From positions 56,544,001 to 56,608,000 of the forward strand of contig NC_043002.1 of assembly GCF_006345805.1 (NCBI RefSeq): a stretch of DNA of 64,000 bases. The letters run 5' to 3'. This DNA comes from Octopus sinensis. Taxonomy: Eukaryota. Positions 1 to 64,000 of this stretch are shown here, one piece after another; position 1 is the stretch's first letter; the number at the start of each line of letters is the position of its first letter. Below the pieces are notes generated by a model. It searched no databases. It saw only the letters and a program-made list of their open reading frames with translations, and was not told where the DNA came from. Position numbers and translations under genes: made by a program.

Positions 1-328
1 CAAACCTCTGCCAAGGCAACACCAACGTAATCTCAACGAATAGCCAGAGATGATTTTTAAAATGAGAATATCTGAAATAAACACGACTGCTCTCACAAAT
101 GAAACTACTAAAAATTAACCCGACCGCTCTCAAAAATTAAATAAACAGGAGAAATAATCCAGTACTGGATCAATCGCAAAATCTAATCAGTTCGTGCCAG
201 TCATGTAGCCAAACATCCCTAAAAGTTTCATCCAAATCCATCCAGTAGTTCTCGAGATATCTTGTCCACAGACAAACAAACAAACATGACTGAAAACAAT
301 ACCTCTGCATTCACTAAGGCAGAGGTGG
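1..328 (-). mobile_element. DINE-1/HINE-like (Helentron-associated) non-autonomous element
   Basis: ACCTCTGCC/GGCAGAGGT subterminal inverted motifs and (AAAC)n tract; reverse-complement homologue of 60611-60990. Confidence 0.6.
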
Positions 329-355
329 TAGTAGTAGTAGTAATAATAATAATAA

Positions 356-715
356 TGGGATTTCCCACTTCAAACAGATCAGGTGTTAGAGCATAACAGA
401 TCAGACTGAGTGGTGGTGGACAAGGTGCACCACACATGCTATATAGCTGATGTTGCATGCTCCTTTGACTCACAAATAGTCAAGAAGGAAGGCGTAAAGA
501 TAGATAAATACAACCCTCTTAAGTACGAAATAGCCTGGCTATGGAAAATGAAGAAGGTGAAGACAGTGTCAATTATTGTTGGGTTCACGGGGACAGTATC
601 AGAAGGCATCAAGGGGAATATAAGGGAAATTGGAATAGAGTGCCTGGTAGAACTGCTACAAAAGGTTTGCCTCCTTGGCATGGCCAGAATAATCTGGAAA
701 GTATTTGATAACTGA
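356..715 (+). pseudogene. R4/Dong-like non-LTR retrotransposon 3' fragment (restriction-like endonuclease)
   Basis: WDFPLQTD..HNRSD..VVVDK..CYIADVA..KIDKY..IIVG..GTV..LLQKVCLLGMARII, a degenerate PD-(D/E)xK RLE C-terminus; follows an (AAT)n tract. Confidence 0.8.
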
Positions 716-2061
716 AGATAACGGATAGCATGGTACCGTAGGCTGCAGGTAGTAAGCCTGCTATGCAAGGCTCCAAGAGCACCAACAAAACCTGTGATAA
801 AGAGAAATTTTGAATGAAGTGACCCCACTACTTCAAGCAGTGGTTTGGGACAAACACGAAGACAAATGCACACACACACACATACGAAGGGCTTCTTTCA
901 CTTTCCATCTACCAAATCCCTTCACAAGGTTTTGGTCAGCCCAAGTCTATAGTAGAAGATACTTGTTCAAAGTGCCATGCAGTGGGACTGAACCTGGAAC
1001 CATGTGATTGGGAAATAAACTTTTTATAATAAAGTCATGCCTGCGACTATATAGTGACTATCACAAGTTCTGCTTAGCCAAAAATTAGGGATTAAAAAAA
1101 AAGTTTAAAAAGACCAAAAAAAAAAAACCCCTTCAATTTTATTTCTTCTTATCTTTCAAACTGCAGTAAACTCAGCTTTATATATAAATAGATTGTGATT
1201 ATCTATAACAATCTTCTCAAAAATTGCTGCAGTTTATTGTTCATCTCTCAGGTCAACCTGACCACATAAGATATCAAAGATATTCTAGCCATGACCATCT
1301 TGCCTGTTTTCAGGCATAATATACACAGAGCCACATTATCCCATGAGTACTCTGAATCTTGAAGACAATAGGGTGATTTGGCTGCTATTTCTAGCAGTTA
1401 GTGGTCAGATAATGACACTCCTTAGTTGGCTCACGTAGGAAAAAATTAATGGTAGTAGTAGTGATTATGGTAATAGTTAAATGTAGTTATTTAACCCTAG
1501 GTCAGCGGTTTATCCAACAGGCCTATGATCAAAGAGGTCCCACTTACACAAAATTCAGTCTTTTTCTTAAAATCACACACACACATGCACACAACTGACA
1601 CAAAGAAAGGAAGAGAGACTTCAGAGAGTACAATCTTAATTACACTTCAAAAAAAAAAAAGACTGGATTGTCGTGGTTGGAATGCTTTTGAGCATAGGTC
1701 TACCAGATCAAGGATGATCAGGGCTAAACAACAAAAGCTATATCAGCCACCACCACCATCACCACTGCTACCACCATGTGACAGAATTCTTTTATTATTT
1801 TACTTGTTTGTTGTTTGACTGTGGCCATGCTGGAGAACCAACTTAAATCAACCTCAGGACTTATACTTTGGTAAGCCTAGTACTTATTGTATTGGTATCT
1901 CTTGCTGAACCGCTAAGTCACATGGACATAAACACACCAGCATTGGTTGTCAAGTGATGGTGGTGGTGGTTGGGGGGGGGGGACAAACACAAACATATAT
2001 ACACACACACACACACACACCACACACATATATGCATATATATATGCACACACACACACAT

Positions 2062-2480
2062 AGGTGCAGGCGCTGCTGTGTTGTAAGAAGTTTGCTTCCC
2101 AACCACATAATTCTGGGTTCAGTCCCACTGTGTGACACCTTGGGCAAGTGTCTTCTACTATAGTCACAGGCCAACCAAAGCCTTGTGAGTGGATTTGGTA
2201 AATGGAAACTGAAAGAAGCCTGTCGTATATATACACACACACACACATATATATATATATATGTATGTATGTATGTATTTGTGTGTTTGTGTTTGTTTCC
2301 CCACCATTGCTTGACAACCGATGTTGGTGTGTTTGTATCCTCATAAGTTAGCAATTTGGCAAAAGAGACCGATAGAATAAGTACTAGGCTTATAAAGAAT
2401 AAGTCCTGGGGTTGATTTGTCCAACTAAAGGCGGTGCTCCAGGATGGCCGCAGTCAAGTGACTGAAACAAGTAAAAGAAT
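2062..2480 (+). mobile_element. tRNA-derived SINE family A (head, CCTTGGGCAAGT core, (TA/TG)n, tail)
   Basis: A-box-like and GGTTCAGTCC B-box-like head. About 20 copies or fragments, e.g. 4690-5010, 6365-6770, 8092-8485, 23610-23910, 25365-25615, 35500-35850, 39870-40240, 50600-51085, 56150-56525, 61545-61835, 62910-63235. Confidence 0.9.
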
Positions 2481-3290
2481 AATTTGAAGTATTATCCAAC
2501 TATAAAAATGTAATAGGATTTATTTAAAACACTGAATAGGTATGAGGGTCCAGTAGAGTAGAATAAGGATGGAAGGGGTCCATAGGCAAGAAAAAAAAAA
2601 AAAGGTCAACAACCACTGCTTTGTATGGTCATACAACTTGCTAGAAATAGCAACTAAATCTCCTTCAGATCACTCTACTGCATTTAAAAATAAGAAGTAC
2701 GCACTAGATAATGTGGTTCGATGTACACTATGTTTGAGAGCAAACAGATTGGCCTTAGAATGACTTTGATACAAATCTATTGGTATTGTGAGTTACTTGT
2801 TCTGAAGCATTCAAATTTAGTCATCTGCAGTTCAGAAGCTGGAAGAGGAATGGCACCATTAACAGAAGTACTATTTTTGATGGTCTATAAGACACATGAG
2901 TGCATAGGATGCACCCTAGCCTAGGCTATACTTTTGTAAAATAAATTACCATAATATAATGTTTTAATTCCTCCTCTTACCTGTATAACTTTATGTTATT
3001 ACTGGTAATTATAAGCAATTTATTGCATCCACATTCGTTATTAACACACCCTAGGTGCTATAGTTCTATACTTAAGAGATGAGGAATTATGTACATTATT
3101 TATCTATGACCTTTGAGTTTCATAAACTTCTTAATCTGGCATGTCTTCACCATTTCAGATTCTTTCATGTATAACTTTTCTAGATCTTGTTAGATTCTCT
3201 TTCTATCATCATCTCTGGTTATTTTCCTAAGTAAATAATATACCCTAGGTGATTGTTCACCACTGGCAGCACACATTTTGTAAACATACA

Positions 3291-3399
3291 TACCGTTTTG
3301 AGCAAGTTCTGAGCCTATATTGAGTGCATTGGACGAAGGGGGATTTTTAAAGCCATTTTGGGTAAAAAAGGTGCGTCTTTTTGGCCATCAAATACGGTA
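3291..3399. mobile_element. Short pogo/Tigger-like MITE remnant
   Basis: Ends TACCGT...AATACGGTA with subterminal GGTGCGTCTT. Confidence 0.4.
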
Positions 3400-3429
3400 T
3401 ATGTCACTCACTTCAATACAAACATATAT

Positions 3430-3965
3430 ATATATATAAATGGAGTTAAACACAGGTGTTATTCAAATTCTTTTACTTCCGATACATGTTTCGAAGATAT
3501 CACTGGTATTATTCCAAACCAATAAAATGGTGTAAAACAATGTAATCTTCTCTTCTGGGAAATGAAGAAATAAAACTCGTGAATAAGAAATTTTAACAGA
3601 AAATGATGGATATGTATAATCACCATACATATCCATCATTTTCTGTTAAAATGTCTTATTGACGAGTTTCATTTCTTCACTTCCCTGAAGAGAAGATTAC
3701 ATTGTTTTACACCATTTTATTCCTTTGGAATAATACCAGTGATATCTTCAAAACATGTATTGGAAGTAAAAGAAATTGAATAACACCTGCTTTTAACCCC
3801 ATTTATATATTTGTATATATATTATACAAAATATTTCATGTAAACCTGAAGTTTCTAACTTTAAAAGCAAGGACTTACAACCTTTTTACTTGTGTGATTT
3901 TTTGCTACCTGGGTAACTATTTATCTATTTTTTCTGTGTTAATTGTCAACAAGGGAAAAATACAC
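3430..3965. mobile_element. Fold-back element with an HHR-like motif in each arm (Penelope-like terminal-repeat derivative)
   Basis: About 185-bp inverted arms 3430-3810 centred near 3621; the tail 3884-3965 recurs at 59160-59240. Confidence 0.75.
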
Positions 3966-5483
3966 ACACACACACACACATATGTATGCATGTATAACAA
4001 GTAAGAAAAAGAGAAACTGGAATTCACAAGATTCTTTATTAAGCACAATGATTGATTTACGACCCATCTTGCATTTGGTCCCTTGTAGGTGAGATACTGT
4101 ACAACTGGTTATGGTGCATCATTTGGTGCAGATGTCTTGTCAGATGACTTTTCAAGAGATAAATGAAGAATCTCGTGAATTGTATTTTCTCTTTCTCTCA
4201 CTTTTTATATACTGAGGAATTCCTGAAGTAAATCCCATGGCATTTATATCCATACTATTGATGACATCAGATAGTTGTAGACAGTGAAAGTGCTTTAATC
4301 AACATACTACCAGTTGTATACCCCAGTTTTCTTCTTCATCATCATCATTTAACATCTGCTTTCCATGCTGGCATGGGTTAGATGATTTGACTGGAACTGG
4401 TAAGTCAGAGAGTTGTACCAGGTTCCAGTCTGATTTTGGCTTGGTTTCTACAGCTGGATGCCCTTCCTAATGCGAACCACTCCAAGAGTGTAGTGGGTGC
4501 CTTTTATGTGTCACTGGCACTGGCTATGATTTCACATGGTTTGATGTCTTCTCAAGCACAGCAAATCAGTAAAGGTCTCAATCACTTGTCATCACCTCTG
4601 TCAGATTCAACAACTGAAGATCATGCTTCACCACATCATCCTATCTCTTCCTGGGTCTACTTCTTCCATGTGCTAAGAAACTGGTTCATTCATTCTGCAT
4701 GGCACCTTGAGCAAGTCTCTTCTACTAAATCCTTGGGTCAACCAAAGCCTTGTGAATGGATTTGGTAGACAAAACCTGAACGGAGCCTGTTGTATATGTG
4801 TGTGTGTGTCTTTGCATCTGTGTTTGTCTCCCACCACTGCTTGACAACCAGTGTTGGTGTGTTTGTGTTTCCATAAGTTAGTGGTTCAGCCAGAGAGAAG
4901 GATAGAATAAATACCATTAAAAAAAAAAAAGTACTTGGGTCAATTCGTTTGACTATAAAATTCTTCAAGTCAGTGCCCCAACATGGCCACAGTCTAATGA
5001 TTGCAGCAAGTAATACACACACACACGTGGCTGAGTTCCTTTCGAGTGTTGGGCCTCATGGAGGCAATGACCAAGATCCTTGGCATTATGCCATGCTTGA
5101 GTAGAAGACCCATCATGCCGAGCAAAATTGCAGTTATGGCAGATACTAGTGCCACACAAATGGCAACTATGCCAGTGGCATGTAAAAGCACCCATTACAC
5201 TCTTGGAGTGGCTGGTGTTAGGAAGGACATCCAGCCATAGAAAACCATGCCAAATCAGACTGCAGTCAGATGCAGCCTTCCAGTTTGCCAGCCCTGGTCA
5301 AACTGTCCAACCCATGCTAGCACGGACAACGGACGTTAAATGATGATGATGATGATGGTGATATGCAACTATCTGTTAGACTATGTTTCTGCTTAAAAAC
5401 ACATACACATGCAAACTAAATCTGTAGATCTGTCAAATCCAGATATCAGTGGATAGATAAAAAGAATTTATATAAGCACACAC

Positions 5484-5522
<39 letters not shown>

Positions 5523-5647
5523 TGCTTGCTTTTATGTCAAATTAATATAAAACAATTTATTAAACTAAAGGATTACACAGTTATATGAAGATAAGCAAAC
5601 TGAAACTTTGAAGTCACTGTCAATCTTTTCCTTGCAAAAGTTGTGTG

Positions 5648-5684
<37 letters not shown>

Positions 5685-6139
5685 ATACACACAGAAAGAT
5701 AGATAAGATTAGATATTAGACAGATAAGCAAATAGAAAAATTAGTGCACTTTCAACAAAAAGATTCTTGCTGCACACCAACCACCACAGTCATTGCCATT
5801 GCCGCCACCGCCACCGCCACCACAGTTGCTGCTGCCACCACCACCGCCGTTATTACTACTGCGTTCAGAACACTGATATGATGTGAGTGAATCAAGGTCA
5901 AACAGAGACAATTACAAGTAGACAAGTGAAGTCAAAGCTATGTCCATGATCTACATACAACAACAATAATAATGATAATAATAATTACTGCTATCAAAGA
6001 GGCGGTGGAGAGCTGATGGGGTGAGGTGGGGGAGCAGCAGCAGTAAGACAATTCCACAGATTTTTTTTTCTTTTATATTTTGTTGACTTGTTTTCTTTAA
6101 CAAAGACCCAGTCAAACCAGAAACTTCAGTCTCTGCACA

Positions 6140-6186
<47 letters not shown>

Positions 6187-6785
6187 TGTGTGTGTGTGTG
6201 TGTGTACACAATATGTAAGAGAGACAGAAGAGGGGAAGTGAAAAAGAGGAGAGAAAGAGAGAGGGAGAAACAGATGCAATGATAGAGAGATTAGACAGAG
6301 GAAAATACATATAAAATAAGAGAAACAACAGGCAAATACACACACACACACACACACACAAGTAAGCTTTTATCTCTTACATCAGTCATTGGACTGTGGC
6401 CATGCTGGAGCACCAACTCGAAGGTTTTAGTGACACAAACCAACCCCAGGACTTATGTTCTTTTTTTTTCTGTTGAAAGTCTGGTACTTATTCCATCAGT
6501 CTCTTTTGCTGGACTGCGAAGTTGAGGGGATGTAAACAAACCAACACTGGTTGTCATGTGGTGTGTGTGTGCGTGCATGTGCATTTGTGCAAGGCAGAGT
6601 TGACAAATGCATTGACATATACACATACGATTGGATTCCATACAGTTTCCATTTACCACATTCACTCACAAAACATTGGCTGACCCAAGGCTTTAGTGGA
6701 AAAGACAGTTGCCGAGTGGGATTGAACATAGTTGCAGAGTGAACTTCTTAACTACACAACTATGCCTGCACCTTGTGTGTGTGAG

Positions 6786-6827
<42 letters not shown>

Positions 6828-7597
6828 GGCATGAAGGTATTGGTGAGAGAGAAACATAAAGACAAAAAGACAGACTGAGATATCAACAGCAACATTATCC
6901 ATTTATGTCTGCTTTTCTATGCTGGTATGGGTTGGATGGGACATTGTTGTGTGAGCTGGCTCTTATTTGGAGCTGCTGTACTTTCAGACTGGATAGGGAC
7001 CACACTGCACAACAACATCGTCCATTTTTGGCAGGGTTTTTAAGGTGGGATGCCCTTTATAATGCCAACCATTTTACAGAGTTTACTGGTACATATTATT
7101 GTGACATCGGTGCTGGAGAAGTTGTCTTGCCCCCTGGTAAGACTAAGCAGTCCTTTTGATCCTGTGGTGTTTCCACTTGTTTGGAGGTAACATGAATGCG
7201 AGGATGGGCAGAAGGGAAAGTGATGCAGGAGAGAAAAACCATGGAAAGAAAACGACAAAAAAGAAACAGTGTGAGGGAGGAGGAAAGAGTGGTTGTTGGT
7301 GAAGAGACTGAACAGCGAATAATGAGTGATGTGATGGATGGGAAGAAGACAGGGTGATGGACGAAGACAGGGTGAGACAGAGAGAAAGCGATGGCTAGCA
7401 ATAAAGGAGGGTATGGTAAGTAGGACTAAATACAGACTGATCCAGTGTCATCTTTTGAAGAGGTAGTTATGAGGAGGATGAGGACTGGAGTGAAGGAGGA
7501 TGGTAGGGAGTGTGGTGAATTCAGGAAACTTCCACTGTTATCCCTGGTTTATATAGGCCATGTGGTGAAGTGAGAGAAGAGAGACCACACACACGCG

Positions 7598-7628
<31 letters not shown>

Positions 7629-7920
7629 TACATTAAAGGTATTACTATACATAAATGCCTCACGCTATAGTACATAGAATTGTTCACACGTATATATCTA
7701 TGTAAAAGGCGGGCTTTTCGAATTGCATCTCAGTACACGTGTTTATTCAGAACAAAATTCAGCACTGAATACATTCCCGTTAAATTTACAATTTTAAAAT
7801 AGGATAAAATCTTTACAAGAAATATCTAAGTAGTTAGCATGAAAAACCTCATCGGGGAAAAATTTATTAATTATTCCCTTTAAATATATTTATTTATATT
7901 AAGGGCATTACTATATATAT

Positions 7921-8093
7921 GAGGCTTGGAGAAGCCATTATGAAAGACTGCTGAATGTGGAGAGCCTGCCAAATGTTGAGCCAGTAGAGGGACCAGCTAT
8001 CCGAATAGACAGCTCCCTTGTAGTTAAGGCAATTAAAGGTATGAAACCAGGTAAAGCCCCCGGCCCATCAGGAATCACTGCTGAGATGCTTAA
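7921..8093 (+). pseudogene. RTE LINE ORF fragment (region before the RT domain)
   Basis: EAWRSHYERLLNVE..VEGPAIRIDSSLVVKAIKGMKPGKAPGPSGITAEMLK (KAPGPDG-type motif). Confidence 0.8.
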
Positions 8094-8242
8094 ATCGACC
8101 CCAGGACTTATTCTTTGTAAGCCTAGTACTTATTCTATTGGTTTCTTTTTCTGAACCGCTAAGTTACGGGGACGCAAACACACCAGCATCGGTTGTCAAG
8201 CGATGTTGGGGGGACAATAACAGACACACAAACATATACACG

Positions 8243-8318
<76 letters not shown>

Positions 8319-8543
8319 TATGACGGGCTTCTTTCAGTTTCCTTTTACCAAATCCACTCACGAGGCTTTGGTTGGCCCAAGGCTATAGTAGAAGACACTT
8401 GCCCAAGGTGCCACGCAGTGGTACTGAACCCGGAACCATGTGGTTCGTAAGCAAGCTACTTACCACACAGCCACTCCTATGCCTATCCACAAAGCCTACC
8501 TGTTTCAATTAGACTACAGTCTTGCTGGGGCACTGCACATACA

Positions 8544-8606
<63 letters not shown>

Positions 8607-8700
8607 TTTATGGTCTTATATTGTGCTTAGCTGCTTATATTAATTTGTAGAATACACATTAGCATTTTGCTAAATCAGTTATAAATCTAAATGGCAAATA

Positions 8701-8834
8701 TATATACTGACAGATCAGTTTAGCAAAAACCATCCGAGCAATGGTGTAGGCACTGCTGACAAGTCTATAACTGATAGACAAAACTAGTCTAGTCCATGCT
8801 CATGGGGTGGTTATCTCCCCTGTCAGTGTATATA
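8701..8834. repeat. Small inverted-repeat element (possible MITE)
   Basis: TATATACTGACAG ... CTGTCAGTGTATATA. Confidence 0.35.
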
Positions 8835-8888
8835 TGTACTGTGTTCTTCATACAGTATGAAGAGTTTTAACTCTTATTTCTTGCAATA

Positions 8889-9749
8889 TACATGGTCTGA
8901 TCAACAAGTATCCAGACTGTTTCCATAGTAACGAAGCTAAAGCATGCAGAGTGAAGTCACTTGGCACAGATTGACCTTGAAATCTGCTGTGCATGTGAAC
9001 TAAGTTTTAACATTCTAGCTGATTTCCACTGTTTACAGCAGTGCTTGGAAGGAAGGTGCGTAGCCTGTGAGTGTTGCATTGACCATGACAGAGAAAGCTG
9101 AGCAGAGAATCTGCATCAAAGTTTGCCAAAAGCTTGACAATACCTGCTCAGAGGCCTATGCAAAGTTTTTATTGTTCTCGACACAATCAAGGAGGTTTTG
9201 GGCAACTGAAATCTGAGCGCCTTTTTGGTCAGCTGAAATCAGTTTTAGCACAAAGTTGGCAGACAAGTGTCTCATACCCAAATCTTCAGTGATAATGGAT
9301 TGAATGGAACCGTAACTAATCTGCACATCTTCTGATAACACATGAATGGTGATTCAATGATTTCCCCTCATGTGATGTTTTCCTCAGTTCTGCTGGTTGC
9401 AGGTTTACCAGAATGTTTGTCACTATCGACTGTTTTTGGCCATCTTGGAAACGTCTGAAACATTTGTACACTTGTGTGCGGTTCATACACTCCTCTCCAT
9501 ACACTTTATGCAACTTTGTATAGGTCTCTGAGCAGGTATTGCCGTTCTCTGTTATGGTTAAGGCAATGATCACATGCTACACACCTTCCTTCCAAGCATT
9601 ACTGTAAACAGTAGAAATGCACTAGAATGTTAAAACTTAGTGCACTTGCACAGCAGAGTTCAAGGTCAATTTTCCCCAAGTGGTTTCACTCTGTGTGCTT
9701 TAGCTTTGTTACTATGGCAACAGTCTGGTTACTTATTGATCAGACTTTA
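8889..9749. mobile_element. Mariner derivative with two 5' ends in inverted orientation
   Basis: GGTCTGATCAA(C/T)AAGTA termini and roughly 250-bp inverted arms. Plus strand MTEKAEQRICIKVCQKLDNTCSEAYAK; minus strand ETYTKLHKVYGEECMNRTQVYKCFRRFQDG and ISYGSIQSIITEDLGMRHLSANFVLKL (mariner HTH region). Confidence 0.85.
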
Positions 9750-9889
9750 TCGGTGCTATTTAGTACCCTCAGTCACAATTAGTGATGATTAAATTTTTCC
9801 TTTATTGTGCCTAGCTGCTTATATTTTATATATTGGCAAGCATCAATTGTGGACATGGTGTGGATTAAAAAAAAAAAAAAATATCCTTA

Positions 9890-10290
9890 CTCTCTTTTAC
9901 TCTTTTACTTGTTTCAGTCATTTGACTGCGGCCATGCTGGAACACCGCCTTTAGTCAAGCAAATCGACCCCGGGACTTATTCTTTGTAAGCCCAGTACTT
10001 ATTCTATCGGTCTCTTTTGCCGAACCGCTAAGTGACGGGGACGTAAACACACCAGCATCGGTTGTCAAGCAATGCTAGGGGGACAAACACAGACACACAA
10101 ACACATACACACATATATATATATATATACATATATACGACAGGCTTCTTTCAGTTTCCGTCTACCAAGTCCACTCACAAGGCATTGGTCGGCCCGGGGC
10201 TATAGCAGAAGACATTTGCCCAAGATGCCACGCAGTGGGACTGAACCCGGAACCATGTGGTTGGTTAGCAAGCTACCTACCACACAGCCA
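9890..10290 (-). mobile_element. Young, near-intact copy of SINE family A
   Basis: Complete structure with CpGs retained and an AAAAGAGT repeat tail. Confidence 0.9.
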
Positions 10291-10499
10291 CTAATTGTAA
10301 AGTTCATGAATTCATCTAAAGAAAACAGTGTTTTATAATGATCTAATTTGCTCATTGATCAATTAAAAAATTCATTAGAAACAGCTGTAATGAATTGACA
10401 CCGATCCATCGTTTGTTATTTATTTATTTACACACGCACACACATCCTTCATTACCACCATTTTAATGTTCATTTTGTTATGCTTGCATGGAGTGGTCA

Positions 10500-10760
10500 A
10501 TTTTCTCCAGCACCACCTATTACCACTCTTCATAGTTCTGTGCATTGCTTTCCAGCTTTTAAGGCCCACATCTTACTATTATGTAGCAGTTTGTACAGAA
10601 GAATTACACAATCTGCACTTGACTCTGAGAGAGAAACCCTTTTGTCATTAACAGAAGTAATAGCTCTGAACTTTATCATCCATTTTTACTTGGGTAACCA
10701 TGCTCTTGGAACACCCACATACAAAGCTAATTAGGTCACCAATTTGGTAAAAGCTATCAA
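10500..10760 (-). pseudogene. Degenerate RTE fragment
   Basis: KGFSLRVKCRL resembles KGLLLKVKGRLY of the RTE copy near 43660-43700. Confidence 0.5.
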
Positions 10761-10820
10761 CTACTATGGAGTCTATTGAGCATTTGAAGAAATCTATTTT
10801 CCTTGAACTGTCACTGTTGG

Positions 10821-10876
<56 letters not shown>

Positions 10877-11847
10877 ATCTGTCACAAACAAAGCCTACCT
10901 TCACTGTCAGCCTGCATGGGGTGCCACTACATCTCTTGTTCAGGCACTGAGTACATTACATGGAATTTCTACCAACTCATTTTCTGTATATTCCCAAGGA
11001 AATGATTCCTTTCGGGACCCATAGTCTTGCAAGCTGTATGGTGACTCCACTAGTGCTGGTGGTACATAAAGAGCACCCAGTACATGCTGTAAAGTGGTTG
11101 GCATTAGGAAGGTGCATCCATCCTTTGAAACCGTGTCAAAGCAAACACTGAAGAATGCTGCAGTTCTTGACCCCATTGGATCCTGTCAAACCATTCAACT
11201 CATGCCAGCAAGGAATATGCAAGTTAAATGAAGATATGTGTGTGTGTGATAGAAGTAGCCATGTACCAAGTGAGCAGTGGTAATTAGCCCTTTATGGGTC
11301 CTGTGTATCATATGTGATGCAAAGAAAGGACACATTTTCTTGGCATCCATGCATCATTTATGATACACATTTCCCATTTCTTTTCAACCACCAGAATAAC
11401 TTGGGACTTATGAAAGGCAAGCTTTATATTATTCAAAATGTATGAAACACAGAGTAACTAAAAGCTTGAAAACAAGAAGGAATGTTTAGGACAAACTTAT
11501 GAAAATGCTTTGGATAAGCTAAGGGATAACTATATGATGTGGTACTCAAATGGCCGTTACTAATAATCTATAGATTAAAAATGTCTTTCTCTGCCAATAT
11601 GAATTAAATGAAACAACAACAGAGTCTTGTCTCTCTCTGTCTACTTGTGTGTGTGTCATCTTTACCAATTCTCCTGTGAATTTACTTTCAGATCACAGAA
11701 TATAATGGTGTCCACATTATAAAGTGATTTACATCAACAATCTCTCTGAAGTGAAACAACTGAATACAAGCTGTTTTAGAAGCAAGACACCATTCTAACA
11801 GGAATAACTAACAGATGTTTCGGTGGATTTAAAAAAACAATTTCTGT

Positions 11848-12075
11848 TTAACCCTTTAGTATTCAGGTTACTGCCAAATATAACACTTATAAAGGCACAT
11901 TGCTTTGAATTAATCATGCATTATATCACTTAGCTTTGAAATTTCAATGAGGTGGTTATTTATTTTTAAAATGACATTGTAGGGTAGGTGTGAGAGTCTG
12001 GATCTGGTTAGTTTGAACATAAAACAACAAGAATATTTAGATTGGATAAGGCAGGTTTAAATGCTCATGGTCTAA
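11848..12075. mobile_element. piggyBac-type MITE family B
   Basis: TTAA-CCCTTTAG start; related copies at 18063-18291, 33956-34137, 55329-55522. Confidence 0.7.
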
Positions 12076-12536
12076 CCCAAGGTTTTCTCAAATGAACAAT
12101 CTTGTGATCAGAAGCAAACAATGACCATTCCATCATATTTTCAACAACTGCACTGTTTGGTGTATTCTTTTTTCATTGATGGTAAATGATTTAGCAACTA
12201 TTTCTAGCAGGTCACATGACTACATGACTCCCGCATATATTAAACTGAGACAGTGAATTGGCAGGGTTGCTGAAGCAGTGGATAAATTGCTTAGCAGTAA
12301 TTATACTAGCTCTTTGCCCTCTGAGTTCAAATTCCATCAAGGCTGACTTTGCTTTTTATCCTTCTGGGGTCCATAAGTAACAGCAGACTGGCAAGAATGT
12401 TAAAGCACTGGTCAAGAAATCTTTTAGTACTTATTCTTGGTTTTTTGTGTTCTGAGTTCAAATTCTGCCATGGCTTATGTGGGTAATAGACCTAATCTGT
12501 TACTTGGTTTAACACCACTGCTTGGCCCCTAACAAA

Positions 12537-12800
12537 GGTATGTGGCCTAGTGGTTAGGGTGCTGTACTCATGAGCATGAGATTGTGGTTTCAGTTTCTGG
12601 ACTGAGCAGTGCATTGTGTCCTTGAGCAAAACACTTTCCTGTTGCTCCACTCCACTCAGCTGTAAATGTGTTCCAGCAATAGCTGGGGAGTTAGCTCTGC
12701 GACTCATGTCCCATTCAAGGGAGTGTTGTAATCTCAGTCACTTATATATTATGGAAACCTTATGGGTCTTATGGGTCCTAGGGCTCATGACAGACCTTAA
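12537..12800 (+). mobile_element. tRNA-derived SINE family D
   Basis: GTGGCCTAGTGGTTAGGG A-box head and TGTGTCCTTGAGCAA core. Relatives at 26490-26765, 30500-30710, 32697-33000(-), 34236-34575(-), 39025-39228. Confidence 0.7.
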
Positions 12801-12939
12801 TCTAAATCTTGGTCCCTGGGTACCTTTAGTAAAGTCCACTCTTTCAGAAGGATTTAGACTACTTGCCTAGAACCTGTCATCATTTCTCTGAACCACCCCT
12901 CCCCACTGGTGCTCCCCTATATTTCTGCACCCCACCCCA

Positions 12940-13181
12940 CATAAAAAGCACCATCCGAACGTGGCCGATGCCAGACCCCTCTGGCACCTGTGCAGGTGGC
13001 ACGTAAAAAACACCCACTACACTCGCGGAGTGGTTGGCGTTAGGAAGGGCATCCAGCTGTAGAAACACTGCCAGACTAGACTGGAGCCTGGGGCAGTCCC
13101 GAGCTCCCCAGACCCCGGTCGAAACCGTCCAACCCGTGCTAGCGCGGAAAACGGACGTTAAACGATGATGATGATGATGAT
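12940..13181 (+). mobile_element. RTE 3'-UTR/tail repeat ending in (GAT)n
   Basis: Same sequence as the 3' end of the RTE at 42900-43080. Many copies, e.g. 4335-4650, 5030-5360, 13470-13745, 18780-19092, 20762-21110, 33090-33510, 55670-56020, 57385-57612. Confidence 0.85.
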
Positions 13182-13850
13182 CTAGTCTGAGGATATCATC
13201 CCCACCATCTCTCTCCCACTAACCTCAGCTGCTCTATAAAAGGTTGTGGACCTCTGTCTCTGATCAAGCAATGAAATGTAAGAAAAATGTACCAGGCATT
13301 TATATACATTCAATTAGCTGTGATCTATCTCCTACCAGACAAGTTTGTGGCCTTATGCAATCTTCATACCTCTCAAATCATAGCCCACCCCTTCTCTTGG
13401 AAAAGGGTACATTAGATAATGCAGTCCTCATTTCCTAGCACATACGGAAAATACAAGATGATCGTTGCTAGTGCTGCCTGACTGGCTCCCGTGCTGGTGG
13501 CATGTAAAAAGCACCATTCAAGTGTGTTCGATGCCAGTACTGCCCGACTGGCACTCGTGCTGGTGGCATGTAAAAAGTACCCACTACACTCTTGGAGTGG
13601 GTGGCATTAGGAATGGCATCCAGCTGTAGAAACTTTTGCCAGATTGGATTGGAGCCTGGTGCAGCCTTCTGGCTCACGAGTCCTCAGTCAAATTGTCCAA
13701 CCCATGCCAGCATGGAAAGCAGATGTTAAATAATGATAATGATGACCTTAGAGGGGATTTCTTTGACCAGAGGTTTGTTTAGCTGGGGTTGAAAAATAAT
13801 AACAACAGCAATAACAAGGAAATGTTGAACACAAGTTAACCACTACTTAC

Positions 13851-13978
13851 CAATGTCTTGATTGAGATGTTCATATTTTTTTTGTTCTGTGAGGTTCATT
13901 TCATAAACCAACACAGACTTCTCCATATTGTACTCACATTGGGCAAGTGTGGCCAGCATTCGTTGATATGTCAGGTGG
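13851..13978 (-). CDS. THOC7: THO complex subunit 7, next coding exon (128 nt, phase 2 to phase 1)
   Basis: Minus strand ttttgtAG|C CAC CTG...GAC ATT G|GTaagt. In frame with the previous exon; translates HLTYQRMLATLAQCEYNMEKSVLVYEMNLTEQKKYEHLNQDI, matching THOC7 YQRMLSTLSQCEFSMGKTLLVYDMNLRE. Confidence 0.95.
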
Positions 13979-14089
13979 CTACAAAATAACAATCATACCA
14001 TATTATTGTTATTATTATTAAAAGAAATCTGTTGTCTTTATTATTATTAATTAGGAACAATTATTATCATTATTACTATACAATATTAC

Positions 14090-15000
14090 TTATTTAATGA
14101 GCAGAGATGTTGTTTTGAGGTTTGGTGACAACATGCCTCCTCAGATCTCAAACATCATTCTTAGAATTCTTGCAGAATACAGGATTGCACTTTACTGTAG
14201 GTTGTCAACATGTGTCTCAATTCCAACATCCTTCAGCTCCTTCGATAGTAGTCTCATTGTTGTGACAATGGCACCAATTACCACAAGAACATTTTACACC
14301 TTGTGTTCTATAATCTCTTCGTCTCTCCAGCCTCTGACAAGGTACTGATATTTCCCAATATTCCTTGATATTTACTCAACTATATATGAGAATACAAAGG
14401 CAACCATTTTAAAATGCTTGTTCTTTCAGTTTCTATGCAAAGATCCTGTAATCATTATTATTCACCTTGACAGAATCCAGCCTGTTTCTATAGAACTTTT
14501 CCATCACCCCAAATCCACAGACTTGGCCAACATACCAATGCGCTGTTAATGACAGTCATGCTTGTGATAATACTCTTTTTGTGTTAGCTTACTGCATTTA
14601 CTTAACAGATGGTTAATACGTTTGTCCCTTCTTCCACACATTTTATATTTGTTGTCTGACTGTGTTTAATCGATCTGTATCATTAGCAAATTTGTTGTGG
14701 TTTGTTTCTAAATGGAATAATAATCCAGTTCCTTGTTTCAGATTGTCATCTTCTTGCCACAACCATCATTCTCAGTTTGTTACACACAATTCTTTATTTT
14801 TCTTGCTATTTGTCCTGTAATTTGTTTTCCTGTTCTTGAAATCCCTTACTATTTTAGTGACTCCTTTAGTATTTTCAGCTGTAGATAAGTCCTTACTCAC
14901 TAAGTATGACATATTCTCCTTTAGTGATCTAATATTATGTTATATCTTTATTCCAACTGATTTCATAATTAATACTGCACACTTATTCATCCAAATCCAA
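14090..15000 (-). pseudogene. R4/Dong-like LINE 3' fragment (zinc knuckle plus RLE)
   Basis: Minus strand KMCGRRDKRINHLLSKCSKLTQKEYYHKHD and VVIGAIVT..LQ*SAILYSARILRMM; the 3' end abuts (TAA)n. Confidence 0.7.
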
Positions 15001-15493
15001 ACTGCAAACCAATATCCTTGCTAAATATTCTTACTGTTTGAACGAAAGAAACCAGGTCTTTTTCATATTTGATGTATAGTTTGAGGTCATCCATATGTAG
15101 CAGATGATTTATTTTCACTGTGGTCTTAGTGCAATCGGGATAAGTAATAAAAAGAGCGAGTTTCCTGGAAACATTCTCTTACAGATTTTCATGTTTCCTA
15201 AGGATTCACTTCTGCACTTTGGTTTTACTTCCCAAAAACTCTTCTCATGAACCTCAGTCACTCCAAAGACCAATACTGCAGTACTTTATCATACGTGTTC
15301 TTGTAGCCTATCCTACCCAAAGCTACACTTTTTTTTCAGGCTAATGCAGTTTCGCACCACTCCTTGAAAAATGCATTTTTTTGGAAAAATTTTTTTCAGA
15401 TTCCTACATTTTAGATGTCAGAGATTATGAATATGGAAAAAAAAGAATTTTTTTAAAATTTCACCCCCCACCCACTAAACCTTTTGATTTTGT

Positions 15494-15723
15494 TTAACCA
15501 TTTTTATACCAACCCACCTGAAACTGCCTCTGGCTCTGTAGTATAAATGTCTTTTTTTTCCAAGTTCTGAATTAAAATCTTCCACCAAACCGTAGTCACA
15601 ATTTATGTTCCTAACACTAGCTTCATGATAACTAAGTTATTTTACTAAATTCTTTATTATATCTGAAATTAATTGAAAGGAACACAGAGCATCTCAACAG
15701 AAATATGGTAACGAAAGGGTTAA
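15494..15723. mobile_element. piggyBac-type MITE family A
   Basis: TTAA-CC(C)TTT...AAAGGG-TTAA. Copies at 15820-16002 (inverted), 27340-28315 (interrupted), 28315-28513, 36085-36250, 51193-51409, 55021-55627. Confidence 0.8.
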
Positions 15724-16367
15724 AGAGATTGTAGCAAATTGATGATTTTTAGAATTTTCAGCCAATCAGAAAACATGTTCACTGCCTCTTCCATCATCAG
15801 GGAGAAGGAGGGGGCATCATTCAATTAATTTTAAATATAACAAAGAATTTAGTAAGATAGTTTAGTTATCTTTAAGCTAATGTTAGGAATATAAATTGTG
15901 ATTAAAGTTTGGTGGAAGATTTTGATTCCAAACTTATGAAAACAAGACATTTGTACTCAGAGGCAGAAGTGGTTTCAGCCAAGTTTGTAATGAAAGGGTT
16001 AAAAATTTTTTTTAAAGACAATTGTAAACAGTGACGAAAATCAGAAAGATCCCATCCGTCCACTGTGGAGTCAATAAAACAAAGGCAAGAACTATGGAGG
16101 CTGATCAAATTAGTTACAGAGGCGAGGTTTGCTGAGTGGTTACCAATACTATCGCCCTTAGCATCATCCTGATTAATGAATATTAGTTCCAAGTTTTGGG
16201 ATATGATCCCAAATATCAACAGAGAAACAGTAGATAAGGATGAAGTTGAGATTAGGAAAATAAATGATTTAATTTCAACTTCTGGTTATCAATAGATGGT
16301 GGTGGTGGTGGTGGTGATGCACCATAAAATAACGCTGTCAGTTTAAAAGGTGAATTAAGATACGTAC

Positions 16368-16488
16368 CTCTCTTCATCGTTTTCAGGCATGTTGCACCAT
16401 CGTACCAACATACGTAGCAAACTGTTGATTCGTTTATCATCATTTCCACCATCTCCATCAATTAAAAGCCTGCGTCGAATGATATCAT
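16368..16488 (-). CDS. THOC7: THO complex subunit 7, internal coding exon (121 nt, phase 1 to phase 2)
   Basis: Minus strand atttccAG|AT GAT ATC...GAA GAG AG|GTacgt. Translates (D)DIIRRRLLIDGDGGNDDKRINSLLRMLVRWCNMPENDEE(S), matching the THOC7 N-terminal motif (vertebrate DEVIRKRLLIDGDGAGDDRRIN...KWCN). Confidence 0.95.
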
Positions 16489-16508
16489 CTGGAAATAGAT
16501 ATTAACAC

Positions 16509-16895
16509 ATCATTATCATTGTTGTTTTAATGTCCACTTTTCCATGCTAGCATCAGGTCAGATGTTATTGAGGCCAATTTTCTACAGCTGCATGCCCTTC
16601 CTGTTGCCAACCCTCACTTGTTTCCAAGTAAGATAATATTTCCCTATGGCCAGACATATTTTCCAGGAAGACTGAAAATGAAGGACACTGCTTGTATGAC
16701 AGTGACACTCATTTACAACTACCATGCAATGTCAAGAGAGACACACACAAACAATAGGCCTCTTTCAGTTTCAATCAACAAAATCCACTTACAAAGCTTT
16801 GGTCAGTCTGGGGCCATAGTAGAAGATACTTTCCTAATGTGGTGCGCAGTAGCACAAGAAGCTAAACTTCCCAACCAAACAGTCATGCCTGTGCC
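16509..16895 (-). mobile_element. SINE family B (family A head with RTE-type tail)
   Basis: Head and core shared with family A, but the 3' part is GGAAGGGCATCCAGCTGTAGAA...GCATGGAAAA..TTAAA(GAT)n. Copies at 25850-26235, 31445-31850, 32200-32600, 34770-35115, 63437-63870. Confidence 0.75.
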
Positions 16896-17262
16896 TCAGA
16901 TAAAAATGGTGGTGGCCAAAATGAATAGAACACAGAGGTTTCTAGTCTTGTTGGAGACAACTTTCTAGAGATGGTGGCAAGATAAAATGCATTCAGACCA
17001 GATTTGTTTAGTTGTTCATGATATGAGAGAGGAGGGTGTGATAAATATAATAAAAGAAATAAAACTAAACATGAGACACATTAACGAAGAAAGCTGGTCA
17101 TTTTCTGTTGCTGTGTACGGCAAATGACAAGGCTCACGAATGAGTGGCGAGACACTGTGGGACCTGTCCATCTCTTTATTTGTATCATAAAATAATAATA
17201 TAGCATAACTTAGAAATGACAAATTGTAAAGTAATACGTCATATTCTCTCTCACTCTTTGTA

Positions 17263-17297
<35 letters not shown>

Positions 17298-19329
17298 AGA
17301 TATAAAGTGAAGTATAGATATTACATCACAAAATAAACAAAAACATATATATGAATATCTCCCATATATATATATATATTTATATATAAAAGCATACACA
17401 ATTACCATTGGATAAAATATTGCATTCTATACTTCACATCAATAGATATTAATAAAGTTATGCATTATACATACATACACACACTCACACACACACATAT
17501 ATATATAATTAGAAAGTATATTATCATTATCCATATATCATACCATAAGTTTTATCATAAATTAATATATAGGGAAACAGAATGGTAGGAACAGTGGAAT
17601 GCCAAAACAAATGCATTATTTGCAGCATCTAGTTCCATTTTATTATGTTCTGAGTTACGATTCCAGTCAGGGAGAGTGACCTTCTGATTATCCTTCTGGG
17701 ACAATAAAATAAGTGTCAGTTACATTTGGGGTTGATTCTGTTACTACACCTACATACTCTGAATCTGTATCAAAGTGAGAAATCAATATAACATGGCAAT
17801 AAATAATATCCTACATATAGGATAATACATTATATTCGATATCACACACTCAAATATCACAAAAATAGGTTATATTATATCATACATCAATATTACAATA
17901 CACAATTGCTATAAATAGAAGTAAACATCAATTAACTAGATTCCATGGGCTAGCTTCTACTCCAGGATGTAGCTGTTTCACTTCATTGTATATCCTATTC
18001 TCTATATTCTTAAGAAATACATAATCTTGTTATATCACTCCTGGATACCTGAAGGTTTGAGCTTAACCCTTAAGTATTTAAGCTGGCCATATCCAGCCAA
18101 AAATTCTTCCTGTTTTATGCTTGAAGTGGCCAGATCCAGCCTCTCACACCTATCCCACACTGTTAGTCTAAAAAATATACAATCACATCATTGAAATCCG
18201 AAGGTTACAAAATAATATATGCTTCATTCAAAACAATGTGACTAAATAAGCATTACATTTGAGAGAGTAATCTGAAGGCTAATGGGTTTAAATTATAATT
18301 ATTATTAAATTAATGAGCTGGAAGAATCTTTAGCACATTAGACAAAATGCTTAGTGGCATTTCTCCCAGTCTGAGTTCAAATTCCACCAAAGTCATCTCT
18401 GCCTTTCATCCTTTTGGGGTTGATAAAATATGTACCAGTTACGCACAGGGGGACAATGTAATCAGTTTGTTTCTCCCTAGTTTCAGGCCTTGAGCCTATA
18501 GTAGAAAGGATTATTATTACTATTGAGGCACCAAGTGGGTAGAATTGTTGTTAGTGCTTTGGAGGAAGTGCTTAGCAACATTTTTGCCAGATCTTTACAT
18601 TCTGAGATCAAATCCCGTGGAAGTCAAGTTTGTCTTATCTTTTTGGGATCAATAACAAAGTACCAGCTAAATACTAGGGTTAATGTAATTGACCTGCCCC
18701 CTCCTCTCAAAATTGCTGGCTTTGTGCCAAAATTAGAAAAAATTATCATTATCATTATTATTAATTTAACCATCATCATGCTGGTGACATGTAAAAAGCA
18801 CCAACCAAACGTGGCCGATGCCACTACCCCTGACTGACCCCTGCGTCAGTGTCATGTAAAAAGCACCATCCAAACATGATTGATGCCAGGCCTACTTGAC
18901 TGGCTCCTGTGTCGGTGGCACATAAAAAGCACCCACTACACTCTCGGAGTGGTTGGCATTTGGAAGGACATCTAGCTGTAGAAACATTGCCAGACCAGAC
19001 TGGAGCCTGTTGCAGCCACTGGCTCTCCAGACCTCAGTCAAACCATCCAACCCATGCCAGCATGGAAAATGGACGTTAAATGATGATGATTATTACTATA
19101 AGAGAGAAACCCAAATTAAAAAAGATAAAGAAAAGAAAAAATAATGAAAATTAACATTTGCCACAAAAATACTGTTTAGTGGTTTAGCAACAAACTGTAT
19201 GACTGTGTCAGCTCTACTTTTGAATCCATCGCAATGTCAGAAACCGTTTCATCTCATCACCTGGTATGTCAGGGTCACAAGTGATTTGCCCATTAGCCTG
19301 TACACTTTGCCTGAGTGAGGCAGTGAGGA

Positions 19330-19690
19330 CTGAATTAGTCTTTGCCAACAGAAGAGTTCTATCTTTGGTCTCTTATCAACCACAGTCACTTCAAGTTAGT
19401 TTCAGCTTGCCACACCAATCTCCTTGGTGGCTTTTCTCTTCTGTTTAGGTTCCAAACCAACCTTCTGAAGGAAACAGTACATTGATCTAGCTGGAAGGCC
19501 ATGGCAACCAACTTCACATGGGGAATGAAACTGTGTGCCATCTTTTGGCAAGTATCTCATCCACCAACTCCTGATATTTGGTTTTCTTTAGCTGGTGGAA
19601 AATGTTAAGTCTGTCCTCCCAGGACACTGTAACTTCAACCATGGAGTTGGTTTTGCCCTCCTGGATAGCTGGAACATGTCTAGTCAGAGC
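19330..19690 (-). pseudogene. HERO/NeSL/R2-group LINE RLE fragment
   Basis: Minus strand, frameshifted: VEVTVSWEDRL..KKTKYQELVDE..WHTVSFPCEVGCHGLPARS, an ELTVPWE / EVGCRG-type RLE. Confidence 0.7.
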
Positions 19691-21439
19691 AAGATAAATT
19701 GTTTAACAAATTCCCCAGTTAAAGGATATTATATAAATGTCCTTACCTCATAGTAAAAGTGGTAGATAGTAACCTTTGAGATTGACTGACATTTTTAAAA
19801 TCAATATTTTATCTCCTATGCACATATATAGTTGAGGTAACAATGGTGAAGTGGATAGAGCATTGGGCTACCAACTTATGGGTCCTGAATTCACATCAGC
19901 CATAAGTGTTTTGTATTCCTAGAGATAGGTTGCATAATTAATTCTACATGCTCTGTCACCTAACTGAAGGAAATAAAAGTACTGAATCTGCAAAGCTTAC
20001 TTGTGACAGATTGTGTTTTGTATTTAGACAGGAAAATTTTCCTCTTCACAATGCAACAACAGATTCCAGAGTTAAGTGCACGGGTTTTGTGACACTAGTG
20101 CAGGTGGTGAAGGCATTTACGCTGTATGTAGTGTTTACATTACTTATCAACAACTGTTAAATAAAATGCAAATCATTTATTTTTCTCATCATAAATTTTA
20201 AATCACTGAAATTACAGGGAACCAGTAAAATGAAAACAAACAAAACCAACAAAAAACCCAAACAAACAAAATGTGATCAAAGAAGCAGAACAAACGAAGA
20301 TGGTGGAAATGTCAATTTGTGTAATGGAATTCAGACGACCTCTTTGATGAGGCGGAATTTGATTGATATATAAACAACCTGAAATGTCAGTTTTAAGCCT
20401 GAAGCATCATTTTAGAATCAAGCAGGAATTCTATTCTATCACAGAAGAATGAATTTCAAATGTATTTGAGGATCGCATTTGATTTTTGAAGATCTTTTAC
20501 ATTTTGCACACGCATCTACATAAACACATCACCATCGTTGTCTTTGCCATTGTTTTAATGTCCACTTGTCCTTGCCTGTACAGCTCAGATGGAATTTGTT
20601 CAGACATATTTTCTATGGCCTGATGCTCTTCTTGTTGCCATCCTCTCTCACTTGTTTCCAAATAAGGTAATATTTCCTGATGGCCTGACATATCTCCACA
20701 GAATATTGGAAAGGAATGATACAGCCTGCACCTACACATCACAAATGAGCATCACCATCAACATCATCATCATCGTTTAACGTCCGTTTTCCATGCTAGC
20801 ATGGGTTGGACGATTTGACTGGGGTCTGGGAAGCCAGGAGGCTGCACCAGATCCAGTCTGATCTGGCAGTGTTTCTACAGCTGGATGCCCTTCCTAACGC
20901 CAACTACTCCGTGAGTGTAGTGGGTACTTTCTACGTGCCACAGACACAGGTACCAGGGGAGGCTGGCAATGGCCATGATCGGTTGGTGATTTTTATGTGC
21001 CACTGGCATGGAAGCCAGTCGCGTTGGCGCTGGCATCAGCTACGTTTGGATGGTGCTTTTTACGTGCCACTGGCACAGGTATCGCAACTACAATTTCCAT
21101 TTGATTTTTTGATGTTGCTAACTGTTACCTGTTTCCAAGCAAGTAATATTTCCCCATGGCCAGAGAGGATCTCACAGAAGACTGAAAATGAATGACACTG
21201 CTTGTATGACAGTGACACTCATTTACAACTACCATCCAATGTCAAGACAAGGACATGTTTACACATCTACCAAATCAGCTTGGAACTATAGTAGAGGACA
21301 CCTGCATAAGATGTCAGACAGAACCATGTGGTTTGTAAGCAAACTTAATATATATTCCATGAAAGCAGTGCTCCAGCTTGGGCACAATGTGCAATCAATG
21401 AAAAACACAACAATAAAGGAATCAAATGATTTGATATTT

Positions 21440-21990
21440 ACAGTTCTATATTTAAGAGATGAGGAATTATGTACATTATTTATATTTGACAGATATTTGT
21501 CCTCATCTTGTTTGTTGTTAAATCAACTTTTCAGCTGTTATACCCTTCAGCCTTAATCAGGTATTAAGGAAGGATAGGAAAATATTAGATTTATAAACCC
21601 TAAAATTCACCCCATAACTGCCCATGGGCATATGGCATAGTGGTTAAGAGCACAGGCTACTGACCCCAAGATTCCGAGTTTGATTCCAAGCAGTGACCTG
21701 AATGATAATAATAACATCGAAAAATTCCTTACACATGCACATATCCACACATCACATGTACACATCCACATGTACACATCCACATGTCAAGGTCACCAGC
21801 CCCTATCCACACACACACACTTACACACTCTCACATATGCATGCGCATCTTCGTTTTGGGATCACCAATACCCAAGTTCGAAATTTCCCCAAGACACCTG
21901 ATGAAAGCTGGAAGGTATATCAACCAAAACGTTGTGTTAACAACAAAGAGGAGGACAAATGGACAAATATCCGTCAAATGTAAATAATGA
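21440..21990 (+). mobile_element. tRNA-head plus HHR element with an inverted partial copy upstream
   Basis: Inverted 3' part at 21440-21565; tRNA-like head at 21626-21695; unrelated insert at 21730-21870; HHR at 21893-21938 with GAAA changed to AAAA. Confidence 0.75.
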
Positions 21991-22309
21991 TTTAATATTT
22001 GTTGATTGTTAAACTCTGAAGACTGTTTCTCTGATCTTTTATTTCTACACAGTTTATGATGTAATTCTTACTTAAACTCATTTATGTTCCATGAAAATAC
22101 TGAAAAATATATTCCATGTTCCAGAGACATAAGAATGGCTGCGTGGTAAGAAGCTTGCTCCCCAACCAGATGGTTCTGAGTTCAGTTCCACTGCATGGCT
22201 GTTTGAACAAGTGTCTTCTACTGTAGCCTCAGGTTGACTGAAGCCTTGTGAGTGGATTTGGTAGACGGAAACTGAAAGAAGCCTGTTGTATATATATATA
22301 AATATACAT

Positions 22310-22705
22310 ATCATGCCGCACTACACCACACCACCCTGACCACTTCCCAGCACCCTCACCGTCATGCACACATCCACACATACATTCATGTGTCAAGGTC
22401 ACCAGCCCCTATCCACACTTACACACACGTGTGCCTTCATTTTGGGATTGCCAATACTTTATTATCTCCCCTTCTTCTTAGTTCTCCAGTCTACCTCTGT
22501 CCAGCCAGCCACCATGATTGATCGCTAGCTGCTAAAGCTTTTTTTATTCTCTCTCTGTTTATTTTCTCGTGTTCCTTTCTGTTGAAGAGTGTAGGCTTGA
22601 AATGTAAAAGACTTTCTCACCTTCCCAAGCATTAAACTAATACACCTGTTTGTTGTTTATACACCTGTCTTCGTCTTTTGCTTTTCTGTAAATTCCAACT
22701 ATATA
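22310..22705 (+). mobile_element. Penelope-like tail fragment inserted in the (TA)n of a SINE A copy
   Basis: Splits the SINE at 22135-22930; homologous inverted copy at 37500-37700; degenerate HHR-like TTGAAGAGTGTAGGCTTGAAATGTA. Confidence 0.55.
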
Positions 22706-24463
22706 TATGAGTGTGTGTGTATGTAATTGTGTGTCTGTTTGTTCCCTCCCACCATCGCCTGACAACTGATGTTGTTGTGTTTACATTTCTGTAACTTAGA
22801 ACTTTGGCAAAAGAGACCGATAGCATAAGTACTAGGCTTACAAAGAATAAGTCCTGGGGTCAACTTGTTTGACTAAAGGCATGGCTCCATCATAGCCGCA
22901 GTCAGATGACTGAAACAAGCAAAAGAAAAAAAAAAGAATAAAAAAATAAAGGAACAAAAGAACGATATTCTTGAAATAAATGCTAGATATCATCATTTGT
23001 ATTTCTTCATTTACTACAATAATTAGATGGTGACGACAGCGAAGGGAAATGCATGTAATTAGTGTTCTTCTTAATCAGTTAATCCTTTCAAGCCGATGAC
23101 AGTTGACAGAAGTTACAACATATAATTAGAGGCAATGTGTTTAACCCTTTCAAGTCAATGGATCCTAAAAGCAGCATGTCATCATCATCATCATTTTACA
23201 TCCTCTTTTCCATGCTTGCATGGGTCAGATGGAATTTGTTAAGGAACATCTTTTACAGCTACACACCCTCCATGTCACTAATCCTCACTTGTTTCGGACT
23301 AAGGTAATATTTCCTTATAGCTGGACATCTTTCTATGGCCTACGAGAAATGAAAGACTCTGCTTGTGTGACACTCATTTATGACTACTGCAGAATATCAA
23401 GACAAGGGACACACACACATTTCATTTGAAGACATGACTATGTTGCAGTTGTCATATTTTTGTATCAGTTTCTTGAAGTTAGTTTGGAACAACAAACTTC
23501 CTGAATCCATATTCAATGTTTCCAGACCATCACACTCTCATTTTCAAGAATTGAAATAAATTGGATGTCTGCATCATTTCTTATACACTGGTCAATTTTT
23601 CTTCTTCTTTTGCTTGTTTCACTCATTAGATTGCAGCCATGCTGGGGCACCACTGTAAGGAATTTTAGTTGAATGGATCAACCCTAGTTCTTACGATTTT
23701 TATATCTTAAGCCTAATACTTATTCTATTGGTGTCTTTTGCTGAACTGCTAAGTTACGGGGACATAAACACACCAACATCAGTTGTCTACCATATCTACT
23801 CACAAGGCTTTTGTTGGCTTGAGGCTACAGAAGAAGACACTTGCCCAAGGTATCATACAGTGCGCCGGAGCCTGGAACCTTGTGGTTGGGAAGCAAGCTT
23901 CTTAGCACACAGTAAGTTTTTTTTAGCCCTTTGGCTTCCATATGAGCAGTCTTATGTTAATTTATTTTGTTGTGGTTAAATTTATGTAGGTTTCATCACC
24001 TAAACTTTATTTATTGCTAGGCTTTTGTGTCAGTAGCCATAAGTTAAATTTTTTCATGTGTGTATGTGTTGTTTGCATATTTATTTTGTTATTGTGTTGT
24101 GATATGACTATCAGTTCCAGGATGAAACTTCTATTTTTGTGAGGAACTTAAAGAGCACACAAGTTTTATCCTGTAATATTTTTCTATCAAACTTTGTGGT
24201 GCATGGTAGAATGTATTGCAATTTCTCCTTTTAAATGCATTGTGAGCCGATAAGAGTGTTGTACTATCTCATCTAGGTGATCCCATAGGATGCCCCAAGA
24301 CTGTTTCCACATGTTTTCCCCATTCATTTTGATCTTCCATAATGTCCTCAGCTCCTGTACCCCTTTCATACCAGTATTCTCCAGCAAGTTGTCGATATTG
24401 TTAGTCTTCTTCTCCTGGTTCTTCTTTCCACTGGTTGCCAGAGCACTAGCTTGTTAGCAATTT

Positions 24464-24616
24464 TAGGAGATGAGGAATTATTTACATTTGACGGATATTT
24501 GTCCTCATCTTGTTTGTTGTTAACACAACGTTTCGGTTGATATACCCTCCAGCCTTCATCAGGTGTCTTGGGGAAATTTCAAACCTGGGTTCTCTCATTC
24601 CTAAGATATTTTTTGA

Positions 24617-24655
<39 letters not shown>

Positions 24656-24910
24656 TATTATTCAGTTACTGCTTGGAATTGAACTTAGAATCTTGGGGTT
24701 AGTAGCCCGTGCCCTTAACCACTATGAAAGATGCCCAAGGCATACGACAGTGACCTGAATAATAATAAAATTAATAATAACATCAAAAAATACCTTAGGA
24801 ATGAGAACCCAGGTGCGAAATTTCTCCAACATACCTGATGAAGGCTGGAGAGTATATCAGCTGAAACATGTTAACAAACAAGATGAGGATAAATATCCGT
24901 CAAATGTAAA
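24464..24910 (-). mobile_element. tRNA-head plus HHR element, fold-back form
   Basis: Full minus copy at 24464-24736 (tRNA-like head 24668-24736, (AAT)n, HHR) and inverted headless copy at 24748-24910. Confidence 0.8.
24522..24567 (-). ncRNA. Minimal type I hammerhead ribozyme motif
   Basis: GACAC-CUGAUGA-A-GGCUG..CAACC-GAAA-CG-UU-GUGUU: stem I GACAC/GUGUU, intact core, palindromic ACGU stem III, GUU cleavage triplet. Confidence 0.75.
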
Positions 24911-26308
24911 TTTCCTCGGTGTGTCTGATGCAGTATCCAGCTAGCCTCATCCTTCTATGCTGTATCTTCAATGTTACTTTTAGTAGTCCCTGGTATAAGT
25001 TGGCATTTGTCGTATGACTCTTCCAGGAGACATTGAATGCCATTCTAAGCATCCTCGAATAACAACTGTCCAACTGCTTCTTCAATGCTTTAGTATGTCT
25101 AATATAACAGCTTTACAGTCAAATTTATAAGTTATGTTGGTTATTAGTAGCCTGTTCTCAAATTTACATGTTCATTGTGCATTATACTGATATGCAGGTT
25201 TTTGGTTTCATAGTATTTTACTAGTTTTAGCTTATGGTTGGGAACGATGCATTTGGTGTTCCATTTTATGAAGTTTTTGATGAGGTATTCATCTGTTCAA
25301 TAGTTTTTACGCATTTAATTTATTTAATAAGTTTCACATTTGATGTATTCTTGTATTGTTTTATTCTTTTACTTGTTGCAGTCATTTGACTGTGGCCATG
25401 CTGGAGCACTGCCTTTAGTCAAAGAAATCAACCCCAGGACTTATTCTTTGTAAGCCTAGTCCTCATTCTATCAGTCTCTTTTGCTGAACCACTGGATTAT
25501 GGGGACATAAACACAACAGTCGTCAAGCGATGGTGGTGGGGACAAACACAGACACACATATATGTGACGGGCTTTTTTCAGTTTCTGTCTACCAAATCCA
25601 CTCCCAAGGCTTTGGTTAATGGTGATGATGATGATGGTATATTAGTGTTTTTTTCTAATCAGTTATATCTGTTCTAATGAATCAATGACCTTGTGCTAAG
25701 AAATCATTAATTATGTTCCTTTATATTTGACTAAGGTCAACTTTACCTTTCATTCTCCTGGAGCAATGATATAGCAAGTGGCAACCAAGTGGATAGGATT
25801 CCAACCAACTCCTAAACTTATGGCTTGTGCTTATCTGAGAAATCACCATTGTCATTTAACATCCACTTTCCCATGCTTGCATGTGTCAGATGAAATTTGT
25901 TGAGGCAGATTGTCTACAGCCGGATGCCCTTCCTATCACCAACCTTCACCCGTTTCCCCATGACCAGACACATTTTGGAATACTGGAAATGAAGGACACT
26001 GCTTTCATGACAGGGACACTTGTTAACAACTAATACATGATATCAAGGCCAGGAGACAATACACACACACACACACATGATGGGCTCTTTCGGTTTCCAT
26101 CTACCAAATCCACTTATAAAGCACTGGTTGGCCAGAGGCTATAGTAGAACACATTTTTTCAAGGTGCACTGCTGTGGGACTGAACCTAAAAAACTGTGGA
26201 TGGGAAGCAAACTTTCTACCACACTGCCACGCCTGTACTTATTATTCATAGTAATAATTACTCGCAGCTACTTAATTTCTAGTGAAACCATCCATCAACA
26301 AGTCTTAC

Positions 26309-26342
26309 CGTTGACATTTTCCTTGTGTACATAATTAGACAT
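26309..26342 (-). CDS. THOC7: Candidate first coding exon of THOC7 (MSNYVHKENVN-D)
   Basis: ATG, 11 codons and G followed by a strong donor G|GTAAGA. Phase 1 fits the 16488 acceptor, and it lies in apparently unique sequence. No homology support. Confidence 0.35.
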
Positions 26343-27694
26343 GAAAAGTTTTAATTCCAAGCATGCTGAAGCAGATAAGATGAGGATATCATGATTAATT
26401 GACTTCTAAAAAGGAGTTTATTCCAAACATAATGAATGATGAAAGTGAAATTAAAGCCAACACACATTCACACTCAAAAATGTACTAAGTGGTTAGTGGT
26501 TAGTGTATTTGGTGCATGATCCCAAGGTCGCGAGTTCGATTCCTGGTAGCATATTGTGTCCTTGTGTGAAGTGTTTATTTCACGTTGCTCCAGACCACTC
26601 AGCTGGCAAAAGTGAGTGGTACCTGTGTGTCACGTTGAATCTCCCTGAGAACTACATTAAGGGTACGTGTGTCTGTGGAGTGCTCAGCCACTTGCATGTT
26701 AATCTCATGAGCAGGCTGTTCTGTTGATTGTATGAGCTGGAGCCCTCATCATTGTAAACACCAGAGTGCCAGTGTATATGTGTATCTAACTATATTGATA
26801 GATATGTTGTATCTTGAGAGGGTCATTCTCTCAATAAGAAACACACACACTGGTTGTATTTCACTTCTGTTACTACTACTATCATCATCATCATAATTAT
26901 TAATATTATCATTTTCATTTTCATTATTAGTCAAGTAGTTAACCATTTAACCTATCAACCAATTAATTGTTCAGCCAATTAATCAATCAGCTAGGTTCAT
27001 TAGAGTCCTTCCATCGTCATTCATGACCCCATCAATTAGATGCTCACGCTCTTCCGGACACTGATGAACCTAGCTGATTGACCGAGCAATTAATCAAATC
27101 ATCGATTAGTTAATCAGTCAGCTTGTTGGCGAAGAAATAATAAAAGTGAAGTGAAGCGGAACAAGAGATAAATATGCCTTTTAAGTTTCAGCAGTAGGTC
27201 TCTTTTTCTTTGTGTCTCTCAAATTGGTTCTCATAAAGTGTAATAGGGTTTAATTTTGCTACTTTGGCAATATGGCTAACTACACACACACACACACACA
27301 CACACAATGTACAGAAGCACATCTCAGCTTTCATTTCCATTTTAACTCTTTTGTTACCAAATCTCTGTATACACTACCTTTATGTCAATTAATTTTGGAA
27401 ATAATGAAGAATTTGATAAAATACCTGTCATTATTAATTGGGTGATTAAGGTGACAAACTGGCAGAATTGTTAGCTTGCTGGGCAAAATGCTTACTGGCA
27501 TTTCGTCTGTATTTATGTTTTGAGTTCAAATTATGCTGAAGTCGACTTTGCCTTTCATCCTTGTGGGGTCAATAAAATAAGTACCGGGTGAACGGGTCAA
27601 TAAAATAAGTACCAGGTGAACATCAGGGTCGATGTAGTCAACTTATTCACTCCCATGAAATTACTGGCTTTGTACTGAAATTTGAAACTATTAT

Positions 27695-28182
27695 TTGGCT
27701 GGGTGAAGTTCAGGGAAAGTGGAACGTTATTATATGGGAAAAGGTTCTCATTGAAGATGAAAGGAAAGGTCTGTAGGAGTTTTGTGAGAGCTGCAAAGCT
27801 GTATGGGAGTGAGAGAAATGTGTGGTGTGAGGCTGTATGATAAGAGGAGGACTGAGGACTTGATGGTGATGCTGGGGCTGGAGGAATCAGTGTAACGGCT
27901 GGCAAGGGCAAATTTAGTGCAATGGTATGGGCATATGTTGAAGAGGGATTAGGAGCATGTTCTGAAGAGGGTGCTGGAGTTTGAGGTAAATGGACCGAGA
28001 AAAACGTGGAGGGGACAGGTGGAGGAGGCGATTGGGAAAGTTGGCTTGAGAAAGGAGGACGCCCAAAACTGGGCAAAATGGTGTGAGGGCGGTTGCTATG
28101 GCATTGAGGTAGATGTGGCCACTCCTGTAAATGGTGACAAAACCTGGATTCAAAATGATGGATGATGATGATGATGATGATA
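27695..28182 (+). pseudogene. RTE LINE 3' fragment, second family
   Basis: GKRFSLKMKGKVCRSFVRAAKLYGSE..WYGHMLKR..GPRKTWRGQVEE followed by a (GAT)n tail. Confidence 0.8.
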
Positions 28183-29117
28183 TTAATCTGGAGTTTGGAA
28201 CATAAATTAATTTGAAATTTTGATTGGATTTAGATCCCTTTAGATCACTTCAATAGGAGAAGTTTGAGTCATAGAAACAAACGCAGTCTCAGGTAGGTAT
28301 GTATCAAAAGGGTCAACTATTTTGGTACCAACACACCTGACACTGCTTTGGGTCTAAGTTTTCAAGGAATCTAAATATTTTCCATCAAAATTTCATGTTA
28401 ATTTCTGTTCCAAGTATCAGCTAGATAATGACAAATTTATTTTACTAAATTTTCAAAATAAATTAAACCAGAGGCAGCAAATTCCAACAAAAATATGATA
28501 ATGAAAGAGTTAAACAGTTGCAATACATAGCCCTTCATTGCTAATTTTAAATCCATAGAAGGAGATATACATCAAGAGCAACCACAATAAAAGATAGCTT
28601 GATGCATAATAAATAGTTGAAGTGGAAATGAAGAAAAGCGTTACACTAATATTGTTGTTGCTTCACATATATTGAAAAAATTATTTAAAAGGCTGTTGCT
28701 GATCAGGATGATGATGAAGGTGATGAGAGTGATAATGGAGACAAAAACAATGATGATAATGTTGATAACATCAATGATAGTGATGTTGATAATGTGTTGT
28801 TATTTTTGTTGAACTTTAAAAGCTCATCAATATTGGATTGTATATAATACACTTACACAGTGTTCTGGGGTTGTAGTTTTTGTTTTCTTTACCAGTTATT
28901 ATCTCTATTATATATCTGATAAAGAAGAAAAATATGGCTTCCTTTCCTTTAAAAAGATAAAAACCCATGAAATAAATGAATAGTTTACTTGCTTTTACTT
29001 CATTCAATTTTCCTCTTACAGAGTTAACCATGAATGAATTAACGCCCCCCTCCATTCCTTTCAACAACAAAGGTTTTTATCTTTTCACAATGAAACACAC
29101 TCACACATATTACATTT

Positions 29118-29158
<41 letters not shown>

Positions 29159-29457
29159 TTAAATAAATCTATATATATATTTTCAATACTAATAAAGGGT
29201 AAAATTAATTAATTAATTAATAATTTTACCAAGTAGTTCAGTATGTTAAAATAACCTTTATCGGTAACCTTATACAAAAATTTTATAATTATAAGCATAA
29301 TTAAAATTAAGGTTCAGCAAATTGCTTTACCACATACTGAAATTTAGAAATAGCAGTTAAATGCTATTCCTCTACTATAAGATATCTCCCAGATAGCAAT
29401 ACTCTTAATTCACGTATGTAAAGAGAAAACAATAACAAATCCATCTGACTTTGATCA

Positions 29458-29532
29458 ACCACATACGAGTTTCTGAATTAAAGAGATGTAAAATTTTAAT
29501 TTTTACTCACTTATTTCCTTCTTCAGTGTAGT
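29458..29532 (-). ncRNA. Hammerhead ribozyme motif with long AU-rich stem II
   Basis: ACUACA-CUGAAGA-[GGAAAUAAGUGAGUAAAA..UUUUACAUCUCUUUAAUUC]-GAAA-CUCG-UA-UGUGGU; stem I ACUACA/UGUGGU. Confidence 0.6.
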
Positions 29533-29714
29533 ATTTCAATTGTAAATCTTAGAGTACTAATAATTAAATACGTATTTGACCAAGTGACTTTGAATAGCTA
29601 ATATCCCAAAACCAGCACTTCCGAATTTATACAGACCAGTGAGAACTCGCATTCTTCCCCAATCACCCACATGCGTTATGAGTACGTGAATATAAGAATA
29701 TTGCTGTCTAGGAG

Positions 29715-29747
<33 letters not shown>

Positions 29748-29749
29748 CT

Positions 29750-29878
29750 TTATCAAAAAGCAGCAAAAATATCACAAAAACTGTTACTAAGAGTTTAACG
29801 TTCCTGTCCGTCCAACGAAAGTGAACGTGAAACTCTGAGTAACAGCTTTTGTGACATTTTTGCTGCCTTTTAATAAAG
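29750..29878. repeat. Hairpin with degenerate HHR-like 3' arm
   Basis: GCAGCAAAAATATCACAAAAACTGTTACTAAGAGTTTAACGTTC pairs with GAACGTGAAACTCTGAGTAACAGCTTTTGTGACATTTTTGCTGC. Confidence 0.7.
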
Positions 29879-29963
29879 TGTATTACTCTACTTCTGGTAT
29901 TCGAGTACTATTTTTTCCACTTTGTTTCACATTTATGTGCTTCCTCTGGTATGTGTATATATA

Positions 29964-30477
29964 TACAGGGTGTCCATAAAGTCTCATTACAATTTAAAAA
30001 AATTATTACAAAGGCAGTTGATGAGATATTTTAACCAGATTTGTTTTATTTTAATAATTGTTTATTAATTTTTTTATTGATATTAAATTTTTGTGTTTCA
30101 GATACTCTGTTGATGGAAGGGAACTGATTCACTGAACCCCTATAAAATGGTTACTCCTCATGAAAAGCACAATGTGCGTCCTAGTTTATTGAGACAAAAT
30201 TGGATGTTCAGACTCAACGAAACTACAGAACTAAGTATGGAAGAGATCCACCATCGCGTTCTTCAATTCGTGCATGTGTGGTGTGGAATCATATGCAATT
30301 GAATAATTGGTCCATTTTTCTTCAATGAAGCAACAATTACTGCAGATGTTTACCTCGACCTTCTGACTGAATATGTGGCACCACAACTGATTGATTTACA
30401 ACCAACCATCATTTTCCAGCAAGATGGTGCACCACCATATTGGGGATGGCATGTTCGTCATTTCCTCAATCAAACCC
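29964..30477 (+). mobile_element. Tc1/mariner-superfamily transposon relic (DD41D/rosa-like), internally deleted
   Basis: TA-CAGGGTGTCC TIR. From 30147: FIETKLDVQTQRNYRTKYGRDPPSRSSIRA joined to VWCGIIC..IIGPFFFNEATITADVYLDLLTEYVAPQL..IIFQQDGAPPYW. Confidence 0.8.
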
Positions 30478-33400
30478 TGCCGTACTTTTTCACCACAACT
30501 TTCTCTCACTCTTTCCTCCTGTTTCTGTTATACCTGTAATTCAAAGGGCCAGCCTTGTCACACTCTGTGTCACGCTGAATCTCCCCAAGACTTATGTTAA
30601 GGGTACATGTATTTCTGGAGTACTCAGCCACTTGCACGTTAATTTCATGAGCAGGTTGTTCCATTGATTGGATCAACTGGAACCCTCGTTGTCATAACTG
30701 ACGGAGTGTCACGTTATCTATCTATCTATCTATATATATATATTTCGTTTTGGGATTTGGTTTGCAAGATTCTTAATGTGAGTTCATGTGTTGAAGTGGA
30801 AATTTTACCAGCAAAAAAAAAACAAAACAAAAGACAAAACAACTATAGTCAATTGGACGTACACAGTGAATATATTAAGATTGACCACTCAAAGAACCTT
30901 TTAGATGGAAAAATAGGTGTGGAAATATGATGTTCCAAGCATGGCTCTTTGTTGGCTAGATGAAAAAAATGACAAGAGAAGAGATAAAAAAAGCATCTTA
31001 GGCAAGTGTCTTCTACTATAGCCTTGGGCCAACCAAAGCCTTGTGAGTGGATTTGGTATACAGAAAATGAACGAAGCCCATCATGTGCACGTACACACAC
31101 ACACAGGCATAAAATCTATGTGTGTGTGCATGTGTTCGTTCCACACCACTGCTTGACAACTGGTGTTTGTCTACTCACGTTTCCATAACTTAACAGTTTG
31201 GCAAAAGGGATTGATGGAGTAAGTACCAGACATTGAAAATAAAAAAATAAGCATAGGGATTGATAGATTTGACTAAAAATTCAAGGCAGTGCTTCAAGCT
31301 GGCCACTGTCTTTTATAAAGTAAAAGATAAAAGAAAAAATAACAGAAGGCGGGGGGGGGGGGTGCACATTAAAGGGCCATGAGAAGGAAGTGTACATTGC
31401 AGAATTGGCCTAGGGAATAGGATACCCTGGTGCTGGCACTGTCACCATCACCGTTTTCACATCTGATTTTCCATGATTGTATGGGTTAGACAGAATTTGC
31501 TGAGGCAGATTTTCTAAAGCAGGACACCATTTCAGTCAGTAACCATCATCTGTTTCTAAGTAAGATTATATTTACCCACAGCCGAACCTCTTTCACAGAA
31601 GGTTGGAAGCAAAGAATACCACTTGTATGATGTTTGTTTATAACTATTGCATGATATTACCACCACACACAATACAAATATTATCATCACACACACACAT
31701 ACACAATGGGCTGCTTTCAGTTTCCATCTACCAAATCCACTCACAAGCCTTTGGTTGATCCAGGTCTCTAATAGAAGACATTTACTATGGTGCCTTGCTA
31801 CGAGCTTGAACCTGAAACTACATGGTTGATAAGTAAACTTCTTAACCACACTGCAATTATTCTTTAAGAATATATTACTATTTGTTGTTAGTTTCTCTGC
31901 ATTAGTTTTCTCAAAGATGTTTCAAAACAACCATTGGCTAAGAATTATCTCCAACTGCAGAATAGCAAATACATTGTTTCTATGGATGTTCGACATCAAC
32001 TTTTATGGAATTTTGTCAACAGTAGTTCTTACATTATTTATACATATTGCAGAAATATGAAGATAGATACACTTTATGACAGATTAGCAAAGTTGTCATT
32101 GCACAGAAACAGCCATATTAAATGTAATTAAGAACACTAAGTTTCACTGGAGATTTTCATTTTATTTTAATATTAAATCATCACTGTCATCATCATCATT
32201 ATCATTTTACCAGTCATTTTCCCATGTTTACATGGGTCAAATGTAATTTGTTGAGGCAAATTTTCTATGGTCAGATAGCCTTCTTATTGCCAACCCTTAC
32301 CTGTTACCAAACAAGGTAATTTTCCCCATGGCCAGACATGATTTTTCTTCATGAAAGACTGGAAATGAATGATGCTCATTTACAACCCTCATATGGTGTC
32401 AAGACGAAGCCCATCCCACCTCACATATATATACATATATACATAAATGAATGTGCATACACATGCACAGACAAATGGCTTCTTTGAGTTTACATCAACT
32501 AAATTTATTCAAAAGGCTTTGGTCAATCTGAAGCTATAGTAGCAGGAACACGCCCAAGGTGGCACCAAAGTCAAAGTCATATGGTTGGGAAGCAAGCTTT
32601 TTATGACCTAAACAGCCTTATCGTTTCAGATTTAAATACAAAAACAGAAAATTTAATTTTAAATATTTTCTTTAGTTCACTTGAATTTTTCCTAACTGGC
32701 ACTCCACTGGTTATGACAATGAATATTTCAGTTGCTTTGATCAACAGAACAGCCTGCTTGTGAGATTAACATGCAAGTTGCTGAGTACTCCACACACACA
32801 TGTACCCTTAATGTAGTTCTCATGGAGATTCAGTATGATACAGAATGTGACACAGCTGGCCCCTTTCAATTTGCAGGTACAACTCATTTTTGCCAGGTGA
32901 GTGGATTTGGAGCAATGTGCAATAAAGTGTCTTGCTCAAGGACATAACATGCTGCCGGGAATTGAACTCACAACCTTATGATCATGAACTGAATACCCCT
33001 AAATACGTACCTTCTTACTCGAGTACTTATTTTAGTTTCATAATTATTTTTATTGATTTCTATTTTCAATGATATATATAAGACTTGGCAAGTAAAATGA
33101 GATCACAGCTGTGGCCGATACCAGAGTTGCATAACCAGCCCATTTAAAAGTACCCTTGAATCGTCGGGCAATATGCTGCACTAGAGAAGACCTACAAATT
33201 TGAAATCAAAATGGAAATTGTAGTTGTGGTCAATGCCAGTGTCACCTGACTGGCTCCCCATGCCAGTGACACATAAAAAGCACCATCTGAACGTTGCTGA
33301 TGCCAGTGCCACCTGACTGGCTTCCATACTGGCAGCACATAAGCACCCATTACACTCTTGGAGTGGTTGGCATTAGGAAGGGCATCCAGCTGTAGAAACA

Positions 33401-35134
33401 TTGCAAGATCAGATTGGAACCCAGTGCAGCCTCCTGGCTCACCAGTCCTCAGTCAAAACGTCCAGCCCATGCCAGCATGGAAAGCAGATGTTAAACGACG
33501 ATGATGATGATATATGTGTGCTAATGTTTTGCTCAGAGGAATAATGAAAGCAATGGCACTAGTGGTGGTGGTAGTTATAGTAGAACTGTCAATATAAGCA
33601 AAATGGCTGAATGGTTAAGAAGTCTGTTTCTTGCTCATGAGGGTCTGAGTTCAATTCCCTTGCATGGCATCACCAGCAAGCATCTTTTAGTTTTGCGGAG
33701 GGCAAGACTACTTCTATAATGCTGAGGTCATGAAAAAATGCACCGAGTGCACTCTGTAAGGTAGTTGGCATCCAAATATAGAAACCAAACCAAAAGTGAA
33801 ACACTGGAGCAAGATGTATTCCTGCAAACTGTCAGGTCCTTTTGAACCATCACACTCACATCAGCATGAAAAGTGCATATATGATGATGGTGATAGTGGT
33901 GATGATTGTGCATTATGGCTGCAGTCAGATAATACTAAACGAATGTGAATGCTGCTTAACCCTTCAGCACTTAGACCAGCCATATCTGGCCTCTCATACT
34001 TACCCTACAATGTCATTCTAAAAATAAACAATCATATCACTGAAATCTCAAAGCTACAAGGTAATGCCTGATTAATTTGAACAATGTGAATAAATGAATA
34101 AGCATTACATACAGTAATTTGAATGCTAAACGATTAATTTTTTAATGAGGCACAGAGTTAAATTTTGTACAATTGGAGAAGTGAGTGAATCCCAACCACC
34201 ACAAGACTATTTTTAGCAAATTTGGATCAGTATCATGGCACTCCGTCAGTTATGACGACGAGGGTTCCAGTTGATCAGATTAATGGAACAGCCTGCTTAT
34301 GAAATGAACATGCAAGTAGCTGAGCACTCCACAGACATGTGTACCCTAAACGTAGTTCTCGGGGAAATTCAGCATGACACAGAGTGTGACAAGGCTGGCC
34401 CTCTGAAATACAGGTACAACAGAAACAGGAAGATGAAAGAGTACAGCAGGGTTCTCCACCACCCCCTGCTGGAGCCTCGTGGAGCTTTATGTGTTTTCAC
34501 TCAATATACACTTACAACGCCTGGTCTGAGAATCGAAACTGCAATCCCATGACTGCGAGTCTGCTGCCCTAACCCTACAATAATACTGATACAATTTATT
34601 AGTCTTTCTCCCAACTGACTAAAATTATTTCACTGAGAGATGGCCAGAGTATTACATATTGTACGTGCGTGTGTGTGTGCACATATGTAACATGTAATAC
34701 AAATAAACTAATCACAATGGAACTTTGCAATAAGTAATCTCCAATATTGTGTGCGTGTGCATGCAGTTATCGGTGCAGAGTTCAGTCTCACTGTGTGGCT
34801 CTTTGGGTAAGTGACTTCTACTCTAGCACCAGGCTGAACAAAACTCTGTGAGTGGATTTGGTAAATGGAAACTGAAAGAAACCCGCATTTATATATATTT
34901 ATCAGTTTGTGTGTGTGTACCCTTGTCAAGAATCATTGTCATACAAGTGATGTTTGTTCCCAGTCTTCCATGGAAAACTTGTTTGGGTATGGGGAATTTA
35001 TTTACCTCGTCTATGAAATAGGTGAGGGTTGGTGACAGGAAGAGGACCCAGCCATAGAAAATCTGCTTCAATCAATTCTTTCTGACCCATGCAAGCATGG
35101 AAAACTAGATGTTAAAAATATATAGATACATATA

Positions 35135-35352
35135 AGGTGGTGAGCTGGCAGAAATGTTAGGACGCCAGGCAAAATGCTTAGCGATATTTTGACTGTCTTT
35201 ACATTTTGAGTTCAAATTCTGCCGAGGTTGACTTTGCCTTTCATCCTTTCGGGGTCGATAAATTTAGTAACTGTTATGTACTGGAGTTTAACTAATCAAC
35301 TGGTCCCCTCCCCATAAAAATTTTGGGCTTTGTGCCTAGAGTAGAAAAGAAT
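35135..35352 (+). mobile_element. SINE family C (Meta/MESC/RUDI-like central domain)
   Basis: GAGCTGGCAGAA..TTAG A-box, GAGTTCAAATTC B-box, GACTTTGCCTTTCATCCTTTCGGGGTCGATAAA core. Copies at 12250-12480, 18312-18740, 27448-27690, 48075-48270, 52785-53435, 60178-60380, 61010-61540. Confidence 0.75.
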
Positions 35353-38300
35353 ATATACATATATAATACACACACACACGTTCTTATACATTGCTTGTCT
35401 GTAACAGAGACATTTACGAGATAACCTGTTTCCATTTAATCTTTGGTCAAATACCACATAAAACTTAATCCTCAGTAGTCATGGTCAATTCATTAATCGT
35501 TATTTATTTCAGTCCTTTGACTGTGGCCATACTGGGCACTTTAGTTGAACAATTCAATCCCAGTACTTGTGGTTTTAAGTGTGGGTCTTATTTTATTGGT
35601 CTCCTGTGTTCAACTGCTGAGTCAAGGGGATGTAAACACACTAACATCGGTTTTCAAGTGGTGGTGGGGGAGAAAGACACACATGATAGGCTCTTTTCAA
35701 TTTCTGTTTACCAAATTTATTCCCAAGGCATTGGTCGACCCAAGTCTATAGTAGAAGATACTTGCCCAAGGTTCCACGTAGTGGGACCGAACCCGGAACC
35801 ATGTGGTTGGGAAGCAAACTTCTTGCCACACAGCCATGCCTGCACCTATATAATCAGTAATCATCATCATTGTAATAAATATTTTGCACAACATAAGCAG
35901 TCAATGCATTGCTAATTGTCATCCATCCTTTTTTCTATTCCCTCTGCATCTTTCAGAATGTCAAAACAGTGTTGGCACTTTCTCCGTAGCATTTCGGAAA
36001 ATGAAATTATCATATAAGCTAATCATCATTTTACATATCAAGAAATAAAGAATAAATAAAGGTATTAGTGATAAGATAATGCATTAACCCTTTTGACACC
36101 AACCCATCAGGGACTGTCACTACGTCTATGAGTCTATGATACGAACTTCCTATTTTAAAGGGATTTAGCTTAAAGCATCCCATATAAATTTCATGTTAAT
36201 TTATGCTCCAAAGAACAGCTTAATAATGACAAAATTATTTTACTAAATTTATCTTCCTGTTCCACTGCATCATCACTGTTTTAATGTCTAGTTTTCTATG
36301 CTTCCATAGATCAGATGAAGTTTATCAAGACACATTTTCTACAGCTGGATGCCCTTCCTGTTGAGAACCCTCACCTGTTTCCCAGTAAGGTTAATATTTC
36401 TCCAGGGTTAAACATATTTTTGATGGAAGGCTGGAAACAAACAAAAGTGTTTGTGTGACTGATGCATATTTATCACCATCACATGATATCAAGACAAGGC
36501 TACACGTAAATACACGTTTCTGTGTGTGAGTGTATAGCCAGCCACACTGTAAAGTGGTTGGTGTTAGGAAGGGCATCCAGCTGTAAAAATCCTGCCACAA
36601 CAGTCACAGACGTCTGGTGCAAGCTTCTGCCTGACTGGCTCCTGTCAAACTGTCCCACCCATGCCAGCATGGAAGGCAGATGTTAAATGACGAAGATGAT
36701 GATGATGATATATATATATATTGGCGTTGCTTGGGATTAAAATGGTATAATTTTTTAATTGTTTTACTTGTTTCAGTCATTTGTCTGTGGCAATGTTGGA
36801 GGACCGCCTTTAGTCGAACAAATCAACATCAGGATTTATTCTTTGTAAGCCCAGTACTTATTCTAATCATGTCTTTTGCCAAACTGCTAAGTTATGGGAA
36901 CATAAAAACAGCAACATTGGTTGTGAAGCAATGGTGGGTGCACAAACACAGACACACGCACAGATATATATATACACACATATATATCTACATCTATATC
37001 TATCTATCTATATATATATATATACATGATGATGATGATGATGAAATCCACTCACAAAGCTTTGGTCAGCCCAAAGATTTTGAATATATCCAATATCTTA
37101 AAAAATAAATGAAATCAGAACAGTGCAACAGAAGTATGGTAGCAAAAGGATTAAAACGTGGTGTTACCAACTGATCTATGTCACAGCTTCAGGAAATTAG
37201 CATGAAGAATGCGTTCCTACCACACATACTTCACACCTAACATAACTTTTTCGATATGGTAACAGAACTTCTTAAGTGCCTCATAATTACTTTCTTTTAC
37301 TTGTTTCAGACGCTGGACTATGGCCATGCTGGGGCACAGCCTTGAAGGGATTTTAGTGAATAAACTGACCCCAGTACTTCTTATTCTTTTAAGCCTGGTA
37401 TCAGCCTTTTTTTTTCTGAACTAAGTTATAGGGACATAACAAACCAGCACCAGTTATCAAGTGAAGGTGGAGGAACATGAAGAACAAACACACACACACA
37501 TAGTTGAAATTTATAGAAAAACAAAAGATGAAGACTGGTGTAGGAAAAACAAGCAAGTGTATTAGTTTGACACTTGGGAAAAATGGAAAAGTCTTTTACA
37601 TTTCAAGCTTATGCTCTTCAACAGAAAGGAACAAGAGGAAATAAATAGAGAGAGAATGAAAAATAAAACATATAGAGATCAGCAATCCAGCATGGCAAGA
37701 GACTCTTTTGTTGAAGATGACATATGAGTGTTCAGTTTTTGCCAAATGACTTGCACAAATGGTTTGTTTATAATGATCCAATGTATGTGCTGCATATTAG
37801 CTCACTCACTCTAATATGAGAAATGATTTTTGAATATTTATGAATGTTTTCAACCTCCAGTTCCACTCAGTACTGATTCTGGCCAATGTTTTCTTGCACT
37901 GTGCACTTTAAAACGATGGAAGAAGCTTTGTAGGTTAAAGAAGAAAAAAAAATTGGAAATTACAATCTCCACTTCCTTTATTTTGAAATAGAAAATGAAA
38001 CAATTTAAAAACAATAGTGAAATTAAAAAAAAAAAAAAAGGTTTACATAAACTCCACCGCCCGCAAAATACTAACATTTTGGCTCCCCCCATGCTGCAAT
38101 TAAAAAAAAAACATCATAGTTTTAAAATGTGGACAATAAGAATCTGTGATTTGCTTCTGTTTATAATTTCAAAATAATTTTTAGATGAAAAGATGATTCA
38201 AGGGAGATTTAGCTGTTATTTCTAGGACATTGCACAACCACCTGGTACTTTCCTTGTTTTTTTTGTCCCTCTGACATGTACAGAGGTTTCCCTCCCCCAC

Positions 38301-39227
38301 CATAAACACAAAGGAGATGACAGAGGACCAAGATAAGTAGTGCATTGCTGTACTTGAGAAGAACTGCCTACAACAGAATTGAGATCCTAAAATCAAAGTG
38401 CCACGTAAAAAGCACAGGAATGGTTCCACTTAAAAAAAGCACCCAGTACACACTGTGAAGTGGTTGGCATTAGGAAGGGCATCCAGCTGTAGAAACCAGG
38501 CCAAAACAGATATGGGAACCAGGTGTGGCACCTAACCATGCCAGTTCTTGTTAAACCATTCAACCCATGGCAGTATGGAAAATGGACATTAAACAATGAT
38601 GATGATATATATACAATGGGCTTCTACACAGTTACCAAATTCACTTCAAAGCATTGATTGGCCAAGGACTACAAAAGAAGACACTCCCCCAAAGTGCTGA
38701 TCAGTGGGACTGAACCTGAAATCAGGGGTTTGCAAAGCAAGCTTCTTAACCACACAATGATGCCTGTGCTTTGGGGTAACTATTTTTGCTACCATAATAG
38801 TTACAGTGAAAGACATTTGTGAGGAAGGCAGACCAAGTTCAACCCAAGAGCAAGTGGTAAACCTGAATCTGAGAATGTTGAACTTCACGGATGAGAGAAG
38901 ATCAGATGAAGATAAATGGAATCATATCGAGTTGCTGACAAGAACTACACATGGTTTTCTCATAAAACGGGCAAAAAATAATGATTATGATGCTGGTGAT
39001 GCTGTAATTGCTTATCAATAATTGTGAAGGCATGTGGCATAATGGTTAGGTATTCAGCTCAAGATGATAAGGTCATGAGTTTCGGTTCCTGGGGTTGTGT
39101 CCTTAAGCAAGATATTTTATTTCACTTTGCTTCAGTCCACTCAGCTGGCAAAAAATGTGCTGTACATGTAATTGAAAGGGGCCAGCCTTGTCACATTCTG
39201 TGTTATGTTCAATCTCCCTGAGAATTA

Positions 39228-39525
39228 CCCTCCAGCCTTCATAAGGTGTCTTGGGAAAATTTCAAACCTGGGTTCTCATTCCTAAGGTATTTTTTGATAT
39301 TATTATTATTTTTATTATTATCATTATTATGCAAAGCAAAAGTCAAACATAAAATAATTATAATAACAATAATAATAACATCGAAAAATACCATAGGAAT
39401 GAGAATCCAGGTTTGAAATTTCCCCAAGACACCTGATGAAGGCTGGAGGGTATATCAACCGAAATGTGTTAACAACAAAGAAGATGAGGACAAATATCTG
39501 TCAAATGTAAATAATGTAAATAATT
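39228..39525. mobile_element. Headless fold-back copy of the HHR element
   Basis: Inverted arms 39228-39330 and 39355-39525; CTGATGA..GAAA near 39433-39464 with stem III deleted. Confidence 0.75.
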
Positions 39526-39642
39526 TTACAGGAATTTTACTGGAGCTGACTCTCATTCAAATTCTTTTGTTGTTGTTGTAGGTGGCATCTATGTAATATT
39601 TACTGTAGAGATATTTTGGTTCATTCTATGTTTGTGTGTGTG

Positions 39643-39682
<40 letters not shown>

Positions 39683-40728
39683 AGGGATTGAGACCACAAC
39701 CAAAAGATGTGATATAATAAATTTCAGGCTAGAGTATCTTGGTTTAGTGTATGGCTGCAATCATTGTCTTATGTTGCATAGTTAGAGATTTAATTCTATT
39801 TTACCAGAGTCGACATTTGAATTAAGATGGAATTGTTAAATAAGCAAAGCACATGAAATAAAATTGTTTGTTTTAGTCATTATACTGTGGCCATGCTGGA
39901 GCACTTGTCTTGGAGAATTTTCAGTCGAATGAATCAATCCCAGAACTTTTATGCTTTCTTAAACCTAGTACTTATTCTATCAGACTCTTTTGTTGAACTG
40001 TTAAGTTAGGGAGGGCTTAAACACATTAGCACCGATTGTCAAGCCATGATGGGGGACAAACACACACGCATATATATATATATGACGAGCTTCTTTCAGT
40101 TTCCGCCTACTGAATGTATTTGCAAGGTTTCGGTTGGCCTGGGGTTACAGTAGAAGACACTTGCCCAAAATGCCACACAGTGAACCTGGAACCATGTTGG
40201 TTGGGAAGCAAGCTTCTTATTACATAGCCACCCCTGTACTACATCAAAAGAAAAAAAAAAGTCTATTCTAATTGTTAGAGTGTGTTTCTTCTCCAGATTT
40301 ATGTTTTTCTAAAAATTATATATATATAAATATATATATAAAACTCACCACCCACACTGAAACACACACACGCAAACACCAAGGCATCCTTCCTTACACA
40401 AGCACTCACATATACATACACAAAGGCACCTCTCCTTACACAAACCCCACGCACTCATACATACAGACATATGTCCACACACACTACCAGCAAGGCACTC
40501 ACACACACATCACCTCACTTTTCCACCACTAAATCTAATTACTAACCTGTTCGCACCACTCCCTCACACTTCACACATATACACACAGACTGGCCATTTT
40601 GCACTCTCCTGCCTTCAAGAACAACTTTCTCCACTTCCAGTCACTTACTTTTTAGCTGTGTAACAACAGATGTTTTTCTCGGACCATTCTTATCCTTCTG
40701 TCCAGACTTTTCCCCCTCTTTCCTCTTT

Positions 40729-40757
40729 CTGATGAAGAGCCATGCTCGAAATGTTAC
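40729..40757 (+). ncRNA. HHR-like core
   Basis: CTGATGA-A-GAGC-CAT-GCTC-GAAA-TGTT (likely CpG-decayed CGTT); stem I not evident. Confidence 0.45.
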
Positions 40758-41043
40758 ACCCACCTTTCCCAACCTGAATCTTTTCCTGAGTGCCAATCTA
40801 ATACACTCACTTTTACTCTTTTACTTGTTTCAGTCATTTGACCGCAGCCATGCTGGAGTACCGCCTTTAGTCAAATAAATCAACCCCAGGACCTATTCTT
40901 TAGAAGCCTAGTACTTATTCTATCAGTCTCTTTTGCCGAACTGTTAAGTTACAGGGACAGAGACACACCAGCATCTGTTGTCAAGCAATAGTGGGGGAAT
41001 AAACACTAACGCACACATAAATGAAGACATATATTTATGTGTG

Positions 41044-41095
<52 letters not shown>

Positions 41096-42462
41096 AATCT
41101 GAAGAATCTACTAGAGTAGATGCAAGCGCTAATATATGATTTATAAAAGCATGACATATTAATAAAAATTTGTAAATATACAACCATCCAGATTTTTGAG
41201 TACCTTATTTTTTCTTATATATATATATATATATATATACACGATAGGCTTCTTCCAGTTTCTGTCAAACCCACTCACAAGGCTTTGGTTGGCCCAAGGC
41301 TATTGTAGAAGACACTTGGCCAAGGTGCCATGCAGTGGGATTAAACCTGGAACCATGTGGTTGGGAAGTAAGCTGTGTATATAATCTTTTACCAGTTCCA
41401 GTCATTAGACTGTGGCACCATCTTGAAGTACTTTAGTCAAACAAATTGATCCCAGTACAATTTTTCCCTAAGTTTGACACTTATTCTATTGATCTCTTTT
41501 GTTAAACTGCTAAGTTATAGGGATGTAAACTCACCAATACCAGTTGTCCAGCATTGGACAATTTTTGACCCCAAGATCTGTAGAAGGCAATTTCTTAATC
41601 AGTGTCTATTCTCTTTTACTTGAATATATTTTTACTTTGCTTCAACCATCAGACTGTGGCCATGCTGCAGTACTGTACTAAAAGAATTTTAGTCAAACGA
41701 ATCAATCCCAGTGCTTTTTCTGGTACTTATTCTATCGGACTCTTGTGCCAAACTGCTAAGTTACAGGTACGTAAACACATGAACACTGGTTGTCAAGTGG
41801 TGGTGGGGGACAAACCGATACAAAGACACTCACATGCACATATATGTATATAGACAATGGGCTTCTTTCAGTCTTTCTCTACCAATCCCATGCACAAGGC
41901 TTTAGCTGACCCGAGGCTATAGATAAAAGACAATTGCCCAAGGTACTGTGTAGTGGGACTGAACCTGGAATCACATAGTTGGGAAGCAAACTTACTTCAC
42001 ACACACACACATGTATATATGTAGTCAAGGCCAATGCCAGAGTCAGTGGCACGTAAAAAGCACCCGCTACACTCTCGGAGTGGTGAGTGTTAAGAAAGGC
42101 ATCCAGCTGTAGAAATCTTGCCAGTCCTCAAACCAGCCCACCCATGCCAACATGGAAAGTGTACATTAAACTATGATGATGATGCATGTGTGTGTGTATG
42201 TATATATATATATAAACAGAATTTCGTCTATATTTACATCATGAGCCTGAAGTGACTATATATAAGGGAACTGTTATTATGTATGTATATCAGAAAAATA
42301 TATACAAGTCAAAACAATTTATTGGCCTTTTATGGTTTCTCAATAATTGTTTATGTCATATAATATTAAGTTATATTATATTCATAGTATATCATGTAGT
42401 ATTATAATATAAATAAATTATTGGATTGTCAACAGTATCACTCTATTTAATTTATCTTTATA

Positions 42463-42845
42463 CTAGCAGTATCGCCCGGCGTTGCTCGGGTTTGTAAGGG
42501 AAATAACTATAAAGCATTTTTAGAGAGTTATAGCCAAAAAATGCATTAAAAATGGAAAAAATATGATAGTAAATTTTTTTTTAAATCGTTGACTCAACGT
42601 AGACATTTTTAGAGAGTTACTTCCCTTATATTTAAAAAATATGCATTAAAATGGAAAAAAATGATGGTAAATTATTTTTAAAATCGTAGACTCATCGTAG
42701 ACGCGCGCTAATACCCAGAAGGGCTCGATATGAATCATGACTATAAGATACCCGGTTTTGGTTAAACTGCACCGCAAAATGTGGGAGTAGTTAGGAATCT
42801 AAATCGGAGTAGACTGACACACAACCTTACTTTTATATATAAAGA
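42463..42845 (-). mobile_element. Non-autonomous Helitron, complete
   Basis: Minus strand A|TCTTTATATATAAAAG ... hairpin CCCGAGCAACGCCGGG, 8 nt, CTAG|T. Inserted between A and T with no TSD; internal direct duplication of about 95 bp. Confidence 0.85.
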
Positions 42846-42860
42846 TGTATTTATGTATAT

Positions 42861-42899
<39 letters not shown>

Positions 42900-42903
<4 letters not shown>

Positions 42904-44662
42904 TCATCATCGTTTAACGTCCGTTTTCTATGCTAGCATCAGTTTGATGGTTCGACTGGGGTCTGGGAAGCCAGGAGGCTGCACCAGGCTACAGTCTGAT
43001 CTGGCAGTGTTTCTAAAGTTTGATGCCCTTCCTAACGCCAACCACTCCGTGAGTGTAGTGTGTGCTTTTTACGTGCCAGTGGCATGGGTATCACAACTAC
43101 AATCTCCATTTGATTTTTATTTTGATGATGTACTTGACTCAGTAGGTCTCCTCAAGCACAGCAGGTCGCCCTACGATCCAAGGTAAGCACAGCAGGCCGT
43201 CCTGCAATCCGAGGTGAAGCTAGTACAAGAAACAGCCATGTTATTTGTTGGGTTTTTGCAGTCACAGCAAATCTCCAGAGGTCTCCGTCTTTCTTCATTG
43301 CCTCTGTGAGGTCCAATGTTTGAAGGTCATGCTTGACCACCTCATCCTATGTCTTCCTGGGTCTACCTCTACCCCGGATTCCTTCAACTTTTTGGGAGTG
43401 GCACTTCTTCATACATCTCTCCTCGTCCATTCATAGTACATGACCATACCAACGCAAACGTCTCTCTTGCACGTCACATCCAATGCTTCTTATATCCAGC
43501 ATTTCTCTTAGGGCGCTTACACTCTGTCGTGTGTGCACACTGACTTTACACATCCAGCAGATCATGCTAGCTTCATTTCTTTCAAGCCTGCGCATGTTCT
43601 CCACAGTCACAGCCCATGTTTCACTACCATGAAGCATGGAAGTTTGCACACATGCGTCGTACAATCTACCTTTCACTTTGAGTAAGAGACCCTTTGTCAC
43701 TAGTAGGGGTAGAAGCTTTTTAAACTTTGCCCAGGCTATTCGTATTCTAGTGGTGACACTCTCTGAGCATCCACCTCCACTACTAACTTGGTCACCGAGG
43801 TAGCAGAAACTATCAACTACTTCTAGTTTCTCCCCCCTGGAGTGTGATGGAATCTGTTTTCTGAGTATCTGTGGTGTCTATTGCCCCTATACATCTGCTG
43901 CACATGAAAGCTATCGTCTTGGTAATTTTCCCTTGATGTTGCTGCACCTCTTATGCATCCATAGCTTACATTGGGTACATCTCATGGAGTTTCTACCTAC
44001 ACCTTTTCTACAGATCGAGCAGTGCCAGCTACCTGAGGGGGTGTGCGATGAGTTTGCCTTCTTACTTACTAGAACTTTGGTCTTTGCTACACTGACTCTA
44101 AGGCCTTTTGATTCTATACCTAGCATCCACACCCGAAATTTCTTTTCTAGTTCCGGTAGTGATTCTGCTATGAGGGCCAGGTTATCAGCATAGTGGAGAT
44201 CCCAGGGGCAACCTGTCTTGAATTTCTCTGTTATTGCCTGGAGGACTATGATGAATAAAAGGGGACTGAGGGCTGAACCTTGGTGGACCCCTACTTCTAC
44301 CCAAAATTCTTCACTATACTCATTGCCAATCCTAACCTAACGGCCTCTCTGTATAGGGCCAGTACAGCCCTTATTAAACATTTATCAATCTCCAGTTTCC
44401 GCATCACCCACCAGTTAAGGGAATGGGAGACCCTGTCAAAGGCTTTCTCCAAGTCCATGAAAGCTATGTAGAGGGGTTTATCTTTAGCTAGGTATTTCTC
44501 CTGCAGTTGTCGAACCAGGAATATGGCATCAGTGGTGCTTCTACCCGGAACAAAACCGAACTGCATCACATCTTAGCAGACTCTCTCCCTAATTAGTTGG
44601 GCTATGACCCTCTTCGTGACTTTCATCAACTGATCCAGCAGTTTGATACCCTTGTAGCAGTT
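42900..44662 (-). mobile_element. 5'-truncated RTE LINE (inactivated RT, PHD-like finger, 3' UTR, (GAT)n tail)
   Basis: YKGIKLL, QFGFVPGRSTTDAIF, FMDLEKAFDRV, GVHQGSALSPLLF, YADN (for YADD, 44181-44192), FCYLGD, MLHGSETW, RRLRWYGHV; several frameshifts. Confidence 0.95.
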
Positions 44663-45995
44663 GACTATGGTGCTCCAGTCATTGGGTATGACCCCATTAT
44701 GAATTACCTAGTTTATATATATATATATGACAAGCTTCTTTCAGTTAGTGACTACCAAAATCCACTTAGAAGGCTTTAGCTTGCCTGAGACTGTAGTAGA
44801 GAACATTTGCCCAAGTACCATGCCTTGGGGTTGAACCTGAAACTGTGTGGTTGGGAAGCAAACTATTTACTGTACATGAATTTTAAAAACCAAAAATACA
44901 ACAATAATTCAGTTTATAATAAAAAAAAAAATGAAAATGATAAAATACACTAACTTTAAAACCTTAAAAACTAAACCATGATCTGTAAATTGACTCAGGT
45001 ATAGCTGTGTGGTTAAGAAGTTCATTTTGTCACCATGTGGTTTTGGGTTCAGTCTCACTGTATGGCACCTAGGACAAGTTTCTTTTATTATAGCTCTGGG
45101 CCAACCAATGTCCTGTGAGTGAATATGGTAGACAGAAACTGTGTGGAAGCCTGTTATGTGCAAGCAACTGTGCTGGTGCCCCCAGTACACTCTGTAAAGT
45201 GGTTGGCATCAGGAAGGGCATCCTGCAGTAGAAACCATGCCAAAAGAGACAACTGGAGCCTGGTGTGGCTCCTGGCATCGCCAGCTCGTCAAAACGTCCA
45301 ATACATGCCAGCATGGAAAATGGATGTTAAATGATGATGATGTGTGTCTCTCTGTATGCCCACCACTGCTTGACAACCAGTGATGGTTTGTTTATGTCCT
45401 AGTAACTTAATGTTTCGGCACAAGCAACTGGTAGAATAAACAGCACCAGACTTTAAAGAAATATATACTGGAGTTGAGTTGCTTCACTAAATCCTTCGAG
45501 GCAGGACCTGACTGAAACAAATAAAAGGGTAAAGCTAAAAGAGAACAGAGAAATCCCCAGACCCCCACCCAACTTCAAAAGCTGCTACAATACCTTAAAG
45601 ACTCATAGCACATGACTTGCATCAATCTATCAATAACATTTTTCAGCAGATAAAATCAGTGCATTTTGGTTATGTGTACAAGTTGTCGTGTGAGACTATT
45701 ATATAACTCAATGTTAACAGCCAACAAGCAAAACAAGGGAAAACCCAGCCAACCCTCATACAAATGGGGACAGCATTTATCTCTTTGCTGTCCACTCCAC
45801 CTTATCCCTTAAGCAGGTCTTTTTAAAGCAGCTGTTCAGAGAATGACCACTTTCAACAGAAAATGATAGGTCATTTACATACAAAAGACAGAGATCAATA
45901 AATCTATATGTGTTCTATTCTCATAAGCAGAAAGTACTTGTCTAGAGCCATGAATGAGAGAGAGAGAGAGCTGAGAGAGAGGAGAGAAAGAGAGT

Positions 45996-46054
<59 letters not shown>

Positions 46055-46879
46055 GAGAAGATACTATCAAACATGTCAGACTGGAGAAGATAGAATGGAT
46101 GAGACAGTGAAGAGAGAGAGAATATACTGTCAGAGATTCAAGACTGGAGGAGAGAGAAACGTACAGAAAGACATAAATAGATAAAGGAATACAGAGATAC
46201 AAGCAGAGGAGGGAAGGAGATAGGAACAAAGTTATATAGTTTAAAGATACATATTGCTGATGTTATGGAATGCACTGTCAGTGATACTTCTGGGTTCTGA
46301 GGAGCTTTTTGGGTCCCCTTGCTTAGTTGACCCAGCTGGGGTTGATCAAGACAGTTTGCATCCCACTGGTCTGCTCTCTTTATCCCAAACCTCCAACTAA
46401 TGGCATTCTCTGCAGCCTCAGTGATGGAACCTATAGGTGCAGAGGTGGCTGTATGGTCAGGAAGCTTGCTTCTCAATCAAGTGGTCTTGGGTTCAGTCCA
46501 ACTGTGTGGCACTTTGGGGGAAGTGTCTTTTACCATAGCACTGGGTTAACCAAAGTCTTGGTAGACGAAAGCTGGAAGCTTTCGAAATACGGATTAGAAA
46601 AACAGCCGACAACTGATGAAGGGTCGTTCTTTGTGTTGTTTGTCTCATTTTCCATTTGTTTCTTTCGTTGTTCACAAAAAAGTTCATATTCTATATATAT
46701 TATATATGCTTGTATGTGTTTGGGTGCATATCCATATATATATACATACTGGTATACATTTGCATTTGTTGTTAAGTAGGAAGTTATGTAATAAGCATGT
46801 GTGCATTACATGTCCACATGAATATACTAGGTTATAGATTAGTATGTATATGTATATGTATGTATTAGTTTTCAATTAT

Positions 46880-46974
46880 TGTTTTATATTATTAATTATG
46901 TATATTATGTCTTAAAGGTAGGTCAACGTGTATATGTGTATGTATGTATGTGTATGCATGTATATGTATGTATG

Positions 46975-47061
<87 letters not shown>

Positions 47062-47225
47062 GTCTAGCTTATACTTATGTAGATATATGTGTTTTTATAT
47101 ATTTAAATTATGATATACAATTACCTGTGTGATTATCTGAGCATGCAAATATGTATAGGTGTATTTTTATATGTGTGTGGATATATTTACTCTTGCATAT
47201 GTATGTGTACATATGGATATATGTA

Positions 47226-47322
<97 letters not shown>

Positions 47323-47785
47323 TATATATATCTATGTGTGTGTATGTGTGGAGTAGTATGTGTTTGCATATGTATATTTGTATGTAAATATGTGTATATG
47401 AACGCTTTGAGGATATATATATATATGTATATATTTATACTAATATGTGGTAGAATATATTATAATATGTGTATGTACATGTTTATGCATGTGACTATAT
47501 GGGTATATTTATATATGCATGTACATATATATGTATGTATAAATTTATGTTATGCGTGGTTATATATGGGTATATATGTTTATCAAACAATATCGTATGT
47601 ATGGAGAATGTAGTGTGTATATACAAATATATTTATAGACATAGGTAAGTCCTCATTTATTTATTTAATAAAAGTGTTGGGTATATAATTATTTTACTTA
47701 TAATTAGTTTATTTGTTTAATTGTAGATCTAAATGCTTTTGATGTATTTATATATACTTGTATATATATATATATATATATATAG
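46880..47785. repeat. Long compound (TA)/(TG)/(TATG) low-complexity tract
   Basis: Alternating purine-pyrimidine sequence throughout; source of the YIYI/CVCV ORFs. Confidence 0.9.
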
Positions 47786-48585
47786 CATCTCTCTGCTAGT
47801 GACACAAAGAAAATCAAGGAAGATTGAAATCACATGATCTGGTGGTCTCAGCACTGGATTTATCTCCCCACTGGCGAGATAATCAAACAAGCGTGCATTC
47901 TGCACCAAAAGCCTATATGAGGATTTCTCTTATGGTATCCACCACAGTATAGTTTGTTCTAAAAGAACATCCATATTTAAGTGGGGATAAATATTACCTC
48001 TTAAAATATATTTTGGATATCTTTCGCTTGTGCTTGAGATCATGGCACTCCCACATTCCTGAGCCTCCAACCCATATTCCTTTCTACTCTAGGCACAAGG
48101 CCCGAAATTTTTGGGGAGGGGGACCAGTCGATTAGATTAATTTATGAACCTTGAAAGGATGAAAGGCAAAGTCGACCTCAGCGGAATTTGAACTCAGAAT
48201 GTAAAGATAGATGAAATACTGCTAAGCATTTTACCTGGTGTGCTAACGTTTCTGCCAGCTTGACACCTTCCTCCAACCCATATTGGCGTTGAATATCTTA
48301 CCCTGGTTTATCACTGGATCATGTCAGCCCTACCGGTGAGGGTCTGTGAGGTACTGGGCAAGCCTTATTGAACTTAAGACTCTAAGTTATGCAATGGCCA
48401 GCAAGGTAACTTTCTGATGCCCAGTTGAGTAGGAGAGTGCCGTGGTGAGCATGGAAGCCATGAGCATGAACCTGAGTGAAGCTGGTGGCTGCTGCAATAA
48501 CCTCATGCATGAGCAATGGCCTTTAATGGTCTTCCTTGGTCATGAGTGGACAGCCATCATCATCACCCCCCCCCCACCACACACA

Positions 48586-49160
48586 CAGGGCCAGATTAAG
48601 ACCTATAGAGGCCTTAAGCACTTAAAAGATTCTGGTGTTCCTGCATATATTTAATTGAAAACTTAAGCAATAATAGAGCATAAAATAAATTTTTGGAGTA
48701 AAGATTCCCTTGTTTGAAAATATAAGGACACAGATCATGTCATATTGCCAGCTGGTGATGATGTCTCCTGGGGCTAAATTACAGCAACATTCGTCCTAAA
48801 CCAGGATAGCCAATCTTTACTCCAAAGTACTGTTGCTGAATATCTCTCATTTTGAGATTTACAAATAGTAATTTTCTAAATAAATTTTTATTTTCCAAAA
48901 TGAAACAAAATTAACAGAAAGATGGAAAATAATATTAATTTTTTATACTTCCACTTTATTTATATTTGAAAAGTTTTCTCCTAGTTTTTTTAATTGCAAA
49001 GTCCTTGACTAAATCCTCTACCTGACACTACGAAATTATTTTAGCAAGTTTAAAGTGATTTCTTTTATGCCATAAACCATTTACCATTCTTGTGGTGCTC
49101 CAACCCACCTTTGATACCCTAAGTATGTGTTTATTTTGCATAATAGTTAATCCAGCACTG
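48586..49160. mobile_element. hAT-type MITE
   Basis: TIRs CAGGGCCAGATTAA / TTAATCCAGCACTG; imperfect 8-bp flanks CACACACA / CACACGTA. Confidence 0.65.
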
Positions 49161-49305
49161 CACACGTATATACATCCCAACCACATGGTTCTGGGTTCAG
49201 TTCCACTGTGTGGCACCTTGGGCAAGTGTCTTCTACTTTTGCCTCAAGTGGACCAAAACCTTGTGAGTCGAGTTGATTGACAGAAACTGAAAGAAGCCTG
49301 TTGTG

Positions 49306-49343
<38 letters not shown>

Positions 49344-49347
<4 letters not shown>

Positions 49348-50322
49348 ACGAATCACCTGCCGTTGCTCAAACTCTTCGGAAAACCCGGGACCCTACCAAG
49401 TCGATCGACGACGATCGACCGACTCGATTGAACGGTGAATTCGCCACGGACTCAGAGAGAGAGAATTCGGTGGGGGGAAGGCGGCAGCGAACTCGGCAAC
49501 CGACGACTAGAGAGAACAACAATAAACAACAGCAGGAAGAGACACAGAGAGACACGGCGGAAGGCAATTTGGCTTACGTTTAACAACAGTAGTTTATAAC
49601 AATTATTACATCAAATACATCAAGAAAATACGTGCAAGAAAACAAGGAAACAACAAATCAAAGCATGCAGATACAGTTCAGATCAAATTAAAACAAATAA
49701 CGTTCACATTAACGATACAGTCCAAAGTTCAAATAATGTCTACATTAGAGTTCTTTTCACAATCTCTTTTCCTTAATTCAGTACTTCTTCCTCCTTTTTT
49801 CAACACATCAATTCTTTTACATTTCAACAATTCTTTTTCCTTCTTTAACACATATCAAAACATAAACAAACACATACCGTTACACAATAGCCAGTGCCCT
49901 CATACCGTAGTCCCTCTCTCTTAGCTCCTTAATCCTATCTGCCTGTCTTCCTCTACGCTGTCATTCTCTCGCTTGTTATCCCTCAGATTCCCTGTCTGTC
50001 TTCCTCTACGCTGTCATCCTCTCGCTCTTCTTGATCCTATCTGCCTGTCTTCCTCTTTCACATTCACTGTCTCCGGCGGAACCACCTGTCACCAACTCGC
50101 TCTGTTCCCCGACTGACCAACAGACTCACAGCTCCTGCTTTTTAAAGGGGTGCTTCCTCGACCCCTCTTTGACCGGAAAAAGGGCAGAGGTCTCTCCGAA
50201 AGTCATTACTCTTTCGTGAATCTAGCAGAACAAAGGATAATAACTTTAGATCCCAGACTTTCAGACTACAAACGAGCAAAGTAGGTCATAGCAGTTGTTT
50301 CCTAATTGACCTCTCCATATCA
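49344..50322 (-). mobile_element. Probable solo LTR inserted in the (TA)n of a SINE A copy
   Basis: TGTTA...TATCA termini, CpG-rich, internal CTGTCTTCCTCTACGCTGTCAT repeats, no recognisable coding region; host SINE halves at 49176-49305 and 50340-50575. Confidence 0.7.
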
Positions 50323-50821
50323 CTATATATATATATATATACACACACATGCGTGTGTGTGAGTTTGTGTCTGTTTGCCCATCACCATTGCTTAACAACT
50401 GGTGTTGGTGTATTTATGTTTCTGTAACTTAGCAGTTTGGCAATAGTGACTGATAGAATAAGTACCAGACTTCAAAAAATAAGTATTGAGGTTGATTTGT
50501 TTGAATAAAAATTTGTCAAGGCTATGCCCCAGCATGGTCGCTGTCTAATGACTGAAACAAGTAAAAGATAAAAGAAACATATTTATATATATAACAAATA
50601 CATAGGCGCAGGTATGCCTGTGTGGTAAGAAGTTTGCTTCCCAACCACATGGTTCTATGTTCAGTCCTGCTGCATGGCACCCTGGGCAAGTGTCTTCTAT
50701 TATGATTTCAAACCGACCAATGCCTTGTGAGTGGATCTGGTAGACAGAAACTGAAGGAAGCCCAGTGTATATATCATCATCATCATTAAACGCCCACTTT
50801 GCATGCTGGCATGGGTTGGAC

Positions 50822-50869
<48 letters not shown>

Positions 50870-51998
50870 GAATATATTTATGTGTGTGTCTGTATTTGTT
50901 ACCCCACCATTGCTTGACAACTGATGTTGGCATGTTTATGTCCCCGTAACTTAGTGGTTCTGCAAAAGAGACTGATAGAATAAGTACCAGGCTTACAAAG
51001 AATAAGTCAGGGGGTTGATTTCTTTGACTAAAAGACCATGCTCCAGCTGGGCCGCAGTCAAAATCACTGAAACAAGCAAAAGAATGAATAAAGGAAGAGG
51101 AAGGACTGTTTTCGATGCCACTACCCTGAATTTCCTGTTTCTATTTTGTCCCACAAGAAGATAGAAGTAAGAATCTCACAGTAATAAATGATTTAACCCT
51201 TTCATTACCAACCCGGCTGAAACTGGCTCTGAGTACAAATGTCTTGTTTTCATAAGTTTTGAATAAAAATCTTCTGACAAACCTTAGTCACAATTTATGG
51301 TCCTAACACTAGCTTAATAGTAAGTTATTTTACTAAAGTCTTTGTTATATTTAAAGTAAATGAAAGAACACAGAGTATCTCAAAATAAATATGGTAATGA
51401 AAAGGTTAATGGTGATGGGAGATGGTTAGTCAAAGCATTGACTCTAGTTCTTTGCTGATATTTTATTCTACTAACCACGGAGGGGTGAAAGGCAAAATTT
51501 TACATGGGTGGGATTTGAAAGTAAAGAGCTGGAAAAAATACGCCACCAAATCTATTTCGATTTTGCCAGCTTGGCGCCAAACTAACAACACAAAAAGCAT
51601 CCTCGGCTCTGAATGTTTAGATATGGTCTGTACTGGTTGTAAGTTCATTCAATTATGAATTTGTAAAACCAAACAACCCATTCCTGTAATATAGCACACA
51701 AATATATAAGCATCCAGAAAGACACAAAACAAAAACAGTAGAAATAAAAATAATTAATATATATGTATGTATGTGTGTGTATATGTTTGTGTGTATCTGT
51801 GTTTGCTCCCCAAACATTGCTTGACAACTGATGCTGATGTGTTTACATCCCTGTAACCTAGCGGTTCGGCAAAAGAGACCGATAGAATAAGTACTAGGCT
51901 TACAAAGAATAAGTCCTGGGATCGATTTGCTCGACTAAAGGCGGTGCTCCAGTATGGCCACAGTCAAATGACTGAAACATGTAAAAGAGTAAAAAGAG

Positions 51999-52062
<64 letters not shown>

Positions 52063-52599
52063 AACACAAAAAGAAACAGTTACAAGCACACAAAAATTAA
52101 AGAAAAGCTATAAAATGAACAAAAGAATTAAATAGCAAAATGTTTTTGTAAATAAACTAATTCAGTGAACCATATCTCAAAGCTTCCCGCCAAAACAGTA
52201 GGTATGAAGTTACAGCTTTTTCCTTTTCTATTCAAAGGCATTTTATTTATTTATACTCTTTTTTCCTTGTTGTCTGTATCCTTCACATTATGTAAAAACT
52301 GCTGCTAGACTTTTGACTATTTCTTCAACTAAACTCAACAGCTAAGTAGGCTTCAAGACTAGCTGAGTGGAAGAAAACAAAGATATCACTTACATAGTCA
52401 TCACTACCAGCCACACATACAAACAGAAATATGCCAAGAGCCTCCTGACCAATCTAAATAACCAAATAATTATACATACGGGGCGGGGCATGTGTCTATG
52501 GCTGTGTGCGCGCACTTATGTATGTGAATTTCCCTAAATATATATATTCTTTTATTTGTTTCAGTCACTTGACTGCGGTCATGCTGGAGCACCACCTTT

Positions 52600-52630
<31 letters not shown>

Positions 52631-53201
52631 AAAGAAACATCTGCATGTAGCTAAACATAACATTAGAAATAAGAAGCATAATGTTTCTATCTATCCATGT
52701 TTCTAACATACATATTTATTATTTACACACACATCTGTAAACAAGAATTTCAGAAAATACTACTACTACTACTAATAATAATAATGGTTTCAAATTTTAG
52801 TACAAGGTTAGCAGTTTTGGGAGGAAGGGAGTAAGTCGATTGCCTTTGATCCTGGTACTCGGCTGGTACTTATTTTATCGACCTCGAAAGGGTGAAAGGC
52901 TAAGTTCACCTCAGATGAAATAACGCTAAGCATTTTGCCTGGAACGCTAATGATTCTACCAGCTCTCTGTCTTAATAATAATAATAATGATGATGGTGAT
53001 TATGATGATAATAATAATCCTTTCTACAACAAGCACAAGGCCCCAAATTTTGGGGGAGATGGGGGCCAGTCGATGAGATCAACCCCAGTACGCAACTGGT
53101 ACTTAATTTATCAACCCCCAAAAGGGTGAAAGGTAAAGTCAACCTCGGCAGAATTTGAACTCAGAACATAGTGATGTAACGATTCTGCCAGCTTGCCACC
53201 T

Positions 53202-53232
<31 letters not shown>

Positions 53233-56200
53233 GCTAATAATAATAATAATAATAATAAGGATACAAGGCCAGCATTTTCCTTTTTTTTAGGAGAGAGGAC
53301 AGTCAGTTACATTGTTCCAAGTGTTGAACTGGTACTTATTTCATCAACCTCACAAAAATGAAAGGTGAGTGTAAAGATGGATGAAATGCTAAGCATTTTG
53401 TCTGGTTTGTTAATGATTCTGCCAGTTTGCCACCTTAACCATCATCATCATTTAATGTCTGTTTTCCATGCTGGCATGGGTTGGATGGTTTGACAGGAGC
53501 TGGCAAGGTCAGGGGCCACACCAGGTTCCATAGTCTATTCTGGCATGGTTTCTAAAGCTTGATGCCCTTTCTGATGCCAACAACAGTGTGTAATGGATGA
53601 TTTTTTTGTGGCGCCAGTGCTTTGTAAAACATAGACATACCTGTGTACTAGGTGTTGATTTGTTTGACTAAACCTTCGAACACAGTGCACCAGCATGACT
53701 GGAACAATTAAGATTTACATTTTTACAACTGTCAAGGTAGCTCTCAGCTGTTTGAATACCATTCATAGCTCCATTTTTCTTATGCTGACATTGCTTGTAT
53801 GTGACAGGAATAGCATAAGAAGGACCTGTCTCTTGTGTCAGTACACAGTGTCTGCCTTTCTGGTTTCAGTTGCTGAAGAGAAAATAACCACTCTGAAACG
53901 CATACATCCAACAGCCTGGTTAGGGAACGCTGTGTACTGACCCAATGTGTTTGTACCTATCTGTCTACTGCGAGAAATTTTCTCCATGACAAAATGACTT
54001 TCTTATGGGTTGAAATATACTTGAAGTATATTTGAACTAGTAACAATTTTGATTTTATACACATCACTGCTTAGCACTGTCTCATTATATATATATGTGT
54101 GTGTGTGTGTGTGGTGTGTGTGTATATTGACTATATTTTATGCCTGTCCAATTATTGATAATGTCATTCATTCACATAATTTTTAGCTTTTCTCTTCTCT
54201 TCTTTCCTCTATTAACAATTTCTCCCAACCATATTTTCTAATTAACTGTCCGAAATATTTGAGGCTTTTCAGTTTGATGGGGTACAATAAAATTCTGTCA
54301 GCATTTGCCATTTCCAGTTCTTTTAGAATTGACATTGATGTCTCTAGATATTAGTATGTTGGATATTTGCATTTCCATCTCTCCATTTTTTTGTGGAAAC
54401 TGTGTGGAAGCCTATCATGTGTGTGAGTGTTTTAACATTGCATGATTGTTGTAAATGAATGTTGTTCGGTTTCAATATTCTGCAAAAATGTGTCTGGCCT
54501 GGGGGAAATATCACCTTGCTTGGAAACAGGAAGTGCATTCAGCTGTAGAAAAAATATGCCTCAATAAACTCCATCTGACTTATGCAAGCATGGAAAAGTG
54601 GATGTTAATATATACGAGTATGTGTGTGTACATAAAGATTCCTCAATTCAATTATGAATTTTCAAAACCAGTACACCCATTTAATCAAGCAAAGAGACAC
54701 ATTTAAAACATTAAGACAAATAATTAATGATACTAGAATTAATTAAAATTCTTAGACTAAAACTAATTTCAAGAACATGAACATCATAACTAATCAAAGT
54801 AAATTAAAACATAACCATTGAAATTCTATTAGTACACTGCCATGTTGCCTCTACAGAATGATGTTATGATAGGTATAGAATTACAGGTTTGCACATGGAA
54901 AAAAAAAATAATGGATACTTATTGAAATTATAATTGTAAACAACTTCCTCAAACAAAATATGTTTCTGAAACACTCAAAAATATGTATATTGATCACTGC
55001 CTTCTTTTGATGTGGAACACCTAACCCTTTTCATTCCAACCTGATGAAACAGGCTCCCATGATACAAACTCTCTGTTATCTAAATTAAAAAACTTCCATC
55101 AAATTTTCACATTAATTTATGTTCGAAACATGATAAAGTTATTCTAATAAATTCTTCATTATTTTCAAAATTAATTGAAACAAAGACAGCATATTTCAGC
55201 AGAAATATAGTAAGAAATTAGGGTTAAGTCTTTTGATACCAACCCAGATGAAACTGACCCTGGTTCTATGATATGTTCTTCCTGTTTTAAAATGATCTAA
55301 ATTTAAATTTTCCATCAAAGTTTCATACTAATCCTTTAGTATTTAAATTGGCCAGATCCAGCCAAAATGTTTCACCTGTTTTCTTCTCAAACTGGCCAGA
55401 TCCAGCTTCTCAGACCTATTCTACAATGTCATTCCAAAAAAAAAAAAAACATCATTGTGATAAAACGATGTGAATGAATAAACCTTACATTTGGCAAAAG
55501 AATCAGAATGCTAAAAGGTTAATTTATGTTCCAAACACCCGCTTAATAATGACAAAGTTATTTCAATAAATTCTTAATTGAAACAGAAGTAGTGTATTTC
55601 AATGGAAATATGGCAACTAATGAGTTAACGACTATCACATCTATTTGTAAGATATCATCATACTCATTGTTGTCGTTTAACGTCCGCTTTCCACGCTGGC
55701 ATGGGTTGGATGGTTTGACTGAGGGCTGGCGAACCAGAAGGCTGCACCAGGCTCCAATCTGATCTGGAAAAGTTTCTACAGCTGGATGCCCTTCCTAATG
55801 CCAACCACCCCAAGAGTGTAGTGGGTGCTTTTTACATGCAACCAGCATGAGGGCCAGTCAAATGGTACTGGCATCAACCATGCTTGAATGGTGCTTTTTA
55901 CCTGCCACCAGCATGGGACCAGTCAGCCGGCACTGGTATCGTTCACACTTGAATGGTGCTTTTTACGTGCCACCAGCACGGGAGCCAGTCAAACAGTACT
56001 GACATTAACCATGCTTGAATATATGTTGTTTTAATTTTCCTAGAGACAACAAAAACAAAAAATAGAAATAAAATCAATAAAATTTACATGAAATTCATTT
56101 AAAAGTAAAAAACACAATAAATTTTTATAAATCATTAATTAAGTTCAAAGATAGGTGCAGGAGTGGCTGTGTGGTAAAAAGCTTGCTTCCCAACTACATA

Positions 56201-58779
56201 GTTCTGGGTTCAGTCCCACTGCGTGGCACCTTGGGTAAGTGTCTTCTATTATAGCCCCAGGTTGACCAAAGCCTTGTGAGTGGATTTTGTGGATGGAAAC
56301 TGAAAGAATCCCGTCGTATATATATGTATTTGTGTGTTTCTGTTTGTCCCCCCACTATCGCTTGACATCCGATGTTGGTGTGTTTAAATCCCTGTAACTT
56401 AGCAGTTCGGCAAAAGAGACTGATAGAATAAGTGCCAGGCTTACAAAGAATGATTTGTTCGACTAAAGGCGGTGCTCCAGCACAGCCGCAGTCAAACGAT
56501 TGAAACAAGTAAAAGAATAAAAGAATGAATTTATATATATTATTTATTAAGTTTAAAGATATTTTCCTTCAAATTTTTTATTTTATTTTGGTTATTAGAT
56601 TAACAAAGGAAATTCATTTACTCATGTAATCGCAAATATTATATGGACGGTTACTAGTCACTGGAACCAAGTACGAATAATAACAATAATATTAATTAGA
56701 GAAGCTATTTAGCTGTAGTAGCATTTCTGTACAATACGTTATTTAGGTTAAACAGCCTAAAGCAAACGGAAGGCTGAAGGACAGCTAAAGTTTCTTGACA
56801 TGTAAAGTGAATAAATAAACAATAATAAATAAAAACAGAAGATTAATACGAAAATGAAGGAAAATTTCAAAGGAACAAACAAAACTGTAATCTATAGTAG
56901 TTAGACTTATACATTAAAAAAATGTGTTGTGTGTGTGGAGGGTATGGCTGTGTGTGTGTGTGTATACGAACATGCAGGCGGATTTTGACATAAGTGGATG
57001 TAAATGTCATTTATAAAGTCTACAAGTAAATATTTATTTACGGATAGTGTTATATATGTTGTAAAACCACCATCACAGGTTTAATGATCCCTCTTACCCC
57101 CCTGCCATGCTTGCATGGGTTAGACAAAGTTCACTGAAGTAAAACTTCTGCAGTTGGTTGCCCTTCCCGCTGCTGCCATCACTCACCTGTTTCTAAGCAA
57201 GGTAATATTTCCCCCATGGCCAGACACATGCTTTCATAGAATTCTGGAAATGAAAGCCACTGCTTGTATGACAGTGACACTCATTTACAGCTATCACATC
57301 ATGTCAAAAAAAAGGAGACATAAGCATACAAAAACTCACACAGTCATATATATATATATATATATACGTATGTATATATATATGAACGTGGCCGATGCAA
57401 GCGCCGCCTTCACTGGCTTCTGTGCTGATGGCACGTAAAAAGCACCACTACACTCATGGAGTGGTTGGCATTAGGAAGGGCATCCAGCTGTAGAAACACT
57501 GCCAGATCAGACTGGAGCCTGGTGCAGCCCCCAGGCTTCCCAGACCCTGGTCGAACCGTCCAACCCGTGCTAGCATGGAAAACAGATGTTAAACGATGAT
57601 GATGATGATGATATATATATGTATATGTATATGTATGTGTGTGTTGTGTATATATATATATATATATATATATACATTTACTGCCTAGGTAATTTGCATC
57701 ACCATCCTCCTCTTCATCATTTGATGCCTGCTTTCCATGCTGGCATGGGTTGGACAATTTGTCAGGAGATAGCACCAGGCTCCTCTTTGTTTTGACAAAG
57801 TTTCTCCAGCAGAATGCCCTTCCTAATGCCAACCACTTTACAGTGTATACTGGGTACTTTTATGTGGCACCAGCACTGGTGATCTCACAAAACAAGGGCC
57901 TCTCAGCTGAGATAGAGAGAGAGAGAGAGAGAATAGGACTGAGAGATTAGAGCACACAAAAATGATCTGATGGCTTCTTTCAGTTTTCATCTACTAAACC
58001 CTTTGATCCACTTGGGACTATAGTAGAGGACACTTTGAATCGAGTGCCATGGAAAATGGTATGTATGTTGAAAAGCAAATTCCTGTGCTTGTAACTGATA
58101 GAAGGGCTGAGAATTTCATGCATGGTACTCATTAAATGCATAAAACTCTCGACCCTTGAGTCATCGGGTAACTAGTGAAGATTAACTCTCTAGCATTCAA
58201 ATTACTCTGTCAAATGTAATGCTTATTTATTCACATCATTATCATCATTGTTTAATGTCTGTTTTCCATACTGAAGTCTGGAGAAGAGGGAAGAGTCCAT
58301 GGGAAAAAAAGACAAAACTGAGAACTTATTGGCAAAATGACAAAAAAAAGAAACCCAATATAGGAGACCTCTGGCTGAATGCACAACCATGTGTGAATCA
58401 ATGGAAAGAGCTGGTTCATGTATCCACAGTCCCTGACTCTCAGCAATGACAATGGGAATAGGGAAGGTTTGAATAAATAGAGTTAAGAGTTTGATTAAAA
58501 CAACAGTACATCCAAGTAAATTATGGACTTGCTGTTAGTCAAAAGAAATCAATAAGGCTTCTGTTGTTAAACAGCAACAATCAACAGGAGGTGAGAAGAT
58601 CCATGTTATATGGTCAGTCAGCTGCTGGCCATTATTTAACTGACAACAACTAAACTACAATCTTGACATACAAAACATCTCACTTTCAGCAAACTGTATT
58701 TCTGCTTGTTTTTTAACATCCATTTTTTTGCTTTGCAAATGTGTAACAATTCAATATTGTTGTTGTTTGTACTGTTAAA

Positions 58780-58985
58780 GGGTGCCACACAAAAAGCACC
58801 TGTGCTGGCACCGTGTAAAATGCGTCCATGCTGGCACCGAGCTAAAAGCACTCATGCTGATGCCATGTCAAAAGCACCTGTGCTGGTAACACATATAAAT
58901 CACTCATGCAGGTGCCACATATAGAGCACCTATGGTGGCACTATGAAAAAAAGCTCCTGTGTTGGTGTCATATAAAAAGCACCCA
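58780..58985 (+). repeat. Tandem array of ~23-bp units within the RTE-tail repeat
   Basis: About 9 diverged units of GTGCTGGTGCCAC-TAAAAAGCACC running into the standard tail (to about 59158). Confidence 0.75.
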
Positions 58986-59380
58986 GTACACTCTGTAAAG
59001 TGGTTGGTGTTAGGAAGAGTATCTAGCCATAGAAACCATGCCAAAACAGATAATTATAGCCTGGTGCAGTTCTTCAGCTTGCCAGCTCCTGCACACCATG
59101 TAACCCGTGCCAGCATGGGAAATGGATGTTAAATGGTAATGATGAATGATGATGATGATTTTACTTGTGTGATTTTTTGCTACCCTGTTAACTATTTATC
59201 TGTTTTTTTCGTGTTAATAGTTAACAAGGGAAAAATACACACATCTATTTATATAATATATATATATGATGAGCTTCTTTCAATTTCCACCTAACAAATC
59301 CACACACAAAGCTTTAATCAGCCCAGGGGAATAATAAAAGACACTTGTCCAAGGTGCCATGGAGTGGGACTGAACCTGAA

Positions 59381-59705
59381 AGGGGTCTCAGGGAGTAGCA
59401 TCCCTGCCTTCCTGAGCTAGTTTTCTACCACATTTCTGAAAAATTGTGGTAGCGACCTTGGTCTCAGGACCACCCATGTCTACAAACTGAGGTTGGGGGT
59501 ATGCAAGGGCATGCTCCCTGTGGAAAATCAAACTCCAGAAAAGCCTCATAATAGCAAAGGAGAATGGGCACCAGCCAGCCCAAATGTTGGAGTGGGCTGC
59601 ACCTGCCTACCTTGGTTGCTATGGCATTGAGATAAATCTAGCCAGCCCTGTTAATGGGGACAAAACCTGGATTTAAAACACTAGATGATGGTGGTGATGA
59701 TGATG
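59381..59705 (+). mobile_element. Short RTE-derived bipartite element
   Basis: The 3' ~90 bp match the RTE end at 28090-28182; the 5' part is GC-richer and non-coding. Confidence 0.5.
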
Positions 59706-60610
59706 AATACACAGCCATGCCTCTGTGTGTGTGCAACCATACTGAGGAGAAAAAAGTATAGAGGTAATAGCAATAGTAGAGATAGGAGACGAGGTAGAAA
59801 GTGGGTGGAAGCCGATAAAAAATTAATAAGCTTACATATGAATACACACCCACACCTACACATAAACTTCTCCCCCAATTCGTTACAGAATACCTCCTAC
59901 ACAACATCACATTCCACATACTGGAAAGAGATAAACACCTTTTTTGTTTTTGTTTATATCAGAAATATACTATTTATGAAAGTAATATATCATTGGCTTC
60001 TTATTGAAGGAATATGCAAAAGTTGGAGTAGAAAATTATTTTAGTCACTCGATTCCACTCTAGCATAGAGATGGTATCCAGTTATCTATAAACCTTGGTA
60101 GTATGACCCCCAATAGTTTTAGAATCCAGGAGAGAGGGAGAGAGAGAGATACTGTAAATACTATATGTGATACAATAGGCGGCGAGCTGGATGAAGTGCT
60201 TAGCAGTATCTTGTCTGCCTTTATGTTCTGATTTTAAATTCTGATGAAGTCGACTTTACTTTTCATCCTTTCGGGGTTGATTAAATAAGTACCAGTTATG
60301 CACTGGGGTCGATGTAATTGACTTGTTTGTCTTTGTTTGTCCCCTCTATGTTTAGCCCCCTGTGGGCTAAACATAAGAAATACATATGTGATACAATTAG
60401 TTCTCTGCGAGCTTGTCGCTACTGCCACCACCTTTATAAGAAATAACATTTGGTTCCCACATGCGTAAAAGGCCATATGTTTGAGCAAAGAAGCCTGAGA
60501 GGGTAAAGCCACCCGCAGAATATTACTGGTACATTGTCTGACAACTCTGCAAGGATGAATAGTACATTTGAACCAAGGAAGCTTTTAAATGCAAAAATTC
60601 ATTATTACTA

Positions 60611-60990
60611 TTACCTCCATCTTTGCTAAGGCAGAGGTAATAATAATAATGAGTATTGTTTCCAGTTGCATTTGTTTGTTTGTCTGTGGACAAGATATCT
60701 CAAGAACTGCTGGATGAATTAGGATGAAGTTTCAGGGATGTTTGGCTTCATGACTGATACAAACTGATTAGATTTTGGGATCAATCCAGTACCGTACAAA
60801 GATTGTGAATTATTTTTCCATTTTTTTTTTACTTAATTTTTGAGAGTGGTTGGTCGGGTTCATTTTTAGTATTCTCGTTTGTGAGGGCAGTCGAGTTTAT
60901 TTCAGATATTCTCATTTTAAAAATCATTTCTGGCTAATCGTTGAGAGGACATTGGTGTTGCCTTGGCAGAGGTTTGTGCTTTGAGTGCTG
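60611..60990 (+). mobile_element. DINE-1/HINE-like element
   Basis: TTACCTCC..GGCAGAGGT, (GTTT)n, terminal GGCAGAGGT plus a short imperfect stem-loop; homologous to 1-328. Confidence 0.6.
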
Positions 60991-63900
60991 TGTTATTATT
61001 ATTATTATAAGGCAGTGAGCTGGTAGAATCGTTAGCATGCCAGGCAAAATGCTTAGCATTCTCTCCTGATGACCCCATACACTTGCTGGCTTCCGGTATG
61101 TGGAGCTTTTGACTGGTAGCACTTGCATGTGCAAGTTGTTTGCAAGACATCTGCCACTACATTCTGAGTTCAAATTCTGGCAGGCTCGACCTTGCCTTTC
61201 ATTCTTTCGGGGGTTGATTAAATAAGTACCAGTTATGCACTGGGGTCGATGTAATCGACTTAATCTCTTCCCCTAAATTTGAGGCCTTGTGCTTCCAGTA
61301 GAAAGGATTATTATCATTATTTGCTGGTGAGCTGACAGAATCGTTAGCAAGCTGAGCTGGACAAAATGCTTAGTGGCATTTTGCCTGCCTCTATTTTCTG
61401 AGTTCAAATTCCACCAAGGTTAACTTTGCCTTTCATGCTTTTGGAGTCAATGAAATAAGTACCAGCTGAGCACTGGGGGTCAATGTAGTCAACTTAGAGC
61501 CCTCCCCCAAAATTTCAGGTCTTGTGCCTATATTTGAAGAAATTTTTAGTTGAATAAATCGACCCCAGAACTTATTTGTTTTTTAAGCCTGGTACTTATT
61601 CTATCAGTCTCTTTTGCTGAACTGCTAAGTTATGGGGATGTAAACAAACCAACAATGGTTGTCAAGTAGTGGGGAGGGACACATACACATACATGATGGG
61701 CTTCTTTCAGTTTCTATCTACCAAATCCATTCAAAAGGATTTAGATGGTCCTAGACTATAGTAGAAGACACTTGCCCAAGGTGCTATATATGCAGTGGGA
61801 CTGAACTTGGAACTATGTGGTTGAGAAGCTGTGGAAAAAGTAGTTAGCTCTGATTTTAAAACTTTGGGCTTCAGAGAGGATCGTATGATACAAAGAAGCA
61901 CCGTAAAGTAACACACACTCAATCCAAGCATCCTCATCATTTAACATCCATTTTGCATGCCAGCAAGAGGTGAATAGTTTTACAGGATTCAATGAATTCA
62001 AGTGCTGTGCCAAGCTTCTATGTCTGCTTGGGCACAGCCTCAACAGCCACATGCTCTTCCTAATGCCAATCACTTAACAAAATGTATTGAGTGCATTTTT
62101 CATGGTATCAGCACGAGTGAGGCCACCAAATAACTTGCAACACTAAAAAGCTTCACTCAACCAAGTGGGAGTATAGCAGAGTATAGGTGGTCCACTGTTA
62201 AGTGCCTGAGAGGCTAAAGTATCACAGAGAGATAAGAACAGGTGTTTTGCAGCAGAGGTGATACATGGCCACCCCTTATTATATAAGGATGGGTGCATGT
62301 ACAGGAAAAAGAAAAAAAAAACCAAAAGAAAAAAAAATGAACACTGGATTATGGATGATGATAATCTAGCCATGGTGTTGGCAGTGGTGATGGTGACGAC
62401 AGAGATGGGAAGCCGGAGAAGCTTTTACTGTCAACTGTAAACTTAATGTCAAGAATTACAGCAAATGACATTAATTTTCTATTCTGAAATGGCTGACATT
62501 TGAACACAACCATTTTAAGATGTTAGCATATCTCTTTCTTTCTCTGCCTCTCTCTGTTGATATTGTTTTGTCATGAGCTACACCTGATGTTATTCATGTC
62601 TCAGATATTGATATAGCCATGGGATGTTAATGGCCTTTTTATGAATAGAGTAATTCTATTTACTTAGTATCGTTATCATCATTATTATTATTAATTTTTA
62701 AAAGTTTTAGTCTATAGCTTGCTATATTGTGACTGTTTGTCAGGCCAATGTCTATATTAAATTAAAAAACAAAACAAAACTTAATCTTCCCATGGATTAG
62801 AAACAACAATCAGGCGAGTGCTTTCAATCTGGTCTCTATAACAGAAGAAAGAAATTGCAATGTAGATAAAACGAAGCTCTATAATAGTGGAAAACTTGCC
62901 CAGGTTTGTTATTCTTTTATTTGTTCCAGTCATTTGACTGCGGCCATGCTGGAGCACCGCTAAATGACAGGGACGTAAACACACCAGCATCGGTTGTCAA
63001 GCGATGTTGGGGGGACAAACACAGACACACAAACATATACATAGATACATACATACATATATATATATATACGAAGGGCTTCTTTCAGTTTCCGTCTACC
63101 AAATTCATTCCCAAGGCTTTGGTTGGTCCGAAGCTATAGTACAAGACACTTTCCCATGGTGCCACACAATGGGACTGAACCTGGAACCATGTGTTTGGTA
63201 AGCAAGCTTCTAACCACACAACCACTCCTGTGCCTAATGTGTTTTTTTTTAGTTAGGTTAACTGAGGTAAGTAAAATTAATAAAATTTACTCAGCCAAAA
63301 CTAAACACAAAGCCTGATAAATTGGCGATGCCAACATCATAACTTTCCCAATATTGAAGACATTCCTGCCACCACTACCACCAGAACTGAATTGGAGTAA
63401 TGGAAATGAGTTTCAAGAATCAGGAATATACAAGAAAAGGGTGCAGGACTGGCTGTGTGGTTAAGAAACTTACTTCCAAACCGCCTGGTTTCTGGTTCAG
63501 TCCCACTGCATGCCACCTCAGGCAAGTGTCTTCTACTACATTCCCAAGCCAACCAAAGCCTTGCGAGTGGATTTGGTAGGTGAAAACTGAAAAGAAGCCT
63601 GCTGTATACATATGTATATGTGTGTACATGTCTGTGAGTTGGTGTTTTCTTATCTTGGCATTGTAGGATTGCTGTAAACGAGTGTCACTCTCATACAAGC
63701 AGTGTCCTTTTGTTTTCAGTCTTCCATAAAAATATATCCAGTCACAGGGAAGAATTTCCTTACTTGGAAACAGGTGAGGGTTGGTGATAGGAAGGGCATC
63801 CAGCTATAGAAACCTTGCCTCAACAAATTCCACGCGAGCATGGAAAAGTAGATGTTATGATGATGATCATGAAAAGGGGGCTACAAATTGTGGCATTCCA

Positions 63901-64000
63901 AAAAATTATAATGGTTATGTTAATTAAGAATATGAAAATATGGACAACTGTGCCAACAATAATACACTAGTACAGGAGTGGGGAGAGGTGACTTCTTGTT

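What the first reader, a model, noticed from the sequence alone, without database searches (positions are those of the whole stretch)
21440..39525. Multi-copy element joining a tRNA-type Pol III head to a hammerhead ribozyme (candidate Penelope-dependent SINE or retrozyme)
Seen: three loci (21440-21990, 24464-24910, 39228-39525) and an end fragment near 3060 share one unit of about 290 nt: GGGCAT..TAGTGGTTAAG (A box), a CTACTAA loop, GAGTT(C)GATTCC (B box), (AAT)n, a linker, GACAC CTGATGA..GAAA CG TT GTGTT, then a tail. Every locus also has an inverted partial copy. Known: minimal HHRs with palindromic stem III and inverted terminal repeats are typical of Penelope-like elements, and Schistosoma SMalpha is a precedent for a tRNA-related repeat with an HHR. 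Inference: a Pol III-transcribed, self-cleaving non-autonomous retroelement mobilised by a Penelope RT. I cannot tell whether it is already annotated in cephalopods.
Basis: partly seen in the sequence, partly recalled or inferred. Interest (0 to 1): 0.75.

Follow-up and report, generated by a model that had tools for sequence, protein, structure and literature searches.

The report
Penelope retrotransposon with tRNA-derived promoter
The repeat is not a stand-alone SINE but the end repeat of an abundant protein-coding Penelope-type jumping gene that carries a tRNA-derived sequence and a hammerhead-ribozyme motif; most copies holding that sequence begin at its first bases, likely because RNA polymerase III starts their RNA there, which would be unusual for a protein-coding element.

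Summary
The repeat is real (about 23,000 loci, from 8 in 940 kb sampled at fixed positions), but it is not a separate SINE. Head, (TAA)n, hammerhead and tail form the terminal repeat (pLTR) of an autonomous Penelope/Poseidon-type element. The head follows the stop codon of an RT/GIY-YIG ORF in 29 of 30 ORF-selected loci. The 818-codon ORF starts in the linker and reads through hammerhead and tail. Window locus 1 carries the ORF's last codons; locus 3 has no head; one window copy keeps an intact core. Two-armed insertions carry the Penelope tail on one arm only (32 of 33). The unusual part: the head is tRNA-derived, with A and B boxes in tRNA register. 17 of 24 copies reaching it stop there, with no subfamily-specific alleles. 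The 2.77-kb unit has no sense-strand TTTT (relatives 3.2/kb). Pol III transcription is therefore likely for the short copies, possibly for the whole element. Transcription and cleavage are unshown; one RNA-seq run shows passenger reads only. The scan reported this family before on other DNA. I found no description in print; Repbase/Dfam were not searchable.

The parts
3062..3102 (-). Long-form 3' tail end of the element
   Evidence: 98% to family tail
3103..3246 (-). Piece of the N-terminal part of the ORF, joined directly to the tail (internal deletion or template jump); one in-frame stop
   Evidence: 92% to family ORF
21441..21562 (-). Locus 1 inverted arm: damaged hammerhead plus long tail
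21560..21596 (+). Last 12 codons and stop codon of the RT/GIY-YIG ORF
   Evidence: 93% over 143 nt to the ORF-end/spacer/head junction; same junction in 29 of 30 ORF-selected loci
21597..21625 (+). 29-nt spacer between ORF stop and head; its end forms a short palindrome with the first bases of the head
21626..21702 (+). tRNA-derived head; A box 21633-21643, B box 21678-21687; predicted Pol III internal promoter
21703..21722 (+). Short (TAA)n run and start of the linker
21723..21865 (+). Unrelated CA-rich insertion that interrupts the linker
   Evidence: partly repeated at 22363-22428
21870..21989 (+). Locus 1 body: linker end, hammerhead core 21898-21933 with G12 changed to A, short-form 3' end
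24462..24617 (-). Locus 2 minus arm body: linker, intact minimal type I hammerhead (core 24527-24562; predicted cut after 24527), tail reaching near the long end with an internal deletion
24618..24660 (-). (TAA)n run of the minus arm
24661..24736 (-). tRNA-derived head of the minus arm; A box damaged, B box 24675-24684; the arm begins exactly at head position 1
24747..24911 (+). Locus 2 plus arm: last bases of the head, (TAA)n, body with damaged hammerhead, short-form end
39226..39298 (-). Locus 3 minus arm: linker and 5' half of the hammerhead (core mutated)
39299..39378 (.). Back-to-back (TAA)n runs joining the two arms; no head
39379..39524 (+). Locus 3 plus arm: linker, hammerhead lacking 3 nt of stem III, short-form end

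Best explanation
These loci are short, decayed, two-armed insertions of the terminal repeat (pLTR) of a protein-coding Penelope/Poseidon-type retrotransposon, and the tRNA-derived head inside that repeat likely acts as an RNA polymerase III promoter that sets the 5' end of most copied RNAs. Shown: ORF stop, 29-nt spacer, tRNA-derived head, (TAA)n, then the ORF start, which overlaps hammerhead and tail; two fixed 3' ends; 5' ends piled at the head; no TTTT on the sense strand. Inferred: Pol III starts a few bases upstream of the head and meets no terminator. The element's RT/GIY-YIG protein binds the RNA near the tail, nicks both DNA strands and starts cDNA inside the RNA at the two sites, as shown in vitro for Anolis PAc. 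Because those sites lie only about 300 nt from the Pol III start, priming at the 5'-proximal site runs off at the head and gives the SINE-like 300-bp copy, while priming at a downstream pLTR gives the ORF-bearing truncated copies. The two cDNAs join through microhomology, often the palindrome at the head start. The hammerhead is predicted to cut only as a dimer or with protein help, and is probably dispensable for insertion.
For: Structure: head follows the ORF end in 29 of 30 ORF-selected loci (about 26 independent); body-ORF-head-body order in L173 and L171; majority reading of 27 copies gives 818 codons with one stop in a thinly covered part, and that stop is absent in a second reading from 27 5' copies. 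RT: Pfam RVT_1 E 1.5e-9 and 3.2e-10, weak telomerase RT hits in PDB. EN: aligns with a PF01541-bearing relative, 32% over 553 aa. 3' ends bimodal: 61 of 126 at body 175-183, 57 at 140-159; 32 of 33 inverted pairs have one long and one short arm, the pattern described in PMC8557442. Head: A box at +8, B box at +53, both in 1 of 200,000 shuffles; 49 of 73 identical to a genomic tRNA-Arg(TCT), z 7.3; 68-74% to SINE heads of this genome. 5' ends: of 28 head-selected insertions 17 end at -7..+10, 4 at +14..+30, 7 run into the ORF; of 23 head-bearing loci among 30 body-selected, 18 end at -17..+8; background loss in the ORF is about 1 per 320-350 nt (binomial P 3e-17). Exact 19-mer counts: 5401 in the head, 756 at -65, 581 at -390, 308 at -506. 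Many head-start junctions do not use the palindrome. Three insertions among 30 ORF-start loci begin at the head and read on into the ORF (L326/L332, L334, L336). TTTT: 0 in the 2.77-kb majority unit versus 9-10 in each of five other Penelope ORFs of this genome at equal T content; P 0.045 (own synonymous codons), 0.01 (their codon usage); 3.2 per kb in 58 relatives of similar T content. Hammerhead fold: 16 of 22 distinct core motifs in 80 related loci have stem II of 4 bp or more, with 11 different 5' starts; shuffles mean 0.6, max 5.
Against: No direct evidence of Pol III transcription. One unstranded RNA-seq run (6% read) gave equal depth on both strands, 79-82% of reads running into unrelated flank, depth following copy number, and no pile-up of starts or ends at the head or the cut site; such a library could not be expected to show them. 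5' ends also cluster, more weakly, at -415..-467 in the ORF (about 11 of 28), so hotspots exist without a tRNA box. Lack of TTTT is not unique: 1 of 36 relatives with 1.5 kb or more also has none, and the five in-genome controls are from another clade and not independent of each other. A Pol III RNA is uncapped and the hammerhead cut site lies inside the ORF, so how the protein is made is unexplained. Head-start copies are slightly less diverged in the body (4.0% vs 5.9%, P 0.02), which could hint at later amplification from short masters. The cloverleaf is degenerate; Rfam and ARAGORN do not call it. Only 15 of 98 copies keep the full hammerhead pattern. The monomer does not fold as a hammerhead in silico (z -0.22). 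No intact ORF was found; the longest open stretch is 551 aa.
Confidence: 0.7

Rival explanations
1. Ordinary Pol II-transcribed Penelope whose pLTR picked up a tRNA/SINE head as an inert passenger; 5' ends pile up there because the cDNA folds back on, or the two arms anneal at, the palindrome spanning the spacer-head junction.
For: The palindrome is real and several junctions use it. A second cluster of 5' ends lies at -415..-467. D. virilis Penelope has a LINE-like internal promoter (PMC2377424, abstract). RNA-seq shows only passenger reads.
Against: Many head-start copies join unique flank or the inverted tail without the palindrome. The hairpin is only 5 bp with a 2-nt loop. An RT blocked by tRNA structure should stop at its 3' side, not its 5' end. 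A and B boxes are perfect in the family majority, and TTTT is absent.
Confidence: 0.15
2. Two-tier system: the coding element is made by Pol II, while solo pLTR copies are transcribed by Pol III and have become a true non-autonomous, Penelope-dependent SINE amplifying from its own master copies (closest to the first reader's idea).
For: Most copies are short and start at the head. Head-start copies are slightly younger in the body (P 0.02). A capped RNA would solve translation. pLTR-derived non-autonomous elements are known (bioRxiv 10.64898/2026.07.22.740005).
Against: No diagnostic allele: best P 0.005 of 732 tests in the body and 0.07 of 308 in the head, for 66 ORF-linked versus 27 head-start arms. 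Some head-start copies continue into the ORF. TTTT is absent from the ORF as well.
Confidence: 0.12
3. 5' ends come from processing of a longer RNA at the tRNA-like structure (RNase P-type cut at position 1), not from a promoter.
For: Several copies begin exactly at head position 1 (L263, L273, L276, L224, L137, window locus 2).
Against: Other junctions keep 2-7 spacer bases upstream of position 1, so some templates reached beyond the cut. The cloverleaf is degenerate.
Confidence: 0.03

Closest known systems
Penelope/Poseidon PLEs, e.g. PAc (Poseidon_Ac) of Anolis carolinensis (PMC11167929; parts 1-3 of 4 read)
   Same: One RT + GIY-YIG ORF starting at or near the hammerhead in the pLTR; partial tandems; two internal RT start sites giving an optional tail. 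By eye, the N-terminal LTFLxRCRD motif encoded by the RNA printed in that paper recurs here, and the long 3' end falls within about one codon of PAc's start site.
   Different: The PAc pLTR as printed is not described as tRNA-derived. This family has a tRNA head with A/B boxes, (TAA)n, a 5'-end pile-up at the head and no sense-strand TTTT. Of 36 related loci with 300 nt or more after the ORF, 1 matched the A+B pattern (not examined further), versus 11 of 30 decayed copies of this family.
Minimal hammerheads of metazoan PLEs (Cervera and de la Pena 2014, PMC4209133; parts 1-2 of 4 read)
   Same: Type I; stem I 5 bp; extra base between positions 9 and 10.1; G10.1-C11.1; palindromic 15.2-16.2 with no loop 3.
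   Different: Nothing essential; activity untested here.
tRNA-derived SINEs (SINE2), including octopus SINEs
   Same: tRNA head in register, 68-74% like SINE heads in this genome; most copies short and starting at the head.
   Different: The head is built into the coding element; no separate lineage; fixed two-site 3' ends and two-armed insertions instead of a LINE-type tail. Ohshima and Okada 1994 (octopus OK/OR SINEs) is not held, so overlap with those families is unchecked.
TRIMp3: Cassandra, Helenus, Ajax (Kojima 2024, PMC10886601; abstract and passages)
   Same: A small-RNA-derived Pol III promoter inside the terminal repeat of a retroelement, proposed to arise by SINE insertion.
   Different: Those are non-coding LTR elements; this is a coding Penelope with pseudo-LTRs and a ribozyme motif.
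Non-LTR retrozymes and Schistosoma SMalpha (bioRxiv 10.64898/2026.07.22.740005, parts 1-3 of 5; PMC8490949, passages)
   Same: Type I hammerhead in a short dispersed repeat tied to PLE pLTRs; one locus (L024) has three head-to-tail 150-nt body units.
   Different: Here the repeat is the end of its own coding element and is mostly head-to-head, not tandem; the tRNA link of SMalpha is recalled, the passages read say only 'SINE-like'.

Membership tests
EN+ Penelope-like element | Single ORF with a PLE-type RT | tested here: met
   818-codon majority ORF; RVT_1 hits; 74 homologues at E<=1e-20
EN+ Penelope-like element | C-terminal GIY-YIG endonuclease with CCHH residues | tested here: met
   Aligns to the C-terminus of PF01541-annotated P0048; Cys and His positions present. 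The Pfam GIY-YIG profile itself did not score.
EN+ Penelope-like element | pLTR formed by partial tandem; inverted 5'-truncated arm | tested here: met
EN+ Penelope-like element | 30-40-nt tail on one end only | tested here: met
   32 of 33 inverted pairs
EN+ Penelope-like element | Minimal hammerhead motif in the pLTR | tested here: met
   Sequence and stems; no Rfam match
EN+ Penelope-like element | Hammerhead self-cleavage | not testable with these tools
   Needs an in vitro assay; no end pile-up in one unstranded run
Penelope/Poseidon clade | No zinc-finger linker between RT and EN; ORF start overlapping the hammerhead | tested here: met
   By inspection; the other PLE families here carry a Cys-rich linker
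Penelope/Poseidon clade | RT phylogeny with named references | not tested
   No named reference set was available; no tree built
tRNA-derived SINE (SINE2) | tRNA-derived head with A and B boxes at the 5' end | tested here: met
tRNA-derived SINE (SINE2) | Non-autonomous lineage distinct from its partner, sharing only the 3' tail | tested here: not met
   Head is part of the coding element; no diagnostic alleles
tRNA-derived SINE (SINE2) | Pol III transcription | not testable with these tools
   Indirect only
tRNA-derived SINE (SINE2) | Target-site duplications | tested here: inconclusive
   Flanks of four window loci read by eye, none evident; not tested systematically
Non-LTR retrozyme | Head-to-tail tandem units with a hammerhead in each; non-coding family | tested here: not met
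   Tandem body units noted only in L024; the family is coding
Non-LTR retrozyme | Circular RNA monomers | not testable with these tools
   No suitable library

The most novel reading that the evidence does not exclude
An autonomous, protein-coding retrotransposon that captured a tRNA/SINE head and is transcribed end to end by RNA polymerase III, having lost all TTTT terminators from a 2.5-kb ORF, and that makes tens of thousands of SINE-like copies of its own 5' tip in cis because Penelope RT starts inside the RNA. It would blur the LINE/SINE divide and need cap-independent translation.
Probability: 0.35. Interest if true: 0.85.

Novelty: new variant of a known kind. Interest (0 to 1): 0.6.

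Why it matters
Coding retrotransposons are taken to be Pol II transcripts and SINEs Pol III transcripts (PMC5786205, passages). A Penelope with a built-in Pol III promoter would be a coding element that behaves as its own SINE, and would show a route by which SINE-like repeats arise from Penelope internal initiation. The family's tens of thousands of two-armed insertions are also an in-genome record of the two-site, two-strand priming seen in vitro for PAc. For annotation, such repeats are easily filed as SINEs in octopus genomes.

Tried and rejected
Rfam scans found no hammerhead or tRNA. ARAGORN default: none on the head; relaxed thresholds gave noise everywhere. A Pfam GIY-YIG genome search returned other PLE families with unrelated ends, rejected as partners; the true ORF came from flanks of body-selected loci. 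A first subfamily test was biased by loci chosen for body similarity, including an apparent excess of a 3-nt hammerhead deletion; it was redone without those sets. A search with a foreign relative returned this family in all 16 of 58 hits that were fetched, so there is no clade-matched control inside the genome. Sequencing runs: no RNA holder listed on record; contig runs were laid but show presence only. Single-strand folding does not give the hammerhead. The look-up of earlier findings by sequence gave two unrelated LINEs. No structure or complex prediction was run; not needed.
Full report
OBSERVATION. The three loci and the fragment near 3060 are copies of one repeat. Its order is tRNA-like head (77 nt), (TAA)n, linker, hammerhead motif, tail. 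Every locus has two arms back to back. Locus 3 has no head; locus 1 is interrupted by a 143-nt insertion; only the minus arm of locus 2 keeps a full core. Ninety-four 10-kb stretches taken at fixed positions (940 kb) held 8 loci, one of them weak, about 23,000 genome-wide with wide error.

FINDING THE PARTNER. A GIY-YIG search returned intact Penelope ORFs of other families whose ends did not match. Among 30 loci picked only by hammerhead and tail, three had conserved sequence upstream of the head, and one had an RT hit there. Searching with that upstream DNA gave 30 loci, 29 of them with the head right after an ORF stop (about 26 independent, since one is the query and some are the same insertion on several contigs). 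The spacer is 29 nt. Near-complete copies read body, ORF, head, body. The majority reading of 27 copies is an 818-codon frame that starts at an ATG in the linker and runs through hammerhead and tail; the 9-nt repeat in the tail keeps the frame. Its one stop lay where 3-4 copies were aligned and is absent from a second reading of 27 5' copies. Real copies score as RVT_1, hit telomerase RT weakly and align end to end with a GIY-YIG-bearing relative, although the Pfam GIY-YIG profile did not score. Copies are about 4-6% diverged outside CpG, and the longest open stretch found was 551 aa.

PENELOPE HALLMARKS. 3' ends fall in two groups, 61 of 126 at body 175-183 and 57 at 140-159, with 8 elsewhere. 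In 32 of 33 inverted pairs one arm is long and the other short. This is the one-sided tail of PLEs (PMC8557442, passages), explained for Anolis PAc by RT starting at two sites inside the RNA and extending both nicked strands (PMC11167929, parts 1-3 of 4). By eye the long end here lies within about one codon of PAc's site, measured from a shared N-terminal motif. The lack of a Cys-rich RT-EN linker places it with Penelope/Poseidon; no tree with named references was built.

HAMMERHEAD. The motif fits the minimal PLE hammerhead (PMC4209133, parts 1-2 of 4): stem I 5 bp, one extra base before stem II, G10.1-C11.1, stem II 6 bp, palindromic stem III with no loop. Copies of one family cannot show covariation; 15 of 98 keep the full pattern. 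Across 80 related loci from metagenome contigs, 16 of 22 distinct core motifs have a stem II of 4 bp or more, with 11 different starts, against 0.6 in shuffles. Rfam does not detect it. Cleavage is untested; in PAc it needed protein and was not needed for insertion.

THE HEAD. In the family majority the A box starts at base 8 and the B box at base 53, the tRNA register; both boxes appear in 1 of 200,000 shuffles. It is 49 of 73 identical to a genomic tRNA-Arg(TCT), the best of 16 tRNA loci compared, which cover only six isotypes, and 68-74% like the heads of two SINE families of this genome. It does not occur as a free SINE: 27 of 28 head-selected insertions carry the body (30 loci less 2 duplicates). 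Head plus (TAA)n looks like a captured SINE or tRNA retrocopy (inference). Among relatives, 1 of 36 loci with enough downstream DNA matched the A+B pattern, against 11 of 30 decayed copies of this family.

WHERE COPIES BEGIN. Of 28 head-selected insertions, 4 end at +14..+30, 17 at -7..+10 and 7 run into the ORF. Of 30 body-selected loci, 7 lack the head, 2 end within it, 18 end at -17..+8 and 3 reach the ORF (some negative values are inflated by the palindrome). Copies that pass the head lose about 1 end per 320-350 nt, so the pile-up is far from chance (P 3e-17). Exact 19-mer counts drop 7-fold over about 95 nt (5401 to 756) and then slowly (581, 308); the motifs survive mutation unequally (7, 13, 18 and 15 of 26), which makes the true drop larger. 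Against a unique promoter reading, about 11 of 28 ORF-end copies stop at -415..-467. A palindrome at the head start accounts for some head-to-head junctions, but many head-start copies join flank or tail without it.

SINE OR NOT. With biased sets left out, 66 ORF-linked and 27 head-start arms differ at no position after allowing for 308 and 732 tests; head-start bodies are slightly less diverged (4.0% vs 5.9%, P 0.02). Three insertions among 30 ORF-start loci begin at the head and continue into the ORF. The short copies thus look like products of the same masters.

POL III FOR THE WHOLE ELEMENT? This idea came from earlier notes of the scan; the test is mine. The 2.77-kb majority unit has no run of four T on the sense strand, against 9-10 in five other Penelope ORFs here with the same T content (P 0.045 and 0.01 by codon shuffles). 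Relatives of similar T content have 3.2 per kb (58 of the 75 loci with 900 nt or more matched; 5 of 80 dropped), but 1 of 36 long ones also has none, so the empirical rarity is about 3%, not the Poisson 0.0004. Decayed real copies have 0.2-0.7 per kb. Suggestive, not decisive.

RNA. One raw RNA-seq run of a coded organism (unstranded, 6% read) gave 10,605 and 9,133 reads on two copies, both strands alike, 79-82% running into flank, depth tracking copy number, and no start or end pile-up at head or cut site. This fits passenger transcription and says little about Pol III.

MECHANISM. Pol III likely starts just upstream of the head. The element's protein primes inside the RNA about 300 nt downstream, on both nicked strands, and runs off at the RNA's 5' end, giving two-armed 300-bp copies; priming at a downstream pLTR gives ORF-bearing copies. 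How an uncapped RNA with a ribozyme site inside its ORF is translated is open. Confidence: pLTR of an autonomous Penelope about 0.97; Pol III start behind the short copies about 0.7; Pol III for the coding RNA about 0.35.

PRIOR KNOWLEDGE. Nine library searches listed no paper describing a tRNA-derived promoter in a PLE pLTR or this family. Seen: the three papers above; bioRxiv 10.64898/2026.07.22.740005 parts 1-3 of 5 (its supplements are closed); passages of PMC13282606 with a term search of its one supplement, PMC5786205, PMC8490949, PMC8967140, PMC4758252; abstract and passages of PMC10886601; abstract of PMC2377424. Repbase, Dfam, deposited repeat libraries and Ohshima and Okada 1994 could not be seen, so prior annotation remains possible. 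The scan noted this family at least six times on other DNA; those are unchecked AI notes, not independent support.

VERDICT. A new variant of a known kind. The SINE or retrozyme label fails; the tRNA-derived promoter inside a coding Penelope is the real point of interest.

Noticed in passing
ORF positions -415..-467 from the head (L299, L302, L305, L306, L307, L310, L311, L313, L315, L317, L132): A second, weaker cluster of 5' ends inside the GIY-YIG region; could be a second start site or an RT pause.
   Followed up: partly
L024:1527-1969: Three head-to-tail 150-nt units of the body, each with a hammerhead motif, next to an inverted full arm; retrozyme-like array born from this pLTR.
   Followed up: no
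L326 / L332 (G000:C4, about 154.069-154.071 Mb): Two-armed insertion starting at the head in which both arms continue 300-370 nt into the ORF, so 3' ends other than the two usual sites occur.
   Followed up: partly
L091-L110: At least three other Penelope families with RT + GIY-YIG ORFs of 762-883 aa and a Cys-rich linker (Neptune-like); one has an overlapping upstream ORF of about 479 aa with no Pfam match (L095:674-2113).
   Followed up: partly
L074, L079, L093, L101, L108, L109: Hammerhead-like cores with other palindromic stem III sequences beside those families.
   Followed up: no
window 3424-3818: 395-bp near-perfect inverted repeat (91% self-complementary), MITE-like.
   Followed up: no
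window 57422-57876 and 1-302 / 60653-60976: A diverged inverted arrangement of SINE copies, and a 320-bp dispersed repeat present twice in opposite orientation.
   Followed up: no
whole window, e.g. 2060-2482, 22130-22300, 26500-26620, 39030-39227: Dense tRNA-derived SINEs of several families; one abuts locus 3 and can be mistaken for its head.
   Followed up: partly
L371: A related Penelope (48% identity) with no TTTT in 1993 nt of ORF but a T-rich UTR and no tRNA box; a counter-example for the TTTT argument.
   Followed up: yes
L247: Cluster of seven tRNA-Cys genes, four of them spaced about 156 bp apart.
   Followed up: no
L021:300-1725: A 986-bp tandem duplication that includes one element copy and its flank; a local duplication, not part of the element.
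   Followed up: yes
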